Part shown: piece by piece, positions 1-64,000 of the stretch
Layout of the letters: each line of letters opens with the position of its first letter
Numbering within the stretch: position 1 is the stretch's first letter
Origin: Escherichia coli
GTDB lineage: Bacteria > Pseudomonadota > Gammaproteobacteria > Enterobacterales > Enterobacteriaceae
Length of the DNA stretch: 64,000 nucleotides
Direction: 5' to 3' (one strand)
NCBI RefSeq assembly: GCF_044324875.1
Contig: NZ_CP172185.1
Translations under genes and position numbers: made by a program
Notes under the pieces: model-generated
What the model saw: only the letters and a program-made list of their open reading frames with translations
Databases searched by the model: none
What the model was told of the DNA's origin: nothing

Positions 1-99
1 CAGCTGTGCGACCCGGTGTTCATCAATTGTCGCCAACACAACATCAACACCATCAAGGCTGGTGCCTGACATAACGCCAATAAAGCGGCCCGATTTCAT
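1..99 (-). CDS. anmK: anhydro-N-acetylmuramic acid kinase, 5' end only (gene continues beyond window start)
   Basis: Reverse-strand translation from ATG at 97-99 gives [28 protein letters not shown]..., the recognised AnmK N-terminus; synteny next to slyB. Confidence 0.8.
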
Positions 100-232
100 A
101 GTTCATCCTTTTTCAATCTGACGTTTGCGCACCACTCAAACATAAACTTTTCGTGAATACCATGCGGAATGACCGATTTTTACCGTTGGTAGTAAAACAT
201 TATCTTCAAATCAATAATCATCATGAATGTTT

Positions 233-249
233 TGTTTATAATTGGTTGA
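233..249 (+). promoter_or_regulatory. PhoP-box-like direct repeat TGTTTA-N5-GGTTGA upstream of slyB
   Basis: Hexamer direct repeat with 5-nt spacer seen in sequence; slyB is a known PhoP-activated gene. Confidence 0.4.
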
Positions 250-372
250 TCCTACTTTCATTATGATTTGCTCATATTTGGTAGAACATGTAACCATGGA
301 TTCACATATGCCATATACTTTGACCATGAGGGATGCTTGCGTGGCGTTTCATGGTGAACAGGAGATTTTTCA

Positions 373-840
373 ATGATTAAACGCGTATTGGTTGTTTCAA
401 TGGTAGGTCTGTCTCTTGTCGGTTGTGTTAATAACGACACCCTGTCAGGGGATGTTTATACCGCTTCTGAAGCGAAACAAGTACAGAATGTCAGCTATGG
501 CACCATCGTTAACGTACGTCCGGTACAGATTCAGGGCGGTGATGATTCCAACGTTATCGGCGCAATTGGCGGTGCTGTTCTTGGTGGTTTCCTGGGGAAT
601 ACTGTTGGTGGCGGAACCGGGCGTTCTCTGGCTACTGCAGCAGGCGCTGTTGCAGGTGGCGTAGCCGGTCAGGGCGTACAGAGTGCAATGAACAAAACGC
701 AGGGTGTCGAGCTGGAAATTCGTAAAGACGATGGTAATACCATCATGGTGGTACAGAAACAAGGCAACACTCGTTTCTCTCCGGGCCAACGTGTCGTACT
801 GGCCAGCAATGGCAGTCAGGTGACCGTTTCTCCGCGCTAA
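373..840 (+). CDS. slyB: outer membrane lipoprotein SlyB
   Basis: 155-aa ORF with lipoprotein signal (LVGC) and Gly-rich region; recognised sequence and synteny. Confidence 0.92.
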   Translation: MIKRVLVVSMVGLSLVGCVNNDTLSGDVYTASEAKQVQNVSYGTIVNVRPVQIQGGDDSNVIGAIGGAVLGGFLGNTVGGGTGRSLATAAGAVAGGVAGQGVQSAMNKTQGVELEIRKDDGNTIMVVQKQGNTRFSPGQRVVLASNGSQVTVSPR

Positions 841-885
841 ATAGTTTGCGTGTGGTCAGGTTACTGACCACACGCCTCCTTCATT

Positions 886-1320
886 TCACCCTTTGGCCTG
901 TAACTCAATGATATTATGCTCAAGTTTTGCGATGAGCTTAATCAGTTGTTCCAGTTCCTCTGCGGAGATGCCATGTAAAATTTCCGCGCGGGTTTTGTTA
1001 ATAACAGCTTCCATTTCGCTGATCAGCGGCTCTGCCTTTTCCGTCAGTTTAATACGTTTAGCCCGACGATCGCTGGCACAAGTTTGACGCGAAATTAACC
1101 CTTTTTCTTCCAGTTGGTCCAGAGTACGGACCAGTGATGGCTGCTCGATGCCAATCGCTTTTGCCAGTTGAATTTGCGACTGGTCTGGAGGTAACTGATG
1201 GATATTGTGTAACGTAACCCAATGGGTTTGTGTTAACTCCAGCGGTTTCAGGCGATGGTCTATCAGAGCACGCCATATGCGCACCAACCGTGCCAGATCA
1301 GAACCTAGTGGCGATTCCAA
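886..1320 (-). CDS. slyA: MarR-family transcriptional regulator SlyA (TTG start at 1318-1320 preferred; ATG at 1324-1326 lies too close to the SD)
   Basis: [29 protein letters not shown]...; winged-helix MarR family; synteny. Confidence 0.9.
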
Positions 1321-1520
1321 TTTCATCTCCTTATAATTAGCTTGCTAAGATATTATGCGGCTTTTAGAATAGTGTGCAGCAATTGTATTGCTAAAACAAA
1401 TGTATTGCTGCATTTGGTTACCGTCAGACATATTTTTCAGAAATTGCGCGTAAATTTTTCGCACTTAAAGAATATTTATTAATCTAACGCAATATATTCG
1501 GTCGTAAAGGAATCTACTTT

Positions 1521-1757
1521 GTGAAGTTTATGCTCAATGCAACAGGATTGCCCTTACAAGATCTGGTGTTCGGTGCGTCCGTCTACTTTCCTCCGTTTTT
1601 CAAAGCCTTCGCGTTTGGATTCGTCATCTGGCTTGTCGTACACCGCCTGCTTCGTGGCTGGATCTACGCCGGTGACATCTGGCATCCCTTGTTAATGGAT
1701 TTATCGCTGTTTGCGATTTGCGTTTGCCTTGCCCTGGCAATACTGATTGCGTGGTAA
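1521..1757 (+). CDS. ydhI: small inner-membrane protein (DUF1656-type)
   Basis: 78-aa hydrophobic ORF immediately upstream of ydhJ; synteny. Confidence 0.8.
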
Positions 1758-1759
1758 CT

Positions 1760-2617
1760 ATGTCAATTAAAACAATTAAGTATTTCTCAACAATCATTGT
1801 AGCGGTAGTTGCGGTTCTTGCCGGATGGTGGCTGTGGAATTATTACATGCAATCTCCGTGGACACGCGACGGGAAAATACGCGCAGAACAGGTTTCTATC
1901 ACCCCTCAGGTGTCGGGACGTATTGTTGAGCTGAATATAAAAGACAACCAACTGGTTAACGCGGGGGATCTTCTGCTCACGATCGATAAAACGCCCTTTC
2001 AGATCGCCGAGCTGAACGCACAGGCTCAGCTGGCGAAAGCGCAATCTGACCTCGCAAAAGCCAATAACGAAGCGAATCGTCGTCGTCATCTCTCACAAAA
2101 TTTTATTTCTGCCGAAGAACTCGATACCGCTAACCTCAATGTTAAAGCGATGCAGGCCAGTGTTGATGCCGCACAGGCGACGCTGAAACAGGCACAATGG
2201 CAACTGGCGCAAACGGAAATTCGCGCCCCGGTGAGTGGATGGGTGACTAACCTCACTACCCGCATCGGCGATTACGCTGACACCGGGAAACCGCTGTTTG
2301 CCCTTGTCGACAGCCACTCGTTTTACGTCATTGGTTATTTTGAAGAAACCAAGTTGCGCCATATCCGCGAAGGTGCACCAGCACAAATTACCCTCTATAG
2401 TGATAACAAAACGTTACAGGGTCACGTTTCCAGTATCGGTCGGGCGATTTATGATCAGAGCGTTGAAAGTGACTCAAGCCTTATTCCGGATGTGAAACCT
2501 AACGTCCCCTGGGTTCGACTTGCCCAACGCGTTCCCGTCCGCTTTGCGCTGGATAAAGTCCCAGGCGATGTCACGCTGGTGTCGGGCACCACCTGTAGCA
2601 TTGCCGTAGGTCAATAA
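1760..2617 (+). CDS. ydhJ: HlyD-family membrane fusion protein
   Basis: ATG at 1760 in the frame of ORF 1718..2617; N-terminal TM segment plus coiled-coil; 285 aa. Confidence 0.85.
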
Positions 2618-4629
2618 TGAACGCATCGTCATGGTCCTTGCGCAATTTGCCCTGGTTCAGGGCCACGCTGGCGCAATGGCGTTATGCGTTACGCAATACC
2701 ATTGCCATGTGTCTGGCGCTGACGGTTGCCTATTATTTAAATCTGGATGAACCCTATTGGGCGATGACCTCGGCTGCCGTGGTTAGCTTTCCCACCGTTG
2801 GCGGTGTCATCAGCAAAAGCCTCGGACGCATCGCTGGCAGTTTGCTCGGAGCCATTGCGGCACTGCTTCTTGCCGGACATACGCTCAATGAGCCGTGGTT
2901 TTTTCTTTTGAGCATGGCGGCGTGGCTTGGCTTTTGTACCTGGGCCTGTGCGCACTTCACGAATAATGTCGCGTATGCATTTCAACTGGCGGGCTACACG
3001 GCTGCCATCATCGCCTTTCCGATGGTTAATATTACTGAGGCCAGCCAGCTGTGGGATATCGCTCAGGCGCGCGTTTGCGAGGTGATTGTCGGTATTTTGT
3101 GCGGCGGCATGATGATGATGATCCTGCCGAGCAGTTCCGATGCTACTGCCCTTTTAACCGCATTGAAAAACATGCACGCCCGATTACTGGAACATGCCAG
3201 TTTACTCTGGCAGCCTGAAACAACCGATGCCATTCGTGCAGCACATGAGGGGGTGATTGGACAGATACTGACCATGAATTTGCTCCGTATCCAGGCTTTC
3301 TGGAGCCACTATCGTTTTCGCCAGCAAAACGCACGCCTTAATGCGCTGCTCCACCAGCAATTACGTATGACCAGTGTCATCTCCAGCCTGCGACGTATGT
3401 TGCTCAACTGGCCCTCACCGCCATGTGCCACACGAGAAATTCTCGAACAGCTGCTGACGGCGCTCGCCAGTTCGCAAACAGATGTTTACACCGTCGCACG
3501 TATTATCGCCCCGCTACGCCCGACCAACGTCGCCGACTACCGGCACGTCGCCTTCTGGCAGCGACTACGTTATTTTTGCCGCCTTTATCTGCAAAGTAGT
3601 CAGGAATTACATCGTCTGCAAAGCGGTGTGGATGATCATACCAGACTCCCACGGACATCCGGCCTGGCTCGTCATACCGATAACGCCGAAGCTATGTGGA
3701 GCGGACTGCGTACATTTTGTACGTTGATGATGATTGGCGCATGGAGTATTGCTTCGCAATGGGATGCCGGTGCCAATGCATTAACGCTGGCAGCAATTAG
3801 CTGCGTACTCTACTCCGCCGTCGCAGCACCGTTTAAGTCGTTGTCACTGCTGATGCGCACGCTGGTGTTACTTTCGCTATTCAGCTTTGTGGTCAAATTT
3901 GGCCTGATGGTCCAGATTAGCGATCTGTGGCAATTTTTACTGTTTCTCTTTCCACTGCTGGCGACGATGCAGCTTCTTAAATTGCAGATGCCCAAATTTG
4001 CCGCACTGTGGGGGCAACTGATTGTTTTTATGGGTTCGTTTATCGCTGTCACTAATCCCCCGGTGTATGATTTTGCTGATTTTCTTAACGATAATTTGGC
4101 AAAAATCGTTGGCGTCGCGTTGGCGTGGTTAGCGTTCGCCATTTTGCGTCCAGGGTCGGATGCTCGTAAAAGCCGTCGTCATATTCGCGCGCTGCGCCGG
4201 GATTTTGTCGATCAACTAAGCCGCCATCCAACACTGAGTGAAAGCGAATTTGAATCGCTCACTTATCATCACGTCAGTCAGTTGAGTAACAGCCAGGATG
4301 CGCTGGCTCGCCGTTGGTTATTACGCTGGGGTGTAGTGCTGCTGAACTGTTCTCATGTTGTCTGGCAATTACGCGACTGGGAATCGCGTTCCGATCCGTT
4401 ATCGCGAGTACGGGATAACTGTATTTCACTGTTGCGGGGAGTGATGAGTGAGCGTGGCGTTCAGCAAAAATCACTGGCGACCACACTTGAAGAATTACAG
4501 CGGATTTGTGACAGCCTTGCCCGTCATCATCAACCTGCTGCCCGTGAGCTGGCGGCAATTGTCTGGCGGCTGTACTGCTCGCTTTCGCAACTTGAGCAAG
4601 CACCGCCACAAGGTACGCTGGCCTCTTAA
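2617..4629 (+). CDS. ydhK: FUSC-family inner membrane efflux protein
   Basis: 670-aa polytopic membrane ORF whose start overlaps the ydhJ stop; synteny. Confidence 0.85.
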
Positions 4630-5151
4630 TTACTTAATTACACCACAGGCATAGCGTTCACCGCCACCGCCCAGCGGTTTAGGTTGATCGGACATATTAT
4701 CGCCGCCAACGTGGACCATCAGTGCTTTGTCTTTGACTTCATCCAGTGATTTCAGACGAGGTGCGATGACGGCATCGGTAGCTTTGCCGTCATTATTGAC
4801 GACCAGTGCAGGCAGATCGCCTAAATGCCCGGCACCTTCTGGCCCTTCATGTTTACCGGTATTTTGTGGATCAAGATGCCCGCCTGCGGATTCCGCGGCG
4901 CTGGCTTTGCCATCTTTGGTGGCTGGCTGGCAGCTTCCTTTGGCATGAATATGGAAGCCATGTTCACCGGGGGGTAATGCTTTCAGATCGGGCGAAAACT
5001 CCAGACCTTTATCGGTTTCAGTAATGGTGACGCTACCAATTGACTGCCCAACCCCTTGCGACGTGACGAGGTTCATCTCGACTTTTTCACTGGCAGCTTG
5101 TGCGCCGGTCGCAACAACCAGCGCCAGAATGGCCAGACTAAAACGTTTCAT
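4630..5151 (-). CDS. sodC: periplasmic Cu/Zn superoxide dismutase
   Basis: Start at internal MKRFSLAILALVVATGAQA signal peptide; His-rich Cu/Zn SOD motifs (GFHIHAKGSC, GGGGERYACGVI). Confidence 0.92.
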   Translation of the reverse strand: MKRFSLAILALVVATGAQAASEKVEMNLVTSQGVGQSIGSVTITETDKGLEFSPDLKALPPGEHGFHIHAKGSCQPATKDGKASAAESAGGHLDPQNTGKHEGPEGAGHLGDLPALVVNNDGKATDAVIAPRLKSLDEVKDKALMVHVGGDNMSDQPKPLGGGGERYACGVIK

Positions 5152-5231
5152 AGGACCTCCGTTCATTGTGCATTCCTGAATAAGTGTAAACCAGTGACAC
5201 ATTTTTGAACGGCGGCTATTCCTAAAAGTGC

Positions 5232-6128
5232 TTACGGTACGTCGTAACCCAGTGCCGCTTTACGGATACGGAACCATTGTTGACGGGTCATTTTCAGTGT
5301 TTCTGCTTCGACAGCTGCCCGTACGCGCTCAATTTTACCTGAGCCGATAATTGGCAGCGGCTGCGACGGTAAACGTAATACCCAGGCGTAAACCACCTGT
5401 TCAATCGAGCCCGCGTTTAACTCCTCCGCCACCACAGCCAGTTCATCACGCAGCGGCTGGAAATAATCATCATTAAACAGACGACCACCACCAAGGCAGG
5501 ACCACGCCATCGGACGAACACGCAGTTGTTGCAGTTGGTCGAGCGTGCCATCCAGCAGTAACGGCTGATGCACCGGGGATATTTCCACCTGATTAGTGGC
5601 AAGGGTAAACGGCAGACGTGATTGCAACAGGGCAAATTGCGCAGGCGTAAAGTTCGATACGCCAAAATGGCGCACTTTGCCGCTCTGATGCAGATGTTTA
5701 AACGCGTCCGCCACTTCATCGGCATCCATTAACGGGTCTGGTCGGTGGATTAACAGCAGATCCAGATGATCGGTCGCGAGATTAATTAGCGACTGTTCGG
5801 CGCTCTTAATGATGTGATCGCGGTCAGTGATGTAATGACCAATGACGTTTTCTTCACGCGCGGTCGTCGCGATACCGCATTTACTGACGATTTCCATCCG
5901 TTCACGCAGATGAGGTGCAAGTTTCAGCGCCTCGCCAAACGCCGCTTCGCACTGATAGCCACCATAAATATCAGCATGGTCCACGGTGGTCACGCCGAGA
6001 TCCAGATGCTCTTCAATAAAACTGACCAGCTGGCGGGCGGACATATTCCAGTCCATCAATCGCCAGTAGCCCATCACAAAACGGGAAAACTCCGGGCCTT
6101 GCGGCGCAATAGTAATACGCTGAACCAT
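5232..6128 (-). CDS. ydhF: aldo/keto reductase family oxidoreductase
   Basis: 298-aa ORF; recognised sequence and synteny. Confidence 0.85.
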   Translation of the reverse strand: MVQRITIAPQGPEFSRFVMGYWRLMDWNMSARQLVSFIEEHLDLGVTTVDHADIYGGYQCEAAFGEALKLAPHLRERMEIVSKCGIATTAREENVIGHYITDRDHIIKSAEQSLINLATDHLDLLLIHRPDPLMDADEVADAFKHLHQSGKVRHFGVSNFTPAQFALLQSRLPFTLATNQVEISPVHQPLLLDGTLDQLQQLRVRPMAWSCLGGGRLFNDDYFQPLRDELAVVAEELNAGSIEQVVYAWVLRLPSQPLPIIGSGKIERVRAAVEAETLKMTRQQWFRIRKAALGYDVP

Positions 6129-6176
6129 AATCGCTTCCTCTTATCAGATATGAGAGGAGTATACGCAAGATTAGAC

Positions 6177-6416
6177 TCAAAAGAGTGATGGTTGCTCCGG
6201 TTCGTCTGATGACGCTGGCTTATTTGCGCGTAATTTGCGCATTAATCGCTGCCGACAAAGGCGCAGCACCTCTTGTTTTTCGCCATCGCTCATTTTATTC
6301 CAGTTAAAACGCTCATCCCGACTACGAAAACAGCCGCGACAAAACCCGCGTTCGTCAGACTGGCAAATTCCCCGGCACGGGCTCTGTACGGGAAAGAACT
6401 CTAATTGCTCCGCCAC
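6177..6416 (-). CDS. ydhL: Cys-rich DUF1289 protein
   Basis: 79-aa ORF with CxxC...CxxC motifs; synteny. Confidence 0.75.
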   Translation of the reverse strand: MAEQLEFFPVQSPCRGICQSDERGFCRGCFRSRDERFNWNKMSDGEKQEVLRLCRQRLMRKLRANKPASSDEPEQPSLF

Positions 6417-6489
6417 TTCGCCCTCCTCAAAATAAGATTATTACCATTATTGAAGCTGTTAATGCCCAAAGTAGCAACTTTGCTTGCAC

Positions 6490-6505
6490 TAGACCGACTG
6501 GTCTA
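6490..6505. promoter_or_regulatory. palindrome TAGACC-N4-GGTCTA in nemR promoter region (candidate NemR operator)
   Basis: Perfect 6-bp inverted repeat with 4-bp spacer about 15 bp upstream of nemR start. Confidence 0.45.
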
Positions 6506-6519
6506 CTACACTCCAACGC

Positions 6520-7119
6520 ATGAACAAACACACCGAACATGATACTCGCGAACATCTCCTGGCAACGGGCGAGCAACTTTGCCTGCAACGTGGATTCACC
6601 GGGATGGGGCTAAGCGAATTACTAAAAACCGCTGAAGTGCCGAAAGGGTCCTTCTATCACTACTTTCGCTCTAAAGAAGCGTTTGGCGTTGCCATGCTTG
6701 AGCGCCATTACGCCGCATATCACCAGCGACTGACTGAGTTGCTGCAATCCGGCGAAGGTAACTACCGCGACCGCATACTGGCTTATTACCAGCAAACACT
6801 GAACCAGTTTTGCCAACATGGAACCATCAGTGGTTGCCTGACAGTAAAACTCTCTGCCGAAGTGTGCGATCTGTCAGAAGATATGCGTAGCGCGATGGAT
6901 AAAGGCGCTCGCGGCGTGATCGTTCTGCTCTCGCAGGCGCTGGAAAATGGCCGTGATAGCCATTGTTTAACCTTTTGTGGCGAACCGCTGCAACAGGCAC
7001 AAGTGCTTTACGCACTATGGCTGGGTGCGAATCTGCAGGCCAAAATTTCGCGCAATTCCGAGCCACTGGAAAACGCGCTGGCACATGTAAAAACCATTAT
7101 TGCGACGCCTGCCGTTTAG
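6520..7119 (+). CDS. nemR: TetR-family repressor NemR
   Basis: 199-aa ORF with N-terminal TetR HTH; directly upstream of nemA. Confidence 0.9.
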   Translation: MNKHTEHDTREHLLATGEQLCLQRGFTGMGLSELLKTAEVPKGSFYHYFRSKEAFGVAMLERHYAAYHQRLTELLQSGEGNYRDRILAYYQQTLNQFCQHGTISGCLTVKLSAEVCDLSEDMRSAMDKGARGVIVLLSQALENGRDSHCLTFCGEPLQQAQVLYALWLGANLQAKISRNSEPLENALAHVKTIIATPAV

Positions 7120-7155
7120 CAGGCATTTTTTATCACCAGACGACCGGGAGCCTTT

Positions 7156-8253
7156 ATGTCATCTGAAAAACTGTATTCCCCACTGAAAGTGGGCGCGATC
7201 ACGGCGGCAAACCGTATTTTTATGGCACCGCTGACGCGTCTGCGCAGTATTGAACCGGGTGACATCCCTACCCCGTTGATGGCGGAATACTATCGCCAAC
7301 GTGCCAGTGCCGGTTTGATTATTAGCGAAGCCACGCAAATTTCTGCCCAGGCAAAAGGGTATGCTGGTGCACCTGGCATCCATAGTCCGGAACAAATTGC
7401 CGCATGGAAAAAAATTACCGCTGGCGTTCATGCTGAAAATGGTCATATGGCCGTACAGCTGTGGCACACCGGACGCATTTCTCACGCCAGCCTGCAACCT
7501 GGCGGTCAGGCACCGGTAGCGCCTTCCGCACTTAGCGCGGGAACACGTACTTCTCTGCGCGATGAAAATGGTCAGGCGATCCGTGTTGAAACATCCATGC
7601 CGCGTGCGCTTGAACTGGAAGAGATTCCGGGTATCGTCAATGATTTCCGTCAGGCCATTGCTAACGCGCGTGAAGCCGGTTTTGATCTGGTAGAGCTCCA
7701 CTCTGCTCATGGTTATTTGCTGCATCAGTTCCTTTCTCCTTCTTCAAACCATCGTACCGATCAGTACGGCGGCAGCGTGGAAAATCGCGCACGTCTGGTG
7801 CTGGAAGTGGTCGATGCAGGGATTGAAGAATGGGGGGCCGATCGCATTGGCATTCGCGTTTCGCCAATCGGTACTTTCCAGAACACGGATAACGGCCCGA
7901 ATGAAGAAGCCGATGCACTGTATCTGATTGAACAACTGGGTAAACGCGGCATTGCTTATCTGCATATGTCAGAACCAGATTGGGCGGGAGGTGAACCGTA
8001 TACTGATGCGTTCCGCGAAAAAGTACGCGCCCGTTTCCACGGTCCGATTATCGGCGCAGGTGCATACACGGTAGAAAAAGCCGAAACGCTGATTGGCAAA
8101 GGGTTAATTGATGCGGTGGCATTTGGTCGTGACTGGATTGCGAACCCGGATCTGGTCGCCCGCTTGCAGCGCAAAGCTGAGCTTAACCCACAGCGTGCCG
8201 AAAGTTTTTACGGTGGCGGCGCGGAAGGCTACACTGATTACCCGACGCTATAA
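7156..8253 (+). CDS. nemA: N-ethylmaleimide reductase (Old Yellow Enzyme family)
   Basis: 365-aa OYE-family ORF; recognised sequence. Confidence 0.92.
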
Positions 8254-8333
8254 TCCAACATTGCGAGCGGCGCAAAGCCGCCGCTATACTAAAACAACAT
8301 TTTGAATCTGTTAGCCATTTTGAGGATATAAAG

Positions 8334-8741
8334 ATGCGTCTTCTTCATACCATGCTGCGCGTTGGCGATCTGCAACGCTCCATCGATTTTTATACCAAAG
8401 TACTGGGCATGAAACTGCTGCGTACCAGCGAAAACCCGGAATACAAATACTCACTGGCGTTTGTTGGCTACGGCCCGGAAACCGAAGAAGCGGTGATTGA
8501 ACTGACCTACAACTGGGGCGTGGATAAATACGAACTCGGCACTGCTTATGGTCACATCGCGCTTAGCGTTGATAACGCCGCTGAAGCGTGCGAAAAAATC
8601 CGTCAAAACGGGGGTAACGTCACCCGTGAAGCGGGTCCGGTAAAAGGCGGTACTACGGTTATCGCGTTTGTGGAAGATCCGGACGGTTACAAAATTGAGT
8701 TAATCGAAGAGAAAGACGCCGGTCGCGGTCTGGGCAACTAA
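8334..8741 (+). CDS. gloA: glyoxalase I (lactoylglutathione lyase)
   Basis: 135-aa [29 protein letters not shown]...; recognised. Confidence 0.93.
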
Positions 8742-8843
8742 TCTCCTGCCGGGCGTGAACTCATCGCGCCCGCATCTTTACTGCATCGACAAGTAATATT
8801 TGTCATAATGCGCGCTGCAATTTATCCGTATTAAGAGAATCAG

Positions 8844-9491
8844 ATGTCCGATAACGCTCAACTTACCGGTCTGTGCGACCGTTTTCGTGGTTTTTATCCT
8901 GTTGTGATCGATGTTGAAACAGCCGGATTTAACGCCAAAACCGATGCGCTGCTTGAGATTGCCGCCATCACCCTGAAAATGGATGAACAAGGCTGGCTGA
9001 TGCCGGACACCACATTACATTTCCACGTCGAACCATTTGTCGGCGCAAATTTGCAGCCAGAGGCCCTCGCCTTCAACGGCATTGACCCGAACGATCCCGA
9101 TCGCGGCGCGGTCAGCGAATACGAGGCGCTGCACGAAATTTTTAAAGCTGTACGTAAAGGCATTAAAGCGAGCGGCTGTAACCGCGCCATTATAGTGGCG
9201 CACAACGCCAATTTCGATCACAGCTTTATGATGGCCGCCGCAGAACGCGCCTCACTGAAACGTAACCCGTTCCACCCTTTCGCCACTTTTGACACTGCTG
9301 CACTTGCCGGGCTGGCACTCGGACAAACCGTATTGTCAAAGGCTTGCCAGACCGCTGGCATGGACTTCGACAGCACCCAGGCGCACTCCGCGCTGTACGA
9401 CACCGAACGCACTGCTGTGCTGTTTTGTGAAATCGTCAACCGCTGGAAACGTCTGGGAGGCTGGCCGCTACCTGCCGCCGAAGAGGTGTAA
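8844..9491 (+). CDS. rnt: ribonuclease T
   Basis: 215-aa DEDDh exonuclease ORF ([11 protein letters not shown] motif); recognised. Confidence 0.93.
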
Positions 9492-9583
9492 TCGAGTCGA
9501 TGCCTGATGACATGCAATGATTCAGGCATCTATAGTGAGGCTATTCCACGCATCATGCATGATATTCACGGGGAATAGCGTTA

Positions 9584-12500
9584 ATGGCAGATAATCCAAA
9601 CCTTTCATCGCCCCTGCCGGACGTGTTTTCACCGGCAACCCGCGACTGGTTTCTTCGCGCCTTTAAACAGCCGACCGCTGTCCAGTCGCAAACCTGGCAT
9701 GTGGCGGCGCGAGGCGAACATGCGCTGGTGATTGCACCGACTGGCTCCGGGAAAACGCTGGCAGCATTTCTCTACGCCCTCGATCAGCTCTTCCGCGAAG
9801 GCGGCGAAGATACCCGCGAGGCGCATAAACGTAAAACCTCACGCATCCTCTATATTTCACCGATCAAAGCTCTGGGCACCGACGTTCAGCGCAACTTGCA
9901 GATCCCGTTACAGGGTATTGCCGATGAACGGCGGCGGCGCGGCGAAACGGAAGTCAATCTTCGCGTGGGGATCCGTACTGGCGATACGCCTGCACAGGAA
10001 CGCAGCAAACTCACCCGTAATCCGCCGGATATTCTGATCACCACACCCGAATCACTCTATCTGATGCTGACCTCCCGCGCGCGCGAAACGCTACGCGGCG
10101 TCGAAACGGTAATTATTGATGAAGTCCACGCGGTAGCGGGCAGTAAACGTGGTGCGCATCTGGCGTTAAGTCTGGAGCGGCTCGATGCGCTGCTCCACAC
10201 CTCAGCACAGCGAATTGGCCTTTCTGCCACTGTACGCTCAGCCAGCGATGTTGCAGCATTTCTTGGTGGCGATCGCCCGGTTACGGTAGTAAACCCGCCC
10301 GCAATGCGCCATCCGCAGATACGGATTGTCGTACCGGTCGCCAATATGGATGATGTCTCATCGGTCGCCAGCGGCACCGGCGAAGACAGCCATGCCGGCC
10401 GAGAAGGCTCCATCTGGCCATATATTGAAACGGGTATCCTTGATGAAGTTTTGCGCCATCGCTCGACCATTGTCTTTACTAATTCACGCGGGCTGGCGGA
10501 AAAACTGACGGCACGATTGAATGAACTTTACGCCGCACGCTTACAGCGTTCCCCGTCTATCGCCGTTGATGCGGTCCATTTCGAGTCGACCTCCGGCGCA
10601 ACCTCTAACCGTGTACAAAATAGCGACATTTTTATTGCCCGCTCACACCACGGCTCCGTCTCTAAAGAACAACGAGCAATCACCGAACAGGCGCTGAAAT
10701 CGGGTGAATTACGCTGCGTGGTCGCAACCTCCAGTCTCGAACTGGGGATTGATATGGGCGCGGTGGATCTGGTGATTCAGGTGGCAACGCCGCTTTCTGT
10801 TGCCAGTGGGTTACAACGCATTGGACGTGCCGGACACCAGGTAGGTGGTATCTCCAAAGGGCTTTTTTTCCCCCGAACCAGGCGTGACTTAGTCGATTCC
10901 GCAGTCATTGTAGAGTGTATGTTCGCAGGCAGGCTGGAAAACCTGACACCGCCGCATAATCCACTCGACGTCCTTGCGCAGCAAACCGTTGCCGCCGCGG
11001 CGATGGATGCATTACAGGTAGACGAATGGTAATCCCGCGTACGCCGTGCCGCACCGTGGAAAGATCTGCCAAGACGTGTTTTTGACGCCACGCTGGATAT
11101 GCTTTCCGGGCGCTATCCCTCTGGCGATTTTTCTGCTTTTCGCCCCAAACTGGTCTGGAACCGGGAGACCGGGATATTGACCGCCCGACCTGGCGCTCAA
11201 TTGTTGGCGGTTACCAGCGGCGGCACCATTCCGGATCGTGGCATGTATAGCGTGTTATTACCCGAAGGTGAAGAACAGGCCGGTTCGCGGCGGGTGGGTG
11301 AACTGGATGAGGAGATGGTATATGAGTCGCGGGTGAACGACATTATCACTCTCGGCGCTACCTCATGGCGGATCCAGCAAATCACCCGCGATCAGGTGAT
11401 TGTGACTCCTGCTCCAGGTCGTTCTGCCCGCCTTCCCTTCTGGCGTGGTGAAGGTAACGGACGTCCGGCAGAATTAGGCGAGATGATCGGCGATTTTCTC
11501 CATTTACTGGCGGATGGCGCGTTCTTTTCCGGGACTATTCCCCCGTGGTTGGCAGAAGAAAATACGATCGCCAATATTCAGGGGTTGATTGACGAGCAGC
11601 GCAACGCGACGGGCATCGTTCCAGGTAGTCGTCATCTGGTCCTCGAACGGTGCCGTGATGAAATTGGTGACTGGCGTATTATTTTGCACTCTCCCTATGG
11701 AAGACGGGTGCATGAACCCTGGGCGCTGGCGATTGCCGGGCGAATACATGCACTATGGGGCGCTGACGCGTCTGTGGTTGCCAGTGATGACGGCATTGTT
11801 GCGCGCATTCCTGACACCGATGGTAAATTGCCTGATGCCGCGATTTTTTTGTTTGAACCAGAAAAGTTGCTGCAAATTGTCCGCGAGGCGGTAGGCAGCT
11901 CGGCACTTTTCGCCGCCCGTTTTCGCGAATGCTCCGCGCGGGCATTATTAATGCCGGGCCGCACGCCGGGCCATCGCACCCCGCTCTGGCAACAACGGCT
12001 GCGCGCCAGTCAGTTGCTGGAAATCGCTCAGGGATATCCGGATTTTCCGGTCATTCTCGAAACACTACGCGAATGTCTGCAAGATGTTTATGATCTTCCC
12101 GCGCTGGAACGTTTGATGCGTCGCCTGAACGGTGGCGAAATTCAAATATCCGATGTAACGACCACTACGCCTTCGCCTTTCGCCGCCAGTTTATTGTTCG
12201 GCTATGTCGCGGAATTTATGTACCAGAGCGACGCCCCGCTGGCAGAGCGCCGGGCATCCGTACTGTCGCTGGACAGCGAGTTACTGCGCAATCTACTCGG
12301 ACAGGTCGATCCGGGGGAATTACTCGACCCGCAGGTCATTCGCCAGGTGGAAGAAGAGTTGCAACGACTGGCTCCTGGCAGAAGAGCGAAAGGTGAAGAA
12401 GGATTGTTCGACCTGCTGCGCGAACTGGGGCCAATGACCGTTGAAGACCTGGCGCAACGACATACAGGCAGCAGTGAAGAGATTGCGTCGTATCTGGAAA

Positions 12501-13284
12501 ATCTTCTTGCAGTAAAACGAATCTTCCCGACCATGATTAGCGGGCAGGAGCGTCTTGCCTGTATGGATGATGCCGCCAGGCTGCGCGATGCTCTCGGCGT
12601 ACGACTACCAGAGTCACTGCCAGAGATTTATTTGCACCGAGTCAGTTACCCGCTTCGCGACCTCTTTCTGCGCTATCTCCGGGCTCATGCTCTGGTCACG
12701 TCTGAACAACTGGCTCATGAGTTTAGTCTCGGTACTGCCATTGTCGAAGAGCAACTTCAGCAACTGCGCGAACAGGGGCTGGTGATGAATCTGCAACAAG
12801 ACATCTGGGTGAGCGATGAAGTATTTCGTCGTCTGCGTTTGCGCTCGCTGCAAGCCGCCAGAGAAGCGACACGTCCCGTTGCGGCCACGACCTATGCGCG
12901 ATTGCTGCTGGAACGTCAGGGCGTATTACCCGCCACCGATGGTAGCCCGGCACTCTTTGCCTCAACATCGCCAGGCGTTTATGAGGGCGTGGATGGCGTG
13001 ATGCGGGTGATCGAACAGCTTGCTGGCGTTGGTTTACCCGCCTCACTCTGGGAAAGCCAGATCCTGCCTGCCCGCGTACGCGACTATTCGCCAGAAATGC
13101 TCGATGAATTACTGGCAACCGGTGCGGTTATCTGGTCGGGGCAAAAAAAGCTGGGTGAAGATGACGGTCTGGTGGCACTGCATCTACAGGAATATGCCGC
13201 AGAATCGTTCACTCCCGCCGAAGCAGATCAGGCGAATCGTTCGGCGCTGCAGCAAGCGATAATCGCTGTTCTGGCTGACGGAGG
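9584..13284 (+). pseudogene. lhr: lhr (large ATP-dependent helicase) 5' portion: in-frame TAA at 11030-11032, then truncated by prophage insertion
   Basis: ORFs 9584..11032 and 11099..13297 are in the same frame, separated by a single TAA; Walker A GSGKT and DEVH helicase motifs; frame runs into the prophage left end and stops at 13295-13297. Confidence 0.85.
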
Positions 13285-13297
13285 TGATCAGACATGA

Positions 13298-13327
13298 GAT
13301 AAATGAAGGGGGATCCGTGAGATAAAT
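13298..13327. repeat. left-end terminal repeats (GAGATAAAT x2), putative transposase binding sites
   Basis: GATAAAT at 13298-13304 and 13321-13327, mirrored at the right end. Confidence 0.4.
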
Positions 13328-13480
13328 AACGAATTGGAGTGGGTTAACATGGGTTCTGGTGAACAGAACTGAAATTCTTTTCCGCTATACGATAGATAAG
13401 TCGGGCATTGAAATCATCCTTCCTGGCAACTTAGAATCGAGTTTGCTGAAACATGACCCGCAACAAAAAGGATGATTCCA

Positions 13481-13642
13481 ATGACTACTCAAAACAATAA
13501 GCATGATAGCCTGGATTACTCAGAAAAGCCCAAAAGCAAGCACATCGTGACGTTCGAGCGCGATTCCGGTAGAAAAGGAGAATCGTCTTCCTCTGCCAAT
13601 AAAACCACTATGCCGGCAGCCCCTGCCCCAGGGAAAAAATAA
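13481..13642 (+). CDS. hypothetical small hydrophilic protein (53 aa); may be spurious
   Basis: ATG with AAGGA 9 bp upstream; low-complexity Ser/Lys-rich product; convergent with the membrane-protein gene (3-bp gap). Confidence 0.25.
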   Translation: MTTQNNKHDSLDYSEKPKSKHIVTFERDSGRKGESSSSANKTTMPAAPAPGKK

Positions 13643-13645
13643 ACA

Positions 13646-14278
13646 TCATTCATCGTTCGTTGCACGAACGCGCCTGATCTCCACTCTGGCAATCTGATCT
13701 GCTGGAATATAGGTTGCCAGAGCTCCCCAGTACTTATCAACCACGCCTTTATACTCTTCCCATTCGTTACTGCCTGAAGGGCTGCTGTGCGTGACGTAAA
13801 GAACCATATCGCCTTTATTCCCCAGGGTAAACGGACCGTTAGGCCACTCTTCAAAGTTCCCTGGCAGCCGTGACATCATACCGGAACCATCGCGAAGAAT
13901 CACTCTGACCTCGGTAACGCTGAAGCCTGTTTGATCAAACATTGCCTGCCATGCTGAGCTGGTATCGTCAGACCATGAAATATCATTATTCCACAGTAAT
14001 CTGTACATCCATTTGCGACCGTACCTGCGCCACCACGCACCGCATGTAACGGCACACAGAAGTGCTGGTGGTGTTGCCAGCCAGGCATTCAGACCTGCCC
14101 ACATAACAGCCTGGTAAGCCATCATTGCTGTCAGGCCAAAAATCAGCGAAGAAAAAGTCACCTCAATGGGCTTGTGGTGATCCTTCAGTCCCACATTCGC
14201 AATAAAATACCCAATATAGCCACTGGTCAGGGTCACCAGTGTTGCCCATGGCAGATTTAACAACGAAACGTCAAACAT
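13646..14278 (-). CDS. prophage accessory membrane protein (about 3 TM helices plus ~120-aa soluble C-terminal domain), function unknown
   Basis: Start at MFDVSLLNL with GGGAGA SD 7 nt upstream; the longer ORF to 14356 would begin inside the terminator hairpin. Confidence 0.6.
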   Translation of the reverse strand: MFDVSLLNLPWATLVTLTSGYIGYFIANVGLKDHHKPIEVTFSSLIFGLTAMMAYQAVMWAGLNAWLATPPALLCAVTCGAWWRRYGRKWMYRLLWNNDISWSDDTSSAWQAMFDQTGFSVTEVRVILRDGSGMMSRLPGNFEEWPNGPFTLGNKGDMVLYVTHSSPSGSNEWEEYKGVVDKYWGALATYIPADQIARVEIRRVRATNDE

Positions 14279-14315
14279 ATTTTCTCCCTGCATCCTGAAT
14301 ACTAAAGAGAGAGCA

Positions 14316-14351
14316 TAAAAAAAGCACGGTAAGGGGTCTACCGTGCTTTTA
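14316..14351. terminator. bidirectional rho-independent terminator between early operon (mor) and left-end accessory gene
   Basis: A-run, 9-bp stem AGCACGGTA / TACCGTGCT with 7-nt loop, T-run. Confidence 0.55.
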
Positions 14352-14392
14352 TACAATAAGGAGATTTTTGAAAGGACTTTAACAAGCAGGAA

Positions 14393-14791
14393 TTATCTGG
14401 ATTTGTTAACGTCTTTCGTCTCCTCTGGCAGATCTTCATCAAACAACCTGCCCTGCATCCGATCCAGTTCTTCTTTTCTGACCCGCTTAACCACGCTGTA
14501 GACCCACTGAAGCGAAACACCAAACTTGCGGGCCAGTTCGTGGTGGTTGCGTCCGTTAAACTCCCTGAAGATTTCCCGGTCGCGCTGACTGACCTTCCAT
14601 ACCATGCCCATCGGGAAATAAACGTTTTGCCCGCCCCAGACCTGCATCATTCGGTTCGCGACGGCCTGACCAATCTGGTCGGCAATTGCGGGCTCAATAT
14701 CAATAATCTCGCGAACGGTCTCAGAGGTATGCTGTGCCAGCTCCACCAGGAGTTCCGGCCCTTTACTTCGAAACTGATTCAGGTCGCTCAT
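14393..14791 (-). CDS. mor: Mor-family middle/late transcription activator
   Basis: 132-aa ORF with the C-terminal segment FREFNGRNHHELARKFGVSLQWVYSVVKRVRK matching Mu Mor. Confidence 0.8.
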   Translation of the reverse strand: MSDLNQFRSKGPELLVELAQHTSETVREIIDIEPAIADQIGQAVANRMMQVWGGQNVYFPMGMVWKVSQRDREIFREFNGRNHHELARKFGVSLQWVYSVVKRVRKEELDRMQGRLFDEDLPEETKDVNKSR

Positions 14792-15254
14792 GTTTTACTC
14801 CCGCAGCTCTGTGCTGCCACTTCTTCAGTTTCTCAATAACACTGCTTGCCTGTTCAGTATTGAGCCAGCGCAGGGCGCTGATGCCCGTTTCCCGCTTGAT
14901 CCACCGCGCTAATGCATTTTCTGAACGGTCACGAACAATGCCGGCAGCAGCCATTTCAAGCCATAGCGCACGGATTTTCCTGGACTGCGGATGGTTATCC
15001 AGCGGTAAACCGGAGCTGGCTTTTCCGGCAGGCTTAACGCGAAAGCCTTTCCTTTTCATGGATTCCAGCACGCAGTTTAGTTGTGTGGTATCCATTCCTT
15101 TGGTTGAGGCTTTACCGGTCAGCCCCTGTAACATCTGGCGATAGGTGTCTTCATCCATACCCAGTTCATTACGGGCAATATGAATGAGCTGGATAAGACG
15201 TTGTTTAGTCATCATCGTTGCTCCTTTTACCTGCGCCACCGATATAATCGACAT
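14763..15254 (-). CDS. GemA/gp16-like protein (DUF1018)
   Basis: 163-aa ORF immediately upstream of mor as in Mu; family recognised from memory. Confidence 0.6.
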   Translation of the reverse strand: MSIISVAQVKGATMMTKQRLIQLIHIARNELGMDEDTYRQMLQGLTGKASTKGMDTTQLNCVLESMKRKGFRVKPAGKASSGLPLDNHPQSRKIRALWLEMAAAGIVRDRSENALARWIKRETGISALRWLNTEQASSVIEKLKKWQHRAAGVKHERPESVSK

Positions 15255-15420
15255 ATAAAGGAAGCGCCACAGGCCAGCACAGGAACATCACCGACCAGCT
15301 AATCCAGTAGCCGGCACCACTGTAACGTGAATAAAACCCTGAACGGCGGTGCAGTTCAGCAGTACACCAACCGACAAAACAATACCAGAACAGGGCACAT
15401 ACAACAGATTCAGCCGTCAT
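15205..15420 (-). CDS. small membrane protein (about 72 aa)
   Basis: ATG overlaps upstream stop (ATGACGGCTGA); G-rich SD; hydrophobic product. Confidence 0.4.
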   Translation of the reverse strand: MTAESVVCALFWYCFVGWCTAELHRRSGFYSRYSGAGYWISWSVMFLCWPVALPLYVDYIGGAGKRSNDDD

Positions 15421-15640
15421 TCTGAATATCCCCCCAACTGATATGAATATTACGGGCAGCAATGACAGGGTCGTTATTCCACCATGCACCTGACATGTAT
15501 TTTTCAACCTGTTCGCGTCCGGCAATAACACCAATTGTGATCCCCGGCCTGACGTTCTTAAAAAAGGCGCGGGCAAAAAGGTATCTGGCAGATATTCGGC
15601 AGGCTTTTAATTTCCGGCTGTTACCTGATAGCGTAATCAT
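15410..15640 (-). CDS. hypothetical early protein (76 aa)
   Basis: ATG with TGGAGG SD; start overlaps stop of upstream gene. Confidence 0.4.
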   Translation of the reverse strand: MITLSGNSRKLKACRISARYLFARAFFKNVRPGITIGVIAGREQVEKYMSGAWWNNDPVIAARNIHISWGDIQNDG

Positions 15641-16320
15641 CTGGCCTCCAGTTTCTGTTGTTCCTGCCCACTGACCGGGCGGTGCAGTCTGACGTTCTGC
15701 CCTTCACGAAACCCCGCATAGCGCGAGGCGTCGCCATTGCGGCTTCTTCCCGGTTTACGCGCCCTGGTGGTTTGCGTCTGCGGGTATTTATGTTCCAGCC
15801 ACTGCTGCATCAGTTCACGCTCATCATCGGTCAGGGCAAAGGACTGTATTTCACTGATAACGGCCAGCACCCAGCCTTCGGCAAACTGGTCTCCACGGCT
15901 GGTGCGGGTGGCGGTTTTTATTCTTTTGTTCTGTGCACTGATATACTGCTGACGCGCCTTTTTCAGCTGACGGGCCAGCACTTCCCAGGTGTATGCAGCC
16001 AGTGCCGCACGTTCCCGGTTGCCGTAGAACCCCACAGACGGATGCGTGCCGGGGTGAATGATGGAGTTAACACCAAATACCTCGCGGATGATGTTCATCA
16101 GGCCTGGCATGTAGCGCGGTGGACGGAGACTGCCTGTCGGCCAGTAGTGACTGATGGTTTCATCAATATCACTCATAGCAATGTCGGAATGTGTGATGCC
16201 GTGAACATCCATCAGTTTACGGGCTCGGCGCAGTGCCAGAGCGGCCTCGTGCGGGTTGCCGGATGCGGCCAGCGCCAGCAACTTTTTCAGTTTCTCAATG
16301 TGTTTATTCTGGTCTGTCAT
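15637..16320 (-). CDS. early protein with DUF2786-like N-terminus (IEKLKKLLALAASGNPHEAALALRRARKLM)
   Basis: Start at MTDQNK with GGAG upstream, overlapping upstream stop (ATGA); family assignment tentative. Confidence 0.5.
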   Translation of the reverse strand: MTDQNKHIEKLKKLLALAASGNPHEAALALRRARKLMDVHGITHSDIAMSDIDETISHYWPTGSLRPPRYMPGLMNIIREVFGVNSIIHPGTHPSVGFYGNRERAALAAYTWEVLARQLKKARQQYISAQNKRIKTATRTSRGDQFAEGWVLAVISEIQSFALTDDERELMQQWLEHKYPQTQTTRARKPGRSRNGDASRYAGFREGQNVRLHRPVSGQEQQKLEAR

Positions 16321-16532
16321 TGTTCTGTATCTCCGGTATTTTTCTGCCGTTTCCATGCCCGGACAGCGTCGGACAGCTCTTTCAGGCTGTATGCTGCTTT
16401 AAGCTTTTCCCATAACCACTGTGTTGTTATGTGCATCAGCAGGGCAGCCAGGGCTGCCCCCGCACTGAGGCATGTCGCCAGGCCAGTAAGAATCAGTATC
16501 CATGCGGTGATTTCCCTGAGTATGTCAGCCAT
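16317..16532 (-). CDS. small membrane protein (71 aa)
   Basis: Hydrophobic core ILILTGLATCLSAGAALAALL; translationally coupled to downstream gene. Confidence 0.45.
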   Translation of the reverse strand: MADILREITAWILILTGLATCLSAGAALAALLMHITTQWLWEKLKAAYSLKELSDAVRAWKRQKNTGDTEQ

Positions 16533-16546
16533 TGAATGCCTCCCGG

Positions 16547-16843
16547 TTACTCGTTCGTGTAAATCACGCCCAGTCGTGCAGCCAGACGTTCCAGTTTTTT
16601 CTGTTTGTGGAAGTCAATCAGCCGGTCCATCCCCTGAAGGCGCAATTGCTCTGTCATGATTTCCACGTCTGCCAGCTCTGCCGCGAGGTCGCTTTCGCTG
16701 CCCTGTCCGTTCAGATTGCGGGCAGCACTGGCCGCCAGTTCAGCGGCCTCTTCTGTCAGTTTCAGGGCCTGTGCGTCCGGCCCGAAACGCTGCAGGGCCA
16801 GACGGTAGAGGGCGGTGCGGGTGAGTATGGTGTTCCGTGTCAT
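16547..16843 (-). CDS. hypothetical early protein (98 aa)
   Basis: ORF in co-directional tight array of early genes. Confidence 0.45.
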   Translation of the reverse strand: MTRNTILTRTALYRLALQRFGPDAQALKLTEEAAELAASAARNLNGQGSESDLAAELADVEIMTEQLRLQGMDRLIDFHKQKKLERLAARLGVIYTNE

Positions 16844-16852
16844 GCCGCGCCC

Positions 16853-17125
16853 TCAGTGCTTCCGGCTGACGGTGATGTGCAGGCCGCCTTCTGCAGTGGT
16901 TTCCATCCGGTACGGCACCTCATGCTCTGCCGTGTGGGTGAGTGTGTTCATCAGTACCTGCAGGGCAGCCGCCTTTCCGTTGGTTGCCACAATGGCCTGT
17001 GTGGTCATGCTGATTAGCGCCGTCAGGACGTGCTTCACATCGGTGAGGTCGCGGCATTCACACTCGTTGACATAGTGTTCAACAAGGGTTCGGGTGCGCT
17101 GTCGTGCTTCCTGTGGGGTAATCAT
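16853..17125 (-). CDS. hypothetical early protein (90 aa)
   Basis: ORF in early gene array; stop overlaps next start. Confidence 0.45.
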   Translation of the reverse strand: MITPQEARQRTRTLVEHYVNECECRDLTDVKHVLTALISMTTQAIVATNGKAAALQVLMNTLTHTAEHEVPYRMETTAEGGLHITVSRKH

Positions 17126-17316
17126 TGCGAGTCCTCCCTGTCAGGGCGGGAGAATTCCATGACGGGCACGTCTGCCGAAAAATGCTGGCTGCAGTACGGG
17201 CAGACCAGGGTGACGCGTACCGCAGGGATGTGGTATTTACCGGACATCACGGCGATGGCGCTGTGAAAACGCAGGGCTGTTATATCCCTCTCGCACTGAA
17301 TACATTTAAATATCAT
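17122..17316 (-). CDS. small zinc-ribbon protein (CxxC...CxxC)
   Basis: 64-aa ORF with CIQC and CPYC pairs. Confidence 0.45.
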   Translation of the reverse strand: MIFKCIQCERDITALRFHSAIAVMSGKYHIPAVRVTLVCPYCSQHFSADVPVMEFSRPDREDSQ

Positions 17317-17413
17317 GATTTAATTCTCCTCTGTTTCCGGCGTGCAGAAGCCCGCGGCGCTGACGCCGGAATAAAAAAGAAAATGTTTTTATTAAATAAT
17401 TAACGTGGTGTGT

Positions 17414-17944
17414 TTACTGCACATCCTGCTCAAAAGGAATTATTGAAAAATCCTCAATGTCGCTTTTAATGGAAATACCGGGAATATTTTTCACGGCCTC
17501 TTTTTCATTCAGGATAGCGTCTTTATTTATTTCCTCTTTTACACGAATAAAGCGCTCAAGCCCCAGACGTCTCAGTAATTCAATAACATTATCCGCCCCA
17601 CGGATACTGACTGATGGCGGACGGTTTCGCCACTGCACCTCGCCGGTGGTAAGGTTAGCGAACTTCACCTTCCCGTTGCCGGTCAGTTCATCACGGTGCG
17701 CCTCACACCATGTCTGGATACCGGACTGCAGTTCGGCCATGCGTTTTTTCAGGCTCTCGGTGAGCGGGGCATAACGTGCGGTGATATCGCCAATGGCGTC
17801 ATTCATTTCTGTTTCAGCCCTGACCAGTTCACGTTGTGCGTCACCGAGTAGTCTGATTCCCTCAATGACCTCTTCGCGTGTCCCTGGTACCCAGAGTGCC
17901 GCTGCGGCCTTGATACGTTTTGCCCCTTTTGTACTTTTTGCCAT
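17414..17944 (-). CDS. gam: Gam-like host-nuclease inhibitor (Mu Gam family)
   Basis: 176-aa ORF aligns along its length with recalled Mu Gam (TEMNDAI, WCEA.RDELT, RPPSVSIRG, GLERFIR, EDFSIIPFEQ). Confidence 0.85.
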   Translation of the reverse strand: MAKSTKGAKRIKAAAALWVPGTREEVIEGIRLLGDAQRELVRAETEMNDAIGDITARYAPLTESLKKRMAELQSGIQTWCEAHRDELTGNGKVKFANLTTGEVQWRNRPPSVSIRGADNVIELLRRLGLERFIRVKEEINKDAILNEKEAVKNIPGISIKSDIEDFSIIPFEQDVQ

Positions 17945-17971
17945 ATTTTATGATTTCTCCGGTTGTGCTGA

Positions 17972-18241
17972 TTACCACAAAGATTCCGGCCACACGACGC
18001 GACAGCCGTGCAGTTCGAAAACGCCCTGACGGAAATATCCCCTGTGGTCATGTCCGGTATACAGATAACAGGCCTTTCCCTGCTCAAGCATGCGCATGCA
18101 ATGCGCACTCCGGGAAACGCGGATGACAGGTTTGTTACCCCTGATGGTGATGCTTTGTACATCCGTGTTCGTCGCCTTAAGCGCCATAATGGCTGACTGC
18201 ACTTTGCTGATTTGCTGGTTGATACCTGTGGTGGATTTCAT
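17972..18241 (-). CDS. hypothetical early protein at the kil position (89 aa)
   Basis: Sits between MuB-like and gam-like genes, where kil lies in Mu; no sequence assignment. Confidence 0.4.
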   Translation of the reverse strand: MKSTTGINQQISKVQSAIMALKATNTDVQSITIRGNKPVIRVSRSAHCMRMLEQGKACYLYTGHDHRGYFRQGVFELHGCRVVWPESLW

Positions 18242-18243
18242 TA

Positions 18244-19410
18244 TTAAACTCCTTTGACAACGTCAGCGTTGACCTGTGGAACCCCGATTTCAGCGGCCAG
18301 ATTCATGGCGGCTATTACCAGGTTACTGACGGCCAGCGGATACAGCAGGCTGACCATATTTTTACGATGACTTCCCGGATTGCTCAGGCGGGCACGTATG
18401 GCATCCACTGCGCTGGCGTCCATAATGTCCGTCAGTTGTTTACCGGCCCGTTGCAGTTTGAACGTCAGAAATTCTTCAAGGTTATTGTCCAGAGGCAGAA
18501 GTTCGACCACCTCACAGCGCTGAACGACTTCACGGACTTCCATATTGCGTTCAGACAGTTTTGTCGCCAGTTCCGGCTGGCCAATCAGCACGATGGACAG
18601 CAGTTTTTTGAAACCGGACTCCAGCTCAAAAAAGCGTTTGAGGTGTTTCAGTGTCGGAATGGGCAGACTGTGGGCCTCCTCAATCACCAGAACGTGGCTG
18701 AACCCCGCCTGGCTGCTGTCTTTCAGGACGCGATGCAACTGGCGAAAGCGGGCGTCCTGACTGCGTCTGATGCTTTCCAGTGGTGCGATGGTACTGATAA
18801 TGGCTTCGGCAATAGCTGCTGCCTTCAGGGTTTTCCCTTTCACATCGTTGTCTTCCATAGCGATGATGTATGGCTCGATAACAATTACCGGCGCATTCTC
18901 GCGGTTAATACGTTCAGTCAGGTCGCGGCGCAGCGTGGATTTACCCGCACCGGACTCACCGATGACGGCCATAAACCCACCATGACGGGCTGTCTGGTAC
19001 AGCGCCTCACGCACGTAGCGAATGTCCGGGGTGGTGAACACATCATCAGAACCCTGCATGGCTTCATCGGCGAACGGGTCACGGAAAAGACCAAACGCTT
19101 TTTTGGTTGCTGGAAATAACACCTGTTTTTTGAGTAACATATTCTCTTCCTCACTGAGGCTCGTTTTATCTGTGGTACCCGCTGTACGGGGCGTGGCCGC
19201 GCCCTGTACAGCATCAAAACTCTTCGTTGTATCAATCCCCTGACTTTCCAGCCAGGACGCAAGACGCCGGCGCACTTCTCCGGGGCTGGTGCGGGGCCAC
19301 GCGTTATGATTCACAATCTGGGCCAGCGTGGCCTCAGAAACATCGACAGCTCTCGCCGCCACCGCCTGTGGAATACGGGCCTCTTTCAGTTGCTGCTTCA
19401 GTACCAGCAT
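18244..19410 (-). CDS. MuB-like transposition ATPase (AAA+)
   Basis: Walker A GESGAGKST; ATG at 19408-19410 preceded by GAGGAGGG SD; directly downstream of transposase. Confidence 0.75.
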   Translation of the reverse strand: MLVLKQQLKEARIPQAVAARAVDVSEATLAQIVNHNAWPRTSPGEVRRRLASWLESQGIDTTKSFDAVQGAATPRTAGTTDKTSLSEEENMLLKKQVLFPATKKAFGLFRDPFADEAMQGSDDVFTTPDIRYVREALYQTARHGGFMAVIGESGAGKSTLRRDLTERINRENAPVIVIEPYIIAMEDNDVKGKTLKAAAIAEAIISTIAPLESIRRSQDARFRQLHRVLKDSSQAGFSHVLVIEEAHSLPIPTLKHLKRFFELESGFKKLLSIVLIGQPELATKLSERNMEVREVVQRCEVVELLPLDNNLEEFLTFKLQRAGKQLTDIMDASAVDAIRARLSNPGSHRKNMVSLLYPLAVSNLVIAAMNLAAEIGVPQVNADVVKGV

Positions 19411-19420
19411 GTTTCCCTCC

Positions 19421-21190
19421 TCAGTTGCCGTTAACAATGCTGATAACGCTGCTGCGGGCCGGCGTGGTCAGCGTGGCCATGACTTCATCCAGTGCGGCTT
19501 CCGGTACGCCGTCCGGGTACTGTGCTGTTAACTGGCGGTAATGTTCCGGCGTCCAGGTCAGGCCGTCGGCGCTGAACTTATCGCGCAGGGCTTTCGCGGC
19601 CTCCACATGAGTCATGGGACGCTGTTCAGTGCGCGGTCCGCGTACGTCAGAGGCCTGACCACGCTTCGGTATACAGGCCGGAAGTGTGGCGTCATCAATA
19701 TGTTTATACGGGTCAAGCCGCCCGCCGAACGGCAGCGCCTTCGCCTTGCGTGCGGCAGCTGCATCTGCGGCGTTGTCTGTACCGGTGACCAGCGCTTCGG
19801 TTTCTTTTGCCGCCATCTGCGCCGGGGTTTCCGGCAGGGCTTTGTAACTTTCGCCAAATACCGCCGCGCCTTCAGCAAAGCCAAACTCGTTCTTTCTGAC
19901 CTCTTCGACCAGGAAGAACGTCTCGTGGCCGTCCTCACCGGTCAGAACCACCTGTGCCACATCGCTGCGCCACGGGTTACGGGTAATCATCAGTTTTTCA
20001 CCGACCAGTACGCCCGGTACCGTTGATACGTCAAATTCAGTGCCCCGGAACGAGACACGAAGTTTTGGCGTGACTTTGCGGAGTTCTGGTGCCGCCACAG
20101 CCAGTTCACGACATACCTCAACGGAAGGCGCTTTTTTCAGCTGCTCAGCAGTAATCTTCAGCCAGATATCCGTGCGGGTTTTACCGTGGCGGCTGTGAAC
20201 AGCCGTGGCGTTAAAGTGGCTGCGCCATTTCGCGGCCAGCGCGTTGAGTTCTTCCAGACTGTGAACCGGCCGGAACTTCAGACCCGGCTCCAGCTTGCGT
20301 TCGATAATGTCACGCGCCTTTTCCACCTGTCCGGTGGCGCGGGCGTTATGCGGCTTGTGCGCTATCAGGTCGATGCCCAGTGAGCGGCACATGTTTTTCG
20401 TCATACCCGCGGTGTTTGCCGAGCCGGGGTCGAGATAGAGTATTTTTGGCACGCCGTGCAGCACGTCTGCGCCGCCACGCTCCTGCATGGCGTTGATAAG
20501 CACAGAACACAGGTTCTCACCGGATTCCGCACCCGTCACATACTCAACGTAAATCCAGCCGCTGGCATGGTCGGTAATCTCGTAACTCCACACGCGGTCA
20601 CTGGCGATACGGGCAAGGTTAGCGGGCTTGTTTTTGTAGAATTTCGCGCTGTCCATCACCTGCAGCCCTTTATGTCCATTGCTCAGGTAGTAAAGCGTGC
20701 AGAGTGAGGCGTCAATCTGCCAGACATGATTGGGGTGCAGACTGGCCACTTCGGTATGCGGTGCAGGGGCATCCAGTTGTTCCGGGTGCAGGCCATAGTT
20801 ACGCAGGGCACGACTGATGGCATCTTCGGACAACGGGAAAAACTCACCGGTGGTTTCATCTGTTCTGCCTGCGGAGATAAAGCCGTTAGCCCGCAGGGTT
20901 TCCACTGCATCCGCGATGGAATAGAGACGCTTACCGTTCTTGCGGGTGGCCTCACGTAGTGTGGCAGATATCAGCGCGGCTTCGTCGCGGGTCAGGGTGC
21001 TGCGTCCGGCATCGGCGCGTTTTTTGCGTTTATCAGTCACAGAGACCTCCTTCAGCCTGCGCAGCAGAGTGGCGCGGGACATGCCAAGTTCAGCACAGGC
21101 AGCGTCGTATATTGCACCGCGTTTACCATGCCCCGCATTACGTGCCGCGCGGGCTGTTTCAACAAGTTTTTCAGTCAGTGCCGGGGTCAT
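19421..21190 (-). CDS. DDE transposase (Mu A-like function, rve-type catalytic core with N-terminal HTH)
   Basis: 589-aa ORF; HTH RATLLRRLKEV; HVWQIDASLC core; position upstream of MuB-like gene. Confidence 0.8.
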   Translation of the reverse strand: MTPALTEKLVETARAARNAGHGKRGAIYDAACAELGMSRATLLRRLKEVSVTDKRKKRADAGRSTLTRDEAALISATLREATRKNGKRLYSIADAVETLRANGFISAGRTDETTGEFFPLSEDAISRALRNYGLHPEQLDAPAPHTEVASLHPNHVWQIDASLCTLYYLSNGHKGLQVMDSAKFYKNKPANLARIASDRVWSYEITDHASGWIYVEYVTGAESGENLCSVLINAMQERGGADVLHGVPKILYLDPGSANTAGMTKNMCRSLGIDLIAHKPHNARATGQVEKARDIIERKLEPGLKFRPVHSLEELNALAAKWRSHFNATAVHSRHGKTRTDIWLKITAEQLKKAPSVEVCRELAVAAPELRKVTPKLRVSFRGTEFDVSTVPGVLVGEKLMITRNPWRSDVAQVVLTGEDGHETFFLVEEVRKNEFGFAEGAAVFGESYKALPETPAQMAAKETEALVTGTDNAADAAAARKAKALPFGGRLDPYKHIDDATLPACIPKRGQASDVRGPRTEQRPMTHVEAAKALRDKFSADGLTWTPEHYRQLTAQYPDGVPEAALDEVMATLTTPARSSVISIVNGN

Positions 21191-21205
21191 AGCTTGTCTT
21201 CCCTG

Positions 21206-21523
21206 TTATCCGATTCTGGCGGCAATTTTTCTGGCACGGTCGCGCAGGGTTTCGCCATCGCAGGTTTTCACCACGTTATTTACCGGTTGCGGCGCAACTG
21301 CCGGGCGCAATGCTGACTGATGCTGCAGACGTCTTATCTGCTGCATCAGCATCACTTCCATCGTCAGTACAAACGGATGCGCCTCCTGTGCGGGTACGCA
21401 GATTTCACCGGAAGGTGTCACCACGCGGAAACCCTGCACCATCTCCGGCAGCAGATTACACAGTGCGTGCCCCAGTGCCTCCGGGCTGTCCATCAGGATA
21501 TTTTGTGTGTTATCCGTGTTCAT
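21206..21523 (-). CDS. hypothetical early protein (105 aa)
   Basis: ORF between ner-like and transposase genes. Confidence 0.4.
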   Translation of the reverse strand: MNTDNTQNILMDSPEALGHALCNLLPEMVQGFRVVTPSGEICVPAQEAHPFVLTMEVMLMQQIRRLQHQSALRPAVAPQPVNNVVKTCDGETLRDRARKIAARIG

Positions 21524-22440
21524 TACTGCATGCCCTCCGGTCGGTTGATTTCAGGCTCCGGTTCGGTCAGCCATGCGGGGACATCGTTACCCGATGGTGC
21601 GGCATCAAGGTCGAACGTCTCACGCAATGCATGAACACTGCGTTCAATCTGGCAGACCAGACCGGCCATGAAATCTCTGGGGGTATCAATCATGTTTTTA
21701 CTGCAGTATTCACACAGGGTTTCAAAGGCACCGGAGAGCCGGACGGCGATGGCAGATTCCGCCTCAACCGCTAATGCGGTCACTTCCGCCCGCAGCTTCT
21801 TCACCTCTTCATCAGGCTCAGGCGGTTGAATACGGGATTTCTTCTCCAGTTTTGTGGCCAGTTCGTTGATTTTTTCGTCCTTTCCGGCAAGCACCTGTTG
21901 CTGAGCTGCGTTAGTTTCGCGCGCTTCACGCAGGGCCTGGCGAAGTTCACGTACTGACATGCGATCAACATCATCAAGCGTCAGGCCGGCAACTGTGCCG
22001 CCGTCGGCCAGTTCGGCAAGGTCTTCATCGTCTTCAGCAACAAGTTCAAATAATTTTGCCTTACCCAAAAGCGACAACGTTGTCGCTTTTGGCTCTAGTT
22101 TTGGTGAAAGGTATTTCAAAGATGCTTTCATCATTCGTTGTGCTGCGCGCACGTGCAAACCAAGTTGTTCTTCTACAATTCCAACAAAGTCCCCGTGTGG
22201 CTCATTTTCTTTTAAGATGATCAGCCGTTTACCCGCTTCCAGCATAGATTCAGCACTCTGCGCCATATAAAAACGTGCTTCGTGAACGATGCGATCACGT
22301 TCATAAGGCAGTCCATCACCAAACTGCTGCATGATCTCCATGCGATGCTGTGTCATGGCATTCAGGCTGACGTTGAGATCATCCGACAGCGGTACCTCGG
22401 CGTTCAGTTCAGTGTTAACCGGTGATTTGGTGCGTCCCAT
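21523..22440 (-). CDS. hypothetical early protein (305 aa, acidic coiled-coil region)
   Basis: ORF between ner-like and transposase genes; no confident family assignment. Confidence 0.45.
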   Translation of the reverse strand: MGRTKSPVNTELNAEVPLSDDLNVSLNAMTQHRMEIMQQFGDGLPYERDRIVHEARFYMAQSAESMLEAGKRLIILKENEPHGDFVGIVEEQLGLHVRAAQRMMKASLKYLSPKLEPKATTLSLLGKAKLFELVAEDDEDLAELADGGTVAGLTLDDVDRMSVRELRQALREARETNAAQQQVLAGKDEKINELATKLEKKSRIQPPEPDEEVKKLRAEVTALAVEAESAIAVRLSGAFETLCEYCSKNMIDTPRDFMAGLVCQIERSVHALRETFDLDAAPSGNDVPAWLTEPEPEINRPEGMQ

Positions 22441-22450
22441 TGATTACTCC

Positions 22451-22759
22451 TTACAAACGACTACCTGAAATGACACGTTGGTTGATTTCGTTAATGCGAT
22501 CCTGTGCACGTGCCATCTCGTTACTGTGGGCCATGGCGATCTGCAGCAACTGGATGCCCGGTGCGAAACGCCCGTTTTCCAGTTTCAGGGCCAGTCCTTC
22601 TTCAATGAGGGTGTTGAGTGCCCGGTTGATGTTTGCCGGTGACTCGTGCAGTGCTGCCGCCAGTTCACCATTGGAAATACCGTTCAGGGCATGACCGCGC
22701 AGCGCTTTGAGTACCCGGAGGATGCGACTGCCGGAGCTTGAAACATTCGTCTTACTCAT
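22451..22759 (-). CDS. winged-helix DNA-binding protein (about 102 aa)
   Basis: HTH-like segment ILRVLKALRGHALNGISNGELAAAL; start at MSKT has the better SD spacing. Confidence 0.45.
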   Translation of the reverse strand: MSKTNVSSSGSRILRVLKALRGHALNGISNGELAAALHESPANINRALNTLIEEGLALKLENGRFAPGIQLLQIAMAHSNEMARAQDRINEINQRVISGSRL

Positions 22760-22811
22760 CTGCATACCTCTTTTGCGATATGTGATAACCTTTTACAAAG
22801 AATCAAAATAT

Positions 22812-23000
22812 TCAGGCTGCCTGAGCTGTTGATTTCAGCCCCAGTTTCACGGCGATTTCATGGGATTTACCGTAACGTGCTTTGCTCTGCCCATTGAGAA
22901 CGCGGTATACCTCATTGCGGTTGTAGCCGTTTTCTTCTGCCCAGCGGGTGAAAGTGATCCCGCGCTGGCGGAAGAGAGCTTTGACTTGTTCTGCAGTCAT
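22812..23000 (-). CDS. ner: Ner-like small DNA-binding protein (Cro-equivalent)
   Basis: 62-aa ORF with AAGGAGA SD, divergent from the repressor; Ner-like HTH pattern. Confidence 0.55.
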   Translation of the reverse strand: MTAEQVKALFRQRGITFTRWAEENGYNRNEVYRVLNGQSKARYGKSHEIAVKLGLKSTAQAA

Positions 23001-23100
23001 CGTTGTCTCCTTTGTTGATGCAATGATGTTTGCCTTATGTGTGATAGATTATGGTGCAGATTATCTCACCAGTCAACTTAAAGAGTGCAGAAAAACTCAC
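23001..23100. promoter_or_regulatory. divergent early control region between ner and repressor (candidate operators)
   Basis: 100-bp AT-rich spacer containing the direct repeat AGATTAT twice (GATAGATTATGGTGCAGATTATCTC). Confidence 0.35.
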
Positions 23101-23439
23101 ATGATCGGGTTACGTATTAAAGAAGAAAGAGAGCGTCTATCTCTTACACAGCAAGGGTTGGCTGATGCTATCGGTGTGGCAAAGAGAACTTTTATTGATT
23201 GGGAAAAAGATCGCACTTCTCCTACTGCAGTGCAGTTATCTGCACTATCAGAAATCGGTGTAGATGTTTTGTATGTAGTTACTGGGGTGCGGAGTCAGCC
23301 TGTTGTTGCACCTTATATGTCACAAGAAAAGAAAGAGTTAATGGATGCATTCGACGAGATGAGCCCCGAACAACGGAGGGCAATTCTTGAGGTCGGCAAA
23401 GTCTTCATTCAACCCAAACCAAGCAAACTCGCAGGCTGA
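23101..23439 (+). CDS. XRE-family HTH repressor (c-like)
   Basis: Internal start MIGLRIKEERERLSLTQQGLADAIGVAKRTFIDWEKDRTSP, a classic XRE HTH; divergent from ner. Confidence 0.6.
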   Translation: MIGLRIKEERERLSLTQQGLADAIGVAKRTFIDWEKDRTSPTAVQLSALSEIGVDVLYVVTGVRSQPVVAPYMSQEKKELMDAFDEMSPEQRRAILEVGKVFIQPKPSKLAG

Positions 23440-23525
23440 TTCTGACCTGGACAGAAAGGACAGGTGGTTGATCTGGATGCTTTCAGAAAACGCCGTCAGT
23501 AGCATGGCAGAAATCGGCGGGCTTA

Positions 23526-23548
23526 CCGGAAAGCACTGTACTTTCCGG
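23526..23548. terminator. bidirectional terminator between convergent repressor and dam genes
   Basis: Stem CCGGAAA / TTTCCGG with 9-nt loop followed by T-rich tract. Confidence 0.5.
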
Positions 23549-23557
23549 TTATGGCTT

Positions 23558-24322
23558 TTAGAAATTGCAGATCACCAGCTCACGGCGTGGAGTTGATTTG
23601 CCTGCCAGACTGTAGTTGATGTTCACTGTCTGTATGTTCAGTCCAGTGAACACCTCGCGCATCTGCGGGATGTCGTTCACCGAAATTATCATCTTTCCTC
23701 TGATGCACCGGGCCAGCTCTGCCAGCCGCGAGTAGTTCCCTTCAGGAAAATCCACACCATAGCCTTCTGTACCCAGATACGGCGGGTCACAGTAGAACAG
23801 CGTGTGCGGACGGTCATAGCGCTCAATGCACTGTTGCCAGTCCATGTGTTCTATCACCGTTCTGGAAAGCCGCAGGTGTGCCGCTGACAGTTCTTCCTCG
23901 ATACGCAGCAGGTTGAAGCGTGGCGGGGATGTGGTGGAGGTGCCGAAGCTGTGCTCTGCCACCTTGCCGCCAAACGCCTGCTTCTGGAGGTAGTAGAACC
24001 GTGCTGCACGCTGGATATCCGTCAGTGTTTCTGTCGGGGTGATCTGCAGCCATTTGTAGATCTGCCGGCTGACCAGCGCCCATTTGAACTGGCGGACAAA
24101 TTCTTCCAGATGATGTTTTACCACCCGATACAGATTTACCAGTTCACCATTGATATCGTTAATGACTTCGAGCTTACCAGGTGTCTTAAGAAAATAGAGC
24201 GCTGCTGCGCCGCAGAACGGCTCCACGTAACATTCATGCGCCGGAAACAGCGGCAGGATGTGTTTTGCCAGGCGACGTTTGCCACCAATCCATGGAACGA
24301 TGGGTAATGTCTGCATTTTCAT
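23558..24322 (-). CDS. Dam-type N6-adenine DNA methyltransferase (D12 class)
   Basis: 254-aa ORF with DPPY catalytic motif and N-terminal FCGAAALYF SAM-binding motif. Confidence 0.8.
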   Translation of the reverse strand: MKMQTLPIVPWIGGKRRLAKHILPLFPAHECYVEPFCGAAALYFLKTPGKLEVINDINGELVNLYRVVKHHLEEFVRQFKWALVSRQIYKWLQITPTETLTDIQRAARFYYLQKQAFGGKVAEHSFGTSTTSPPRFNLLRIEEELSAAHLRLSRTVIEHMDWQQCIERYDRPHTLFYCDPPYLGTEGYGVDFPEGNYSRLAELARCIRGKMIISVNDIPQMREVFTGLNIQTVNINYSLAGKSTPRRELVICNF

Positions 24323-24514
24323 AATCTGTAAGCCTTTTACAATTATTAAAAATATGGCAGGCTAGTCTGGTCTCGCGAGACTGACTGAACCCCGGTCGGC
24401 TCACAGCGCATTCCTGTGGGACGATGGCCAGCCCGGTGGGTCCGAAGCACCGGGCTGGTCGTTCTTTCATGATGCGGCAGGGATGAAGTGATTTCTGTTA
24501 ATGTGGTTTAGGGA

Positions 24515-24730
24515 TTATCCGGGGCGATTTTCTGACCTTATCTGGTCCAGGGCATAAGTGATCCCTTCTGCAAAAACAGAAGTATCAAACTGCTTTTGTA
24601 TTTCCTGAAAATGAACAGTGGCACGACAGACACTCAGTTCTCCGCGATGTAACCGGATAATATCTTCCAGAACATTGTTCACTGCTTCGGCACGGCGCTG
24701 ATGTTCTGTTAACGTTAATCGGGGATTCAT
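24515..24730 (-). CDS. hypothetical 71-aa protein upstream of dam
   Basis: ATG with AAGGAG SD 8 nt upstream; no recognisable motif. Confidence 0.5.
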   Translation of the reverse strand: MNPRLTLTEHQRRAEAVNNVLEDIIRLHRGELSVCRATVHFQEIQKQFDTSVFAEGITYALDQIRSENRPG

Positions 24731-25107
24731 GATGCACTCCTTAAATGATGATTTTTATGTACTCACCGGCAAAATATTCTGCCGATTACTGAACACGCAT
24801 CCGGCTCCTCAGGTTTTGATTTATTCTGGTTTTTTCGATATCCCGGACCAGGTTGATCACGACAGAAAAAGTGCCGGTATTTTATTGATACGCTGATATG
24901 GCTTCGGGATAACAGCTATATTCGTTACTCTCAGTTGCTGGCTGTGGGAGCGGCTGATGTCGTCCTCACGGAAAAAACGCTCTGTCTGCTCAATGCCATG
25001 CCGACCTTTCTGCAGCCCCGGCCCGTACCATTTAAAGAGTCACTTCTGGATGCAGTAAAAACCGGTGAAAATGCAGTCATCGCTGAATGCGTATCCCGGA
25101 TTATGCG

Positions 25108-25656
25108 TTACGTGTTTAATGAACGTAAGTGAGGTTTATCCGCTGTCTGCATAATCCCGATAGCCAGTGCGAGGGGAAGCAATTCCGGGGAAACTCTTTC
25201 AAACAGCGATTCCCATTCTCCTCTCGCCATCACTCTGTCCAGCCCGCCCTCCAGCTGCATTTCAGCAATCTTCCTGATTTCCCGGAACAACGCCGCTTTG
25301 ATCTCTTCATGCTCAGCTTTATTTTCCGGTGTCAGAATGTATTCGTCGAAGAACCGGGGAGGCTGGTTAACGGGGGGCATGTTCACCGGGATGTGTTCCT
25401 GTATCCCGTACTCCGGGGCTGAAAAACATTTTGTTGTCTGACCGGTGAGTTTGCGTAACACCTTCATGAGTTGCTCCTGAAGCAGCTCATTCGTCCGACA
25501 GATACGCTCGTCGTCCACAACTGCGGCATCGACAATGACGCTTTTTCCAAATTCCTTTTTCACCATCTCTTTTATACGCGTCAGAACGTAACTTTTACCG
25601 CTGCCTACAGGCCCGGACACTCTGACGGTGATGGTCGGCTTCGGTGTGACTGTCAT
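25108..25656 (-). CDS. small P-loop NTPase (about 182 aa), function unknown
   Basis: Start MTVTPKPT with AAGGAG SD; Walker A GPVGSGKS and hhhhDD Walker B-like VIVDAAVVDDE. Confidence 0.6.
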   Translation of the reverse strand: MTVTPKPTITVRVSGPVGSGKSYVLTRIKEMVKKEFGKSVIVDAAVVDDERICRTNELLQEQLMKVLRKLTGQTTKCFSAPEYGIQEHIPVNMPPVNQPPRFFDEYILTPENKAEHEEIKAALFREIRKIAEMQLEGGLDRVMARGEWESLFERVSPELLPLALAIGIMQTADKPHLRSLNT

Positions 25657-25725
25657 TCTGTATCTCCTTTGTGAGTGATCCAGCGTGTATTCTGCATACC
25701 CCGAACACGCCTCTCTCTTAACGCG

Positions 25726-25736
25726 CTTTAAAATCC
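25726..25736 (+). promoter_or_regulatory. late-promoter-like motif GCTTTAAAATC about 60 bp upstream of first late gene
   Basis: One of four related motifs at matching distances from late-operon starts. Confidence 0.35.
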
Positions 25737-25787
25737 TCCGCGCCACGCTTTTGCCATGCTGTCTCCACACAACAAGGAGACATTTTC

Positions 25788-26138
25788 ATGAAACCATTCA
25801 CTTCCCTTATCGTTGACGTACAAAAAACCCGCCTGCGTGGATGGCTTGTTGCGGCCGTGCTGCTGCTCCTCATCATCGCGCTGGTCTCACCCCAGCAGTT
25901 GCCGGTGGTGGTGTACAAGCTCTCTCTCATCTCCCTCGCCGCCGTGCTCGGCTACTGGCTGGACCGCTCACTCTTCCCGAAGGCCCGTCCGGGGCAGTAC
26001 CTGAAGCATGACGAGCGCCTCATGGCTGAGGGGCGCTGGCCCGTACAGACCGGCCTTCACCTGGTGTTTTCTGCTGCGTTAATCCGCCGTGCACTGATTG
26101 TTGCAGCTGTCTGTCTGGCTGTTGCGATGGGGCTTTAA
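25788..26138 (+). CDS. putative holin / lysis membrane protein
   Basis: 116-aa ORF with two or three TM segments immediately upstream of the endolysin. Confidence 0.5.
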   Translation: MKPFTSLIVDVQKTRLRGWLVAAVLLLLIIALVSPQQLPVVVYKLSLISLAAVLGYWLDRSLFPKARPGQYLKHDERLMAEGRWPVQTGLHLVFSAALIRRALIVAAVCLAVAMGL

Positions 26139-26140
26139 TC

Positions 26141-26875
26141 ATGAACTGGCCACAGAGCACCTGGATTGTATGCATGTCCCTGAAACTGGCTTTCGAAGCC
26201 TTTCTGGTCTTCATCAGAACCGAACGCCTGTCAGTCCGTGTCGGGACCTTTCTGGTTCATATGGCATGGGTATTCTTTGTCGCAATGTTGCTCTGGTGTG
26301 GCGGCTTCTTCAGTCAGGCCCGCGCAGCGCAGCCTCCGCAGGCTGCGCTGCAGTATCGCGATGATGTGATCCGTAATGCCCGGCTTGAATGGGGGCTGTC
26401 TGCGCCGGTGGCCGATTTCGCCGCGCAACTGCATCAGGAAAGCGGCTGGCGGACTGATGCGGTCTCGCCGGTGGGCGCTCAGGGGCTGGCGCAGTTTATG
26501 CCCGCCACCGCTGACTGGATAAGCCAGTTGATGCCGGCGTTGAGCAGTCGTGAGCCGTTTAATCCGGCATGGGCCATCCGGGCGCTGGTCAGCTATGACC
26601 GCTGGCTGTGGCAGCGCATCAGCGCCGCCAGTGACTGCGAGCGTATGGCCATGACACTGTCGGGCTATAACGGTGGTCTGGGTTGGGTACAACGGGACAG
26701 GCGGCTCGCATCACAGAAAGGTCTGGACAGCACCCGCTGGTTCGGACATGTCGCCACGGTGAATGCCGGACGCAATGCTGCCAGCTGGCGGGAGAACCGC
26801 CATTATCCGCAGCGCATCCTGCACGAACTGGCCCCCCGTTATCTGACATGGGGGGGCGGCAGCTGTGTGGACTAA
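26141..26875 (+). CDS. lytic transglycosylase endolysin (SLT domain), probable signal-anchor (SAR) type
   Basis: SLT catalytic region HQESGWR...GAQGLAQFMPATA; hydrophobic N-terminal segment. Confidence 0.75.
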   Translation: MNWPQSTWIVCMSLKLAFEAFLVFIRTERLSVRVGTFLVHMAWVFFVAMLLWCGGFFSQARAAQPPQAALQYRDDVIRNARLEWGLSAPVADFAAQLHQESGWRTDAVSPVGAQGLAQFMPATADWISQLMPALSSREPFNPAWAIRALVSYDRWLWQRISAASDCERMAMTLSGYNGGLGWVQRDRRLASQKGLDSTRWFGHVATVNAGRNAASWRENRHYPQRILHELAPRYLTWGGGSCVD

Positions 26876-27167
26876 CCTGCTAAAAAATCTGCCGTGGCGC
26901 AGTCTGCTGCTGGCAGTGCTCATAAATGCTTTTCTGATTGGACTTTATTACCTGGGCTACAAAAGTGCAAAATGGCATCTGAATCGATCGCAGTTTGGCA
27001 TTCGAATCGATCATGATTTGGCATCCATCTCCGATCACAGTTTGGCATCACAATCGATCACGATTTGGCATGCTTCCGATCATTGATTGGCATCCTGCCA
27101 GTCACTCCGGGAATTAACTCTTTTCACCACAGTCTCCATTGCCGTGTTTAAACCAGTGGAGACGTCA

Positions 27168-28733
27168 ATGTCCAGAAAGAGAAAATCCAGGAGCACTATG
27201 GAAACCTGTTTTAAGATCCTTCAGCTCAAGTTCGACAAGAAGCTGACTAACCGTTGTATCGGACTGACGTTACACATCAGCGCCTCAACCGTTTTTGAGG
27301 TTCTTGCCCGCTTCAAAGCCTCTTCTCTGTCATGGCCATTACCTGCTGATATATCCCATGACACGCTGGAGAAACTCATTTTTCCGCCCAAAGACACCTT
27401 TGCATCAGAGCTTGTAATGCCTGACATGTTGTACTTCGATACGGAAATGAGAAAACCAGGTGTGACGCGGCAACTGTTGTGGATGGAATACAAGGCACAG
27501 GCGGGTAACAAAGCGATGGGATACTCGCACTTCTGCCGTTGCTACCGGGAGTGGAAAAAAACGCGACGTCTCTCCATGCGCCAGGAGCATCGTGCCGGCG
27601 AAAAGCTTTTTATCGACTTCTGTGGTCCTACGGTTCCTGTTATTAATCCGGACACCGGTGAGATACGCCGCGTGGCAATCTTCGTGGCCGTAATGGGGGC
27701 GTCCAACTATACCTACGTTGAAGCGTGCGAAGGTCAGGACATGATGTCATGGTTAAATGCCCACAGCCGTTGCCTGACCTTCCTGGGCGGCGTACCGAAG
27801 CTGCTCATCCCCGATAACCTCAGAAGCGCAGTGAAAAAGGCCGATCGATATGAGCCTGTCATCAACGACAGTTATCAGGCACTGGCTGAGCACTATGGCA
27901 CGGTTATCATCCCGGCCCGACCACGCAAACCTAAAGATAAACCAAAAGCAGAAAACGGCGTCCTCATCGTTGAACGATGGCTTCTTGCCCGCATCCGTAA
28001 TGAAACCTTCCACACGCTCAGGGCGCTGAATGCGCGCCTTAGGGAGTTACTGACAGACATGAATAACCGGCCAATGAAGGGGTACGGCAATCAAACCCGT
28101 GCAGAACGCTTCCGCATACTGGATGCGCCAGCACTCTCTCCGCTGCCTCTGGCACCTTATGAATACACGGAATACAAAGCTGTGAAGGTTGGCCCTGACT
28201 ACCACGTTGAATATGCCCGTCACTGGTACTCCGTTCCACACGAACTGGTCGGTCAGCGTCTGTCACTGAAGGCGGGGCAGTCGGTGGTACAGCTCTGGCA
28301 CAAGGGGCAGTGTGTGGCGCAACATCCGCGCAGCACACATGAATATAAACACACAACCAATCCGCTTCACATGCCAGAGCGCCACCGGCAGCACGGGACA
28401 TGGACACCGGAACGCCTGATCGAGCAGGGAAAACGTACGGGCCCGTCCACAGGCCGGGTGGTTGAATCCATGCTGAAGGCAAAACCCCATCCGGAACTGG
28501 CTTATCGTGCAGTTCTGGGGCTGCTGGCACTTCAGAAAAAATACGGCCCGGAACGGCTGGAAAAGGCCTGTTACGTTGCCCTGCACTATAACGCCCCTGA
28601 CAGACGCTTTATCGACAATCTGCTGCGTCACCATCGGGAGAACCTGGAGCTTCCATTATCCCGCCAGGGCGAACAACATCCGGCATATGCTTCAGAGCAT
28701 GAAAACCTGCGTGGTCCGGGCTACTACCACTGA
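27168..28733 (+). CDS. istA: IS21-family transposase IstA
   Basis: N-terminal HTH plus DDE core (FIDFCGP ... IPDNLRS ... VERW); start uncertain (27087 TTG to 27198 ATG). Confidence 0.8.
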   Translation: MSRKRKSRSTMETCFKILQLKFDKKLTNRCIGLTLHISASTVFEVLARFKASSLSWPLPADISHDTLEKLIFPPKDTFASELVMPDMLYFDTEMRKPGVTRQLLWMEYKAQAGNKAMGYSHFCRCYREWKKTRRLSMRQEHRAGEKLFIDFCGPTVPVINPDTGEIRRVAIFVAVMGASNYTYVEACEGQDMMSWLNAHSRCLTFLGGVPKLLIPDNLRSAVKKADRYEPVINDSYQALAEHYGTVIIPARPRKPKDKPKAENGVLIVERWLLARIRNETFHTLRALNARLRELLTDMNNRPMKGYGNQTRAERFRILDAPALSPLPLAPYEYTEYKAVKVGPDYHVEYARHWYSVPHELVGQRLSLKAGQSVVQLWHKGQCVAQHPRSTHEYKHTTNPLHMPERHRQHGTWTPERLIEQGKRTGPSTGRVVESMLKAKPHPELAYRAVLGLLALQKKYGPERLEKACYVALHYNAPDRRFIDNLLRHHRENLELPLSRQGEQHPAYASEHENLRGPGYYH

Positions 28734-28749
28734 CAGAAGGAACAACAGT

Positions 28750-29505
28750 ATGAGTGATAACCTGTTAAACAAACTGACCCAACTGAAACTCCCGGCGATG
28801 GCCGGGAGCCTGATACGGCAGCGGGAAACGCCTCAGACCTACGACGAACTGTCGTTCGAGGAAAGGCTGACGCTGCTGGTTGATGACGAGCTTCTGAGCA
28901 GGGAAAACAGCCGTGTGGCACGGTTGAGAAAAAATGCCGGCCTGAAATACCAGGCAACACCGGAAGGGCTGCGCTATCCGGCCTCAAGAGGTCTGCGGGC
29001 TGAACAGATGAGAGAACTGCTGAACGGCCACTACATAACCCACAGGAAAAACCTGCTGATAACCGGTCCGACAGGATGTGGCAAGAGCTGGATAGCCAAT
29101 GCGCTGGGCGAACAGGCATGTCGACAGAAACACAGCGTCCGGTACTGTAGAACCGGGCGATTACTGGAACAACTGGCTCAGGGACGTGTTGATGGCAGCT
29201 GGCTGAAATATCTGAAACAGTTGCAAAAAATACAGGTTCTAATCCTGGACGATCTGGGGCTGGAACAGTTAAGTAACGCCCAGTGTAATGACCTTCTGGA
29301 GCTCATAGAGGATCGTTACGGACAAAGCAGCACGATAGTGGTAAGCCAGTTCCCGGTAGATAAATGGCATGGTCTGATGGAGAACCCAACAACAGCAGAT
29401 GCCATCCTGGACAGACTGGTACATAACTCACACCGAGTGGTCCTTCAGGGAGAGTCACTGAGGAAAAATCCCCCGGTAGTGGAAAGCAGCGAAAAAACGC
29501 GTTAA
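28750..29505 (+). CDS. istB: IS21-family helper ATPase IstB
   Basis: 251-aa ORF with Walker A GPTGCGKSWIA; ATG at 28750 a few bp after istA stop. Confidence 0.85.
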   Translation: MSDNLLNKLTQLKLPAMAGSLIRQRETPQTYDELSFEERLTLLVDDELLSRENSRVARLRKNAGLKYQATPEGLRYPASRGLRAEQMRELLNGHYITHRKNLLITGPTGCGKSWIANALGEQACRQKHSVRYCRTGRLLEQLAQGRVDGSWLKYLKQLQKIQVLILDDLGLEQLSNAQCNDLLELIEDRYGQSSTIVVSQFPVDKWHGLMENPTTADAILDRLVHNSHRVVLQGESLRKNPPVVESSEKTR

Positions 29506-29856
29506 AAAGCGGTAGAAAAAGTTAAGTTCCCGGTTGATCGAATGGATGCGAATCGCTGATCGGACTTCGATGCCAATCCGTGATCGAATAGAGCGGAATA
29601 CGCAAAAGCGGGCATGAAAACGCCACGCGCGACGGCGATAAGGCGATCAGTGAGTTGCAGTCAGCATTCGACACATACAAAACGGAGCAGGCAATGCTTG
29701 AGAACGCTGCATTGCGAGCATGGGCAAAACGGTATCAGGAGCAGGTGGCCGCTGGGCAGCAGGCTGAGGCCGGTTATCTTGAGCAGATTGCTCAACTGGA
29801 GAGTCAGAACAAACAACTACAGGGGCAAATTAACGATGTCACACAGCGCTGGATTG

Positions 29857-30123
29857 ATGAAAAAGGTAAGAGCCATCCCATTGAGTGCGTGTTTACTCGC
29901 GGTTTCGTGCGCCAGTACAACGCCGCACTCGGGTATGACAACGCATCCGTCGACACCGGTCATTCAGACTCAGTTGCCGCCACTGGCACCCGCTCTGGCA
30001 CAGCGACCGGGCAACCTGAAACCACTGACACCCGGTTACGCGATTCGGGTGTCTCCCAGCGTGACGTTCTCGCCAACATCATCGACAACGCAGGACAATG
30101 TCGTCGCTGGCGGAACCAGATAA
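29857..30123 (+). CDS. Rz1-like o-spanin lipoprotein embedded in the Rz frame
   Basis: MKKVRAIPLSACLLAVSCAST lipobox followed by Pro-rich mature region, wholly inside the Rz C-terminal coding region in another frame. Confidence 0.5.
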   Translation: MKKVRAIPLSACLLAVSCASTTPHSGMTTHPSTPVIQTQLPPLAPALAQRPGNLKPLTPGYAIRVSPSVTFSPTSSTTQDNVVAGGTR

Positions 30124-30157
30124 ACGCGTTGCTGGATGAACGGGAAGGATTACAGAA

Positions 30158-30484
30158 ATGACACTGCAGGTTGAATTCTGGACGGTGGTGGGCTTTCTCA
30201 TCACCTTCATGAGCTTTGTTGGCGGTATGGCCAAATGGCTGTTCAGTAAAGCGGAGGAACGTCAGGCTGCACGTTTTGCCTCTCTTGAGCAGTCACTGCA
30301 GCAGTCCGCCTCCAGTTGGGGCGAGCTGGAAAAAGAATTGATGCGATTTAAAGCGGATTTACCGCTGAATTATGTCCGTCGCGAGGATTATATCCGTGGC
30401 CAGACAGTCATCGAGGCCAAACTGGACGCGCTTTACAACAAACTGGAAGTGGTACAGCAGTACCGCAATACCGGAGGTCAATAA
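30158..30484 (+). CDS. hypothetical late protein with N-terminal TM (108 aa)
   Basis: ORF overlapping Rz stop. Confidence 0.45.
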   Translation: MTLQVEFWTVVGFLITFMSFVGGMAKWLFSKAEERQAARFASLEQSLQQSASSWGELEKELMRFKADLPLNYVRREDYIRGQTVIEAKLDALYNKLEVVQQYRNTGGQ

Positions 30485-30795
30485 TGGTCGATATTACCCG
30501 GGTACGCCGTGAATCCCTGCGCTGGAGTCTGCTGGTTGCCCTTAACAAAACCCGCCCTTACACCGCCAGCGAGACGCTGCTGCTGGAAGTGTCCCGCGCC
30601 ATCTACCCGGACACCACGCAACTGGAACTGCGCCGTGAGCTTGATTACCTGGCAGATCGCAAAATGGTGGAACTGGAGAGGAGACCGTCCGGTGACTGGT
30701 TTGCCGATCTGAGTCGCCTTGGTGTGGATATTGTGGAATACACCGTGGAATGCGGCCCCGGTATTGCCCGCCCGGAAAAATACTGGAGTGAGTGA
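30484..30795 (+). CDS. hypothetical late protein (103 aa)
   Basis: ORF; start overlaps upstream stop. Confidence 0.45.
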   Translation: MVDITRVRRESLRWSLLVALNKTRPYTASETLLLEVSRAIYPDTTQLELRRELDYLADRKMVELERRPSGDWFADLSRLGVDIVEYTVECGPGIARPEKYWSE

Positions 30796-31340
30796 TTATG
30801 GGACGTCGCAGCAGCATTGATTCTCTGCCGAAGGAGGTCCGTCGCTGGCTTGAGCGGGCACTGACGGAGAATAATTTCACCGGCTATGCAGAGCTTGAAA
30901 GTCTGTTGAAGGAAAAGGGGTACAGCATCACCCGCTCTTCCCTGCAGCGGTTTGGCTACAAAATGGAGCAGCAACTGGCCCGTGTGCGGGCGGCAACCGA
31001 GGCAGCGCGTCTGCTTGCCCGGGAGGCCGGAGACGATCCTGATGACCGTTCAGCCGGACTGATAACCCTCGTCCAGACCGAAATGACGGATATCCTGATG
31101 CGCCTGCAGGAGTCGCGGGAAAACGACGATCCCTTCGCCCGGGCAAAACTGCTGGCAACGGCTTCAAAAAATATCGCCACACTGACCCGCGCCTCGGTCA
31201 ACCTCAAGCGCTATCAGGCAGAAGTCAGAGAGAGGGTTGAACGTGCTGCCGCTGCCGCCGAGAAAATTGCCCGTAAGGGCGGGCTCTCTGCGGAAGCCGT
31301 ACAGGCACTGCGCCGGGAAATTCTGGGGGTGGCGTCATGA
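30792..31340 (+). CDS. DUF3486-type protein (Mu gp27-like, putative small terminase)
   Basis: 182-aa ORF immediately upstream of large terminase; family recalled from memory. Confidence 0.55.
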   Translation: MIMGRRSSIDSLPKEVRRWLERALTENNFTGYAELESLLKEKGYSITRSSLQRFGYKMEQQLARVRAATEAARLLAREAGDDPDDRSAGLITLVQTEMTDILMRLQESRENDDPFARAKLLATASKNIATLTRASVNLKRYQAEVRERVERAAAAAEKIARKGGLSAEAVQALRREILGVAS

Positions 31341-32860
31341 CGGAGCTGCCGCCGCACATTCCTGACACCGCGAGTTATGAGACACCGCCGGTTCTGTTGC
31401 CTTACCAGCAGCGCTGGGTGGCAGATACCTCTCCGCTTAAGGTGATGGAAAAGAGCCGTCGTACCGGTATTACATGGGCTGAGGCATCCGATAACGTACT
31501 GACCGCAGCCTCTTCTGCGCCTGCAGGCGGGATGAATGTGTATTACATCGCCTATAACCAGGATATGACCGTCGAATACATTCAGGCGTGTGCGATGTGG
31601 GCGCGGGCATTCAACTATGCGGCCAGTGAAATTGAAGAAGGATTCTGGGAGGAGGACGACGACGATAAACACATCAGGACTTACACCATCAAATTTCCTG
31701 ACTCCGGCTTTCGCATTGTCGCGCTCTCCAGCCGCCCGTCTAACCTGCGTGGCCGTCAGGGTATTATTGTTATCGACGAAGCGGCGTTCCATGAGCAACT
31801 GGACGAACTGCTGAAAGCGGCGCTGGCGATGCTTATCTGGGGGGGCAAGGTACGCGTTATCTCCACCCATGACGGTGACGACAATCCATTCAGTACGCTT
31901 ATCGGAGATATCCGTGCCGGACGTCAGGGAGGCAGCGTACATCGCATCACTTTCCGGGAAGCCGTATCTGAGGGGCTGTTCCAGCGCGTTTGTCTGCGCA
32001 CCGGGAAGGAATGGTCGGAGGCATCCGAGCTGGCCTGGATGGCGTCGGTGTACAAATTCTACGGTGCCGGCGCATCCGAAGAGCTTGACTGTATTCCGGC
32101 CAACGGTGGCGGTGCCTGGCTGTCCCGTGCCCTGATAGAGTCCCGAATGTCCGCTGATACGCCAGTATTGCGTCTGACCTGCAAGGAAGGTTATGAACTG
32201 CTGTCTGATGAGGTTCGCTTCCACGAGACACAGGACTGGCTTGATGAGCATCTGAAACCCTTGCTGGAGGCACTCCCCACTGATGCCCGCTCTTTCCTGG
32301 GGCGCGACTTTGGTCGCAGCGGTGATTTGTCGGTGGACTATCCCCTGCTGCAGGAGAAGAACCTGGTACGACGCGTGCCATTCGTACTGGAGCTGCGTAA
32401 CGTGCCGTTCAGACAGCAGGAGCAAATCACCTGGTATCTGATGGATGGCCTGCCCGGTCTGCTGGGTGCAGCATTTGATGCCCGTGGTAATGGTGCCTAT
32501 CTGGCTGAATACGCCATGCAGCGCTACGGCTCCAGCCGGGTTCAGCAGGTGATGCCAACCGAAGGCTGGTACCGGGAGCATATGCCTCCGGTCAAAGCTG
32601 CACTGGAAGACGGTAACCTGCTGGACTTACCAAAAGATGAAGACACACTGGATGACCTGCGGGCCGTTCAGGTGGTGAACGGTGTCCCCCGCGTGCCGGA
32701 ACAACGCTCAAAAGCAAAGGCTGATGGTGGTAAACGCCACGGGGATTCAGCCATCGCACTGGCGCTGGCGTATTTCGCCAGCCGTGAAATTAACAAAGGG
32801 CCGGTGAAGGCAAGCTCACGACGTCGTCGTCAGGCGGCCCGTATGCTGGAGGGATTCTGA
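31337..32860 (+). CDS. terminase large subunit (Mu gp28-like)
   Basis: 507-aa ORF with IIVIDEAAF Walker B-like motif; precedes portal. Confidence 0.7.
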   Translation: MTELPPHIPDTASYETPPVLLPYQQRWVADTSPLKVMEKSRRTGITWAEASDNVLTAASSAPAGGMNVYYIAYNQDMTVEYIQACAMWARAFNYAASEIEEGFWEEDDDDKHIRTYTIKFPDSGFRIVALSSRPSNLRGRQGIIVIDEAAFHEQLDELLKAALAMLIWGGKVRVISTHDGDDNPFSTLIGDIRAGRQGGSVHRITFREAVSEGLFQRVCLRTGKEWSEASELAWMASVYKFYGAGASEELDCIPANGGGAWLSRALIESRMSADTPVLRLTCKEGYELLSDEVRFHETQDWLDEHLKPLLEALPTDARSFLGRDFGRSGDLSVDYPLLQEKNLVRRVPFVLELRNVPFRQQEQITWYLMDGLPGLLGAAFDARGNGAYLAEYAMQRYGSSRVQQVMPTEGWYREHMPPVKAALEDGNLLDLPKDEDTLDDLRAVQVVNGVPRVPEQRSKAKADGGKRHGDSAIALALAYFASREINKGPVKASSRRRRQAARMLEGF

Positions 32861-34356
32861 TGGCAAAAGGTATCTGGGTTTCACCCGATGAGTTCGTGGC
32901 GTTTGCCGAACCCAAAAAGTCACTGACCGCGCAGATTGCCTCCCGCAGCCGCGCCATCGACTTTTACGCTCTGGGAATGTACCTGCCCAACCCTGATCCC
33001 ATTCTCAAGGCTCAGGGACGGGATATCCGTATCTACCGCGAACTGCGCACCGACCCGCTGGTCGGGGGCTGTATCCGCAGACGTAAAGCAGCGGTCAAAT
33101 CGCTGGAACGTGGACTGGAGCGCGGTCACGCTTCTGCCCGGGTCTTCCGTTTCATCCGCGACATGCTCGACGATCTGGATCTGTCCCGCATCATCGGTGA
33201 GATGAGCGATGCCGTGCTCTACGGGTATCAGCCCTGTGAAATCATGTGGGGCCGTTCGGTCAGGGCGTGGGCGGTGACGGATATTGTCGGCAAACCGCCT
33301 GAGTGGTTTCAGTTTGATACGGACAACTGCCTGCGCTTCCGGGCTCGTGATGCGGGTGTGGAGGGTGAGCTGCTGTCACCGTCAAAATTCGTGGTGCCGG
33401 CACAGGATGCCTCGTATGACAATCCTTACGGTTTCCCGGACCTGTCCATGTGCTTCTGGCCGGTCGCCTTCAAGAAAGGCGGGATGAAATTCTGGCTCCG
33501 CTTTGCCGAAAAGTTTGGCTCCCCCTGGGTCATCGGTAAGCACCCGAGGGGTGCAAATGATGCAGAGATTGAAAAACTGCTGGACTCCATGGAGCAGATG
33601 GTGGAGGACGCGGTGGCCGCCATCCCTGATGACAGCAGCATCGAACTCAAAGCAGCGGATGGCAAGGCGGACAGCAGCGAGGTATTCCGCGAGCTGATCA
33701 CACTGTCACGCAGTGAGATCTCCATTGCATTACTCGGTCAGAATCAGACCACGGAAGCGAACAGTAACAAGGCCTCTGCACAGGCCGGGCTGGAGGTGAC
33801 GGCTGATATCCGCGATGCGGATGCGGACATCATTCAGGCGGCAGTGAATCAGGTCATAAGAACGGTGGTCACCCTGAACTTCGGCGATGTGCCGTGTCCG
33901 GTCTGGGCCATGTGGGAACAGGAGGCCATTGATGACACCCGTGCCACCCGCGATGAAAAACTCACCCGGGCGGGTCTGCGTCTGACCCCGCAATACTTCA
34001 AGCGTGAGTACCAGCTGCAGGACGGCGATATTGACGAGACACCACCGTCAGAATGCGAGAAGAACATGCTGCCGCTGTCATTTGCCGAGGCGATTGATGC
34101 CGATATTCAGGCTCAGCAGCAGCTTGACGACGCGCTGGACATTCTGATGAACGGAGGTGTGTTAAATGGCACGCTGGAACCCGTCCTGGCACCTCTGTTC
34201 AGACGGGTCGAAAACGGGGTTAACCCGACTGAGCTGCTGGGCGAACTGGCGGAGCTCTACCCTCAGATGAACACGGACGATCTGCAGGAGCGGCTGGCCC
34301 GTATTCTCTTTGTGGCAAATATCTGGGGGCATCTGCATGAGCGTGACAACGGCTGA
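32860..34356 (+). CDS. portal protein (DUF935, Mu gp29-like)
   Basis: 498-aa ORF after terminase; gene order. Confidence 0.7.
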   Translation: MAKGIWVSPDEFVAFAEPKKSLTAQIASRSRAIDFYALGMYLPNPDPILKAQGRDIRIYRELRTDPLVGGCIRRRKAAVKSLERGLERGHASARVFRFIRDMLDDLDLSRIIGEMSDAVLYGYQPCEIMWGRSVRAWAVTDIVGKPPEWFQFDTDNCLRFRARDAGVEGELLSPSKFVVPAQDASYDNPYGFPDLSMCFWPVAFKKGGMKFWLRFAEKFGSPWVIGKHPRGANDAEIEKLLDSMEQMVEDAVAAIPDDSSIELKAADGKADSSEVFRELITLSRSEISIALLGQNQTTEANSNKASAQAGLEVTADIRDADADIIQAAVNQVIRTVVTLNFGDVPCPVWAMWEQEAIDDTRATRDEKLTRAGLRLTPQYFKREYQLQDGDIDETPPSECEKNMLPLSFAEAIDADIQAQQQLDDALDILMNGGVLNGTLEPVLAPLFRRVENGVNPTELLGELAELYPQMNTDDLQERLARILFVANIWGHLHERDNG

Positions 34357-35158
34357 ACTGGCGTACTGCATGACGCTTCCCCCGAAGCGGGCAGTCAGCT
34401 ACCTGAAGTCCAAAGGGTATCAGATTACCTGGGACCAGGAAGAAATGTGGCAGGACGCCCATGCCCGCGCCTTTACCGTCGCTAAAGTGACCCGCCTGGA
34501 TATTCTGGAAGATATTCGCGGGACACTGCAGCAGGCTGTTGATGAAGGAAAAACCGATCGCTGGTTCCGGCAGGAGCTGGAGCCGGCGCTGAAGCGCAGG
34601 GGATGGTGGGGACCGCGTGACACGACTGACCCGGTAACGGGTGAGCCGGTCACCATTCAGCAGGGCAGTCCGTGGCGGCTCGATACCATCTTTCGCACCA
34701 ATATGTCCGTACTCTACAGCGCCGGTCGTTGGGCGGAGCAGATGGAAAACGTCGACGACAGGCCGTACTGGATGTATACCGGCATCAACGACAGCCATAC
34801 CCGCAGGAGCCATCTGGCGCTGCATGGTCTGGTGCTGCGCTGGGATGACCCGTTCTGGCAGGCATTTTACCCGCCGAACGGCTGGCGCTGCCGCTGTAGT
34901 GTGATTGCCCTGAGTGCGGCGGATGTACGTGCCCGTGGCCTGAAGGTTATCAGCTCCGGCTCTGCCATGGGCCAGGAACTGAAACTGGTCTCAGAGAAAA
35001 CCGGCGAAATGTGGAACGTGGCCACCTTTAATACCGGCACCACGAAGGTGACCACCGACGTCGGCTGGTCTTATGCACCGGGGGCAGCATACCGTCCCGA
35101 CCTGGCCCGCTATCAGGGTACGCTTCAGCCACTGGCACAACAGGAACTGAGAGGATAA
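34337..35158 (+). CDS. head morphogenesis protein (Mu F-like)
   Basis: ATG at 34337 overlapping portal 3' end; about 273 aa. Confidence 0.6.
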   Translation: MSVTTAELAYCMTLPPKRAVSYLKSKGYQITWDQEEMWQDAHARAFTVAKVTRLDILEDIRGTLQQAVDEGKTDRWFRQELEPALKRRGWWGPRDTTDPVTGEPVTIQQGSPWRLDTIFRTNMSVLYSAGRWAEQMENVDDRPYWMYTGINDSHTRRSHLALHGLVLRWDDPFWQAFYPPNGWRCRCSVIALSAADVRARGLKVISSGSAMGQELKLVSEKTGEMWNVATFNTGTTKVTTDVGWSYAPGAAYRPDLARYQGTLQPLAQQELRG

Positions 35159-35160
35159 CA

Positions 35161-35619
35161 ATGGCTTCCGATAACCTGGTCAGTGTCACCATTAATGATA
35201 AATCCCTGCGCCGGAGCCTCCGTGCGCTGGATCTGGCTGCCACAGACATGGAGCCTGCGATGCGCAAAATCGCCGGAACCCTGCTGGCGGAAACACAGTT
35301 TAACTTTCTTGATGAGGGGCGTCCGGGGTGGATGCCCTCGCTGGCAGCGGAAGAACGTAACGGACAGACACTGCAGGATACCGGGCGTCTGATGGGGTCA
35401 GTATCAACCGAGCATGACGACCGGCAGGCTGTTGTGGGGACCAACGTTGTTTACGGTGCCATTCACCAGTTCGGGGGTAAAACGGGGCGTAATGAGTCTG
35501 TTGAACTTCCGGCCCGCCCGTTCCTGCCGGTGACGGAGGATGGAGAGCTACAGCCTGAAGTGGTAGTCCCCATCCTCGATACCATTGTCCGCCATCTTGA
35601 AGCAGCGGCCCGTCGCTGA
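35161..35619 (+). CDS. virion morphogenesis protein (Mu G-like)
   Basis: 152-aa ORF; position and size. Confidence 0.55.
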   Translation: MASDNLVSVTINDKSLRRSLRALDLAATDMEPAMRKIAGTLLAETQFNFLDEGRPGWMPSLAAEERNGQTLQDTGRLMGSVSTEHDDRQAVVGTNVVYGAIHQFGGKTGRNESVELPARPFLPVTEDGELQPEVVVPILDTIVRHLEAAARR

Positions 35620-35769
35620 GTTTTCTCTCTTCAGGCGGGTGATTTATCATTGCCAGCGAATGAGGGGCTGTATTACCTTTATAAAGGCTTTACAGCCTCT
35701 GTTTTATAACTGCCTCCGGTTCACCACATTGCTTTCCCTGTCCTTCTCCCCTGATGTTTTCTAAAGCAG

Positions 35770-35781
35770 ATTAAAATCGCC
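35770..35781 (+). promoter_or_regulatory. late-promoter-like motif GATTAAAATCGCC upstream of protease/scaffold gene
   Basis: Second instance of the shared motif, about 60 bp upstream of ATG 35834 in a 214-bp noncoding gap. Confidence 0.35.
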
Positions 35782-35833
35782 GGGCCCGCATTTCTCACAA
35801 ACTGTCTCCGACAACATAACGCGGGACAGCAAA

Positions 35834-36949
35834 ATGTCAGCCATTCACATTTTTAAAGCCGGTACTCATACCGATATGCACGGCAAAAAACTGCCGTTCA
35901 CGCCAGACGATCTTGCCGCCTGCGTGAAAGCCTATGACCCGTCCGTCCATGAAGCACCACTCGTGATTGGTCATCCCAGAACGGAAGACCCGGCGTGGGG
36001 CTGGGTGAAAGCCCTGTCGCTCAGCGGCGTCGATCTGATGGCAGAGCCTGCCCAGCTGGACCCGCAGTTTGCTGAGATGGTCACCGACGGACGATTCAAA
36101 AAAGTGTCTGCCTCTTTCTACCTCCCGGATTCACCGTCCAATCCGAAGCCCGGCGTGCTCTACCTGCGCCATGTGGGCTTTCTTGGGGCACAGCCACCTT
36201 CCGTCAAAGGACTGAAACAGGTGTCCTTCAGTGAGCAGGAAGAAGGTGTGGTGGAGTTCGCCGACTGGCAGGCCATCACGAATGCCTCACTGTGGGGAAA
36301 GCTGCGCGATTTTCTGATCGCCCGCTTCAGTCTGGACGAAGCAGAAAAAGTTCTGCCGGAATGGCAGCTCAACAGTCTGCGCGAAGAGGCGTACCGCGAC
36401 ACACCGTCGCAGGATGCAGCAGGTGCGCAATTCAGTGAGACAGGCCAGGTGCCGTCTTCCGCAAGTAACGAGGAATCATCGATGACAAAAGAAGAGATTG
36501 AAGCCCTTCAGGCGGAGAACCGCCGCCTGAAGCAGCAGGCTGCTGATCGCGATGCGCGTGATGCACAGGTCAGACAGGAGCAACTGCATAAGGACAATGT
36601 GGCCTTTGCAGAAAAACTGGTCGCAGAGGGCCGTCTGGCTCCCCGCGCCTCCTCCGTGGTGGTTGCCCTGCTGGATTCCGTCGCCGGTGGCGACAAGCCG
36701 GTGGAGTTTGCTGAGGGGGAAAGCCGCACACCGCTGGCCACCGCCTTCCGTTCGCTGCTCTCCGACGGGGAGCCGGTGATGAACTTCGCCGAACAGGCCA
36801 CGAAGGAGCGTGTCGGCGACACGGTGAAAGTGGATGTGACGGAGTTTGCAGAAGCCGACCCTGACCGTCTGGCACTGCACCAGAAGGCTGTGGAACTGTC
36901 GAAAAAAGAAGGCATCAGCTATGAGGCTGCTGTCACACGCTGCCTGTAA
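35834..36949 (+). CDS. head protease/scaffold protein (Mu I-like)
   Basis: 371-aa ORF with acidic coiled-coil C-terminus, directly before major capsid gene. Confidence 0.6.
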   Translation: MSAIHIFKAGTHTDMHGKKLPFTPDDLAACVKAYDPSVHEAPLVIGHPRTEDPAWGWVKALSLSGVDLMAEPAQLDPQFAEMVTDGRFKKVSASFYLPDSPSNPKPGVLYLRHVGFLGAQPPSVKGLKQVSFSEQEEGVVEFADWQAITNASLWGKLRDFLIARFSLDEAEKVLPEWQLNSLREEAYRDTPSQDAAGAQFSETGQVPSSASNEESSMTKEEIEALQAENRRLKQQAADRDARDAQVRQEQLHKDNVAFAEKLVAEGRLAPRASSVVVALLDSVAGGDKPVEFAEGESRTPLATAFRSLLSDGEPVMNFAEQATKERVGDTVKVDVTEFAEADPDRLALHQKAVELSKKEGISYEAAVTRCL

Positions 36950-36958
36950 GGAGAAAGC

Positions 36959-37912
36959 ATGTCTGATTACTTAAAAAATAAACGCGTTGTTGATCCTGTT
37001 ATGACCAGCATCGCGCGTGGCTACAGGAATGCAGCCTTCATCGGAGAACATATATTTCCGGTTGTGTATACGGACAGAGAAGCGGTAACGGTCCCCGTTT
37101 TCGGGAGATCAGCGTTTGTGGAAGTTGATACCGTCCGTGCTGTGGGGGCAGACAGTAATGTTCTGATCAGGGAAAAGAGCAGTACGCTGGATCTGGTGTT
37201 GCATGAGCACGATCTTGCTGCACCTGTGGACTACCGTGAACAGACGGAGTCAATGTTCAACGAAGAGGCCAAGGCAATCCGGCGGGTGACAAATGGCATT
37301 CATCTTCGCCGTGAGCTTATTGCTGCCCGTCTTGCGCAGGACAAAAAAGTGTACCCGGCATCTTCGGTAAAGACGATGACGTCTGTTGAACGCTGGGAAG
37401 GAGGCCATGGTGATCCTGTTGAGGTCATTGAGGGAGGCATTGAAGCTGTGCGAAGTAAGATCGGGGTCAGACCCAATCTGATGGTCATGGGAGCCAGTGT
37501 GATGCCCCTGCTGAGATATCATCCAGCCATCACCACTGCTCTGGGACTTAATGAGAGAAAACGGATCACCCCGCAAATCCTCAGGGAGCTTTTTGGTCTG
37601 GACAAGGTCATTGTGGGTGAGCCTGTTTCCATGGCATCCATGACTGATGCAGGCAACCGGAACAAATATCCGGTGGACATCTGGGGAGATAATCTCATGC
37701 TCTTCTATGTCACTCCACCGCGAGAAGGTGCCGAAAGTGCCGACGAAAATGAACCATCGTTCGGGTATACCCTGCGACGTAAGGGGATGCCGGTGGCAGA
37801 TAAATACGATGGAGTGGGCGGAAAGGTGAAGTACTGCCGTTATACCGACATCTATAAGGTGGCGGTCGTGGGCGGGGATGCCGGTTATCTCGTTACAAAT
37901 ATAGTGAAGTAA
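36959..37912 (+). CDS. major capsid protein (Mu T-like)
   Basis: 317-aa ORF after scaffold gene; strong SD AAGGAGAA. Confidence 0.65.
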   Translation: MSDYLKNKRVVDPVMTSIARGYRNAAFIGEHIFPVVYTDREAVTVPVFGRSAFVEVDTVRAVGADSNVLIREKSSTLDLVLHEHDLAAPVDYREQTESMFNEEAKAIRRVTNGIHLRRELIAARLAQDKKVYPASSVKTMTSVERWEGGHGDPVEVIEGGIEAVRSKIGVRPNLMVMGASVMPLLRYHPAITTALGLNERKRITPQILRELFGLDKVIVGEPVSMASMTDAGNRNKYPVDIWGDNLMLFYVTPPREGAESADENEPSFGYTLRRKGMPVADKYDGVGGKVKYCRYTDIYKVAVVGGDAGYLVTNIVK

Positions 37913-37922
37913 GGAGAAGTCT

Positions 37923-38258
37923 ATGACTACACAGCAGGTCACTCTGACCATGACAGTCACAGCCAGTACTGCACTTACTCAGCAGAGGTTTGTGGGAGCA
38001 GATAACGGCGCATGTAAGCAGGGTGCCGTTGCCGTCGGTGTCGCCCAGGTGGATGCCCGTGCAGGTGATCTGACCCCGGTGAGTGTGACCGGGATCCTTG
38101 CAGTTGAAACGGGAGCGGCAGTTTCCAGAGGGGCACTGGTACAGTCTGATGCCAAATCAAGGGCTGTTCCTCAGGCTGACAGTGGTAAATCCTGTGGCAT
38201 TGCACTGGATGAGGCAAAGGCCGAAGGCGACATCATCCGTATCCTGCGCGGGGTGTGA
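37923..38258 (+). CDS. hypothetical head-associated protein (111 aa)
   Basis: ORF in head module. Confidence 0.45.
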   Translation: MTTQQVTLTMTVTASTALTQQRFVGADNGACKQGAVAVGVAQVDARAGDLTPVSVTGILAVETGAAVSRGALVQSDAKSRAVPQADSGKSCGIALDEAKAEGDIIRILRGV

Positions 38259-38259
38259 G

Positions 38260-38706
38260 ATGTACTGCACCCTGGAGGATTTGCTTGCGCAGGTGCCGGA
38301 ACGAACGCTGATCGAGCTCACCAGTGAAGATATGGACTTCGACTCGCCTGCAACAGTGAATACCCGTGTGGTGGACAGCTGTATCCGCTATGCCGACGAG
38401 CTGATTGATGCCCATCTGCGCGGACGCTATATCCTGCCGCTGGCGGAGATACCGACCGTTCTGCGGGACATTGCCATCACGCTGGTCCGTTACCGGCTCT
38501 ACGCCCGCCGCCCGGAAGGTGACCTCCCGGATACGGTGAAGGATGACCACAAAGAAGCGCTGCGGCAACTCAGGGAGTTACGTGATAACAGGCTCACGCT
38601 GGGGCTGCCGTCCACTCAGAAAGATGTGCCTGAGCCAGGAGAGTTTCGTGTACGCAGTCGCCCGGCCACTTTCGGCGGTCGTGACGGTTTACTGGAGAAA
38701 TACTGA
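38260..38706 (+). CDS. head-tail connector-type protein (148 aa)
   Basis: Start at MYCTLEDLL directly after upstream stop. Confidence 0.5.
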   Translation: MYCTLEDLLAQVPERTLIELTSEDMDFDSPATVNTRVVDSCIRYADELIDAHLRGRYILPLAEIPTVLRDIAITLVRYRLYARRPEGDLPDTVKDDHKEALRQLRELRDNRLTLGLPSTQKDVPEPGEFRVRSRPATFGGRDGLLEKY

Positions 38707-39170
38707 TGAACGTTCTGCCCGTCCTTGATGCGGTACTGGCCCGGTTACGCGAGAACCTGCCGCAACTGCAGGTGGAGTACTTCCCGGAGAAACCGGCTGA
38801 ATATCGCCTGAACCATCCGGTTGGCGCGTTGCTGCTGAGCTATGCCGGTTCGCGCTTTGACAGGCCGGATGATACCGGTGCGGTGATCCAGCCTCAGACT
38901 ATCCAGCTCTGCGTCACGGTGGTCTTCCGCCAGCTCAACGGTAAAAAAGGGGCGATTAATGTCCTGGATGCTGTCCGCCGCATTCTCGGTGGCTACACCC
39001 CGCCCGGCTGCCGCCGTCGTATCTGGCTGACCCGCGAGGTGTTTATCGGTGAAGTCAGGGGGCTGTGGCAATACGCCCTCGACTTCGCGACTGAAAGCGT
39101 CTTTATCGAAGACAGCGATTTACCGTCCGGCCCGCTGTTAACCGAAGTGAACTATGAGGAAAGCGAGTGA
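38706..39170 (+). CDS. hypothetical head completion protein (154 aa)
   Basis: ORF; start overlaps upstream stop. Confidence 0.5.
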   Translation: MNVLPVLDAVLARLRENLPQLQVEYFPEKPAEYRLNHPVGALLLSYAGSRFDRPDDTGAVIQPQTIQLCVTVVFRQLNGKKGAINVLDAVRRILGGYTPPGCRRRIWLTREVFIGEVRGLWQYALDFATESVFIEDSDLPSGPLLTEVNYEESE

Positions 39171-39421
39171 TGAAAGCATACCGCTATTCCGGCCCGGCCA
39201 GCGGCGTCACGCTGTCGGACGGAACCGAAATCCTGCTCTGGCCGGGGAAGACGTTTTCCCTGCCGGAGGAGCATGACTACGTGAAGGTACTGGTGGCGCT
39301 GAAACATCTGACGCCGGTACCTGAAGAGACTAAACTCGCCGGCACACCGGCTGTGCAGTCACCAAAGCGCAGAAGCAGCAGTGACAGCGAAGTGAAAACG
39401 GAGGACACCCATGGCAGCTAA
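39167..39421 (+). CDS. hypothetical protein (84 aa)
   Basis: ORF with overlapping start/stop in late operon. Confidence 0.4.
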   Translation: MMKAYRYSGPASGVTLSDGTEILLWPGKTFSLPEEHDYVKVLVALKHLTPVPEETKLAGTPAVQSPKRRSSSDSEVKTEDTHGS

Positions 39422-40838
39422 CTATCTGCATGGTCCCGAAACCATTGAGGTGGAAAACGGTGCCCGCCCGGTTAAAACGGTGAAATCTGCCGTTATTGGC
39501 CTGATTGGTACCGCCCCGATGGGGGACGTCAATACGCTGGTACAGTGCCTGTCTGAGAAAGACGCAGCGGCATTTGGCAGCCAGTTCACCGGCTTTACCA
39601 TTCCGCAGGCGCTGGATGCGATTTATGACCATGGTGCAGGCACCGTTCTGGTCATTAACGTCCTCGACCCGGCGAAACATAAAACGGCGATCCAGGGTGA
39701 AGTGGTTACCTTTGACAAATCGACAGGGCAGGCCAGACTTGCGCATCCGGTTGTCGCTAATGTGGTGGTGAAAAACAGTGAAGGCAGCACCACCCACACG
39801 GCGAACACGGACTACCGTGTTGATGCGCAGGCGGGTGTGCTCACGAACCTGGGCAAGGCTATTGAGGCCGGTGGCAGCGTGAAGGTGAGCTATGAGTACG
39901 CGGACCCGTCGAAGGTGACTGCGGCGGACATCATCGGCGGGGTGAACAGCGCCGGAAACCGAACCGGCATGAAGCTGCTTAACGACAGCTTCAACCTGTA
40001 CGGCTATTTTGCCAAAATTCTGATTGCGCCGGTGTTCTGCACCCAGAAGAGTGTAGCAGTTGAGCTTATCGCCATGACAGAGAAGCTGGGCGCGGTAACC
40101 TACATTGATGCGCCTGTCGGTACCACCTTTGCACAGGCTCTGGCAGGTCGTGGCCCGGAAGGCACCATTAACTTCAATACCAGCTCCGACCGCGTCCGTC
40201 TGTGCTATCCGCATGTGAAGGTATATGACCCGGTGACAAACACGGAGCGTCTGGAGCCGCTCAGCCAGCGTGCAGCAGGTCTGCGTGCCAGAGTCGATCT
40301 GGACAAGGGCTACTGGTGGTCATCCTCCAATCAGGAGATTCTGGGGATCACCGGCGTGGAGCGCCAGCTGTCCGCGATGATTGATGACCCGCAGAGTGAG
40401 GTGAACCTGCTTAACGAACAGGGGATCACCACGGTATTCAGCAGTTACGGCAGCGGCCTTCGTCTGTGGGGTAACCGGACGGCAGCATGGCCAACGGTCA
40501 CCCATATGCGTAACTTTGAGAACGTTCGCCGCACCGGTGATGTGATCAACGAGTCCATTCGTTATTTCAGCCAGCAGTACATCGACATGCCGATTACTCA
40601 GGCGCTGATTGATGCACTGACGGAGTCGGTCAACGCCTACGGTCGCAAAATGACTGGTGATGGTGCGGTACTGGGCTTCCGTTGCTGGTTTGATCCGGCC
40701 CGCAATCCGGAGACGGAGCTGGCCGCCGGGCACCTGTTGCTGAGCTACAAATATACGCCACCACCGCCGCTGGAGCGACTGACGTTTGAGACTGAGATCA
40801 CCTCGGAATACCTGTTAACCCTGAAAGGGGGCAACTGA
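39411..40838 (+). CDS. contractile tail sheath protein
   Basis: 475-aa ORF immediately before tail tube gene. Confidence 0.75.
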   Translation: MAANYLHGPETIEVENGARPVKTVKSAVIGLIGTAPMGDVNTLVQCLSEKDAAAFGSQFTGFTIPQALDAIYDHGAGTVLVINVLDPAKHKTAIQGEVVTFDKSTGQARLAHPVVANVVVKNSEGSTTHTANTDYRVDAQAGVLTNLGKAIEAGGSVKVSYEYADPSKVTAADIIGGVNSAGNRTGMKLLNDSFNLYGYFAKILIAPVFCTQKSVAVELIAMTEKLGAVTYIDAPVGTTFAQALAGRGPEGTINFNTSSDRVRLCYPHVKVYDPVTNTERLEPLSQRAAGLRARVDLDKGYWWSSSNQEILGITGVERQLSAMIDDPQSEVNLLNEQGITTVFSSYGSGLRLWGNRTAAWPTVTHMRNFENVRRTGDVINESIRYFSQQYIDMPITQALIDALTESVNAYGRKMTGDGAVLGFRCWFDPARNPETELAAGHLLLSYKYTPPPPLERLTFETEITSEYLLTLKGGN

Positions 40839-41359
40839 TGTCAAAGATTGAGATAAACCGCATCACGAATGCCAACATCTATCTGGATGGTACTAACCTG
40901 CTGGGACGGGCTGAGGAAGTTAAACTCCCCGATGTCTCCATGATTATGCAGGAACACAAGGCGCTGGGGATGGTGGGTAAGGTGGAACTCCCGGCTGGTT
41001 TTGACAAACTGGAAGGCGAAATCAAATGGAACAGCTTTTACCGCGATGCGATGCTGTCTGCCGCGAACCCGTACAGGTCGCTGGCACTGCAGTGTCGTTC
41101 CAGCGTCCAGCGCTACAGCTCGCAGGGGCTGATTGACGAAATCCCGCTGGTCACCTTCCTGACGATTATGTTCAAGAAGAACCCGCTGGGGACGTTCAAA
41201 CAGCACGAGAACGCCGAGTTCTCCAGTAGCTTCACATGCACGTATATCAGACAGGTACTGGATGGTGAAGAGCTGCTGCAACTGGACTATCTGGCCAACA
41301 TCTTCCGGGTCGGCGGTGTTGATCAACTGACTGACTACCGTATCAATATCGGGGGCTGA
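40838..41359 (+). CDS. tail tube protein
   Basis: 173-aa ORF after sheath. Confidence 0.7.
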   Translation: MSKIEINRITNANIYLDGTNLLGRAEEVKLPDVSMIMQEHKALGMVGKVELPAGFDKLEGEIKWNSFYRDAMLSAANPYRSLALQCRSSVQRYSSQGLIDEIPLVTFLTIMFKKNPLGTFKQHENAEFSSSFTCTYIRQVLDGEELLQLDYLANIFRVGGVDQLTDYRINIGG

Positions 41360-41361
41360 CG

Positions 41362-41643
41362 GTGAGTGTTGAACTGACGGATAAAGGAGGACGATGTGCG
41401 GCACTGGGCATGTCAAATGGTACGTGGTTTACCCTCCTTGATATTCCGGGGGTGGAAACCCTTTTTAATACCCGTAAAACCAATGACCCGATTGACTGCA
41501 CACGTTCAAAGGCCCGCAGACTGGCGGATTTGATTGAAGCATGGGAGCCTCCCGACCACTGGTTCTCCGGCACCGGCAAATCTGAGGGAAAGACGCTTCT
41601 CATCGCTTTCCTGCGTAACTGCAAGGGGTTTCGCACTTGCTGA
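41362..41643 (+). CDS. hypothetical small protein (start uncertain)
   Basis: ORF with GTG start; weak translation signals. Confidence 0.3.
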   Translation: MSVELTDKGGRCAALGMSNGTWFTLLDIPGVETLFNTRKTNDPIDCTRSKARRLADLIEAWEPPDHWFSGTGKSEGKTLLIAFLRNCKGFRTC

Positions 41644-41677
41644 CATCACAGGGGCTCCGGCCCCTTCTTCTTAATCT

Positions 41678-41690
41678 CCTTTAATATCCG
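41678..41690 (+). promoter_or_regulatory. late-promoter-like motif CCTTTAATATCCG upstream of tail chaperone/tape-measure genes
   Basis: 11-mer CCTTTAATATC identical to the motif at 48029; preceded by GC hairpin plus T-tract at 41651-41672. Confidence 0.4.
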
Positions 41691-41740
41691 TCACGCGCTT
41701 CTCCCGACATACTGCCCTGAACTTACACAGGAGCACAATC

Positions 41741-42076
41741 ATGTCACAGACCCCATCCGATACTTTTAAATTGTCTTATCCCTTCACCACTGCTGCAGGC
41801 ACCAGAATTGAGCTGGTTGAACTGAAACGCCTGACGGTAAAAGACCTGAAGCAGGTGCGCAAAATCAGCAAAAACCCGGCAGACTGGGACGAACCGCTGA
41901 TTGCCCGCAGTACTGGTCTTCTCCCGGAAGATCTCGACAATATGGATCTGGCTGATTACCTGCAGTTACAGAAACGATTTCAGCTCATCACGGGGATGGG
42001 TGAGAGCGACAAAGGCGCTGACGCAGGCGCAGGGGCTGCTGGCGAGATGGTTCCGGTTTCAGCCGGGGGAGATTGA
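41741..42076 (+). CDS. tail assembly chaperone (gpE/gpG-like)
   Basis: 111-aa acidic ORF between tube and tape measure; overlapping ORF 41901..42158 in +1 frame. Confidence 0.5.
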   Translation: MSQTPSDTFKLSYPFTTAAGTRIELVELKRLTVKDLKQVRKISKNPADWDEPLIARSTGLLPEDLDNMDLADYLQLQKRFQLITGMGESDKGADAGAGAAGEMVPVSAGGD

Positions 42077-42233
42077 TGCCCTCGATACTGACGATCTGGA
42101 GATGTGGCTGGAGCAGGCTGAAGAGCAAATAAAAAGCGAGTACGGCGACAAATCATAGTACAGACAGCCGCCAGTAGCGGCTGTTCTGCGTTATCCCCTC
42201 ACGTCTTTTCACCTTCCCCGGAGGTTAACCACT

Positions 42234-45185
42234 ATGTCGGGACAGTTTTCAGTCGGCGTTGTTATCGGCGGGATGATTGGCAGCACATTCCGTTCTGCAA
42301 TGAGCGGTACCCGCCGTGCGCTTGATTCCCTGAGCGATACCTCACGCCGCCTGCAGGAACGTCAGAACGCTTTAACCCGTGCAACAGAACGTTATGGTCA
42401 ACTGGGCTCTTCCCGGATGCAGCATCTCAACAGCGAGCTGCTGCGGGTAAGCCGCACCATGGAGCAAATTGAGCGCCAGCAGCGCCGTCTGTCAGCGGCA
42501 TCAGCCACCAGTGATGCGCTGAAAGCTAACCGCATGGCGCTGTATGGTCAGGGGATTGAAGCGTATGGCATGGCACAGACTGTTTATCATACGGTTTCCC
42601 CTGCCGTTCAGCAGTCCATGTCTTTTCAGGACAAAATGATTGATATGTCGATCACCGCAAAATATGACAATAAAACGCGGGATGCACTTGCCGGACAGAT
42701 AAAAGGCTGGGCGCAAAAATACAATCAGTATCAGGATGAACTGCAGGAGGCGGTGGGTTCGCTCATCAGCGACAATATTGATAACTTGTCAGATATCGGT
42801 TTTCTGATGCCGGATATTGCCCGCGCGGCAACGGCAACACGCACGTCATCTCAGGACTGGGCAAAAGTGGCCGCAGTCTGGCAAAACTCCCTGAAAGGTG
42901 CGGCCAGAGATTTTAGTGCCGTCCAGAATATTATGGCTTATGCCGGTGACCAGGGGTCATTTGAAATCCCGGATCAGGTCAAGTGGATGCAGTCCCTGGC
43001 CCCAATGATGGCGGGTATTGCCAGTGGAAAAGAGGCTGTTGCTGAAATCGGGGCCAGTCTCCAGATAGCAAAAATCGGTGCGGGCTCCACCGACGAAGCA
43101 GCCAATAATTTTAAAAACTTTCTTACCAAAATTTTTGCCCGCGATACTCAGAAACAGTTTGCTGATCTGGGTATTGATTTGCAGGGTTCTGTTGCGAGTT
43201 ATAAGGCTGCGGGGATCTCTCCGATTGAAGGGATGTTGAGTGTTATAGAACGTTACCTCAATGCCAAAAGCCCCGAAGCGCTGGCCGGCTTCAAATCCGC
43301 CATGAAAATAAAGAATGATACGGCAAGAGATGAGGCACTTCAGGCTCTGGCGAAAAACTTTGGTCTGGGCGATATGTTCGCGGATATGCAGGTCATGGCA
43401 TTTATCCGCCCGATGCTGGCCAACATGGACAGATATCGCGAGATCCGTGCCGGTGCTCTCAGGGCTGCGGATAACGATTTGCTTGCCAGTGCTTACGATC
43501 AGCGGCTGAAATCTCCCCTTGAAGCCACTAAAGCGCTTATGGTCAGCAGTCGCGATCTGGCTATTACGCTGGGCGATCAGCTCGCCCCCTCTTTTATTTC
43601 TCTGACTCAGGAGCTGATCCCACTCATTCAGGGGGCAAAACACTGGGTGGCGACTCACCCGCAATTTGTCAGTGGGGCTTTTAAGCTCATCAGTGCGCTC
43701 CTTGCGATTAAGATAGCGACTGTTGGTCTCAAACTGGGGCTGAATCTCCTTATTTCCCCCTTTGTGAACGTCTGGAAAACTGCTGTTTTACTCCGGACCA
43801 ACTGGCATCGACTGACTACCGCACTAGGAGAAGGTGGCAAATTACGCTGGCTTGTCACTGGATTTAGCCGACTGACCAGCGGAGGACTGAAACTCAGCAA
43901 AGTTCTGGCGGGCAGCCTCGTTCGCGGTTTTATGAGCGCTGCACGTGCCGTTCTCTGGATTGGGCGAGCGCTGATGATGAATCCCATCGGTCTCGTTATC
44001 ACCGCTGTCGCGGCAGCAGCTTACCTTATCTACCGCAACTGGGGGACAGTCAGTGGCTGGTTTAAACAGCGCTGGGCTGACATTCAGGAAGCCTTTAACG
44101 GCGGTATCGCGGGAACTGGTAAGCTGCTGATTAACTGGTCGCCGGCAGGGCTGCTCTATAAAGCCTTTGCGGCTGCGCTGAAATATTTCGGCGTTGCTCT
44201 GCCGGCAAAGTTCACCGACTTCGGTGGCCATCTTGTCGACGGTCTGATTAACGGTATCAAAAACAAATGGGGGTCGCTCAAATCCAGTGTAACCGGAATG
44301 GGTGACAGCATCAGTAGCTGGTTTAAACAGTGCTGGTCTGACATTCAGGAGGCCTTTAACGGCGGTATCGCGGGAACTGGTAAGCTGCTGATTAACTGGT
44401 CGCCGGCAGGTCTGCTCTATAAAGCCTTTGCAGCTGCGCTGAAATATCTTGGTGTTGATCTGCCGGCAAAGTTCACCGACTTCGGTGGCCATCTTGTCGA
44501 CGGTCTGATTAACGGTATCAAAAACAAATGGGAGTCGCTCAAATCCAGTGTAACCGGAATGGGTGACAGCATCAGTGGCTGGTTCAGTGAAAAGCTGGGT
44601 ATTCATTCGCCGAGCCGCGTGTTTATGGGCTTTGGTGACAATATCGCGCAGGGGGCCGCCATTGGCCTGCAGCGGAGCACTCCGATTGCAGCTCTGGCCG
44701 GGCAGCGAATGGCCAGTGAACTGCTCCCCAGAATGCCCGTGAGCATTCAGGGGCCAGAAATACGGGATAACACTTCAGGTGTTCGCTTCAGTATGCCGTT
44801 GCCCGATATCAACGGGTTTATGTCGTCTGCTAAAAATGCGATCGGATCCGTAATCAATAGTTTGTCTTCCATGCCCGCTATTCCGATCTCCACCCGGGCA
44901 TCGACTTTACCAGGTCAACGTCTGGCAAATGAGATGACACCGGATGTTCCCCGTATCCCCTCGCCTGAAATCCTGGCTGCCGGATATTCAGGCCGTGGTG
45001 CAGCTGCAACCGGCGGTGGAACGTCTGGTGGTATCCAGGTCAGCTTTAATCCTCAGTTTTTCCTCAATGGCAGGGAAACCACAGCGCCTGCAGGACTGAC
45101 TGGTGCCCTGAATATGAGTCTGCATGAGCTGGAAAAAATGCTGGAGCGTCTGCTGGCTCAGAAACAACGTAAGGAGTACCGCTGA
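42234..45185 (+). CDS. tail tape measure protein
   Basis: 983-aa ORF with coiled-coil N-terminus, TM segments and internal tandem duplication. Confidence 0.8.
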   Translation: MSGQFSVGVVIGGMIGSTFRSAMSGTRRALDSLSDTSRRLQERQNALTRATERYGQLGSSRMQHLNSELLRVSRTMEQIERQQRRLSAASATSDALKANRMALYGQGIEAYGMAQTVYHTVSPAVQQSMSFQDKMIDMSITAKYDNKTRDALAGQIKGWAQKYNQYQDELQEAVGSLISDNIDNLSDIGFLMPDIARAATATRTSSQDWAKVAAVWQNSLKGAARDFSAVQNIMAYAGDQGSFEIPDQVKWMQSLAPMMAGIASGKEAVAEIGASLQIAKIGAGSTDEAANNFKNFLTKIFARDTQKQFADLGIDLQGSVASYKAAGISPIEGMLSVIERYLNAKSPEALAGFKSAMKIKNDTARDEALQALAKNFGLGDMFADMQVMAFIRPMLANMDRYREIRAGALRAADNDLLASAYDQRLKSPLEATKALMVSSRDLAITLGDQLAPSFISLTQELIPLIQGAKHWVATHPQFVSGAFKLISALLAIKIATVGLKLGLNLLISPFVNVWKTAVLLRTNWHRLTTALGEGGKLRWLVTGFSRLTSGGLKLSKVLAGSLVRGFMSAARAVLWIGRALMMNPIGLVITAVAAAAYLIYRNWGTVSGWFKQRWADIQEAFNGGIAGTGKLLINWSPAGLLYKAFAAALKYFGVALPAKFTDFGGHLVDGLINGIKNKWGSLKSSVTGMGDSISSWFKQCWSDIQEAFNGGIAGTGKLLINWSPAGLLYKAFAAALKYLGVDLPAKFTDFGGHLVDGLINGIKNKWESLKSSVTGMGDSISGWFSEKLGIHSPSRVFMGFGDNIAQGAAIGLQRSTPIAALAGQRMASELLPRMPVSIQGPEIRDNTSGVRFSMPLPDINGFMSSAKNAIGSVINSLSSMPAIPISTRASTLPGQRLANEMTPDVPRIPSPEILAAGYSGRGAAATGGGTSGGIQVSFNPQFFLNGRETTAPAGLTGALNMSLHELEKMLERLLAQKQRKEYR
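44058..44590 (+). repeat. 240-bp tandem duplication inside tape measure gene (two full units plus start of a third)
   Basis: Protein repeat WFKQ(R/C)W(A/S)DIQEAFNGGIAGTGKLLINWSPAGLLYKAFAAALKY... occurs twice 80 aa apart. Confidence 0.7.
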
Positions 45186-46069
45186 TGTTTGCCGTACTGG
45201 GTGATATTGAGTTTGATCTGATTACCTACTGGGACGGCTTCGAGGCCACGTTCGGCGTCGATTATGCGGAGCATGCCCGCATCGGGGGTAAGCCTGGCCT
45301 GCAGTTCGTCGGCGACAGGCTGGACGAAATCCAGATAAGTCTGGTCTTCCATCAGCATTATTGTGCACCCGATGTGGAGCTGGCGAGACTGCGAACAACC
45401 ATGAAAGCCCATCAGGCACTGGCGCTGGTCTTCGGCAACGGTGACTATCGTGGCTGGTTCGTGATTACCGATGTGACCGCAACCAGCGAGCAGACAGACA
45501 GCACCGGTAACGTGCTGGCTGTCAGTGCCACCGTGTCTCTCCGGGAATACACCGGTGATCCGAAAAATCCTCTGCAACCACCGGCAATACGCACGAAGCT
45601 CCCGGGTGTCGGGGCGGTCTCCGGTGCCATTCCTTCACCTTCAGGGGTGGCGCAGTTCATCCGCAACGGCGTCAACTATGCGAAACAGGCGCAGTCTGTA
45701 CTCCAGACCACTATCAGCGCCGTTCGGGTGACACAGAAAATGAAGGATAACCCCGTTGTCGCACTGACCCGTGTGCCGGGGCTGATGAGCGGACTGGGTA
45801 ATATCTCCGGGGCTCTGGGGAAAAGTGTTCCGGCGTTTAACGCACTCTCTGAATCCATGCCCGATGCCATCAGTCTGGCCAGAACAGCCAGCGAAGCAGC
45901 CACGTATGTACAGCAGGCACAGTCTGCGCTGAGTGGTGTGGACAAAAGAAATATTGCAGGTGCTCTGGATACCGTTTCCGGGCAGCTTAACGCCGCCAGC
46001 ACAGCATTCAACCGCATGTCTCCGGGATTAAGTGCAATGGCCGCCAGAATACTGACGAGGAGTGTGTGA
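45185..46069 (+). CDS. tail protein (Mu N / DNA-circularisation-like)
   Basis: 294-aa ORF directly after tape measure; assignment by order. Confidence 0.5.
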   Translation: MFAVLGDIEFDLITYWDGFEATFGVDYAEHARIGGKPGLQFVGDRLDEIQISLVFHQHYCAPDVELARLRTTMKAHQALALVFGNGDYRGWFVITDVTATSEQTDSTGNVLAVSATVSLREYTGDPKNPLQPPAIRTKLPGVGAVSGAIPSPSGVAQFIRNGVNYAKQAQSVLQTTISAVRVTQKMKDNPVVALTRVPGLMSGLGNISGALGKSVPAFNALSESMPDAISLARTASEAATYVQQAQSALSGVDKRNIAGALDTVSGQLNAASTAFNRMSPGLSAMAARILTRSV

Positions 46070-46281
46070 TGTTTCTTGAACATGTTACCCGTGACGGAGA
46101 GCGCTGGGATTCGCTGGCATGGCAGTACTACGGTGACCCGCTGGGCTATCCCCGGATTATTGCCGCCAATCCGCACGTGGCCATCACGCCGGTGCTGCCC
46201 TCCGGGCTGTTGTTACTGATCCCGGTGATTGAGGCTGAAGAAGCCCGTACAGAAGAGGATATTGCCCCATGGCTGAGATAA
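46066..46281 (+). CDS. small tail protein (P2 gpX-like)
   Basis: 71-aa ORF in P2/Mu-type tail gene order. Confidence 0.45.
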   Translation: MMFLEHVTRDGERWDSLAWQYYGDPLGYPRIIAANPHVAITPVLPSGLLLLIPVIEAEEARTEEDIAPWLR

Positions 46282-47423
46282 ACAGCACTGCGCAAGTCAC
46301 TTCAGCGTTAACCAGCGTCAGCGATGTGCTGACACCGGTGTTCACTCTGTGGTATCTGCAGAAAAACATCACCTCTGATATCGCGCCTTATGTCACCCGT
46401 GTGACCTGGAGCGATAACATCAAAAATGAGTCCGATACCATTGAGGTGGAGCTGGACGACACCGATGGCCGCTGGCTGGATAAGTGGTATCCGGGCAAGG
46501 GTGACACGCTGACGCTGAAAATGGGCTATCAGGGCGAGAAGCTGCTGTCCTGCGGTACGTTCTCTATAGACGAGATCGAAGTGAGTTCGCCCGCTTCCGT
46601 TGTTTCTATCCGTGGGGTGGCCACCTCGGTTAACAGTGCTCTGCGGACTAAAACCAGTCGTGGTTTTGAGAACACCACGCTGGCAGCTGTTGCGGGGCGG
46701 ATTGCCAGAAAGCACCGACTGAAACTGGTGGGCAGCATTGAGTCCATCAGAATCGACCGGGTGACCCAGTATGCTGAAACCGACGTGGGTTTTCTGCGCC
46801 GGCTGGCCAGCGAGTATGGTTATGCAGTGAAAGTGGTCAGTGACCAGCTGATTTTTTCTCATCTGGCCACACTGCGCAGTCAGGAGCCGGTCAGGCAGTT
46901 AAAACCGCAGGATGTGGCCCGCTTTTCCCTGCGTGACACCATCAACCGGGTCTATAAATCTGCAAAGGTAAAACACCAGAAAAGCAGCAGTAAAAAACTG
47001 ATCGTCTACGAAGCTGATGGTGGTACCCGTGAAAGCGACAAAAAGCTCAAAGGTGGTAAGGTTACCAGCGCTGACTCACTTAAAGTTAACAGCCGCGTCA
47101 GCGACCCGGACAGTGCCCGGATTAAAGCGGATTCAGCACTGGCCAGACATAACGAATACCAGCAGAACGGCTCCCTGACGCTGACGGGAACACCTCAACT
47201 GACAGCAGGCAACAAAATTGAACTGGTGGGTTTTGGGCAGTTATCCGGGCCATGGCTCATAACCACTGCCCGCCATGCGTTTGACCGTAACAGCGGCTAC
47301 ACCACAGAGCTGGAAGTGGCACGGGGGCCAGTCACAAGAGGGAAAAAACAAAAAACTCAGAAACTCACGGTTTATCACCCGGATGGCAGTACATCGACGG
47401 TGATTAAGGAGAAGAAAAAATGA
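46269..47423 (+). CDS. tail protein (P2 gpD / Mu P-like)
   Basis: 384-aa ORF; size and order. Confidence 0.55.
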   Translation: MAEINSTAQVTSALTSVSDVLTPVFTLWYLQKNITSDIAPYVTRVTWSDNIKNESDTIEVELDDTDGRWLDKWYPGKGDTLTLKMGYQGEKLLSCGTFSIDEIEVSSPASVVSIRGVATSVNSALRTKTSRGFENTTLAAVAGRIARKHRLKLVGSIESIRIDRVTQYAETDVGFLRRLASEYGYAVKVVSDQLIFSHLATLRSQEPVRQLKPQDVARFSLRDTINRVYKSAKVKHQKSSSKKLIVYEADGGTRESDKKLKGGKVTSADSLKVNSRVSDPDSARIKADSALARHNEYQQNGSLTLTGTPQLTAGNKIELVGFGQLSGPWLITTARHAFDRNSGYTTELEVARGPVTRGKKQKTQKLTVYHPDGSTSTVIKEKKK

Positions 47424-48016
47424 CTGGTGTCACTCGTCAGGTCGGTACGGTCAGTGCCGTTGATGCCGACAGGGTTCAGGCCCGCGTTCGTCTGCCTGAA
47501 TGCGATAACCTGCGCACAAACTGGCTTAACGTGCTGCAGCGCAATACCCAGGATAACAAAGATTACTGGCTCCCTGACGTGGGGGAGCAGGTTGAGGTGC
47601 TGCTCGATGCCAACGGCGAGGATGGTGTTATTCTGGGCGCGGTGTATTCAGACGTCGATAAACCACCGTTCAGTGACAAAAATATCCGGGGAACCCGGTT
47701 TGCTGATGGTGCAGAGTACAGCTACAACCGGAAGACGCACACTCTGACCATCCGGGGCGGCATTGAGCATATTGTCATTGAGTGTGGTGCTGATGTGGTA
47801 TTGAAAACACAGAAAGCCACGATTGACGCACCGGAAACCGAACTTACCGGAGATCTGCGTGTCAGGGGAAAGCTGATTTACGAAGGAGGCATGGCGGGTT
47901 CTGGTGGTAAAGGTGTTACCGCGACCATCCATGGCAATATCGAGATTAAAGGGAATGCCCATGCCACGGGCAGTATGCTGTCTGATGGCGAAAACTCCAG
48001 CCACCACTCCCACTGA
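47420..48016 (+). CDS. baseplate spike protein (gpV-like)
   Basis: 198-aa ORF with Gly-rich, His-rich C-terminus. Confidence 0.6.
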   Translation: MTGVTRQVGTVSAVDADRVQARVRLPECDNLRTNWLNVLQRNTQDNKDYWLPDVGEQVEVLLDANGEDGVILGAVYSDVDKPPFSDKNIRGTRFADGAEYSYNRKTHTLTIRGGIEHIVIECGADVVLKTQKATIDAPETELTGDLRVRGKLIYEGGMAGSGGKGVTATIHGNIEIKGNAHATGSMLSDGENSSHHSH

Positions 48017-48028
48017 GCTTCTTAAACG

Positions 48029-48040
48029 CCTTTAATATCA
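48029..48040 (+). promoter_or_regulatory. late-promoter-like motif CCTTTAATATCA upstream of baseplate genes
   Basis: Shared 11-mer; followed by hairpin GGGGGCA-ATAC-TGCCCCC at 48053-48070 abutting the ATG. Confidence 0.4.
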
Positions 48041-48070
48041 GCGTTCCCGCACGGGGGCAATACTGCCCCC

Positions 48071-48418
48071 ATGAAAACGACCTCAGTATTCTGGCAACCA
48101 GCCCTGCAGGCTCCCGGCGAAATTGTCCGGGGGCTGGATGATATCCGGCAGGCGATTCAAATTATCCTGCGGACTCCCCGCGGCAGCGACCCGCATCGCC
48201 CGGAGTTCGGCAGCAATCTGCATCTTTATATCGACTGGCCTGTAGACCGGGCCATTCCGCATGTGGTGCGCGAATCCGTCGATGCCATCCGGCGCTGGGA
48301 GCCCCGCTGCCAGCTTATGTCAGTTAAACCCGCCGTCGACGGCGAACATCTTACGCTCCGGGTGAGCTGGAAAGGCTCAGACGGACAGACCCGGACTCAG
48401 GAGCTGCTATGGCGCTGA
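48071..48418 (+). CDS. baseplate protein (gpW / gp25-like)
   Basis: 115-aa ORF; size and order. Confidence 0.6.
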   Translation: MKTTSVFWQPALQAPGEIVRGLDDIRQAIQIILRTPRGSDPHRPEFGSNLHLYIDWPVDRAIPHVVRESVDAIRRWEPRCQLMSVKPAVDGEHLTLRVSWKGSDGQTRTQELLWR

Positions 48419-49512
48419 CAGAACCCGATTTTATTGAACGCGATGCCGACAAAATCACGGCAGAAATGATTGCGAAGTATGAAGCGGATACCGGCAAAAC
48501 GCTGTACCCGGCACAGGCAGAACGTCTGCTGATTGATCTGTGGGCCTATCGCGAAATGCTGGTCAGGGTTGCGGTACAGGAGGCAGCAAAGCAGAATCTG
48601 GTCGCCTTTGCCCGTGAGCCGATGATTGATTACCTCGGTGAACTGGTCGGTGTATACCGTCTTGCCGCGCAGCCTGCCACCACCACGCTCCAGTTCTCCG
48701 TAGATGAGGCACTGGCCATTGATGTGCTGATCCCGGCAGGCACCCGCGTCAGCGCTTCCGACAGCGTTATTTTTGCCACCGATACAGATGTGGTACTGAA
48801 GCCCGGATTGCTGCTGGTCAATGTCACGTCCACCTGTACCGAACCCGGTACCGCTGGTAACGGCTGGCAACCTGCGCAGGTCAGTCAGTTACTCGATGAG
48901 ATTGATAACGTCGACCTGCTGGTGAGCAATCTGACGGCCAGTTCCGGCGGTTCAGAACAGGAAGACGATGACAGGCTCCGGGAGCGTATCAGGCTGGCCC
49001 CGGAGTCATTCACCAATGCCGGAAGCCGTGGCGCATACCGCTTTCATGCCATGCAGGCCCATCCCAACATTGTCGATGTTGCTGTGCTTTCCCCGGTTCC
49101 CGGGACCGTAGATCTGTATCCGCTGCTCAGTACCGGTCTGCCGGACGGCGGTGTTCTCACGCTGGTAGAGAGTTTCTGCTCTGATGAGAAAGTCAGGCCA
49201 CTCACTGATACAGTGCGGGCTAAAACACCAGTGAAGGTGGATTACACCATTGAAGCCAGGATTACGATCTATCGTGATCAGGATGCCAGGTCTGTAAAAG
49301 ATGCCGCTAACAGCGCCATACAGAACTGGGTGGCATCACGTGCCGCCACGCTGGGGCGTGATATTGTCCCCAGCCAGATTATCAGTGCATTGTCCGTTTC
49401 CGGGGTGTACCAGGTTGAACTGGTGACACCGGCACTGCGGGTGGTGGCAGAAAACGAATGGGCAAACTGTACGGCAATCACTCTTAACATGAGTGGAGTG
49501 TCTGATGACTGA
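48409..49512 (+). CDS. baseplate protein J-like
   Basis: 367-aa ORF; order. Confidence 0.65.
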   Translation: MALTEPDFIERDADKITAEMIAKYEADTGKTLYPAQAERLLIDLWAYREMLVRVAVQEAAKQNLVAFAREPMIDYLGELVGVYRLAAQPATTTLQFSVDEALAIDVLIPAGTRVSASDSVIFATDTDVVLKPGLLLVNVTSTCTEPGTAGNGWQPAQVSQLLDEIDNVDLLVSNLTASSGGSEQEDDDRLRERIRLAPESFTNAGSRGAYRFHAMQAHPNIVDVAVLSPVPGTVDLYPLLSTGLPDGGVLTLVESFCSDEKVRPLTDTVRAKTPVKVDYTIEARITIYRDQDARSVKDAANSAIQNWVASRAATLGRDIVPSQIISALSVSGVYQVELVTPALRVVAENEWANCTAITLNMSGVSDD

Positions 49513-50083
49513 GCCATTACAACTCCCGCCACCGCTTGAGGGTGATATCAGTCTCAGGACGCTGGGAAGACTGGCAGGACGGCTGGATAACATCGACCTG
49601 AGCGTACTGATGGTCTTTCTCGTCGATATCGTCGACAGTTCCGCGCTGCCATGGCTGGGCGAGCAGTTCTCACTGTCTGGCGATGGCTGGGAGCTGGCGG
49701 AATCGGACGATGTTCGCCGCATGCTTATAAAAGCAGCCATCGAACTGCACCGGTATAAAGGGACGCCGTGGTCAATCCGGGAAGTTATCCGCCGTTTTGG
49801 CTTTGGTGAAGTGGATCTGATTGAAGGCACAGGTCGTCTCAGTTACGACGGCAATCGCAGCTATAACGGACTGTTTGTTCATGGAGATGCAGCCGCCTGG
49901 GCAGTTTATCGCGTTATTCTGAAACAGCCCATTACTAACGATCAGGCCGCGATGCTGCGTCAGACGCTGGCTGCATTTGCACCGGCCCGCTGCCATCTGG
50001 CCAGCCTGGAGTATCAGTCTGTGGCCATTCGCTATAACAATACCGCCATCCATGATGGCAGTTATAACCACGGGAGCAGTTGA
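49493..50083 (+). CDS. tail protein (gpI-like)
   Basis: 196-aa ORF before tail fibre. Confidence 0.55.
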   Translation: MECLMTEPLQLPPPLEGDISLRTLGRLAGRLDNIDLSVLMVFLVDIVDSSALPWLGEQFSLSGDGWELAESDDVRRMLIKAAIELHRYKGTPWSIREVIRRFGFGEVDLIEGTGRLSYDGNRSYNGLFVHGDAAAWAVYRVILKQPITNDQAAMLRQTLAAFAPARCHLASLEYQSVAIRYNNTAIHDGSYNHGSS

Positions 50084-51798
50084 TTATGGGAAACCTGAAT
50101 GAAACAGAAAAGTGGGAAGAAAATATCTATCAACTGGAGACATCAGATCCGGTTCTGGGTGGTGCAGACGGGATATCAAATCGAGCCCCCCGGCAACTGG
50201 CAAACAGGACGAAATGGCTGAAGAAGAAAACGGAGGAAGCCGCACAGTCACTGGCTGAACACGTACGTTCCCGTAACCACCCGGACGCGACACTGACAGC
50301 TAAGGGGTTCACCCAACTGAGCAGTGCCACCAACAGCACCTCTGAAACGCTGGCCGCCACACCAAAAGCGGTCAAGGCTGCATACGACCTGGCAGCCGGC
50401 AAGGCGCCTGCCAGCCACACTCACCCGTGGAGTCAGATAACGGGAGTGCCTGCGGCTTCACTGACGGCAAAAGGCACCGTACAACTGAGCAGCGCCACGG
50501 ACAGTCAATCAGAAACTGAGGCTGCCACGCCGAAGGCTGTGAAAATCGCGTATGATCTGGCCCGGGGAAAATACACAGCCCAGGATGCAACAACGACCCG
50601 TAAAGGGATCGTACAACTGAGCAGTGCCATCAACAGCACGTCTGAAACGCTGGCCGCCACACCGAAAGCGGTCAAGGCTGCATACGACCTGGCAGCCGGC
50701 AAGGCGCCTGCCAGCCACACTCACCCGTGGAGTCAGATAACGGGAGTGCCTGCGGCTTCACTGACGGCAAAAGGCACCGTACAACTGAGCAGCGCCACGG
50801 ACAGTCAATCAGAAACTGAGGCTGCCACGCCGAAGGCTGTGAAAATCGCGTATGATCTGGCCCGGGGAAAATACACAGCCCAGGATGCAACAACGACCCG
50901 TAAAGGGATCGTACAACTGAGCAGTGCCATCAACAGCACGTCTGAAACGCTGGCCGCCACACCGAAAGCGGTCAAGGCTGCATACGACCTGGCAGCCGGC
51001 AAGGCGCCTGCCAGCCACACTCACCCGTGGAGTCAGATAACGGGAGTGCCTGCGGCCTCGCTGACGGCAAAAGGCACCGTACAACTGAGCAGTGCCATCA
51101 ACAGCACGTCTGAAATACTGGCCGCCACACCGAAAGCGGTCAAGGCTGCATACGATCTGGCAAACGGAAAACAACCGGCAGATGCCACGCTCACTGCTCT
51201 GGCAGGACTTGCCACTGCAGCAGATCGGTTGCCTTATTTTACCGGAGCAGACCGCGCAGCGCTGGCAACCCTTACAGCTATTGGTCGCGCTATTATCGCT
51301 AAGGGCAGTATAAAAGATGTCCTCAATTACCTTGGTTTGGGGGAAGGCTCTGCATTGCCTGTTGGTGTACCGGTTCCATGGCCCACCGCCACACCGCCAG
51401 CAGGCTGGTTACAGTGCAACGGAGCTACGTTCACCAAAGAACAATATCCTGTTCTGGCCAGAGTCTACCCGACCCTCCGTCTTCCCGATTTGCGCGGTGA
51501 GTTTATCCGTGGATGGGACGGTGGTCGCAAGGTTGATACCGGGCGTGCGCTACTTTCATTTCAGGAAGGGACTATCGTATCCGGTTTTGATGATAATGAT
51601 ACCGGAGATATCAGTTCGCTCGGCTCTACACAATACGGATTTGGTGACGCTTTAACCTCTAATCAACTGGGGGTCATAAATGGCAAAAAGTGGATATTTG
51701 ATGCATCCTCTAAAGGTGCACAAAGATATGACTGGTGGGCTTATGTATCAGCTCGCCCCCGCAATATCGCATTTAACTATATCGTGAGGGCGGCGTGA
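50080..51798 (+). CDS. side tail fibre protein (Stf-like) with invertible variable C-terminus
   Basis: 572-aa ORF with repeated TAKGxVQLSSAxNSTSETLAATPKAVK motifs, PWP region and C-terminal NIAFNYIVRAA as in lambda Stf. Confidence 0.8.
   Translation: MIMGNLNETEKWEENIYQLETSDPVLGGADGISNRAPRQLANRTKWLKKKTEEAAQSLAEHVRSRNHPDATLTAKGFTQLSSATNSTSETLAATPKAVKAAYDLAAGKAPASHTHPWSQITGVPAASLTAKGTVQLSSATDSQSETEAATPKAVKIAYDLARGKYTAQDATTTRKGIVQLSSAINSTSETLAATPKAVKAAYDLAAGKAPASHTHPWSQITGVPAASLTAKGTVQLSSATDSQSETEAATPKAVKIAYDLARGKYTAQDATTTRKGIVQLSSAINSTSETLAATPKAVKAAYDLAAGKAPASHTHPWSQITGVPAASLTAKGTVQLSSAINSTSEILAATPKAVKAAYDLANGKQPADATLTALAGLATAADRLPYFTGADRAALATLTAIGRAIIAKGSIKDVLNYLGLGEGSALPVGVPVPWPTATPPAGWLQCNGATFTKEQYPVLARVYPTLRLPDLRGEFIRGWDGGRKVDTGRALLSFQEGTIVSGFDDNDTGDISSLGSTQYGFGDALTSNQLGVINGKKWIFDASSKGAQRYDWWAYVSARPRNIAFNYIVRAA
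50287..51178 (+). repeat. tandem repeats in tail fibre gene (300-bp units, near-identical, with ~100-bp sub-repeats)
   Basis: Identical reverse-frame ORFs 50372..50593 and 50672..50893 show an exact 300-bp period; protein repeat of about 100 aa x3. Confidence 0.75.
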
Positions 51799-51804
51799 TA
51801 CCGT

Positions 51805-52419
51805 TCAGCCGGCAAGCGCCAGTGGCGCTTCCGGCCAGCTGATTTCAGGTGCCTTGCTGATATCCAGTGCGTTCAGCTCGTCGATATAATCCAGCACGGC
51901 GTTCAGTTTTGCCGTTTCTTCTGGTTTCAGACTGCGACCTGCCCGCAGTTTGAGGTTGATGAGGTCGATGGACTTCATCGCCTGATCCACCCGTTCCTGG
52001 CGTTGCAGTCTGGCAACCTCCAGCTCTGCGGCTCGCTGCCGTTCAGTATCGGTTACCCACGCCTCACCGTTCCAGGTATCCCATGGCGTGGCCGGCTGTT
52101 TTGTGGTGGTGTCCGCCGGGTAATCACCCGGCTGGGTAATCTGAACGGGAGTACCGTTCTCCGTGCTGTATACCGTCTCGCCGCGGTGATCAGGCACATG
52201 TTCCCACCCGTTCAGCGTGGCAGTCCGGCAAACCACGTAACCCGAAATTGCCTCCGGCGGTGCATCGGCGCACGAATGTGCCGGAGTACCCACCCCAAGG
52301 GCGAGATACTCCACAGAGGATGAGGTGTATTCCCGGGTTTCCTCGTCATAGTGATATACAGTGATATCGCCCGCTACAGTGGCGATACCGTTTTCATCCA
52401 GAACTGCAGTGTTACTCAT
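51805..52419 (-). CDS. tail fibre assembly protein (Tfa/U-like), cognate to the alternative fibre tip
   Basis: 204-aa ORF of Tfa type downstream of the alternative fibre C-terminus on the minus strand. Confidence 0.7.
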   Translation of the reverse strand: MSNTAVLDENGIATVAGDITVYHYDEETREYTSSSVEYLALGVGTPAHSCADAPPEAISGYVVCRTATLNGWEHVPDHRGETVYSTENGTPVQITQPGDYPADTTTKQPATPWDTWNGEAWVTDTERQRAAELEVARLQRQERVDQAMKSIDLINLKLRAGRSLKPEETAKLNAVLDYIDELNALDISKAPEISWPEAPLALAG

Positions 52420-52901
52420 TAAACTGCCCTCACAATGTAATTAAGTGCAATGCTACGGGGTCTGACAGTGATACCCTTCGCATACCCGCTTCTGATAGAG
52501 GTCAGAATAGTAGCCTGCATACCATTGTCTGACATTGCCACGACAGGATCGCTGAATGTTGTCCCGTCCGGCATTTTAAAGCTGCCCTCACGAAGGTCTG
52601 TAATGGAATCTTCATTGTTGAATCCCATGCCGACTATCCCCGAGGTTCCCGTAGTGTCCTGGTTATAATAATCCAGCATTGCTGTTCTTAACAGCGTTGC
52701 CCCTTGTGCGGACAGCAACTTACGTCCTGTATCAACTTTGCGCCCGTCGTCCCATCCACGGATAAACTCACCGCGCAAATCGGGAAGACGGAGGGTCGGG
52801 TAGGCTCTGGCCAGAACAGGATATTGTTCTTTTGTAAAGGCGCGCCCGTCGCACTTTAACCAGCCTGCTGGCGGTGTGGCGGTGGGCCACGGAACAGGCA
52901 C
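52419..52901 (-). CDS. alternative tail fibre C-terminal cassette (promoterless in current orientation)
   Basis: Begins PVPWPTATPPAGWL..., paralogous to the plus-strand fibre tip, ends NYIVRAV; lies inside the invertible segment. Confidence 0.7.
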   Translation of the reverse strand: MPVPWPTATPPAGWLKCDGRAFTKEQYPVLARAYPTLRLPDLRGEFIRGWDDGRKVDTGRKLLSAQGATLLRTAMLDYYNQDTTGTSGIVGMGFNNEDSITDLREGSFKMPDGTTFSDPVVAMSDNGMQATILTSIRSGYAKGITVRPRSIALNYIVRAV

Positions 52902-53002
52902 ACCAACGGGTAGCGCCGAGCCTTCTCCTAAACCAACGTTTATCTCTCAAATCCTCCTCACATTATCTCAGTACTTTAACCACTCAAAAGGGAGTATTTT
53001 TA

Positions 53003-53575
53003 ATGCTGATTGGCTACATACGTGTGTCAACAAATGACCAAAACACAGATTTGCAACGCAATGCATTAATGTGCGCAGGATGTGAACAGATTTTTGAGGA
53101 CAAAATGAGCGGAACCAAGTCGGAACGACCAGGCCTGAAACGCGCTTTAAAGTGCCTTAAAAGAGGGGATACATTGGTGGTCTGGAAGCTGGATCGGTTG
53201 GGTAGAAGAATGAAACACCTCATTGCTCTCACAGAAGAGCTACGCGCAAAAGGTGTCAATTTTCGCAGTCTGACGGATTCAATCGATACCAGCACTCCGA
53301 TGGGAAGGTTCTTTTTTCATATGATGGGTGCACTGGCAGAAATGGAGCGTGAACTGATAGTTGAGCGCACGCTGGCAGGACTGGCTGCTGCGCGAGCACA
53401 AGGGAGAGTTGGAGGACGTCGCCCGAAACTGACGAAGGAGCAGCATGAGCAGATCGCAAGATTGCTCCAGAAAGGGTATGACAGAAAGCGGCTGGCAATT
53501 ATCTATGATATTGGACTGTCAACGATCTACCGCTATCACCCTGTTGGGACTGTCATAACGGAACCTGAAATGTAA
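53003..53575 (+). CDS. gin: Gin/Hin/Cin-family serine DNA invertase
   Basis: MLIGYIRVSTNDQNTDLQRNAL... closely matches Mu Gin; ATG at 53003 with AAAGGGAG SD. Confidence 0.9.
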   Translation: MLIGYIRVSTNDQNTDLQRNALMCAGCEQIFEDKMSGTKSERPGLKRALKCLKRGDTLVVWKLDRLGRRMKHLIALTEELRAKGVNFRSLTDSIDTSTPMGRFFFHMMGALAEMERELIVERTLAGLAAARAQGRVGGRRPKLTKEQHEQIARLLQKGYDRKRLAIIYDIGLSTIYRYHPVGTVITEPEM

Positions 53576-53610
53576 TTCTTTTTCAAATAATGAAACGCCG
53601 CGTGGATGCC

Positions 53611-53640
53611 ATTTATCGCACAAGATAGAGCGCATTTATC
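53611..53640. repeat. right-end terminal repeats (ATTTATC x2), putative transposase binding sites
   Basis: CATTTATC at 53611-53617 and 53634-53640, inverted relative to left-end GATAAAT motifs. Confidence 0.4.
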
Positions 53641-53659
53641 GCGCGGCGCATCACGGAGG

Positions 53660-54575
53660 AGCCTGGTTTGCACAACAAATCAGCCAACGGATACGCGATA
53701 AAATCGGCGAATCGGTTGATCCCTCAGCCATGCAAGAGGCGTTATGGGCGCTGGTCTGGCAAGGCGTCATCACCAGCGACATTTGGGCACCGTTACGCGC
53801 CCTCACCCGCAGCAGTTCCAACGCACGCACCTCGACTCGCCGCAGTCACCGGGCTCGTCGTGGGCGTCCTGTCTATGCACAACCCGTCTCGCCACGGGTA
53901 TCTTACAACACACCAAATCTTGCTGGACGCTGGTCGTTATTGCAGGTGGAGCCACTAAACGATACCGAAAGGATGCTGGCGCTGGCGGAAAATATGCTCG
54001 ACCGCTACGGCATCATCAGTCGTCAGGCGGTGATAGCCGAAAATATCCCTGGCGGGTTTCCATCGATGCAAACGCTTTGTCGAAGTATGGAAGACTCCGG
54101 GCGAATTATGCGAGGTCGTTTTGTAGAAGGTCTGGGGGGTGCGCAATTCGCTGAACGTCTGACTATTGACCGATTGCGCGATCTGGCGACACAAGCCACG
54201 CAAACGCGCCACTATACACCAGTGGCGCTCTCCGCCAACGATCCGGCTAATGTGTGGGGAAATCTTCTGCCCTGGCCTGCACATCCGGCAACGCTGGTTC
54301 CAACGCGTCGGGCGGGTGCGCTGGTGGTCGTTTCTGGCGGCAAATTGTTACTCTATCTGGCGCAAGGCGGCAAAAAAATGCTGGTCTGGCAGGAAAAAGA
54401 TGAATTACTCGCCCCAGAGATTTTCCAGGCGCTGACCACCGCACTGCGTCGCGAACCACGGCTGCGCTTTACGCTAACAGAAGTGAATGATCTACCGGTC
54501 CGGCAAACGCCGATGTTTACGCTGCTGCGTGAGGCGGGATTTTCAAGTTCGCCACAAGGGCTGGATTGGGGATAG
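53660..54575 (+). pseudogene. lhr: lhr 3' portion downstream of prophage
   Basis: Frame continues from the junction through ORF 53730..54575; 5' plus 3' parts total 4617 nt. Confidence 0.85.
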
Positions 54576-54592
54576 ATAAAGAACTGACGGAT

Positions 54593-54616
54593 GCCCGTTC
54601 GCATCCGTCAGTACTG
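54593..54616. terminator. hairpin between convergent lhr and grxD
   Basis: Stem GACGGATGC / GCATCCGTC. Confidence 0.4.
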
Positions 54617-54625
54617 CAGGACGGA

Positions 54626-54973
54626 TTATTCCGCGTCCGGCTCTTCAGACTTGTATTTAGCGGCAGTTTCTTTGATCAGCTGCTGCAGTTCGCCACGCTG
54701 ATACATTTCGATCACGATATCACAACCGCCGACCAGCTCGCCGTCAACCCACAGTTGCGGGAAAGTCGGCCAGTTAGCATATTTCGGCAGTTCCGCACGA
54801 ATGTCCGGATTCTGCAGAATATCAACATAGGCAAAACGTTCGCCACATGCGGCAAGCGCCTGGACTGCCTGGGCAGAGAAACCGCAGCTCGGCAGTTTCG
54901 GTGAACCTTTCATGTACAGCAGGATCGGGTTTTCAGCAATCTGGCGTTGGATTTTTTCGATAGTGGTGCTCAT
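54626..54973 (-). CDS. grxD: monothiol glutaredoxin Grx4
   Basis: 115-aa ORF with CGFS active site (PSCGFS); recognised. Confidence 0.93.
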   Translation of the reverse strand: MSTTIEKIQRQIAENPILLYMKGSPKLPSCGFSAQAVQALAACGERFAYVDILQNPDIRAELPKYANWPTFPQLWVDGELVGGCDIVIEMYQRGELQQLIKETAAKYKSEEPDAE

Positions 54974-55307
54974 TGTCTTGCTTCCTCAAACTTCTTTACG
55001 GCAGTAATCTGACATTGTAGCGGGTCAGTGCGGCATCGGAAAATAACATTTTCATCACGCTTTTGCTATTTTATCCCTTTGCTCTATTTGTTGCATTTCA
55101 AATATTCGTTTCTTCCCTGACGCAAGGCAAACTGGCGTATTTATGACCATTTTTAGCTTTCACTGCTGCATTTTTTTGCGCTCGCCGACGAAACGTATTT
55201 TTTAACAATAAAAGCTATTAACTTTCTCTTCTTCTATGCATTAGAATCATCAAGTTTTGTAAATCAGACGCAGGCATGATAGACCTGCCTTAACAGAGGG
55301 ACGCTCA

Positions 55308-56135
55308 GTGGCGCGGATAAACCGTATTTCGATCACGCTCTGTGCTTTACTTTTTACCACCCTGCCTTTAACGCCTATGGCCCATGCTTCAAAGCAAGCC
55401 AGGGAGAGTTCTGCTACTACTCATATCACCAAAAAAGCAGATAAAAAGAAAAGCACGGCAACCACCAAAAAGACCCAGAAAGCCAGCCAGAAAACAGCGA
55501 AAAAAGCCGCCAGTAAAAGTACGATCAAAAGCAAAACCGCTTCTTCCGTTAAAAAATCTTCCATTACCGCTTCTAAAAACGCCAAAACTCGCAGCAAACA
55601 CGCCGTCAATAAAACGGCCTCAGCCAGCTTTACCGAAAAGTGTACCAAACGTAAGGGCTATAAATCGCATTGTGTGAAAGTCAAAAATGCCGCGTCAGGA
55701 ACTCTTGCCGACGCGCACAAAGCGAAGGTGCAAAAAGCCACGAAAGTGGCAATGAATAAACTGATGCAGCAAATTGGTAAGCCATATCGTTGGGGTGGCA
55801 GCTCACCGCGTACCGGTTTTGATTGCAGCGGCCTGGTTTATTACGCTTATAAAGATTTGGTGAAAATTCGTATTCCGCGTACAGCGAATGAAATGTATCA
55901 CCTGCGTGATGCAGCACCTATCGAACGTAGTGAGCTGAAAAACGGCGACCTGGTCTTTTTCCGTACTCAGGGACGCGGTACAGCCGATCATGTCGGCGTG
56001 TATGTCGGCAACGGCAAATTTATTCAGTCACCGCGTACGGGTCAGGAAATTCAAATCACTTCTCTCAGTGAAGACTACTGGCAGCGCCACTATGTTGGCG
56101 CTCGCCGGGTAATGACCCCAAAAACACTTCGCTAA
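55308..56135 (+). CDS. mepH: NlpC/P60-family peptidoglycan endopeptidase
   Basis: Signal peptide, Lys/Thr-rich linker, NlpC/P60 domain with catalytic Cys (DCSGLV). Confidence 0.85.
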   Translation: MARINRISITLCALLFTTLPLTPMAHASKQARESSATTHITKKADKKKSTATTKKTQKASQKTAKKAASKSTIKSKTASSVKKSSITASKNAKTRSKHAVNKTASASFTEKCTKRKGYKSHCVKVKNAASGTLADAHKAKVQKATKVAMNKLMQQIGKPYRWGGSSPRTGFDCSGLVYYAYKDLVKIRIPRTANEMYHLRDAAPIERSELKNGDLVFFRTQGRGTADHVGVYVGNGKFIQSPRTGQEIQITSLSEDYWQRHYVGARRVMTPKTLR

Positions 56136-56262
56136 AACTTTACCCTGTTGTTACGGCAACAGGGTAAGTTCATCTTTTGTCTCACCTTTTAATTTGCTAC
56201 CCTATCCATACGCACAATAAGGCTATTGTACGTATGCAAATTAATAATAAAGGAGAGTAGCA

Positions 56263-56844
56263 ATGTCATTCGAATTACCTGCACTACCATATGCTAAAGA
56301 TGCTCTGGCACCGCACATTTCTGCGGAAACCATCGAGTATCACTACGGCAAGCATCATCAGACTTATGTCACTAACCTGAACAACCTGATTAAAGGTACC
56401 GCGTTTGAAGGTAAATCACTGGAAGAGATTATTCGCAGCTCTGAAGGTGGCGTATTCAACAACGCAGCTCAGGTCTGGAACCATACTTTCTACTGGAACT
56501 GCCTGGCACCGAACGCGGGTGGCGAACCGACTGGAAAAGTCGCTGAAGCTATCGCCGCATCTTTTGGCAGCTTTGCCGATTTCAAAGCACAGTTTACTGA
56601 TGCAGCAATCAAAAACTTTGGTTCTGGCTGGACCTGGCTGGTGAAAAACAGCGATGGCAAACTGGCTATCGTTTCAACCTCTAACGCGGGTACTCCGCTG
56701 ACCACCGATGCAACTCCGCTGCTGACCGTTGATGTCTGGGAACACGCTTATTACATCGACTATCGCAATGCACGTCCTGGCTATCTGGAGCACTTCTGGG
56801 CGCTGGTGAACTGGGAATTCGTAGCAAAAAATCTCGCTGCATAA
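56263..56844 (+). CDS. sodB: Fe superoxide dismutase
   Basis: 193-aa [35 protein letters not shown]...; recognised. Confidence 0.95.
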
Positions 56845-56867
56845 TAACTGATGGCAAATGCAACATT

Positions 56868-56927
56868 GCCTGATGCGCTTCGCTTACCATGCCAACTCGG
56901 ATGAAGCGTTAACACCGCATCCGGCAA
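56868..56927. repeat. REP-like palindromic element downstream of sodB
   Basis: GCCTGATGCG... and ...CGCATCCGGCA imperfect palindromic units. Confidence 0.4.
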
Positions 56928-56955
56928 GATAAATCGCACGTTGCCAGCAACTGTA

Positions 56956-56986
56956 ACGCAGAAGGTTATCCTTCTGCGTTTTTGTT
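56956..56986. terminator. rho-independent terminator between convergent sodB and ydhP
   Basis: Stem ACGCAGAAGG / CCTTCTGCGT, loop TTAT, then TTTTTGTTT. Confidence 0.6.
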
Positions 56987-56989
56987 TAA

Positions 56990-58159
56990 TTAGCTGTTGG
57001 CAACGCAAACTGCTTCAGGTTGTTTTCTGGCTGACATAAACACCAGCAATAATGCCAGTCCCGCGACAATCGCCCCCATCACCGGCACAAAACTGTATCC
57101 CAGCCCAGCGGAAATTACCGCACCACCAGCAGCTGCTCCCAGCGCATTTCCAAGATTAAAGGCACCAATATTGACTGATGAAGACAGACCTGGCGCTTCA
57201 CTGGCGACACGCATCACGCGCATCTGTAACGGCGGTACGACCGCAAAGGTTGCAGCTCCCCACACCACCATGCTAATAGCTGCGCCGAACTCATTGCGGG
57301 CCAGGAACGGGATTGCCAGCATAATCACCATCAGCAACAACAAAAAGCCTTTCAACGTGCTGTTAACTGAACGATCTGCCAGTTTGCCGCCGAGATAGTT
57401 ACCGATAGAGAATCCGACACCAATCAGCACCAGCATTGCCGTAACGAACACCGGTGTTGCGTGGGTAATACTTTGCAGTACCGGAGAGATATAGGTGTAG
57501 AGGGTAAACATTGCACCAGCTCCCAGTACCGTCGTCAGCAATGCAGACAGCACCTGCGGACGCATTAATACCGCCAGCTCTTTTTTCACTTCAGGTCGCG
57601 CCCCTGCGCCACCTTTAGGTAATGAGAAGAACAGACTTACCATTGAAATCACTCCCAGCCCCGCCGTTGCCAGAAATGACATCCGCCAGCCGATGGTTTC
57701 ACCCAACCAAGTCGCCGCCGGTACGCCACCGATATTTGCCAGGGTTAACCCCATAAACATAGTGGCAACTGCGCTGGCCTGTTTATGTTTTGGCACCACG
57801 CTTGCGGCCACAACTGAACCCAAACCAAAAAATGCTCCGTGATTCAGGCTGGTCAAAATGCGTGAAAGCATGAGAGTCATATAATCCGGCGCGATGGCGG
57901 AAAGTACGTTGCCGAGCGTGAAAATCGCCATCAGGAAAATCAACGCACTGCGGCGAGCACGATGAGAAAGTAGAAGCGTCATCAGCGGCGCGCCAACCAT
58001 TACGCCAACTGCATAGGCACTGATTAACATTCCGGCAGCGGGAATCGAGACATCCACACCGCGCGCAATGACGGGCAATAAGCCCATTGGCGAGAACTCC
58101 GTTGTCCCAATACCAAACGCACCAATCGCCAGCGCCAGCAACGGATAGTTAATTTTCAT
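56990..58159 (-). CDS. ydhP: MFS transporter
   Basis: 389-aa 12-TM ORF; synteny. Confidence 0.85.
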   Translation of the reverse strand: MKINYPLLALAIGAFGIGTTEFSPMGLLPVIARGVDVSIPAAGMLISAYAVGVMVGAPLMTLLLSHRARRSALIFLMAIFTLGNVLSAIAPDYMTLMLSRILTSLNHGAFFGLGSVVAASVVPKHKQASAVATMFMGLTLANIGGVPAATWLGETIGWRMSFLATAGLGVISMVSLFFSLPKGGAGARPEVKKELAVLMRPQVLSALLTTVLGAGAMFTLYTYISPVLQSITHATPVFVTAMLVLIGVGFSIGNYLGGKLADRSVNSTLKGFLLLLMVIMLAIPFLARNEFGAAISMVVWGAATFAVVPPLQMRVMRVASEAPGLSSSVNIGAFNLGNALGAAAGGAVISAGLGYSFVPVMGAIVAGLALLLVFMSARKQPEAVCVANS

Positions 58160-58324
58160 GCCTTATCTCCACCTCTTCGCGTCATTACGCGATATTCATT
58201 AAAGTGGCGAAAGCATGACAGCAATCACAAAAAAATGAAAATAACAAAAAGAGAAAACACTTTTGCCATTTTGCTAACAAACAGGAAGGAGATGCGAGGG
58301 AGAACGCGCTCCCTCGAGAGGAAA

Positions 58325-58414
58325 TCAGTGCAGCGCGGCAGTCAAACCCACGGCCACGATCAAACCGAGGACGATAATCGTTGTTACCAGTGAAAATTTA
58401 AGGTCGGTGCTCAT
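58325..58414 (-). CDS. ynhF: 29-aa small membrane protein
   Basis: Reverse-strand ORF MSTDLKFSLVTTIIVLGLIVAVGLTAALH between ydhP and purR. Confidence 0.65.
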   Translation of the reverse strand: MSTDLKFSLVTTIIVLGLIVAVGLTAALH

Positions 58415-58653
58415 CAAGTTTTCTCCTTTTTTATTACCACACAAAAAGTGATATTACGCATTTTTACACACTGTGATGAAAAAATCTCCCGTCATTTATA
58501 ATGATAAGTGTTTTTACCACTTCCCCTTTTCGTCAAGATCGGCCAAAATTCCACGCTTACACTATTTGCGTACTGGCCATTGACCCCTTCCTGACGCTCC
58601 GTGTCGTTTTTCCGGCGTACCGCAACACTTTTGTTGTGCGTAAGGTGTGTAAA

Positions 58654-58667
58654 GGCAAACGTTTACC
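58654..58667. promoter_or_regulatory. PUR box (PurR operator) in purR leader
   Basis: GGCAAACGTTTACC palindrome upstream of purR ATG. Confidence 0.5.
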
Positions 58668-58712
58668 TTGCGATTTTGCAGGAGCTGAAGTTAGGGTCTG
58701 GAGTGAAATGGA

Positions 58713-59738
58713 ATGGCAACAATAAAAGATGTAGCGAAACGAGCAAACGTTTCCACTACAACTGTGTCACACGTGATCAACAAAACACGTTTCGTCGCTG
58801 AAGAAACGCGCAACGCCGTGTGGGCAGCGATTAAAGAATTACACTACTCCCCTAGCGCGGTGGCGCGTAGTCTGAAGGTTAACCACACCAAGTCTATCGG
58901 TTTGCTGGCGACCAGCAGCGAAGCGGCCTATTTTGCCGAGATCATTGAAGCGGTTGAAAAAAATTGCTTCCAGAAAGGTTACACCCTGATTCTGGGCAAT
59001 GCGTGGAACAATCTTGAGAAACAGCGGGCTTATCTGTCGATGATGGCGCAAAAACGCGTCGATGGTCTGCTGGTGATGTGTTCTGAGTACCCAGAGCCGT
59101 TGCTGGCGATGCTGGAAGAGTATCGCCATATCCCAATGGTGGTGATGGACTGGGGTGAAGCAAAAGCTGACTTCACCGATGCGGTCATTGATAACGCGTT
59201 CGAAGGCGGCTACATGGCCGGGCGTTATCTGATTGAACGCGGTCACCGCGAAATCGGCGTCATCCCCGGCCCGCTGGAACGTAACACCGGCGCAGGCCGC
59301 CTTGCCGGTTTTATGAAGGCGATGGAAGAAGCGATGATCAAGGTGCCGGAAAGCTGGATTGTGCAGGGTGACTTTGAACCCGAATCTGGTTATCGCGCCA
59401 TGCAGCAAATCCTGTCGCAGCCGCATCGCCCTACTGCCGTCTTCTGTGGTGGCGATATCATGGCAATGGGCGCACTTTGTGCTGCTGATGAAATGGGCCT
59501 GCGCGTCCCGCAGGATGTTTCGCTGATTGGTTATGATAACGTGCGCAACGCCCGCTATTTTACGCCGGCGCTGACCACGATCCATCAGCCAAAAGATTCG
59601 CTGGGCGAAACGGCGTTCAATATGCTGTTGGATCGTATCGTCAATAAACGCGAAGAACCGCAATCCATTGAAGTGCATCCGCGGTTGATTGAACGCCGCT
59701 CCGTGGCTGACGGCCCGTTCCGCGACTATCGTCGTTAA
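58713..59738 (+). CDS. purR: purine repressor PurR (LacI family)
   Basis: 341-aa [30 protein letters not shown]...; recognised. Confidence 0.95.
58742..58755. promoter_or_regulatory. second PUR-box-like site inside purR 5' coding region
   Basis: AGCAAACGTTTCCA. Confidence 0.4.
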
Positions 59739-60667
59739 TCACCCGTTGCGGGAGTCTCTTCCGGCTCCCGCAGCCACTCCTTATTCAGCGTCTCACTATC
59801 GCCGAGATACTCAAGCAACCAGGTTAACGCAGGCGACATATCATTTTGCTGCCATGTCAGACAGCATGCCGAATCCGGGAAGGGGTTTTCCAGTTCTAGT
59901 GCTACCCACTTACCCTCATTAAGCCACGGTTTGGCGAAATGTGTTGGCACCATCCCTATGCATAATCCTGCCGAGATACAGGTTGCCGATGATTCCCAGT
60001 CAGGCACGACAAGTCTTTTTTGGTTATCCAGCAACCAGGTAATACGTTTAGGTAGCGTTCGCGAGGTGTCTTCGCGCACCAACGACGGCCAGTTGCGCAA
60101 CGTATCATCGCTGAACGGGCCATCCATCAACGCCAGCGGGTGGTGACTGGCAACAACGCAACTCCAGCTTAGCATCCCCATATCCCGGAAGGCATAACGA
60201 CCGCCTACCGGAATCGCGCGTGTTGCGCCAATCGCCAGTTCCACGCGCCCGTCGGAAAGCGCATCCCAGACACCGTTGAACACTTCCTGAAAGACAAGAA
60301 GTTCGACATCATCAAAATGGCGATAAAAATCAACGATCATCTGCCGTGTACGTTCTGGCCTGACAATATTATCCACTGCGATAGCTAACTGACCGCGCCA
60401 GCCGTTCGCTATCTGCTGACATTGCTGCCGGGTGATCTGCATTTTTTTGACAACAGAGCGCCCTTCTTTGAGAAACCACGCCCCGGCAGCGGTCAGTTCC
60501 ACATCACGGTGACGTCGTTCAAACAGCGGCACCGCCAGCCACTCTTCCAGCTGACGCACGGTATAGCTGACCGCAGAAGGAACGCGATGCAACTCCTGTG
60601 CCGCAGCGCTAAAACTACCATTACGCGCTACCGCATCAACAACTTCGAGTGAATATTCTGACCACAT
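59735..60667 (-). CDS. punR: LysR-family transcriptional regulator
   Basis: 310-aa LysR-type ORF divergent from punC; synteny (ydhB). Confidence 0.85.
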
Positions 60668-60779
60668 AGTCTGCCTGCAAAATTTTTGAAACCAGTCATC
60701 AAATATTACCGTTTCACAACACTAATTTCACTCCCTACACTTTGCGGCGGTGTTTAATTGAGAGATTTAGAGAATATAC

Positions 60780-61991
60780 ATGCAACCTGGGAAAAGATTT
60801 TTAGTCTGGCTGGCGGGTTTGAGCGTACTCGGTTTTCTGGCAACCGATATGTATCTGCCTGCTTTCGCCGCCATACAGGCCGACCTGCAAACGCCTGCGT
60901 CTGCTGTCAGTGCCAGCCTTAGTCTGTTCCTTGCCGGTTTTGCCGCAGCCCAGCTTCTGTGGGGGCCGCTCTCCGACCGTTATGGTCGTAAACCGGTATT
61001 ATTAATCGGCCTGACAATTTTTGCGTTAGGTAGTCTGGGGATGCTGTGGGTAGAAAACGCCGCTACGCTGCTGGTATTGCGTTTTGTACAGGCTGTGGGT
61101 GTCTGCGCCGCGGCGGTTATCTGGCAAGCGTTAGTGACGGATTATTATCCTTCACAGAAAGTTAACCGTATTTTTGCGACCATCATGCCGCTGGTGGGTC
61201 TATCTCCGGCACTGGCTCCTCTGTTAGGAAGCTGGCTGCTGGTCCATTTTTCCTGGCAGGCGATTTTCGCCACCCTGTTTGCCATTACCGTGGTGCTGAT
61301 TCTGCCTATTTTCTGGCTCAAACCCACGACGAAGGCCCGTAACAATAGTCAGGATGGTCTGACCTTTACCGACCTGCTACGTTCTAAAACCTATCGCGGC
61401 AACGTGCTGATATATGCAGCCTGTTCAGCCAGTTTTTTTGCATGGCTGACCGGCTCACCGTTCATCCTTAGTGAAATGGGCTACAGCCCGGCAGTTATTG
61501 GTTTAAGTTATGTCCCGCAAACTATCGCGTTTCTGATTGGTGGTTATGGCTGTCGCGCCGCACTGCAGAAATGGCAAGGCAAGCAGTTATTACCGTGGTT
61601 GCTGGTACTGTTTGCTGTCAGCGTCATTGCGACCTGGGCTGCGGGCTTCATTAGCCATGTGTCGCTAGTCGAAATCCTGATCCCATTCTGTGTGATGGCG
61701 ATTGCCAACGGCGCAATCTACCCGATTGTTGTCGCCCAAGCGCTGCGTCCCTTCCCACATGCAACTGGTCGCGCCGCAGCGTTGCAGAACACTCTACAAC
61801 TGGGTCTGTGCTTCCTCGCAAGTCTGGTAGTTTCCTGGCTTATCAGTATCAGCACGCCATTGCTCACCACCACCAGCGTGATGTTATCAACAGTAGTGCT
61901 GGTCGCTCTGGGTTACATGATGCAACGTTGTGAAGAAGTAGACTGCCAGAATCATGGCAATGCCGAAGTCGCTCATAGCGAATCACACTGA
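60780..61991 (+). CDS. punC: MFS transporter (purine nucleoside)
   Basis: 403-aa 12-TM ORF; synteny (ydhC). Confidence 0.85.
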
Positions 61992-62281
61992 TCTATATCG
62001 ATATACTTATACTTAGGCTGCTAACAAAATTTTGTTGTATGATTGAAATTAGCGGCCTATACTAATTTCGAGTTGTTAAAGCTACGATAAATATTATGTT
62101 TTTACGGGGACAGGATCGTTCCCGACTCACTATGGATGGTCATTTCGGCAAGGGTTCCTCCTTTCCCTCTGTTCTACGTCGGATTATAGACTCGCGGTTT
62201 TTTCTGCGAGATTTCTCACAAAGCCCAAAAAGCGTCTACGCTGTTTTAAGGTTCTGATCACCGACCAGTGATGGAGAAACT

Positions 62282-63430
62282 ATGAGTTCATCGTGTATAG
62301 AAGAAGTCAGTGTACCGGATGACAACTGGTACCGTATCGCCAACGAATTACTTAGCCGTGCCGGTATAGCCATTAACGGTTCTGCCCCGGCGGATATTCG
62401 TGTGAAAAACCCCGATTTTTTTAAACGCGTTCTGCAGGAAGGATCGTTGGGGTTAGGCGAAAGTTATATGGATGGCTGGTGGGAATGTGACCGACTGGAT
62501 ATGTTTTTTAGCAAAGTCTTACGCGCAGGTCTCGAGAACCAACTCCCCCATCATTTCAAAGACACGCTGCGTATTGCCGGCGCTCGTCTCTTCAATCTGC
62601 AGAGTAAAAAACGTGCCTGGATAGTCGGCAAAGAGCATTACGATTTGGGTAATGACTTGTTCAGCCGCATGCTTGATCCCTTCATGCAATATTCCTGCGC
62701 TTACTGGAAAGATGCCGATAATCTGGAATCTGCCCAGCAGGCGAAGCTCAAAATGATTTGTGAAAAATTGCAGTTAAAACCAGGGATGCGCGTACTGGAT
62801 ATTGGCTGCGGCTGGGGCGGACTGGCGCACTACATGGCATCTAATTATGACGTAAGCGTGGTTGGCGTCACCATTTCTGCCGAACAGCAAAAAATGGCTC
62901 AGGAACGCTGTGAAGGCCTGGATGTCGCCATTTTGCTGCAAGATTATCGTGACCTGAACGACCAGTTTGATCGTATTGTTTCTGTGGGGATGTTCGAGCA
63001 CGTCGGACCGAAAAATTACGATACCTATTTTGCGGTGGTGGATCGTAATTTGAAACCGGAAGGCATATTCCTGCTCCATACTATCGGTTCGAAAAAAACC
63101 GATCTGAATGTTGATCCCTGGATTAATAAATATATTTTTCCGAACGGTTGCCTGCCCTCTGTACGCCAGATTGCTCAGTCCAGCGAACCCCACTTTGTGA
63201 TGGAAGACTGGCATAACTTCGGTGCTGATTACGATACTACGTTGATGGCGTGGTATGAACGATTCCTCGCCGCATGGCCAGAAATTGCGGATAACTACAG
63301 TGAACGCTTTAAACGAATGTTTACCTATTATCTGAATGCCTGTGCAGGTGCTTTCCGCGCCCGTGATATTCAGCTCTGGCAGGTGGTGTTCTCTCGCGGA
63401 GTCGAAAACGGCCTTCGAGTCGCTCGCTAG
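62282..63430 (+). CDS. cfa: cyclopropane-fatty-acyl-phospholipid synthase
   Basis: 382-aa SAM-dependent methyltransferase (VLDIGCGWGG); recognised. Confidence 0.93.
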   Translation: MSSSCIEEVSVPDDNWYRIANELLSRAGIAINGSAPADIRVKNPDFFKRVLQEGSLGLGESYMDGWWECDRLDMFFSKVLRAGLENQLPHHFKDTLRIAGARLFNLQSKKRAWIVGKEHYDLGNDLFSRMLDPFMQYSCAYWKDADNLESAQQAKLKMICEKLQLKPGMRVLDIGCGWGGLAHYMASNYDVSVVGVTISAEQQKMAQERCEGLDVAILLQDYRDLNDQFDRIVSVGMFEHVGPKNYDTYFAVVDRNLKPEGIFLLHTIGSKKTDLNVDPWINKYIFPNGCLPSVRQIAQSSEPHFVMEDWHNFGADYDTTLMAWYERFLAAWPEIADNYSERFKRMFTYYLNACAGAFRARDIQLWQVVFSRGVENGLRVAR

Positions 63431-63440
63431 AGGCTATTCT

Positions 63441-63463
63441 ATCGCCCCCGCTCCGGGGGCGAT
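63441..63463. terminator. bidirectional terminator between convergent cfa and ribC
   Basis: Stem TCGCCCCC / GGGGGCGA with short loop and flanking T. Confidence 0.55.
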
Positions 63464-63469
63464 TTCAGA

Positions 63470-64000
63470 TCAGGCTTCTGTACCTGGTTGATTCATGGCA
63501 TTTTCTCGTGCCGCCAGCACTCGTTCTACCGTATCTACCACTGCCTGAGTTTGTGGATCGATTTCAATGTTGACGCGTGCGCCAAGTTTTTTCTTCCCAA
63601 GAGTCGTGCGTTCCAGGGTTTCCGGAATTAAATGGACGCAAAAACGCGTTGGCGTGACTTCGCCGACGGTCAGGCTAATACCGTCGATGCCAATAAATCC
63701 TTTGTACAGAATATATTTCATCAACTGACTATCCTGGACTTTAAACCAGATCTGGCGATTATTTTCCGAGGTTAATATTTTCGCCACTTCAGCGGTGGTC
63801 ATAATATGACCTGACATTAAGTGTCCGCCAATTTCATCACTGAATTTCGCCGCACGCTCAACGTTTACCCAATCCCCCACTTTTAAATCGCCAAGATTGG
63901 TAATGCGTAACGTTTCTTTCATGAGGTCAAAACTGACATGGTTGCCGTTAATTTCCGTTACGGTCAGGCAGCAACCGTTATGCGCCACGGACGCACCGGT
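63470..64000 (-). CDS. ribC: riboflavin synthase, 3' portion (gene start lies beyond window end)
   Basis: Reverse-strand frame open to the window edge (...[20 protein letters not shown]...); lumazine-binding repeat. Confidence 0.85.

Follow-up and report, generated by a model that had tools for sequence, protein, structure and literature searches.

A conserved P2 E'-like domain in the +1 frame of a BcepMu-like prophage tail assembly chaperone gene, and a candidate +1 frameshift site

Described chaperone frameshifts and the BcepMu-like locus

Tailed phages make two tail assembly chaperone products by -1, -2 or +1 frameshifts (review, PMC5009743), and frameshifted chaperones of this kind form a well-known class. 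In phage P2 (record NC_001895), gpE has 91 aa and gpE+E' has 142 aa, with a verified -1 shift at G_TTT_TTG, and in phage lambda the gpG/gpGT pair (Xu, Hendrix & Duda 2004, 2013, 2014) is described as the outcome of a -1 shift on G_GGA_AAG, as summarized in PMC5009743. The phage Mu record (AF083977) carries a joined CDS with the remark 'verified -2 translational frameshift in PMID 15469818'; reading the Mu sequence directly, we found the extension in the +1/-2 frame and a zero frame with CGG GGG CGA. Considering the Mu -2 shift together with the use of -1, -2 and +1 shifts listed in the review, entry into the +1 frame is thus unusual but not unprecedented, and the label 'non-canonical', which the first-pass annotation of the present locus had given to its frameshift, is not warranted.

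The window (the whole 64,000-nucleotide stretch of Escherichia coli contig NZ_CP172185.1 that was analysed) carries a BcepMu-like (Bcepmuvirus) E. coli prophage. The locus was 99% identical to Escherichia phage PhiKM (genus Bcepmuvirus) and 100% identical to the E. coli AR_0085 chromosome, with near-identical copies in 636 of 5426 complete E. coli genomes (~12%); besides E. coli, the hosts of the lineage are Salmonella, Klebsiella, Ralstonia, Pseudomonas and Burkholderia. The gene order was tube, small ORF, TAC_7 chaperone and tape measure (Table 1), so that the chaperone gene lies between the tube and tape measure genes, as do lambda G/GT-type chaperones.

Table 1 Features of the chaperone locus and the proposed shift site (positions in the window).
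Feature	Position	Strand	Basis or remark
Tail sheath gene	39411..40838		context
Tail tube gene	40838..41359	+	PF04985, E = 3e-53
Small DUF7739/phrog_1239 ORF	41362..41643		between tube and chaperone
Phage_TAC_7 chaperone ORF, zero frame, 111 aa	41741..42076	+	PF10109
Proposed +1 shift site CGA_TTT_C	41975..41981	+	invariance; TTT_C = 41978..41981
Putative +1-frame extension after the shift, 58 codons + stop, SSSRGWVRATKALTQAQGLLARWFRFQPGEIDALDTDDLEMWLEQAEEQIKSEYGDKS	41982..42158	+	
+1-frame Trp codon TGG, fusion residue 86	41997..41999	+	conserved
GpE / P2-E'-like domain (fusion residues 100-132)	42039..42137	+	PF06528, hhalign
G5 run, junction of the first-pass annotation; Pro-Gly-Glu of the GpE domain in the +1 frame	42065..42069	+	
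Tape measure gene, 983 aa	42234..45185	+	PF10145 and phrog_28

The chaperone ORF runs in the zero frame from ATG 41741 to TGA 42074-42076 (111 codons), and its product matched PF10109 (Phage_TAC_7) at residues 8-81 with 74.8 bits (cutoff 25), the score rising to 79.3 bits for the fusion protein described below. The Pfam text for this family names 'tail assembly chaperone proteins E, or 41 or 14', i.e. P2 gpE and Mu gp41. Coordinates, PF10109 match and gene order all agreed with the first-pass annotation, which had placed a tail assembly chaperone ORF just upstream of the tape measure gene.

The window gene belongs to the P2 gpE/E' domain family. As here, the P2 gene is flanked by tube (FII) and tape measure (T) genes; a TAC_7 domain is followed by a GpE domain at the same spacing (residues 7-85 and 104-139 in P2, 8-82 and 100-132 here), the product sizes are 91 and 142 aa in P2 against 111 and 138 aa here, and the shift in P2, like the one proposed here, falls at the C-terminal edge of TAC_7, on a Phe UUU codon. 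The stronger proposition, that the slippery Phe of P2 is the homologue of Phe80 in the window, was rejected; the hhalign alignment was weak (E = 0.016) and offset by 3-4 residues, so our claim is limited to the shared edge of the TAC_7 domain. The two systems differ in sequence (identity ~19%), in the kind of shift (-1 on a tandem heptamer in P2, a putative +1 on UUU_C here) and in the distance from the shift to the zero-frame stop (6 codons to the E stop in P2, 32 codons with a 96-nt overlap here). A -1 shift on a T-rich heptamer, as in P2, was not found at this locus, and the overlap held no -1 heptamer.

With Mu, the locus shares a Mu-like myovirus tail module, a chaperone upstream of the tape measure and an extension in the +1/-2 frame, and Mu gp41 has a weak TAC_7 match. 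However, the slip in Mu takes place on CGGGGGCGA, whereas the G5 run of the window is not conserved and no conserved run of at least five G was found in the zero-frame ORF; Mu gp41 falls in PF23746 (Gp41_Mu; E = 9e-35), which the window chaperone did not match, and the Mu extension has no similarity to GpE. The lambda pair resembles the proposed products in its shared N-terminus, its ratio set by low-level frameshifting and its position immediately before the tape measure gene, and the function is presumed to be the same, but lambda has no sequence similarity to the window chaperone. Pasteurella phage AFS-2018a (MH238466, fetched separately and not among the 164 loci analysed below) has a homologous sheath, a TAC_7 chaperone with 34% identity and a GpE-like extension; its extension, in contrast, is -1 in phase and follows a canonical A_AAG_GGA heptamer located at the stop. 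Thus, the direction of the shift changes within this chaperone family.

The +1-frame ORF and the change of frame under selection

The second ORF runs from TTG 41901 to TAG 42156-42158 (85 codons, C-terminal end ...QPGEIDALDTDDLEMWLEQAEEQIKSEYGDKS), in +1 phase (equivalent to -2) relative to the chaperone ORF, and both its coordinates and its phase bear out the overlapping ORF reported by the first-pass annotation. Comparison of the overlap in relatives, which that annotation had named as a check, was carried out on 164 loci (81 unique sequences) drawn from four viral-contig scans plus phage records and covering the enteric, Salmonella-type, Ralstonia, Pseudomonas and Burkholderia (BcepMu, phiE255) clades. 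The +1 ORF was conserved, being open from Phe80 to its own stop in 81 of 81 unique relatives, and an E'-like domain was present in the +1 frame at every one of the 164 loci, in all clades.

The distal part of the +1 ORF matched phrog_8286 (E = 9e-34). PF06528 (Phage_P2_GpE, which represents the E' portion of P2 gpE+E') reached E-values of 0.008 to 0.0016 with the window sequence, at 18.4 bits under the 23-bit cutoff; 12 of 24 family members matched it individually (best E = 3.9e-14), and a profile of 24 diverse relatives aligned to P2 E' by hhalign with 93.7% probability (E = 1.8e-7). RefSeq itself labels the +1 ORF 'GpE family phage tail protein' in some genomes, as a stand-alone CDS. The locus has a GpE (PF06528)-type C-terminal extension, as in P2 gpE+E', and, as in lambda G/GT, a conserved overlapping ORF in another frame without a conserved start. 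Judged by sequence comparison, the +1 ORF codes for the second, conserved domain of a phage tail chaperone, and a frameshift fusion of the two ORFs is supported, since the +1 ORF is strongly conserved and its distal part corresponds to a P2 E'-type domain. The frameshift extension suggested by the first-pass annotation was right in kind and in its +1/-2 frame, which the conserved E'-type domain occupies, and wrong in its junction and length. Searches of NCBIfam gave no match, a PDB sequence search no solved structure, and Foldseek on the predicted model no meaningful match (best E = 0.35).

A stand-alone small gene without any frameshift (GTG 42000..42158, as in RefSeq) would be another way to express this domain. 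PGAP calls a separate CDS in some genomes, phrog_8286 gathers 52-54-aa calls of this ORF type, and a GGGGA stretch lies just upstream of GTG 42000. Yet most relatives lack this GTG, the KP12 type having GCA in its place. Nor does any aligned position of the +1 ORF carry a conserved start codon: the best one is found in 23 of 82 unique sequences, and in 8, the entire Pseudomonas clade among them, ATG, GTG and TTG are all absent upstream of the GpE domain. Moreover, conservation of the +1 frame, including the Trp codon at 41997, starts upstream of the GTG, and the homologous domain of P2 is verified as made only in fusion, all of which makes a stand-alone gene quite unlikely.

The BcepMu record (AY539836 / NC_005882) offers a different scheme, in which the +1 ORF (gp42) is 'G', slippage into gp43 gives 'T' and the TAC_7 gene gp41 is separate. 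Although this is the standing annotation, we find it barely credible: gp41 is homologous to P2 gpE through TAC_7 and what is conserved in gp42 is the E' domain, the window has no gp43 equivalent since only 75 nt separate the extension stop from the tape measure start, and in phiE255 the gp43 interval is annotated as a minus-strand membrane protein.

Selection changed frame along the overlap. Sliding pN/pS across 40 unique enteric sequences was 0.02-0.5 in the zero frame up to ~41975 and exceeded 1, reaching up to 21, from 42017 on; in the +1 frame it was >1 before 41955, 0.3-0.5 from ~41987 and 0.00-0.08 at 42023-42076. The -1 frame, which the first-pass annotation had found unconvincing, offered a short run ending at ~42129 and had pN/pS >1, in agreement with that judgement. 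A phylogeny-aware count of substitutions synonymous in one frame only, made on a tree of 63 unique enteric sequences, gave zero to +1 ratios of 416:75 upstream of the proposed site, 19:20 from Phe+1 to Phe+6, where the frames were not told apart, 24:55 from Phe+7 to Phe+12 (p = 6e-4) and 14:103 from Phe+13 to Phe+31 (42018-42073; binomial p = 6e-18). The same polarity was observed in both GC-rich clades (Burkholderia and Pseudomonas), the first six codons after the Phe in the Pseudomonas clade giving 8:2 toward the zero frame, which was not significant. The +1 ORF is far beyond chance.

Position and direction of the shift

The first-pass annotation had joined the two frames at CCGGGGGAG, that is at the G5 run, and the run and the 28-aa peptide quoted with it are both present in the sequence. 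A slip at this place (GCC_GGG_GGA_G, 42062-42071), either +1 on GGG_G or Mu-like -2 on GGG_GGA, would resemble the verified -2 site of Mu, CGG_GGG_CGA, would permit perfect tRNAGly re-pairing and has a counterpart in the Ralstonia relative L009, which carries GGC_GGG_GGA_G right before its GpE domain. It would, however, add just 28-29 residues (EIDALD...GDKS), and both the site and so short an extension appear very improbable. The G5 run was kept in only 28 of the 81 unique relatives, the zero frame had ended before this position in 36 (the GTT TAG clade and others), and a G5 run combined with an open zero frame was found in 14. Its variants were +1-synonymous, replacements of CCGGGGGAG (CCT/CCA-GGG-GAG, CCG-AGT-GAG, CCC-AGT-GAA and CCG-TCC-GAG) always giving Pro-Gly/Ser-Glu when read in the +1 frame; TTC CGG has become TTT AGA in the KP12 clade, a change that is silent in the +1 frame (Phe-Arg) and by which the zero frame gains a TAG.

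The G5 run also falls within the conserved domain, for which Pfam and hhalign alignments start at ...(Q)GLLARWFRFQPGE, ~10 codons upstream of the run, and a join at G5 would remove the first ~13 positions of the E'/GpE domain, including LLARWFRFQPG, the best-conserved part of GpE. Purifying selection on the +1 frame begins well upstream, and across the ~20 codons before G5 it is strong while the zero-frame pN/pS is far >1. With G5 in 28 of 81 relatives, a prior zero-frame stop in 36 of 81, the run within the domain and +1-frame selection upstream of it, the G5 junction is thus unsupported. Six public assemblies with G4 at this position do contain the same fusion as a plain ORF, but their contigs differ from the window by single-base gaps only and some have broken tape-measure ORFs, which is the signature of homopolymer sequencing error. 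Naturally fused 138-aa ORFs in public assemblies were rejected more generally as a guide to the junction; their junctions are scattered (G5, G4, CAGGGC and others) and arise through single-base gaps ascribed to sequencing errors, further genes being broken in many of these contigs.

Stop codons in both frames, together with an invariant +1-frame Trp codon, confine the shift to a short interval. The upper bound was given by relatives whose zero-frame stop lies 9 (L133/L134) or 11 codons (L028/L030) past Phe80, the stop of the GTT TAG clade lying farther downstream, and the lower bound by a +1-frame stop just 3 codons before the Phe in 10 of the 81 unique sequences (Ralstonia L009, L144 and the Pseudomonas clade). 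Of the 81 unique sequences, 80 had a +1-frame Trp 3-6 codons past the Phe; in the outlier, L009, Trp stands at +1 and +4. In the 63 enteric sequences, the TGG codon at 41997-41999 had 0 inferred substitutions versus 9 in the overlapping zero-frame codon, and by this conservation the invariant Trp marks +1-frame translation as far upstream as this. Among Burkholderia relatives, any of the four bases can stand right after TTTCGC; the choice is silent in the +1 frame, where this is the last letter of a GCN Ala codon, and in the zero frame it yields Ser, Leu, Arg, Gly, Cys or Asp. If one site is common to the family, the shift, on these sequence bounds, lies within ~41972..41996.

Inside this interval, a lineage-specific +1 slip could also take place at ACG_GGG_A (41990-41996), with tRNAGly(UCC) moving from GGG to GGA (...QLITG|WVRAT...). 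This site stands directly before the invariant Trp codon, its GGG_A re-pairing is plausible because GGA and GGG share one tRNA, substitutions favour neither frame over Phe+1 to Phe+6, and one erroneous public ORF (P0006) has a GGG_A junction. However, the motif is not conserved, being ACT_GGG_C in the KP12-type clade and CTT_AGC_A in the Salmonella-type clade; the Burkholderia and Pseudomonas clades, in which Phe and Trp are only 2-3 codons apart, lack it. A slip at this site would need several independent origins whereas TTT_C is invariant, and we regard it as unlikely.

TTT_C was present at 164 of 164 loci and is the sole invariant, slip-competent sequence in the permitted interval. It stands as NNN CGA TTT CA[G/A/T] in enterics, CGA TTT CTG in Ralstonia, GTG TTT CGG in Pseudomonas and [T/G]CC TTT CGC in Burkholderia, the BcepMu site being TCC_TTT_CGC. 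All 40 unique enteric sequences have the same CGA and the same TTT, while adjoining synonymous sites vary, and the 7-nt CGATTTC had 0 inferred substitutions in the 63 enteric sequences versus ~8 synonymous events per upstream codon. CGA makes up 8 of the 123 Arg codons in the tail genes of the window, and it is invariant in the enteric and Ralstonia clades only; GC-rich relatives rarely use TTT for Phe (TTT:TTC 4:30 in BcepMu and 1:23 in Komp_PAO1_1). Phe80 itself hardly varies within its domain, a constraint to which the conservation of TTT could be partly due.

UUU_Ynn sequences are especially prone to +1 shifting in bacteria, a stop codon not being needed (PMC5009743). UCC_UUU_CGU is the +1 site of influenza PA-X (PMC5009743), and UUU_UGG has been proposed as the +1 site of Yersinia YopN-TyeA, a proposal that is disputed, as mutation did not abolish the hybrid (PMC5009743, PMC3789692). 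These sites share with the present one the tRNAPhe slip from UUU to UUC or UUU and the lack of 3' structure, and Burkholderia relatives carry TCC_TTT_CGC. They differ from it in being translational errors (E. coli error sites), a eukaryotic virus site or a disputed site, with no phage tail chaperone among them. On the comparative evidence, the shift most likely takes place at TTT_C, ~30 codons upstream of the junction of the first-pass annotation, and would yield an extension of 58 aa instead of 28. We infer a +1 rather than a -2 direction at this site: two bases back, neither tRNAPhe nor the next tRNA would find a cognate codon, which makes a -2 slip implausible.

A stimulator of the shift was sought in RNA structure and flanking sequence. 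An RNAalifold consensus of 17 diverse relatives reached -6.7 kcal/mol with zero covariation, and the single-sequence fold around the site had a z-score of -0.05, which supports no 3' structure. The only long-range helix (CGAUUUC/GAGAUUG) was accounted for by coding constraints. The upstream CTGCAGTTACAGAAACGA held no Shine-Dalgarno-like stimulator, and the next zero-frame codon is not rare in enterics, CAG being common. Since no stimulator was found, the efficiency of the shift could be very low.

Proposed products and their place among recoded chaperones

A two-product model with a +1 shift at CGA_UUU_C is, on the sequence evidence, the probable reading of this locus. Two proteins would be made from one start codon, 41741. 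The majority of ribosomes would stay in the zero frame to 42076 and produce the 111-aa chaperone, TAC_7 plus a disordered tail, while a minority would shift +1 at CGA_UUU_C (41975-41981), the peptidyl-tRNAPhe re-pairing from UUU (41978-41980) to UUC (41979-41981) and decoding resuming at AGC (41982). The long product, of 138 aa (...LQKRF|SSSRGWVR...LLARWFRFQPGEIDALD...GDKS), would have TAC_7 connected by a short helical linker to a GpE domain of the P2 E' type. Efficiency and function are taken here from the paradigms of lambda (G/GT) and P2 (E/E+E'): by that analogy, the short and the long chaperone would each bind to the tape measure protein, tail-tube subunits would be recruited through the extension, and the intrinsic slipperiness of UUU_C would set a low, fixed product ratio.

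Consistently with this layout, Pfam placed TAC_7 at residues 8-82 and GpE at residues 100-132 of the fusion. AlphaFold2 modelled the fusion, from a 29-sequence alignment, with a mean pLDDT of 89.6 and a pTM of 0.80; residues 81-130 had pLDDT values of 89-96, with helices at 81-88, 90-104, 108-112 and 116-137, a prediction consistent with a +1 frame that codes for folded protein directly past Phe80. With an alignment equivalent to that of the fusion, the zero-frame product reached a mean pLDDT of 74.8 and a pTM of 0.60, its pLDDT being 83-89 through residue 80 and 41-48 at residues 88-111, which are predicted to be disordered. Its residues 81-111 form a variable, Gly/Ala-rich tail, the length of which from the Phe to the stop ranges from 9 to 36 codons among relatives, and the models are consistent with a tail that is an unconstrained leftover. 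AlphaFold confidence does not amount to proof that a frame is translated.

Across the lineage, BcepMu-like phages may well use a stimulator-free programmed +1 frameshift on (CGA_)UUU_C for a gpE+E'-type chaperone. If this is true, the product ratio has been kept while the slip chemistry and direction were swapped in evolution (-1 in P2 and AFS-2018a, -2 in Mu), and the locus is a natural, deeply conserved bacterial case of programmed +1 shifting on UUU_Y. The public annotations would then be wrong, both for BcepMu gp42/gp43 and for the stand-alone GpE of RefSeq. Direction, site and junction are unannotated for the BcepMu-like lineage, for which we predict the +1 UUU_C site; the long product is nowhere annotated as a fusion, RefSeq having a stand-alone GpE ORF or nothing, and a literature search of incomplete coverage returned no paper on a +1 chaperone frameshift in BcepMu-like phages.

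The main value of these results lies in the correct annotation of a common prophage family, the chaperone biology itself being textbook. For the study of recoding, an invariant UUU_C site with no detectable stimulator, kept in phages of both beta- and gamma-proteobacteria, would, if true, be a clean system of +1 slippage by tRNAPhe, and it could inform how one gene family switches among -1, -2 and +1 shifts. The candidate slippery site lies ~30 codons ahead of the zero-frame stop, a distance at which it would be missed by predictors that scan near the stop codon.

Frameshift direction in a Pasteurella phage

The extension of the chaperone lies in the +1 frame in the E. coli prophage, whereas in Pasteurella phage AFS-2018a, which carries a homologous TAC_7 chaperone, the GpE-like extension occupies the -1 frame. 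A canonical A_AAG_GGA heptamer adjoining the stop codon precedes it, and the extension is left without annotation in the phage record. Since the homologue is extended in the -1 frame, comparison of the sequences indicates that frameshift direction has switched within the TAC_7 chaperone gene family.

Positions of features at and around the chaperone locus and in comparison records
Feature	Record	Position	Remark
93-aa ORF	window	41362..41643	between tube and chaperone genes; phrog_1239, E = 1e-47
CGAUUUC arm	window	41975..41981	
G5 run	window	42065..42069	
GAGAUUG arm	window	42069..42075	
Tape measure duplication	window	44050..44584	2 copies, 261 nt (87 aa)
-1 heptamer and stop	AFS-2018a (L011)	about 1720..1745	A_AAG_GGA
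gp42/gp43	BcepMu (L003)	5339..5844	
'gp43' interval	phiE255 (L005)	5545..5787	minus strand

The locus in public assemblies and annotations

Six independent Logan assemblies (L171-L176, from six different sequencing runs) match the window completely apart from 1-3 single-base gaps, and each of them has G4 in place of G5. With G4, chaperone and extension become a single in-frame 138-aa ORF (P0003), whose junction falls precisely where the first-pass annotation had proposed joining the two frames. The shortened tract may be a real G-tract length polymorphism; however, because some of these assemblies also carry fragmented tape-measure ORFs, it is probably a systematic homopolymer error.

PGAP annotation of identical DNA was inconsistent among E. 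coli RefSeq genomes (L177, L178): in some, a 52-aa 'GpE family phage tail protein' (WP_001202894.1) is called as a gene of its own, in others the stretch is left blank, and none of those compared had an annotated frameshift fusion. In the BcepMu type record, gp42 and gp43 are annotated as a G/T frameshift pair, while the 'gp43' interval of phiE255 is annotated as a minus-strand membrane protein; the E. coli prophage lacks an equivalent of this interval. At the chaperone locus, the annotation of the type phage is probably wrong.

Candidate RNA pairing across the overlap

A possible 7-bp helix, including two G-U pairs, joins CGAUUUC, the proposed shift site, to GAGAUUG, which lies 88 nt further downstream, and this pairing was the consensus helix predicted over 17 relatives. 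Nevertheless, coding constraint fixes the sequence of both arms, and no covariation was detected among these relatives, so that there is no evidence for helix formation and the candidate was rejected.

Neighbouring genes

The 93-aa ORF upstream of the chaperone matched DUF7739 weakly (25 bits, under the 27-bit cutoff); among the enteric relatives, PhiKM and KP12 also have it, whereas it is missing in BcepMu/phiE255 and the Salmonella Infantis prophage. Downstream, the tape measure gene contains a tandem duplication with 95% identity between copies, which predicts a slightly longer tail, since tail length is set by tape measure length. A sequencing gap in the PhiKM record coincides with the site of this duplication.

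Follow-up and report, generated by a model that had tools for sequence, protein, structure and literature searches.

The tape measure gene of a BcepMu-like prophage of Escherichia coli contains a tandem duplication in perfect register, far above chance expectation, within the 64,000-nucleotide stretch of DNA analyzed here (contig NZ_CP172185.1; hereafter the window). The duplicated unit is a module of 87 residues, predicted to be mostly helical, that was doubled in frame within the C-terminal third of the tail-length ruler. Sequence comparison makes it likely that a single old duplication was followed by unequal recombination between the copies, and the longer ruler probably gives a longer tail, as expected from experiments on other phages. 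The more informative fact, absent from a previous interpretation made from the letters of the window (the sequence-only reading), is that copy number is polymorphic among related prophages (one, two or three units) and is accompanied by signatures of unequal crossing-over. It is an unexceptional but clear-cut natural case of phages shifting their predicted tail length through gain and loss of repeat units; otherwise, known principles are confirmed and none is altered.

The tape measure gene and its prophage

The host element is a contractile-tailed, BcepMu-like transposable E. coli prophage of ∼40 kb. It splits a chromosomal gene within the window, and a short direct repeat marks both of its ends. 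Its tape measure gene (42234–45185; plus strand, as are all features below unless stated otherwise) encodes 983 aa and was placed in the TP901 family by matches above the curated cut-offs of two profiles, PF10145 at aa 159–345 (73.9 bits against a cut-off of 33.2) and TIGR01760 (56.6 bits against 28.8). It is 100% identical to a gene annotated in RefSeq as ‘phage tail tape measure protein’ (WP_021547582.1, strain AR_0085), and it occupies the position expected of a tape measure in a tail cluster ordered sheath, tube, chaperone, tape measure, gpU-like, tail X, gpD-like and gpV-like. The sequence-only reading had called it a tape-measure gene, and both the profile matches and the position in the tail cluster bear this out. 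Directly upstream lies the tail assembly chaperone region (41741–42158), in which an ORF at 41741–42076 is overlapped by a downstream-frame ORF at 41901–42158; at syntenic loci the ORFs of this region are annotated ‘phage tail assembly protein’ and ‘GpE family phage tail protein’, with PF10109 on the syntenic gene. The gpU-like tail protein gene follows directly downstream (45185–46069; PF06995, Phage_P2_GpU, on the syntenic gene), and the tail module is complete in the window and in relatives.

Tape measures typically have hydrophobic regions (PMC5099701), and a Kyte-Doolittle scan located two hydrophobic segments (aa 478–508 and 579–600; 43665–44033) just upstream of the repeat. The protein thus has the length, the hydrophobic segments and, within the 172-residue part that was modeled, the helix expected of a tape measure; the modeled part is almost entirely helix (mean pLDDT 82.7), and each 87-residue unit is predicted to be helical. 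Helix breaks are present in the monomer model, and the units might fold back and so contribute less than 1.5 Å per residue. After the repeat comes a conserved single-copy motif region (44585–44699; SEKLGIHSPSRVFMGFGDNIAQGAAIGL...), for which an alignment of 40 distant tape measure sequences showed S139, P140 and S141 to be invariant and V143 and F144 nearly so. A second length polymorphism, a 71-aa segment (44700–44912) bordered by the short repeat GQRMASE.. / GQRLANE.., is missing from relatives of 821–825 aa in the protein alignment; this 71-residue indel is the older one.

Anatomy of the repeat

Tandem Repeats Finder reported the interval 44050–44584 (period 261, 2.0 copies, 95% matches, score 993), and a repeat search aligned 44050–44310 with 44311–44571 at 96% identity. 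The unit measures 261 bp, or 87 aa, and its copies lie head-to-tail and in register, with a copy number that is polymorphic in close relatives, as in a tandem array that evolves through unequal homologous recombination. Copy 1 (44050–44310; codon register 44052–44312, aa 607–693) is of the type designated A and copy 2 (44311–44571; codon register 44313–44573, aa 694–780) of type B. The two differ at 11 nucleotides spread over 10 codons, of which 6 change the amino acid and 4 are silent, and the resulting dN/dS of 0.35 (0.031/0.088) points to purifying selection on both. A minus-strand ORF of 254 aa (43842–44606) also lies over the repeat and was treated as a by-product of it.

A tandem duplication inside this gene had been noticed in the sequence-only reading, and both repeat finders recovered it; the unit had been given there as 240 bp (80 aa), a length that the repeat finders and the codon register correct to 261 bp, and a third copy had been thought to begin after the second. 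The match after copy 2 extends over 13 nt only (TCAGTGGCTGGTT, SGWF; 44572–44584), beyond which the window sequence departs from the unit into SEKLGIHSPSRVF. In one-copy relatives the same short repeat stands on either side of the single unit, 261 bp apart (TCAGTAGCTGGTT ... TCAGTGACTGGTT), and therefore the 13 nt are an ancestral flank, a partial third copy being rejected on both grounds. The first duplication probably used this flank repeat as its substrate.

Copy number among related prophages

Units were counted in complete E. coli genomes with flank-only queries, the count being taken from the match span (861 for one copy, 1122 for two and 1383 for three); roughly 635 complete genomes have the locus. 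Two copies were found in 42 of the 60 genomes of a first sample and three copies in 12, with one copy in DLI.5a, and a second sample gave nearly the same result (42/60 and 13/60, respectively). Related prophages in the sampled genomes therefore carry two copies in ∼70% of cases and three in ∼20%, with one-copy alleles rare, frequencies that are skewed by clonal sampling in that many of the two-copy matches are ST131 genomes with identical alleles. Annotated gene lengths (2691, 2952 and 3213 bp) fit these copy numbers, and four-copy alleles were found neither in the second sample, in which a match over four units could have been joined, nor among the top-scoring database proteins. Strains with three units include EC11, ABU 83972 and M-17. 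All sampled ST131 complete genomes had two copies, dozens of them with an unchanged allele, and thus copy-number change is not rapid.

The window allele, with two copies, represents the commonest state in close relatives. A two-copy gene of at least 99% identity recurs in 13 complete E. coli genomes that were sequenced independently, and the duplication is therefore no assembly artefact of the window. More distant relatives (E. coli 12089 and A33, Klebsiella phage KP12 and phage Phi06_2974 B) have one copy. The sequence-only reading had proposed that the duplication probably lengthens the tail relative to the ancestor, an idea to be set aside if orthologs had the duplicated architecture as their ancestral state. 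Close orthologs do have it; the duplicated state is nevertheless derived, as indicated by the single copy and the ancestral bases of the distant relatives, but it is neither recent nor private to this genome.

Duplication and later recombination

Eight fixed differences separate the two types, type A having the bases GCGTCCCG and type B the bases ATACTTAA at unit positions 4, 19, 120, 136, 138, 141, 146 and 221. The single copy of distant relatives has the ancestral base at 8/8 of these sites, and the outgroup pattern common to E. coli 12089 and A33 and to Klebsiella phage KP12 (BAABAABB) corresponds to four derived changes in each type. Across alleles, first copies group together and last copies group together. 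Units at sites of gain and loss are reciprocal chimeras: the middle units of three-copy alleles read BBAAAAAA (AVS0750) and BAAAAAAA (EC11) and the unit of the one-copy allele DLI.5a reads AABBBBBB, a loss pattern that a collapsed short-read draft assembly would mimic. Reciprocal patterns with several switch points were also present in 120 database proteins.

Based on these comparisons, from which every step below is drawn, the history would have begun with a one-unit ancestor in which the 13-nt repeat stood on either side of the unit, 261 bp apart. A single duplication between these short repeats would have given two units, which would then have diverged by four fixed substitutions each into a first copy of type A and a last copy of type B. 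Since that divergence, unequal homologous recombination between the copies would have added and removed units, gain giving three-copy alleles with a B/A chimeric middle unit and loss giving rare one-copy alleles with an A/B chimera. The one-copy allele P0076, an A-B-A mosaic, requires gene conversion or two events, and therefore the history does not consist purely of single crossovers.

Two sets of one-copy alleles were considered as survivors of the ancestral state and rejected. The units of one-copy alleles of 896 aa are A/B chimeras or mosaics with B-derived bases, and the ‘GRATLDIG’ allele has derived bases of type B in the middle of its unit (AAABBBBA). Assembler collapse is the apparent source of many one-copy versions among short-read drafts. 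The draft versions P0120 (abundant) and P0100 (window-type) match two-copy alleles at 100% identity in their flanks, and their switch points fall within the longest identical run; for these, assembler collapse fits as well as real recombination. Short-read assembly breaks or collapses the repeat, so that lengths of the tape measure read from draft genomes cannot be relied on for this BcepMu-like E. coli prophage family, a matter of practical concern.

The module in other tape measures

The module is present in 561 tape measure clusters and is strongly conserved, with the motifs NWSPxGLxYKAF and LPAKFTDFG in the 40-sequence alignment; this conservation indicates that it may do more than fill length. 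Among the best 150 clusters, 27 had 2–4 tandem copies with periods of 76, 87, 113–114, 72 and 105 aa, and up to 4–5 matched stretches occurred in distant relatives. As the periods differ between clusters, the module has been duplicated independently many times. A single-sequence search with the full-length protein gave no PDB match. A profile of the unit and the LGIHSPSRVF region, built from the 40-sequence alignment, did match the C-terminal parts of tape measure chains, by sequence only, in Staphylococcus phage 80alpha gp57 (6v8i, E = 2e-10), Gp14 (9m8o, E = 8e-17) and 9d93 (E = 1.6e-5), which places the module in a C-terminal region that is common among tape measures.

Predicted effect on tail length

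A longer tail from a longer ruler is expected by analogy with experiments on lambda and TP901-1. Shortened ruler genes of lambda give proportionally shorter tails (PMC3271669, citing Katsura and Hendrix). The tail of TP901-1 follows the size of its tape measure, with 118 nm for ∼810 length-determining residues, and in deletion and insertion mutants the tail shrinks or grows proportionally to the number of residues lost or gained (PMC5099701). On this scale, each added unit would lengthen the ruler by 87 residues (roughly 10%) and the tail by ∼13 nm. The predicted tail of the window phage would then exceed that of one-copy forms by ∼13 nm and fall short of that of three-copy forms by the same amount. 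An attempt to read the periods of 76, 87 and 113–114 aa as a hidden 11-residue or tube-ring quantum was dropped as numerology, given that 87 aa at 1.5 Å per residue would span ∼3.4 rings, and not a whole number, if the tube of contractile tails rises by ∼38 Å per ring.

Alternative explanations

The module could instead act as a functional domain and not as a spacer, for example by making contact with the tube lumen or chaperone or by inserting into the membrane during DNA delivery, in which case copy number would alter that activity and change tail length little or not proportionally. Conservation across 561 clusters with invariant and near-invariant residues, a location directly after the hydrophobic segments, purifying selection on both copies and the interrupted predicted helices, which would permit a folded-back arrangement, are all compatible with such a role. 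We nonetheless consider it unlikely, as the tail of TP901-1 became shorter by an amount proportional to the residues lost when deletions were made in the repeat region or in the first hydrophobic region (PMC5099701), the many different duplication periods in other tape measures suit a change of length better than a fixed number of domains, and there is no sign of a catalytic or binding motif. A further reading, in which the module is a dedicated ‘length cassette’ whose copy number is selected to match the tail to the thickness of the host surface layer (O-antigen, capsule), with recurrent unequal crossing-over as adaptive tuning and not neutral noise, strikes us as rather improbable.

Copy-number differences might also be neutral, the prophage being expressed rarely or never and the duplication having no phenotype that matters. 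Intact ORFs are no proof of selection, since in-register unequal crossing-over preserves the frame automatically; the three-copy Ecol_448 has spans of 1382 and 2182 bp, against 1383 and 2183 bp in others, and more than one annotated protein, suggesting a frameshift; and the constancy of the two-copy allele over dozens of ST131 genomes indicates slow variation. Set against these are a tape measure gene 97.7% identical in PhiKM, which was deposited as a phage, the intact tail module of the window and its relatives, and a dN/dS below 1 between the copies, such that we judge neutrality to be very improbable. There is next to no likelihood that the two copies are a false expansion introduced during assembly of the window. 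The repeat does disturb assemblies, as seen in the apparently collapsed one-copy versions in short-read drafts and in a gap in the PhiKM record, but the identical two-copy gene was obtained from 13 complete genomes by different laboratories and similar two-copy genes from hundreds more, the 11 sites that differ between the copies follow a pattern found across alleles, and assemblers merge repeats instead of creating diverged copies.

Comparison with characterized phages

Tandem repeat units inside ruler proteins have been described by Belcaid, Bergeron and Poisson in 2011 (PMC3271669) and in TP901-1 (PMC5099701), and such repeats were proposed as a natural route to tail-length change (PMC3271669, PMC5099701). 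The window gene resembles these in having internal tandem repeats whose number varies between related phages by duplication and loss, and in having orthologous units that are closer than paralogous ones, a sign of shared duplication history. It differs in unit size, the published units being 11 or 18 residues with Trp or Phe at fixed spacing compared to 87 residues here; the published [FW] patterns (seven in a row by 11, or 11-11-18) were absent from the window protein, in which the longest 11/18-step chain had 3 members. The published repeat-bearing tape measures are, moreover, mostly from siphophages of Gram-positive hosts, whereas the window carries a contractile-tailed Mu-like E. coli prophage.

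A search for literature on this copy-number polymorphism, on PhiKM or on tail length in BcepMu-like phages of E. coli returned nothing. PhiKM itself (PQ738613.1, genus Bcepmuvirus), a GenBank phage with a uropathogenic E. coli host, has the same tail gene order; its record has a sequencing gap (100 N) inside the repeat, and hence copy number is not readable there.

Whether the length of the tape measure gene sets tail length is the question also posed by lambda gpH, TP901-1 and T4 gp29. For T4, work by Abuladze et al. in 1994 is said to have found that gp29 obeys the ruler rule in a contractile tail as well. The lengths in those systems were engineered by deletion and duplication, whereas the one-, two- and three-unit forms described here are natural and known from their sequences. 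Together with the 71-residue indel, this natural series offers an engineering-free test of the ruler rule in a contractile-tailed Mu-like E. coli phage, and its alleles sit in sequenced strains (DLI.5a, the strains with the window allele, EC11 and ABU 83972).

Repeat structure and gene identity

The 983-aa tape measure ORF (42234–45185, plus strand) contains one tandem array, which Tandem Repeats Finder placed at 44050–44584 (period 261, 2.0 copies, 95% matches, score 993). A repeat search delimited two copies with 96% identity to each other, at 44050–44310 and 44311–44571 (both plus strand), which in codon register are residues 607–693 and 694–780. The tandem duplication noticed in the sequence-only reading is thus real, but its unit is 261 bp (87 aa) rather than 240 bp (80 aa). 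What that reading took for the beginning of a third copy is just TCAGTGGCTGGTT (SGWF), downstream of which the sequence runs on as SEKLGIHSPSRVF. In one-copy relatives the same short repeat flanks the single unit on both sides, 261 bp apart; it is therefore an ancestral flank rather than a partial third copy, and could well have served as substrate when the unit was first duplicated.

The copies differ by 11 nt in 10 codons, of which 6 change the amino acid and 4 are silent, and a dN/dS of 0.35, calculated from small numbers, suggests that both are kept functional. A 254-aa antisense ORF crossing the repeat (43842–44606, minus strand) is most likely a by-product of repeated, stop-free sequence.

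The gene was identified as a tape measure by matches to PF10145 (73.9 bits; cut-off 33.2) and TIGR01760 (56.6 bits; cut-off 28.8). Directly upstream lies the gene for a tail assembly chaperone, overlapped by an ORF in a second frame; the genes on the other side are gpU-, X-, D- and V-like. Complete E. coli genomes contain annotated tape measure genes 100% identical to it, and that of Escherichia phage PhiKM, classified in Bcepmuvirus, is 97.7% identical.

Copy number among relatives

Copy number was read from the match span of a query consisting of the two flanks joined without the unit, searched against complete E. coli genomes. Of 60 records sampled from 626 with flanks of 300+300 nt (four-copy alleles beyond joining reach), 42 had two copies, 12 had three and, within the main group, a single strain (DLI.5a) had one. 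With 700+700 nt flanks (60 of 635 records), where four-copy alleles could be joined, the counts were 42, 13 and 0, respectively, and no four-copy allele was found among the 60; all other rows in both samples were partial matches or divergent ones. The lengths annotated for the gene are consistent with these readings: 2691 bp in DLI.5a, 2952 bp in LS4 and FORC_031, and 3213 bp in EC11 and AVS0750. Many of the two-copy matches are ST131 genomes sharing one allele; the percentages thus depend on which strains were sampled, and within a clone the array is stable. Among the top 120 database proteins, lengths of 983 (n = 43), 896 (n = 27) and 1070 aa (n = 17) were recorded, and none had four units. 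The three-copy allele of strain Ecol_448 spans 1382 and 2182 bp, compared with 1383 and 2183 bp in other three-copy alleles, and the annotation divides its match among more than one protein, suggesting a frameshift in the tape measure gene of this strain.

History of the array

Alleles with two or three copies begin with a copy of one type (A) and end with one of another (B), the types being separated by eight fixed nucleotide differences (unit positions 4, 19, 120, 136, 138, 141, 146 and 221). A single unit is present in the more distant relatives E. coli 12089 and A33, Klebsiella phage KP12 and phage Phi06_2974 B; the tape measure protein is 821–825 aa long in the three for which its length was read (12089, A33 and KP12). 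All three relatives typed at the DNA level (12089, A33 and KP12) read BAABAABB across the diagnostic sites, implying that types A and B each acquired four derived changes. These patterns fit a single duplication that postdated the split from the one-copy lineages, after which the two copies diverged.

Later changes left reciprocal chimeras of the kind that unequal crossing-over should produce: the middle copy reads BBAAAAAA in AVS0750 and BAAAAAAA in EC11, and the only copy in DLI.5a reads AABBBBBB. Protein-level patterns in the database include the same chimeras with several switch points, and one one-copy allele, P0076, is an A-B-A mosaic that takes either gene conversion or two events to explain.

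In short-read drafts, many of the one-copy versions are probably assembler collapses, although real recombination would yield the same product. Hundreds of draft contigs (e.g. L015–L018) carry one-copy versions with flanks 100% identical to two-copy alleles and the switch point within the longest identical run. The flanks of the database allele P0100 match the window allele at 100% identity, and this allele switches within the longest identical run of the window copies (unit positions 147–220, 74 nt). Another, P0120, is found in 545 blocks of the collection, most with a longest contig below 1 Mb. P0120 matches the ST131-type allele at 100% identity in both flanks and switches within that allele's longest identical run (79 nt); the complete ST131 genomes sampled have two copies. 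A gap of 100 Ns falls inside the repeat in the GenBank record of PhiKM (locus L001, 7915–8014). The repeat thus disturbs assemblies, and the gene serves as a warning on drafts. The strongest candidate for real unit loss is DLI.5a, whose genome is complete and whose switch falls in an identical run of 17 nt.

The module in other tape measures

A search of 1.84 billion representative proteins with the 87-aa unit gave 561 matches (E ≤ 0.001). Among the best 150 of these, 123 had one copy and 27 had 2–4 tandem copies, with periods of 76 aa (the commonest), 87, 113–114, 72 and 105 aa, and others; duplication of the module thus took place independently in many tape measures, with differing boundaries. 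Tape measure genes evolving by internal tandem duplication and loss are already known, and the window gene is a further member. Alignment of 40 distant examples revealed the conserved motifs NWSPxGLxYKAF and LPAKFTDFG, then LGIxSPSRVF, and the resulting profile matched tape measures in the PDB (9m8o Gp14, 6v8i 80alpha gp57 and 9d93); single-sequence searching with the whole protein gave no PDB match. AlphaFold2 modeled the one-copy segment as almost wholly helical (mean pLDDT 82.7). Unlike published tape measure repeats marked by Trp/Phe in 11- and 18-residue patterns, the unit spans 87 residues, and those patterns were not found in the window tape measure.

Predicted consequences for tail length

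The array's layout, the gene's identity, the copy-number variation and the chimeric units are direct observations; the effect on the tail is inferred. In lambda, a shorter ruler gene gives a shorter tail (PMC3271669), and TP901-1 tails vary in length with the size of the tape measure, at 118 nm for about 810 residues (roughly 0.146 nm each; PMC5099701). By this ruler rule each 87-residue unit would add about 13 nm of tail, and predicted ruler length should step up from one to two to three units. The earlier proposal that the duplication lengthens the tail relative to the ancestor holds insofar as the duplication is derived and should have this effect; it is, however, old, shared and polymorphic, not private to this genome. 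The alleles offer a natural allelic series. Given how strongly the module is conserved, it may also do more than set length. The gene varies in length at a second site as well: a 71-aa segment (44700–44912), bounded by the short repeat GQRMASELLPRMPVSIQGPEI / GQRLANEMTPDVPRIPSPEIL, distinguishes the main E. coli group from the 821–825 aa relatives, which lack it.

Prophage context

The BcepMu-like prophage (∼40.4 kb, about 13286–53653) interrupts an lhr-type ATP-dependent helicase gene; the ORFs on either side of the prophage (11099–13297 and 53730–54575) match NF007284 at profile positions 506–1234 and 1258–1538. The prophage ends, TGATC... and ...GCATCA, are both abutted by CGGAGG. In strain AR_0085 a prophage of the same type lies within a P2-like prophage, with a truncated lysB on one side and the P2 tail genes on the other (loci L002, 31418–31925, and L012, 7594–8408), so insertion sites differ among strains. 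A tail-fibre segment of ∼1.6 kb (51332–52939) is reversed relative to AR_0085 at 99.9% identity and adjoins a recombinase-like ORF (52874–53575); it therefore looks like an invertible host-range segment.

Follow-up and report, generated by a model that had tools for sequence, protein, structure and literature searches.

DNA-invertase switches of the Gin/Hin/Cin/Pin/Min type are built on two inverted 26-bp crossover sites with identical 2-bp cores, and an invertase-type small serine recombinase, with its catalytic serine close to the N-terminus and a C-terminal HTH, is encoded beside the segment. In the G segment of phage Mu and the C segment of phage P1, the invertible DNA closes a Mu-type tail operon and is followed directly by the invertase gene, and a constant 5' part of the fibre gene is joined in frame to alternative 3' parts. 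Both have a mirror-image layout of two facing pairs, each consisting of a tip and an assembly gene; the annotated records show U and U' (56% identical) in each phage, in line with the one assembly gene per tip that the preliminary description of the present locus had ascribed to them. The P2-like switches also have two tfa genes, as in Mu and P1. Min of p15B is a multiple-inversion tail-fibre shufflon. A literature search on it yielded nothing informative about the number of Tfa genes, and the P1-like Punavirus vB_EcoM-673R5 served as its proxy in the comparisons below. Enterobacter FRphi, likened here by its description, shows an isoform ratio of 50:25:25, which fits three sites and four isomers (PMC13418256).

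The closest described element is that of prophage Phi2 of E. coli EC958, an invertible tail-fibre segment whose inversion was visible in PacBio reads (Forde 2014, PLoS One, PMC4134206). The excerpted text of that paper speaks generically of a "mirror image" with a "cognate minor tail fibre gene" and has no remark on Phi2 having one such gene alone. The element analyzed here, found in a 64,000-nt stretch of E. coli DNA (the window), is the same as that of Phi2 and hence already known. It is interpreted, with a probability of about 0.88, as a site-specific inversion switch of the Gin/Min family by which a Mu-type prophage exchanges the tip of its tail fibre and with it the range of bacteria that it can infect. 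The presence of the switch is not news, because such switches are textbook biology and this element has been published. The family is widespread, however well known: it occurs in E. coli (hundreds of genomes, ST131 among them), in Salmonella and in P1-like phage-plasmids. The question it sharpens is how several receptor-binding tips are matched with one assembly gene, i.e., whether Tfa is needed by Collar-type tips or is an accessory that can be removed. This matters for client recognition by tail-fibre chaperones and for the engineering of phage host range with swappable tips.

The prophage and its inversion switch

The Mu-type transposable prophage (~40.4 kb, 13285-53653, plus strand) is inserted in the host gene lhr, which it splits into residues 1-1234 (9584-13297) and residues 1258-1538 (53730-54575). 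Its ends, read from the sequence, are TG...CA termini with GATAAATG motifs repeated at both ends, and a CGGAGG direct repeat flanks it at 13279-13284 and 53654-53659. The transposition genes, all on the minus strand, are Transposase A-like (19421-21190), a B-like transposition protein (18244-19437) and Gam (17414-17944). The same prophage is found in other genomes in different disrupted genes; the insertion places, that of the window included, are lhr, a phosphopentomutase gene, srlE, dgcQ, a P2 lysB, and beside aroA. The A-like, B-like and Gam genes, the flanking duplication and the varied insertion places mark it as a Mu-type transposable phage.

The fibre-gene repeat, given in the preliminary description as 51335-51535 recurring inverted at 52740-52940, consists of two 229-nt arms at 51329-51557 (plus strand) and 52711-52939 (minus strand) that are 86% complementary and separated by 1153 nt. 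The left arm codes for the conserved N-terminal Collar framework of one tip (tip A) and the right arm for the conserved N-terminal framework of the other (tip B). Where gix-like sequences had been proposed at the segment ends, two 26-bp crossover sites of the hix/gix type with TT cores can be read directly. The left one, TCCTCAATTACC-TT-GGTTTGGGGGAA, is at 51320-51345 on the plus strand with its core at 51332-51333; the right one, GAGAGATAAACG-TT-GGTTTAGGAGAA on the minus strand, is at 52923-52948 with its core at 52935-52936. A 22-nt motif, ACSTTGGTTTRGGRGAAGGCTC, has exactly two matches across the 64 kb, inverted relative to each other, when up to two mismatches are allowed; zero are expected by chance. 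The two sites are thus the inverted pair with identical cores that is required of a switch of this type. The 1601 bp between the cores (51334-52934) hold tip A on the plus strand and tfa and tip B on the minus strand, the content that had been reported earlier.

As now assembled, the tail-fibre gene (50080-51798, plus strand, 572 aa) is composed of the constant part Sc (50080-51331), which has six Phage_fiber_2 repeats, and tip A (51331-51798), a Collar domain with a variable insert. The tip B cassette (52419-52937, minus strand) has 172 codons counted from the crossover core and contains the alternative-tip ORF at 52419-52901. It has neither its own promoter nor its own start codon, and tip B is expressed solely once inversion joins the cassette to Sc. 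Flipping the segment in silico with the 2-bp cores fixed kept the frame and gave Sc plus tip B, followed by tfa. The invertase would bring the inverted 26-bp sites together, exchange strands at the TT cores and flip the 1601 bp; the late operon would then yield Sc plus tip A in the window orientation and Sc plus tip B, with Tfa directly after, in the flipped orientation. Genome annotation pipelines split these fibre genes into "partial" pseudogenes. A search of a large protein database for fixed, non-invertible fibres with the tip A insert gave cassette-sized proteins of 86-149 aa alone.

Directly downstream of the segment, as claimed for gin, lies the gene for a Gin-family serine DNA invertase (53003-53575, plus strand, 190 aa). 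The protein shares 76% identity with Mu Gin and 73% with P1 Cin, conserves Ser9 in the motif YIRVSTNDQ, and matches the PHROG "DNA invertase" family with E=1e-94, which places it in the invertase subfamily of small serine recombinases. The stretch 53021-53092 is the counterpart of the annotated P1 enhancer; its higher nucleotide conservation (75-76% identity versus 63-68% for the remaining gene) is the sole ground for regarding it as a putative Fis-dependent enhancer. The overall structure given in the preliminary description, an invertase-flanked, in-frame segment that holds two tips but a single Tfa gene, was right throughout.

Both orientations, with exchange at the core, occur across genomes; the window strain itself is known from one sequence. 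By BLAST at a coverage of at least 80%, with two-tip and three-tip elements pooled, the A junction was found in 201 complete E. coli genomes, B in 327, C in 163 and the C-A' isomer in 130. With the A and B junctions both abundant, the refuting condition of the preliminary description, a single orientation being all that is ever observed, does not hold. The flipped junction predicted from the window has a 100% match over 900 bp in three genomes. Strain AR_0085 has the two-cassette element in the flipped state, its Tfa and recombinase accessions being the same as in the window. When the two copies are compared, the outer half-sites are unchanged and the inner half-sites exchanged, and the exchange is therefore confined to 7 bp around the TT core. 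The A/B site pair is the pair that recombines in ST131. At one aroA-flanked insertion all four isomers were found, with identical protein accessions.

These findings leave the reading of the repeat as a remnant, in which the loss of a third tip and a lower arm identity have frozen the window copy in state A, very improbable. Arm identity is indeed 86% here versus 96% for the EC958 outer sites, and just two sites are left. Against it speak the intact state of the invertase ORF and of the two 26-bp sites, the flipped AR_0085 element, the three genomes with the predicted flipped junction and the recombination of the A/B pair in ST131.

Relation to Phi2 and to the multiple-cassette shufflons

The likeness to EC958 extends to the half-sites. 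According to Table 3 of the paper (PMC4134206), the outer half and TT core of the left site are identical to those of "Phi2_5prime" and its inner half to that of "Phi2_3prime"; conversely, the outer half and core of the right site are identical to those of "Phi2_3prime" and its inner half to that of "Phi2_5prime". The inner half-sites are in swapped places because EC958 is in another inversion state. The prophage type is identical, the invertase is 99.5% identical to the copy in an EC958-type record, and the Sc, tip A, tip B and tfa sequences are 98-99% identical. EC958 differs by an additional cassette (tip C) and by a third site between the outer two, which is absent from the sites listed in the paper (PMC4134206). 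The segment between its outer sites is 2067 bp as given there, versus 1601 bp in the window, where tip C is missing. The window copy is regarded as a reduced derivative because its nearest relatives, 98-99% identical, carry three sites and occur as all four isomers. The ancestor would have been a three-cassette, three-site, four-isomer shufflon from which tip C was lost between two directly repeated sites.

Similar elements are present in Min-type relatives, namely the P1-like vB_EcoM-673R5 and a Salmonella Mu-type prophage. In both, a site of the form ...AAACG-TT-GGTTTGGGG precedes each promoterless Collar-tip cassette, one tfa is coupled to one cassette, and the invertase is 80-84% identical. 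The Salmonella relative has 5 sites, 5 cassettes and one tfa, and vB_EcoM-673R5 has about five tips and one tfa, with a frameshift-split invertase of 80-83% identity; the cassette counts are approximate because the records hold frameshifted cassettes. Min-type elements have more than two crossover sites and the window has two. The mirror-image layout of Mu G and P1 C is likewise not that of the window, which has one assembly gene.

Neither the tips nor Tfa are Mu-like. The tips match the Collar-type structures 9cuy and 2xgf, and Tfa falls into one group with its counterparts in HK97 and P2-like phages; no relative of Tfa was found among solved structures. BLASTP of the tips and Tfa against the S, U and U' proteins of Mu and P1 gave nothing significant, and Mu S matches the fibre at one shaft repeat only (query residues 225-263). 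The fixed fibre of HK97 and the P2-like T22 and pro483 share 79-80% identity in the Collar framework and 58-60% in Tfa with the window element, and their tip and tfa genes abut or overlap. In T22 and pro483, the Collar tip with its Tfa forms one arm of a two-tfa mirror-image switch. They and HK97 differ from the present family in that each Collar tip is followed by Tfa, whereas tip A here and tips C and D of the relatives are without it.

One assembly gene for several tips

The sole tail-fibre assembly gene in the window (51805-52419, minus strand) codes for a 204-aa Tfa that matches Caudo_TAP (PF02413) with E=4.2e-26 and PHROG 105 with E=5e-87. This family profile and the place of the gene directly downstream of a tip predict a chaperone role. 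Its ATG overlaps the stop codon of tip B (TAATG), and a GAGGG Shine-Dalgarno sequence of its own lies 7 nt upstream. The start/stop overlap is compatible with a B-specific partner as well as with a generalist. When Tfa was searched by tblastn against the whole window with E up to 100, it retrieved itself only, all others having E>0.5. The plus-strand frames within the segment are stop-rich or antisense-like and include no credible ORF. The claim that only the alternative tip has an assembly gene downstream is therefore borne out by the single tblastn match, and the cryptic plus-strand Tfa that might have overturned it is not credible anywhere in the window.

A single tfa is also found in the three-tip E. 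coli relatives, the Salmonella relative and the P1-like phage. One tfa for several tips is the usual layout of this multi-cassette switch family and not special to the window copy. The oddity of one helper gene for several tips is thus real, yet typical of the family, and the element, being known, is of modest interest. In roughly half of the isomers, among them states A and C-A', tfa runs antisense to the late operon, and tip A and tfa have the same orientation in no isomer.

All tips have one Collar framework in common, and their difference is confined to an insert of 60-85 aa. Framework identity to tip B is 90-99% for tips A, C and D, and the insert of tip B is the longest among the tips compared. 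No systematic difference between Tfa-linked and Tfa-less tips was seen in length, C-terminal strand or framework. Among HK97, T22 and pro483, the Tfas have 87-88% mutual identity, the tip frameworks 85-94% and the inserts 19-32%. As judged from these sequences, Tfa co-varies with the Collar framework common to the tips and not with the variable inserts.

The Tfa-less cassettes are under purifying selection, with an omega (dN/dS) of 0.08 for tip D versus Salmonella t1 and 0.22 for the tip A insert versus Salmonella t3. For the Salmonella draft and P1-like cassettes, dN/dS was derived from intact stretches alone, and frameshifted cassettes were otherwise used for layout only. Because the Tfa-less cassettes are under purifying selection, tip A is held to be a working receptor-binding tip, as far as substitution patterns can tell.

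Supply of Tfa to tip A

If Tfa fits the framework common to the tips, one gene could serve every tip. In the preferred explanation Tfa is read as a generalist fitted to the Collar framework; by a slight lean only, it would be supplied to tip A, for example from an orientation-independent promoter, rather than dispensed with. Unaided folding and an independent promoter had both been raised in the preliminary description. The main alternative, which is possible though doubtful, is that tips A, C and D fold and trimerize without Tfa and that Tfa is the dedicated partner or distal adhesin of tip B alone, being therefore made only while B is expressed. The position of tfa, always directly behind the B-position cassette with stop and start overlapping, would suit such a dedicated partner, as would the longer insert of tip B. 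Tip A, though intact and under purifying selection, is never co-oriented with tfa, and the scan for sigma-70 promoters on both strands of 51200-53700 found 0, so none was detected for tfa. The same region has 3 terminator-like sites versus 1.9 expected, which is not beyond chance. A B-only Tfa is at odds, however, with the tracking by Tfa of the framework, 90-99% of which is common to tips A, B, C and D, and not of the tip insert. Moreover, about twelve phage records with fixed or mirror-image fibres invariably have a Tfa of this kind directly behind a Collar tip built on this framework.

It is unlikely that tip A needs Tfa and gets none, so that A and C-A' virions would be fibre-defective or reliant on the Tfa of other prophages; the states would then be truly unequal. 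The antisense position of tfa in these two states would have this effect, and related fibre/tfa modules that might help are several per genome (median 3-4 matching places). In the Enterobacter FRphi shufflon, only one of three locked isoforms infected, but that outcome was attributed to receptor specificity (PMC13418256). Purifying selection on the Tfa-less cassettes would not last if the fibres never worked, the layout is maintained across E. coli, Salmonella and P1-like phages, and co-induction of other prophages is not normal.

For the preferred supply of Tfa to tip A, a candidate extended -10 element, TGAGATAAT, was considered. It is located at 52962-52970 (minus strand) in the fixed spacer beside the invertase gene and is directed into the invertible segment. 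The Salmonella and P1-like single-tfa relatives have a similar TGGTATAGG at the equivalent place; no such element turned up in T22 or Mu. TGAGATAAT went undetected in the standard promoter scan. A leftward promoter beside the invertase was not accepted as a finding, given the reduction of the motif to TGGTATAGG in those relatives; the candidate is also weakened in that the spacer must house the invertase promoter too. The element is a weak and speculative lead.

The orientation of tfa might also act as a second switch on top of tip choice, with a generalist Tfa that binds the Collar framework and remains on the fibre; a related variant has a fixed promoter beside the invertase that feeds Tfa when tfa faces away from the late operon. 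The second switch is considered quite unlikely. If it were true, the isomers would set tip identity and the presence or absence of Tfa independently, and a three-cassette element would give rise to four functionally distinct virions and not three. Tip C with Tfa and tip C without Tfa are both real isomers of one locus.

The invertible segment and its orientations

The tail fibre gene (50080-51798, plus strand) encodes a 572 aa protein with six Phage_fiber_2 repeats and a Collar domain. It is followed by a tail-fibre assembly gene, tfa (51805-52419, minus; 204 aa; Caudo_TAP, E=4e-26), an alternative Collar tip, here tip B (52419-52901, minus; 160 aa; PHROG tail collar fibre), and an invertase gene (53003-53575, plus; 190 aa; PHROG "DNA invertase", E=1e-94). 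A repeat finder places inverted arms of 229 nt, 86% complementary, at 51329-51557 and 52711-52939, spaced by 1153 nt. Each arm opens with a 26-bp hix/gix-type site, TCCTCAATTACC-TT-GGTTTGGGGGAA at 51320-51345 on the left and GAGAGATAAACG-TT-GGTTTAGGAGAA at 52948-52923 (minus) on the right. The gene layout and the inverted repeat with gix-like sites thus agree with the preliminary description, the finding of which is accurate and the interpretation sound. A degenerate 22-nt motif derived from both sites, with up to two mismatches accepted, occurs twice in the 64-kb window, the copies inverted to each other, and is expected by chance not at all.

Inversion of 51334-52934 (1601 bp) in silico, with both 2-bp cores held fixed, fuses the constant part of the fibre (Sc) to tip B in frame; the product is a 589-aa fibre, with tfa directly next via an overlapping TAATG. 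Among 5,426 complete E. coli genomes searched by 900-bp junction queries (coverage cut-off 80%), the flipped junction was covered in 327, three of them at 100% identity, and the window's own junction, with tip A on Sc, in 201; both orientations of the proposed switch therefore occur. E. coli AR_0085 carries the same two-cassette element flipped, with Tfa and recombinase protein accessions identical to the window's. The inner half-sites are exchanged between the two and the outer ones unmoved, which narrows the exchange to a few bases around the TT core.

The segment is the already described invertible tail-fibre segment of prophage Phi2 of E. coli EC958. The two crossover sites listed for Phi2 are TCCTCAATTACCTT-GGTTTAGGAGAA and GAGAGATAAACGTT-GGTTTGGGGGAA (Forde et al. 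2014, PMC4134206). Their outer half-sites and TT cores are the same as the window's; the inner half-sites also match but have traded places, which reflects the different inversion state of EC958. The alternative orientation of Phi2 was recovered as a separate PacBio contig; in the accessible portions of that text the element is described in general terms as mirror-image, with a cognate "minor tail fibre gene", and neither Phi2's single such gene nor a third site is mentioned (PMC4134206). Unlike the window, EC958-type copies include tip C as a third cassette, with the third site right behind its stop codon.

The shaft contains three tandem 300-nt repeats (50280-51179) that encode Phage_fiber_2 repeats; the later copies share 95% and 83% identity with the first. 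Since shaft matches in other genomes are longer by 168 or 300 bp, shaft length appears to vary through repeat copy number; the gene is often split into "partial" pseudogenes by NCBI annotation. A perfect AGGAGG is found a little beyond the right crossover site, facing into the segment (52954-52959, minus), with no usable in-frame start after it; the nearest start is a TTG at a distance of 2 nt downstream, from which an ORF of 60 codons runs out of frame.

One assembly gene for several tips

The two assembly genes ascribed to Mu and P1 are present in both annotated records, arranged in Mu as S-U and U'-S' and equivalently in P1; within Mu, U and U' share 56% identity. The window, as had been claimed, holds a single one, no second Tfa being found in its 64 kb. 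The invertase, which keeps the catalytic serine, shares 76% identity with Gin and 73% with Cin; the stretch aligned to the annotated P1 enhancer shows 75-76% nucleotide identity versus 63-68% for the rest of the gene. By sequence comparison the tips and Tfa are not Mu-like. The match to Mu S is limited to a shaft repeat, BLASTP of the window Tfa against U and U' gave no similarity, and the structures matched by the window tip are of the Collar type: 9cuy, a short tail fibre, and 2xgf, the collar of T4 gp37.

About 12 phage records, including HK97, HK106, P2-like T22, pro483, and Klebsiella, Citrobacter and Salmonella phages, have, directly behind a Collar tip of the same framework, a Tfa with 57-62% identity to the window's. 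T22 and pro483 have mirror-image switches with two tfa genes, and the pair makes up one arm of each. The N-terminal ~72 residues and a C-terminal RPRN(I/V)AFNYIVRA strand are common to all well-sequenced tips; the tips differ solely in their inserts, which are 60-85 residues long and unrelated. Pairwise among HK97, T22 and pro483, identity is 87-88% for Tfa, 85-94% for the framework and 21-31% for the insert; tips A, C and D (a further relatives' cassette), which share their Tfa with tip B, are 90-99% identical to it in the framework and 24-32% in the insert. Because Tfa identity tracks the framework and not the insert, the window Tfa appears to be a generalist that fits the Collar framework, and one gene would thus be enough in coding terms. 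On codon comparison the Tfa-less cassettes are not decaying; omega (dN/dS) is ~0.08 for D versus Salmonella t1 and ~0.22 for the tip A insert versus Salmonella t3.

All four isomers expected from three sites were seen at one insertion flanked by aroA, where the accessions of Tfa, recombinase and aroA are the same throughout: Sc-A with tfa antisense (REF1), Sc-B-tfa (EC958), Sc-C, B' with tfa sense (GN04171) and Sc-C, A' with tfa antisense (E41-1). Genomes with the Sc-C junction number 163, those with the C-A' isomer 130. The window's right site, the outermost half-site joined to tip B, matches the remnant that would be expected from deletion of tip C between two directly repeated sites. In phage 503046 the A position is taken by tip D; a Mu-type prophage of Salmonella combines five sites and five cassettes with a single tfa (70% identical), and a P1-like Punavirus at least four sites, ~5 cassettes and one tfa. 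An Enterobacter prophage carries a three-isoform Gin tail-fibre shufflon with an isoform ratio of 50:25:25 (2026 paper, PMC13418256), the expectation for four equiprobable isomers; the term "tail fiber assembly" is absent from the text of that paper. One Tfa is the norm for this multi-cassette family, and no remark on it was found in the readable literature.

E. coli strain 4/0 (NZ_CP023849.1, 999303-1007253) has Sc-C, B' and tfa followed by a minus-strand full-length 570-aa fibre gene, behind which come the genes for tail protein I and the baseplate of another prophage. The arrangement suggests either that a large piece of the chromosome was inverted between two prophages' fibre crossover sites or that the assembly is at fault.

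Possible supply of Tfa to the other tips

In the window orientation and in the C-A' isomer, tfa is antisense to the late operon. One possible source of Tfa in these states is a promoter independent of orientation. We lean slightly towards all tips being supplied with Tfa, since Tfa looks like a generalist, fixed fibres of the same framework always come with a Tfa, and the Tfa-less tips are under selection. That tip A needs no Tfa is nearly as likely, and it is possible that the two antisense states are handicapped. A standard promoter scan returned no promoter. In the fixed spacer, TGAGATAAT at 52970-52962 (minus) resembles an extended -10 element and faces into the segment; its positional counterpart is TGGTATAGG in the Salmonella and P1-like relatives with a single tfa, and T22 and Mu have nothing comparable. 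The element is not strictly conserved and its spacer must house the invertase promoter too, so the candidate is a lead only. With its own GAGGG ribosome-binding site 7 nt ahead of the ATG, tfa could be translated from any transcript covering it.

The host prophage

The segment is part of a roughly 40.4-kb transposable prophage of the Mu type (13285-53653), which encodes A-like, B-like and Gam proteins. Its ends are TG...CA; GATAAATG motifs recur near each of them, and the flanks carry CGGAGG as a direct repeat (13279-13284 and 53654-53659). Unlike in Mu, the early genes (A-like, B-like and Gam) are on the opposite strand to the late genes, and com/mom are absent from their Mu place downstream of the invertase; a DNA methyltransferase (phrog_56) is encoded at 23558-24322 (minus). 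An ORF at 27087-28733, overlapped by another at 28507-29505, matches transposase family phrog_1157, distinct from the Mu A-like transposase, and could represent an insertion sequence carried by the prophage.

The insertion interrupts the helicase gene lhr, which also has an in-frame stop (...VDEW*SRVRR..., about 11030-11100) between ORFs 9584-11032 and 11099-13297; lhr is thus disrupted twice, the stop being separate from the insertion. The same prophage hit a different gene in each genome examined. In AR_0085 (NZ_CP029741.1) it has inserted into the spanin genes lysB/lysC of a P2-like prophage, so that one prophage is nested in another.

Follow-up and report, generated by a model that had tools for sequence, protein, structure and literature searches.

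Repetitive shafts in phage tail fibres

Prophage Phi2 of the Escherichia coli ST131 strain EC958 carries a tail-fibre gene in which stable 5' tandem repeats of the Phage_fiber_2 type are followed by an invertible 3' region coding for a Collar domain (Forde et al. 2014, PMC4134206); the passages of that paper that were consulted make no mention of copy-number polymorphism of the fibre repeats. Length-variable repetitive shafts, with collagen-like and coiled-coil segments, are found in the side tail fibres of EHEC prophages (Ghosh et al. 2012, PMC3368898); that tail-fibre shafts can be repetitive and undergo rearrangement is knowledge of long standing (Sandmeier 1994, cited by PMC4134206). In phage Mu, the N-terminus of the fibre docks onto a gpI-type wedge protein (PMC11915804); a contact-based fibre model has been published, but those who built it did not consider it reliable. 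Our literature search turned up the EC958 and EHEC papers; a 300-bp repeat-number polymorphism of the fibre gene considered here was not described in what was retrieved.

The window, i.e. the whole stretch of E. coli DNA that was analysed, is 64,000 nucleotides long. It contains an array of direct repeats that is, with high probability, a head-to-tail duplication of a 300-bp unit, made of two sub-repeats (A and B), in the constant shaft part of the fibre gene of a BcepMu-like prophage.

The prophage, its fibre gene and the invertible segment

The gene that carries the array and its surroundings are organised as follows.

13285..53653: BcepMu-like transposable prophage of 40 kb in lhr; its ends are TG...CA, and the target duplication is 6 bp long (CGGAGG)
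48409..49512, upstream of the fibre gene: Baseplate_J gene (Pfam)
49493..50083, upstream of the fibre gene: Tail_P2_I gene (Pfam)
50080/50086..51798, plus strand: tail-fibre gene of the P2 gpH / Mu S class (ORF, Pfam, gene neighbours)
51320..51345, plus strand: left 26-bp crossover site, TCCTCAATTACCTTGGTTTGGGGGAA, which ends the constant, repeat-bearing part
51805..52419, minus strand: tail-fibre assembly chaperone gene (Caudo_TAP, E=2.9e-26), here antisense to the fibre gene
52419..52929, minus strand: alternative fibre C-terminus with a Collar domain (ORF and Pfam)
52923..52948, minus strand: right 26-bp crossover site, GAGAGATAAACGTTGGTTTAGGAGAA on that strand
53003..53575, plus strand: serine DNA invertase of the Gin/Pin type (Pfam Resolvase and HTH_7)

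The prophage splits lhr, and its right flank codes for Lhr residues 1258-1538 and is followed by grxD. Its genes include those for a DDE transposase, a MuB-like ATPase, Gam, Mor and a tail of the Mu/P2 type. The transposase is 68% identical to those of BcepMu and phiE255 and 98.8% identical to that of Escherichia phage PhiKM, classified as a Bcepmuvirus; the element thus belongs to the BcepMu-like transposable phages (Bcepmuvirus). The database record of PhiKM, an isolated phage, is partial and rearranged, so it is uninformative on repeat number. The insertion site was different in every lysogen examined, with more than 15 flanking contexts, and the location of these prophages at different chromosomal sites follows from their nature as BcepMu-like transposable phages. 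The tape-measure gene of the prophage is also variable by whole units, with a 261-bp repeat (at 44050..44584 in the window) and products of 983 or 1070 aa in relatives, and tail length may vary likewise through this gene.

The fibre ORF, 50080..51798, has 572 codons when counted from a TTG at 50080; in the RefSeq relatives the start is placed on the ATG at 50086, giving a protein of 570 aa (WP_106476169.1). This protein matches the Pfam family Phage_fiber_2 (PF03406) in six stretches, with E=1e-113 and 370.9 bits, the gathering score cut-off being 22 bits. A Collar domain, homologous to the tips of T4 gp37 and of short tail fibres, is found at the C-terminus (aa 429-476). The gene lies directly downstream of baseplate wedge genes of the gpJ and gpI type, which are annotated in the same way in strain MS1494. 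It is therefore a member of the class of fibre genes with tandem Phage_fiber_2 (PF03406) repeats, which comprises P2 gpH, Mu S, P1 S and lambda Stf.

The constant part of the gene ends at about 51332, and the C-terminal part, from there to 51798, is invertible. Indeed, the sister strains MS1494 and MS1737 carry the prophage at the same insertion site and differ solely in the orientation of the segment; comparison of MS1494 and the window with MS1737 placed the inversion breakpoint at 51332-51338, within 7-nt intervals. In MS1737 the chaperone gene follows the fibre gene and is read in the same direction. In the window, inversion would fuse the alternative C-terminus to the constant part, leading to a predicted fibre of 587 aa. 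Both crossover sites, which are inverted relative to each other and fall inside the fibre reading frame, match those of EC958 Phi2, as given in Table 3 of PMC4134206. The segment is of the invertible tail-fibre type of the Din family, as are the Mu G, P1 C, e14 P and EC958 Phi2 segments.

Structure of the 300-bp array

The array lies wholly inside the plus-strand fibre ORF, 5' of the inversion crossover site. Tandem Repeats Finder reported a single array at 50314..51097, with a period of 300, 2.6 copies, 98% matches and zero indels. In a direct scan, the longest exact self-match at an offset of 300 was 392 bp long (50365..50756 = 50665..51056); since the probability of such a match by chance is about 4^-392, a chance origin is excluded. 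Sub-repeats were delimited by the spacing of the TPxAV core, and six of them follow one another in the gene in the order A1-B-A2-B-A3-T:

50365..51056, plus strand: tract with perfect 300-bp periodicity (692 bp, 2.3 units; offset-300 self-match)
50290..50457, plus strand: sub-repeat A1, 56 aa, Phage_fiber_2 core and linker APASHTHPWSQITGVPAA
50458..50589, plus strand: sub-repeat B1, 44 aa
50590..50757, plus strand: sub-repeat A2, an A3/A1 hybrid with the 5' markers of A3 and the last base of A1
50758..50889, plus strand: sub-repeat B2, 44 aa, the same as B1 at every base
50890..51057, plus strand: sub-repeat A3, 56 aa
51058..51189, plus strand: terminal sub-repeat T, whose first 35 nt are those of B bar 1 mismatch, the remainder being A-like

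The 300-bp unit is therefore composed of one A (56 aa) and one B (44 aa), both of them Phage_fiber_2 sub-repeats. The linker of A includes an HTH (His-x-His) motif, a candidate for metal binding. A preliminary description of this DNA had counted three sub-repeats per unit, which is wrong and is its only interpretive error; the Stf-type motif that it quoted for the sub-repeat is correct. It had also regarded the 300-bp repeat as exact over 50287..51178: exactness holds for the 692-bp tract and fails across that full interval, since outside the tract there are 13 mismatches between A1 and A2, all inside nt 1-75, and since T resembles A to no more than about 85% across the shared core. B1 and B2 agree at each of their 132 nt, and the sole difference between A2 and A3 is at nt 168, the last base. 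In DNA, A and B share no more than about 65% identity in the core common to both (74-75 of 114 nt).

Alleles in related prophages

The spans of megablast records in complete E. coli genomes are ambiguous for counting alleles, because pieces of the repeat get joined. Alleles were instead counted by building proteins in silico with 0 to 4 B units, looking up their exact sequences among about 15 billion proteins and retrieving the contigs:

0 B units: 370 aa, 1 contig, DNA A1*-T
1 B unit: 470 aa, 70 contigs, DNA A1-B-A3-T
2 B units: 570 aa, 17 contigs, DNA A1-B-A2-B-A3-T
3 B units: 670 aa, 2 contigs, DNA A1-B-A2-B-A2-B-A3-T

The 770-aa protein with 4 B units was absent from this exact look-up among about 15 billion proteins. 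Over the other 813 nt of the gene, the alleles with 0 to 3 units show zero mismatches. A comparison of repeat number across related prophages, the check that the preliminary description had proposed, thus yielded 0, 1, 2 and 3 B units, and these four alleles coexist in E. coli populations. Contigs of more than 1 Mb carry 1 unit (CP080155.1), 2 units (CP097724, CP156662 and others) or 3 units (OZ038848.1); in the RefSeq set of complete E. coli genomes that was searched with megablast, genomes with 1 or 3 units were absent.

The junctions of the shorter forms are also readable. In the 0-unit allele (locus L014) the junction is an A1/A3 hybrid, while in locus L013 the order A1-B-A2 is followed by a B/T hybrid; L013 goes back to a separate deletion event in an allele with at least 2 units. 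Exact units, alleles differing by whole units and hybrid junctions qualify the feature as a copy-number-variable tandem repeat. In the relatives from ST131 the gene (1281/1287 bp, 426-428 aa) consists of A, a B/A hybrid and T, the hybrid being a further distinct deletion junction. RefSeq records of ST131 list this gene, which is intact, as fragments of a pseudogene. Among 96 proteins that share the N-terminus of the fibre, architectures range from AAA and AAAA up to ABABABABAA, and many of them have identical units; the process thus extends to the wider family.

To assess how closely the carrier prophages are related, 18 close loci were compared along 6675 nt taken from the flanks and the non-repeat part, and 33 sites vary among them. 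L006 and L011, whose upstream modules are divergent, were left out of this SNP table. Most of the 18 loci show 0-4 SNPs in 6.7 kb and are mostly 2-4 sites away from the window. Three SNP haplotypes carry two repeat alleles each: in haplotype I these are the 1- and 2-unit alleles; in haplotype II the complete genome CP080155.1 has the 1-unit allele, while CP156662 and a 4.79-Mb contig have the 2-unit allele; in haplotype III the 1-unit allele comes from a draft and the 3-unit allele from the complete chromosome OZ038848.1. Some of the 1-unit alleles in drafts may be collapsed arrays, which weakens the comparisons within haplotypes I and III. Since each of the three haplotypes has more than one allele, units have been gained and lost repeatedly, with several events at a tempo similar to that at which about 7 kb of DNA acquires single point mutations. 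Conversely, about 50 complete ST131 genomes have the single 1281/1287-bp allele throughout, and MS1494 and MS1737 both have the 2-unit allele, so the rate of copy-number change is not very high.

Origin of the array and alternative explanations

The composition of A2 is the exact product expected of one unequal crossover in an A1-B-A3-T ancestor, and the array arose from such an ancestor by a single unequal crossover or replication slippage. The exchange took place between A3 and A1, within the 92 nt that they share at the 3' side, giving A1-B-[A3/A1]-B-A3-T, and repeats of this process have added or removed 300-bp units in near-identical copies of the phage. Sister chromosomes, or phage genomes in the course of replication, could pair out of register at the long exact direct repeats, through unequal exchange that depends on RecA or through slipped mispairing that does not, and the known instability of direct repeats suggests that replicative transposition would raise the opportunities for exchange. 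Each step would lengthen or shorten by 100 residues every chain of the presumed trimeric shaft and leave the baseplate-binding N-terminus untouched; the receptor-binding C-terminus would be switched separately, by the adjacent invertase. It may be conjectured that a change in shaft length is of benefit, for example for reaching through O-antigen or capsule. The preliminary description had proposed a recent duplication, or ongoing unequal recombination, with variable fibre length as its outcome, and this proposal is borne out by the hybrid nature of A2, by the alleles with 0 to 3 units, by the shared haplotypes and by the varied junctions.

If the array were an assembly artefact, the window would show too few or too many units, since reads that fall short of the exact tract cannot count them. 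Indeed, this tract of 692 bp exceeds typical short reads, and collapse in drafts is probable, as long alleles are over-represented on Mb-scale contigs: contigs of more than 1 Mb account for 3 of 71 blocks with the 1-unit allele versus 6 of 18 with alleles of at least 2 units (Fisher p=0.0018). These figures suggest that short-read assemblies collapse the array and under-count its units in public data, so the predominance of the 1-unit allele is probably inflated, and they lend indirect support to the preliminary description, which had marked the repeat as a likely collapse point. However, the 1719-bp gene recurs unchanged in MS1494 and PKF4, both complete genomes in RefSeq, the 570-aa protein is found on at least 16 contigs at at least 10 different insertion sites, five of these contigs being longer than 1 Mb, and the array is in frame with an internal hybrid, A2, that is biologically coherent. 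The 2-unit allele is therefore real, and an error in the window is quite improbable. Two identical reverse-frame ORFs, 50372..50593 and 50672..50893, which had been pointed out earlier, are present and have the same translation; both stay open over 73 codons, and they might be taken for real genes duplicated with the unit. We give this reading practically no weight, since they lie fully inside a plus-strand gene with a family match of E=1e-113, have TTG starts, share the region with several overlapping reverse ORFs of similar length and are not annotated by RefSeq in the identical loci of MS1494 and PKF4. They were rejected as genes and regarded as side-products of the repeat inside the plus-strand gene.

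The duplication could also be old, with ancient units kept alike by gene conversion, i.e. by concerted evolution. Several identical units do occur in many members of the family, and such repeats are widespread in tail fibres of the P2, P1, Mu and lambda type; but the backgrounds of the alleles with 1, 2 and 3 units are either the same or separated by 1-2 SNPs, which shows actual gain and loss, A2 combines the single 3' marker of A1 with all 13 of the 5' markers of A3, as a single crossover would produce, and conversion is unlikely to have kept this pattern in both the 2- and the 3-unit alleles. An ancient origin of this kind is thus very improbable. The array could also be a selected contingency locus, in which the repeat is maintained since frequent changes of shaft length are adaptive. 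Repeated gain and loss on near-identical backgrounds, the active invertible segment in the same gene, the fact that units are always in frame and the high diversity of repeat architectures in the family are in line with this possibility; however, the ST131 prophages are monomorphic across about 50 genomes, and purifying selection alone accounts for the survival of in-frame changes, so we consider selection of this kind unlikely, while keeping it in view. If it were true, one gene would provide a two-dimensional repertoire of shaft length and receptor-binding domain, unequal exchange varying the shaft and the invertase the tip, in a replicatively transposing phage with many copies of itself. 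The explanation that we favour remains the head-to-tail duplication by unequal exchange or slippage.

Comparison with known systems

The prophage of the window and EC958 Phi2 belong to the same lineage, the ST131 copies matching at 97% of nucleotides and having identical baseplate genes. The gene architecture, the 26-bp crossover sites and the adjacent serine invertase are shared (PMC4134206), whereas the invertible segment is 2067 bp long there and about 1.6 kb here. The ST131 copies also differ in having three sub-repeats (A, B/A hybrid, T) without an exact 300-bp array. The side tail fibres of EHEC prophages are similar in that they contain Pf2 (PF03406) domains and that the lengths of paralogues differ by whole repeat units (PMC3368898). 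However, they are lambdoid, and their variable parts are Gly-X-Y triplets or heptads, of 3 or 7 residues, rather than a Pf2 super-repeat of 100 residues.

Mu S/S' (G segment, Gin), P1 S (C segment) and P2 gpH resemble the gene described here in their position after baseplate genes of the gpJ/gpI type; P2 H and the fibres of P1-like plasmids match it at 65-85% of nucleotides, and in Mu and P1 the C-terminus is likewise switched by an invertase of the Din family. The Phage_fiber_2 motif in the shaft is a further resemblance: a PDB search, which found no multi-repeat Phage_fiber_2 structure, matched a single repeat stretch, in Mu S (5yvq, 8ju3, 9ki1), versus the six stretches found here. The prophage differs from Mu also in being BcepMu-like, with an early region oriented opposite to the late genes, and the invertible segment contains only one chaperone gene.

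In bacterial genetics at large, long direct repeats reportedly give rise to tandem-duplication polymorphism through unequal crossing-over or slipped misalignment. The array has the exact direct repeats, the integer-unit alleles and the hybrid junction units of such polymorphism, and nothing in it is unusual in this respect.

The locus offers a clean natural allelic series in an active and widespread E. coli prophage, with the rest of the gene identical and the junctions readable, and hence a ready-made system for studying the effect of shaft length on adsorption through O-antigen or capsule. It is also a warning for work on genomes, as the array is apparently under-counted by short-read assemblies in public data and the ST131 fibre is misannotated. 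This gene architecture and this kind of variation were already known and are well documented, and no new mechanism is involved; what is new, with respect to the systems compared above, is the exact 300-bp super-repeat, its origin in a single crossover, the documented range of alleles from 0 to 3 units within a transposable prophage that is near-clonal, and the evidence for under-counting by short reads.

Prophage and insertion elements

The fibre gene is carried by a complete BcepMu-like transposable prophage, characterized by TG..CA termini and by a 6-bp target duplication, CGGAGG; the insertion splits the helicase gene lhr, with grxD on the right side. The features considered here, in window coordinates, are the following:

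13285..53653, complete BcepMu-like prophage (junctions 13284/13285 and 53653/53654)
26966..29602, IS21-family element of 2.6 kb, inside the prophage
26973..27094, 23-bp terminal repeats of the IS21-family element
27087..28733, istA of the same element
about 28730..29505, istB of the same element
44050..44584, 261-bp tandem repeat (2.0 copies, 95%), inside the tape-measure gene
51320..52948, invertible segment of the fibre region (about 1.6 kb), carrying a single chaperone gene (tfa)

Other E. coli carry near-identical copies of the prophage, inserted at over 15 distinct positions in the chromosome, so its transposition is ongoing or was until recently. The IS21-family element has inserted directly behind the gene for SLT lysis, and the late/lysis operon may thereby be disabled in the window's prophage; the element is absent from the otherwise identical copy of strain MS1494.

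Tape-measure and fibre regions

Tape-measure proteins of related prophages are either 983 or 1070 aa long, and this gap of 87 aa corresponds to one 261-bp unit; thus, tail length may also vary through the copy number of the repeat. Among the few loci compared, tape-measure length did not correlate with the fibre allele, i.e. the number of B units.

In the window orientation of the invertible segment, no sense-strand tfa is present downstream of the expressed fibre C-terminus, while the inverted orientation, found in MS1737, a sister strain of MS1494, provides a 587-aa fibre followed by tfa. A different arrangement is found in L006 (CAXKCQ010000012.1, 8020..14013), a lysogen with the 3-unit allele: beyond the fibre gene and tfa, a P2-like block (H, I, J, W, V, S, R) lies on the opposite strand, in place of the alternative C-terminus and the invertase. 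This looks as if an inversion or a recombination had linked the fibre region of one prophage to that of a different one. The ST131-type fibre gene (4001..5287 in L003/L004, from ST131 strain H105 and the non-ST131-labelled strain LS4) is annotated in RefSeq as two pseudogene fragments, yet its 428-codon frame is intact (TTG/ATG start); in other records the 426-aa ST131-type protein is annotated normally.

Putative metal sites in the shaft

The linker of every A sub-repeat contains a His-Thr-His motif (e.g. SHTHP, aa 109-113, window 50404..50418), which is absent from B units; A/B composition might therefore alter how many metal sites the shaft contains. In the trimeric T4 fibres gp37 and gp12, metal ions are coordinated by HxH motifs.
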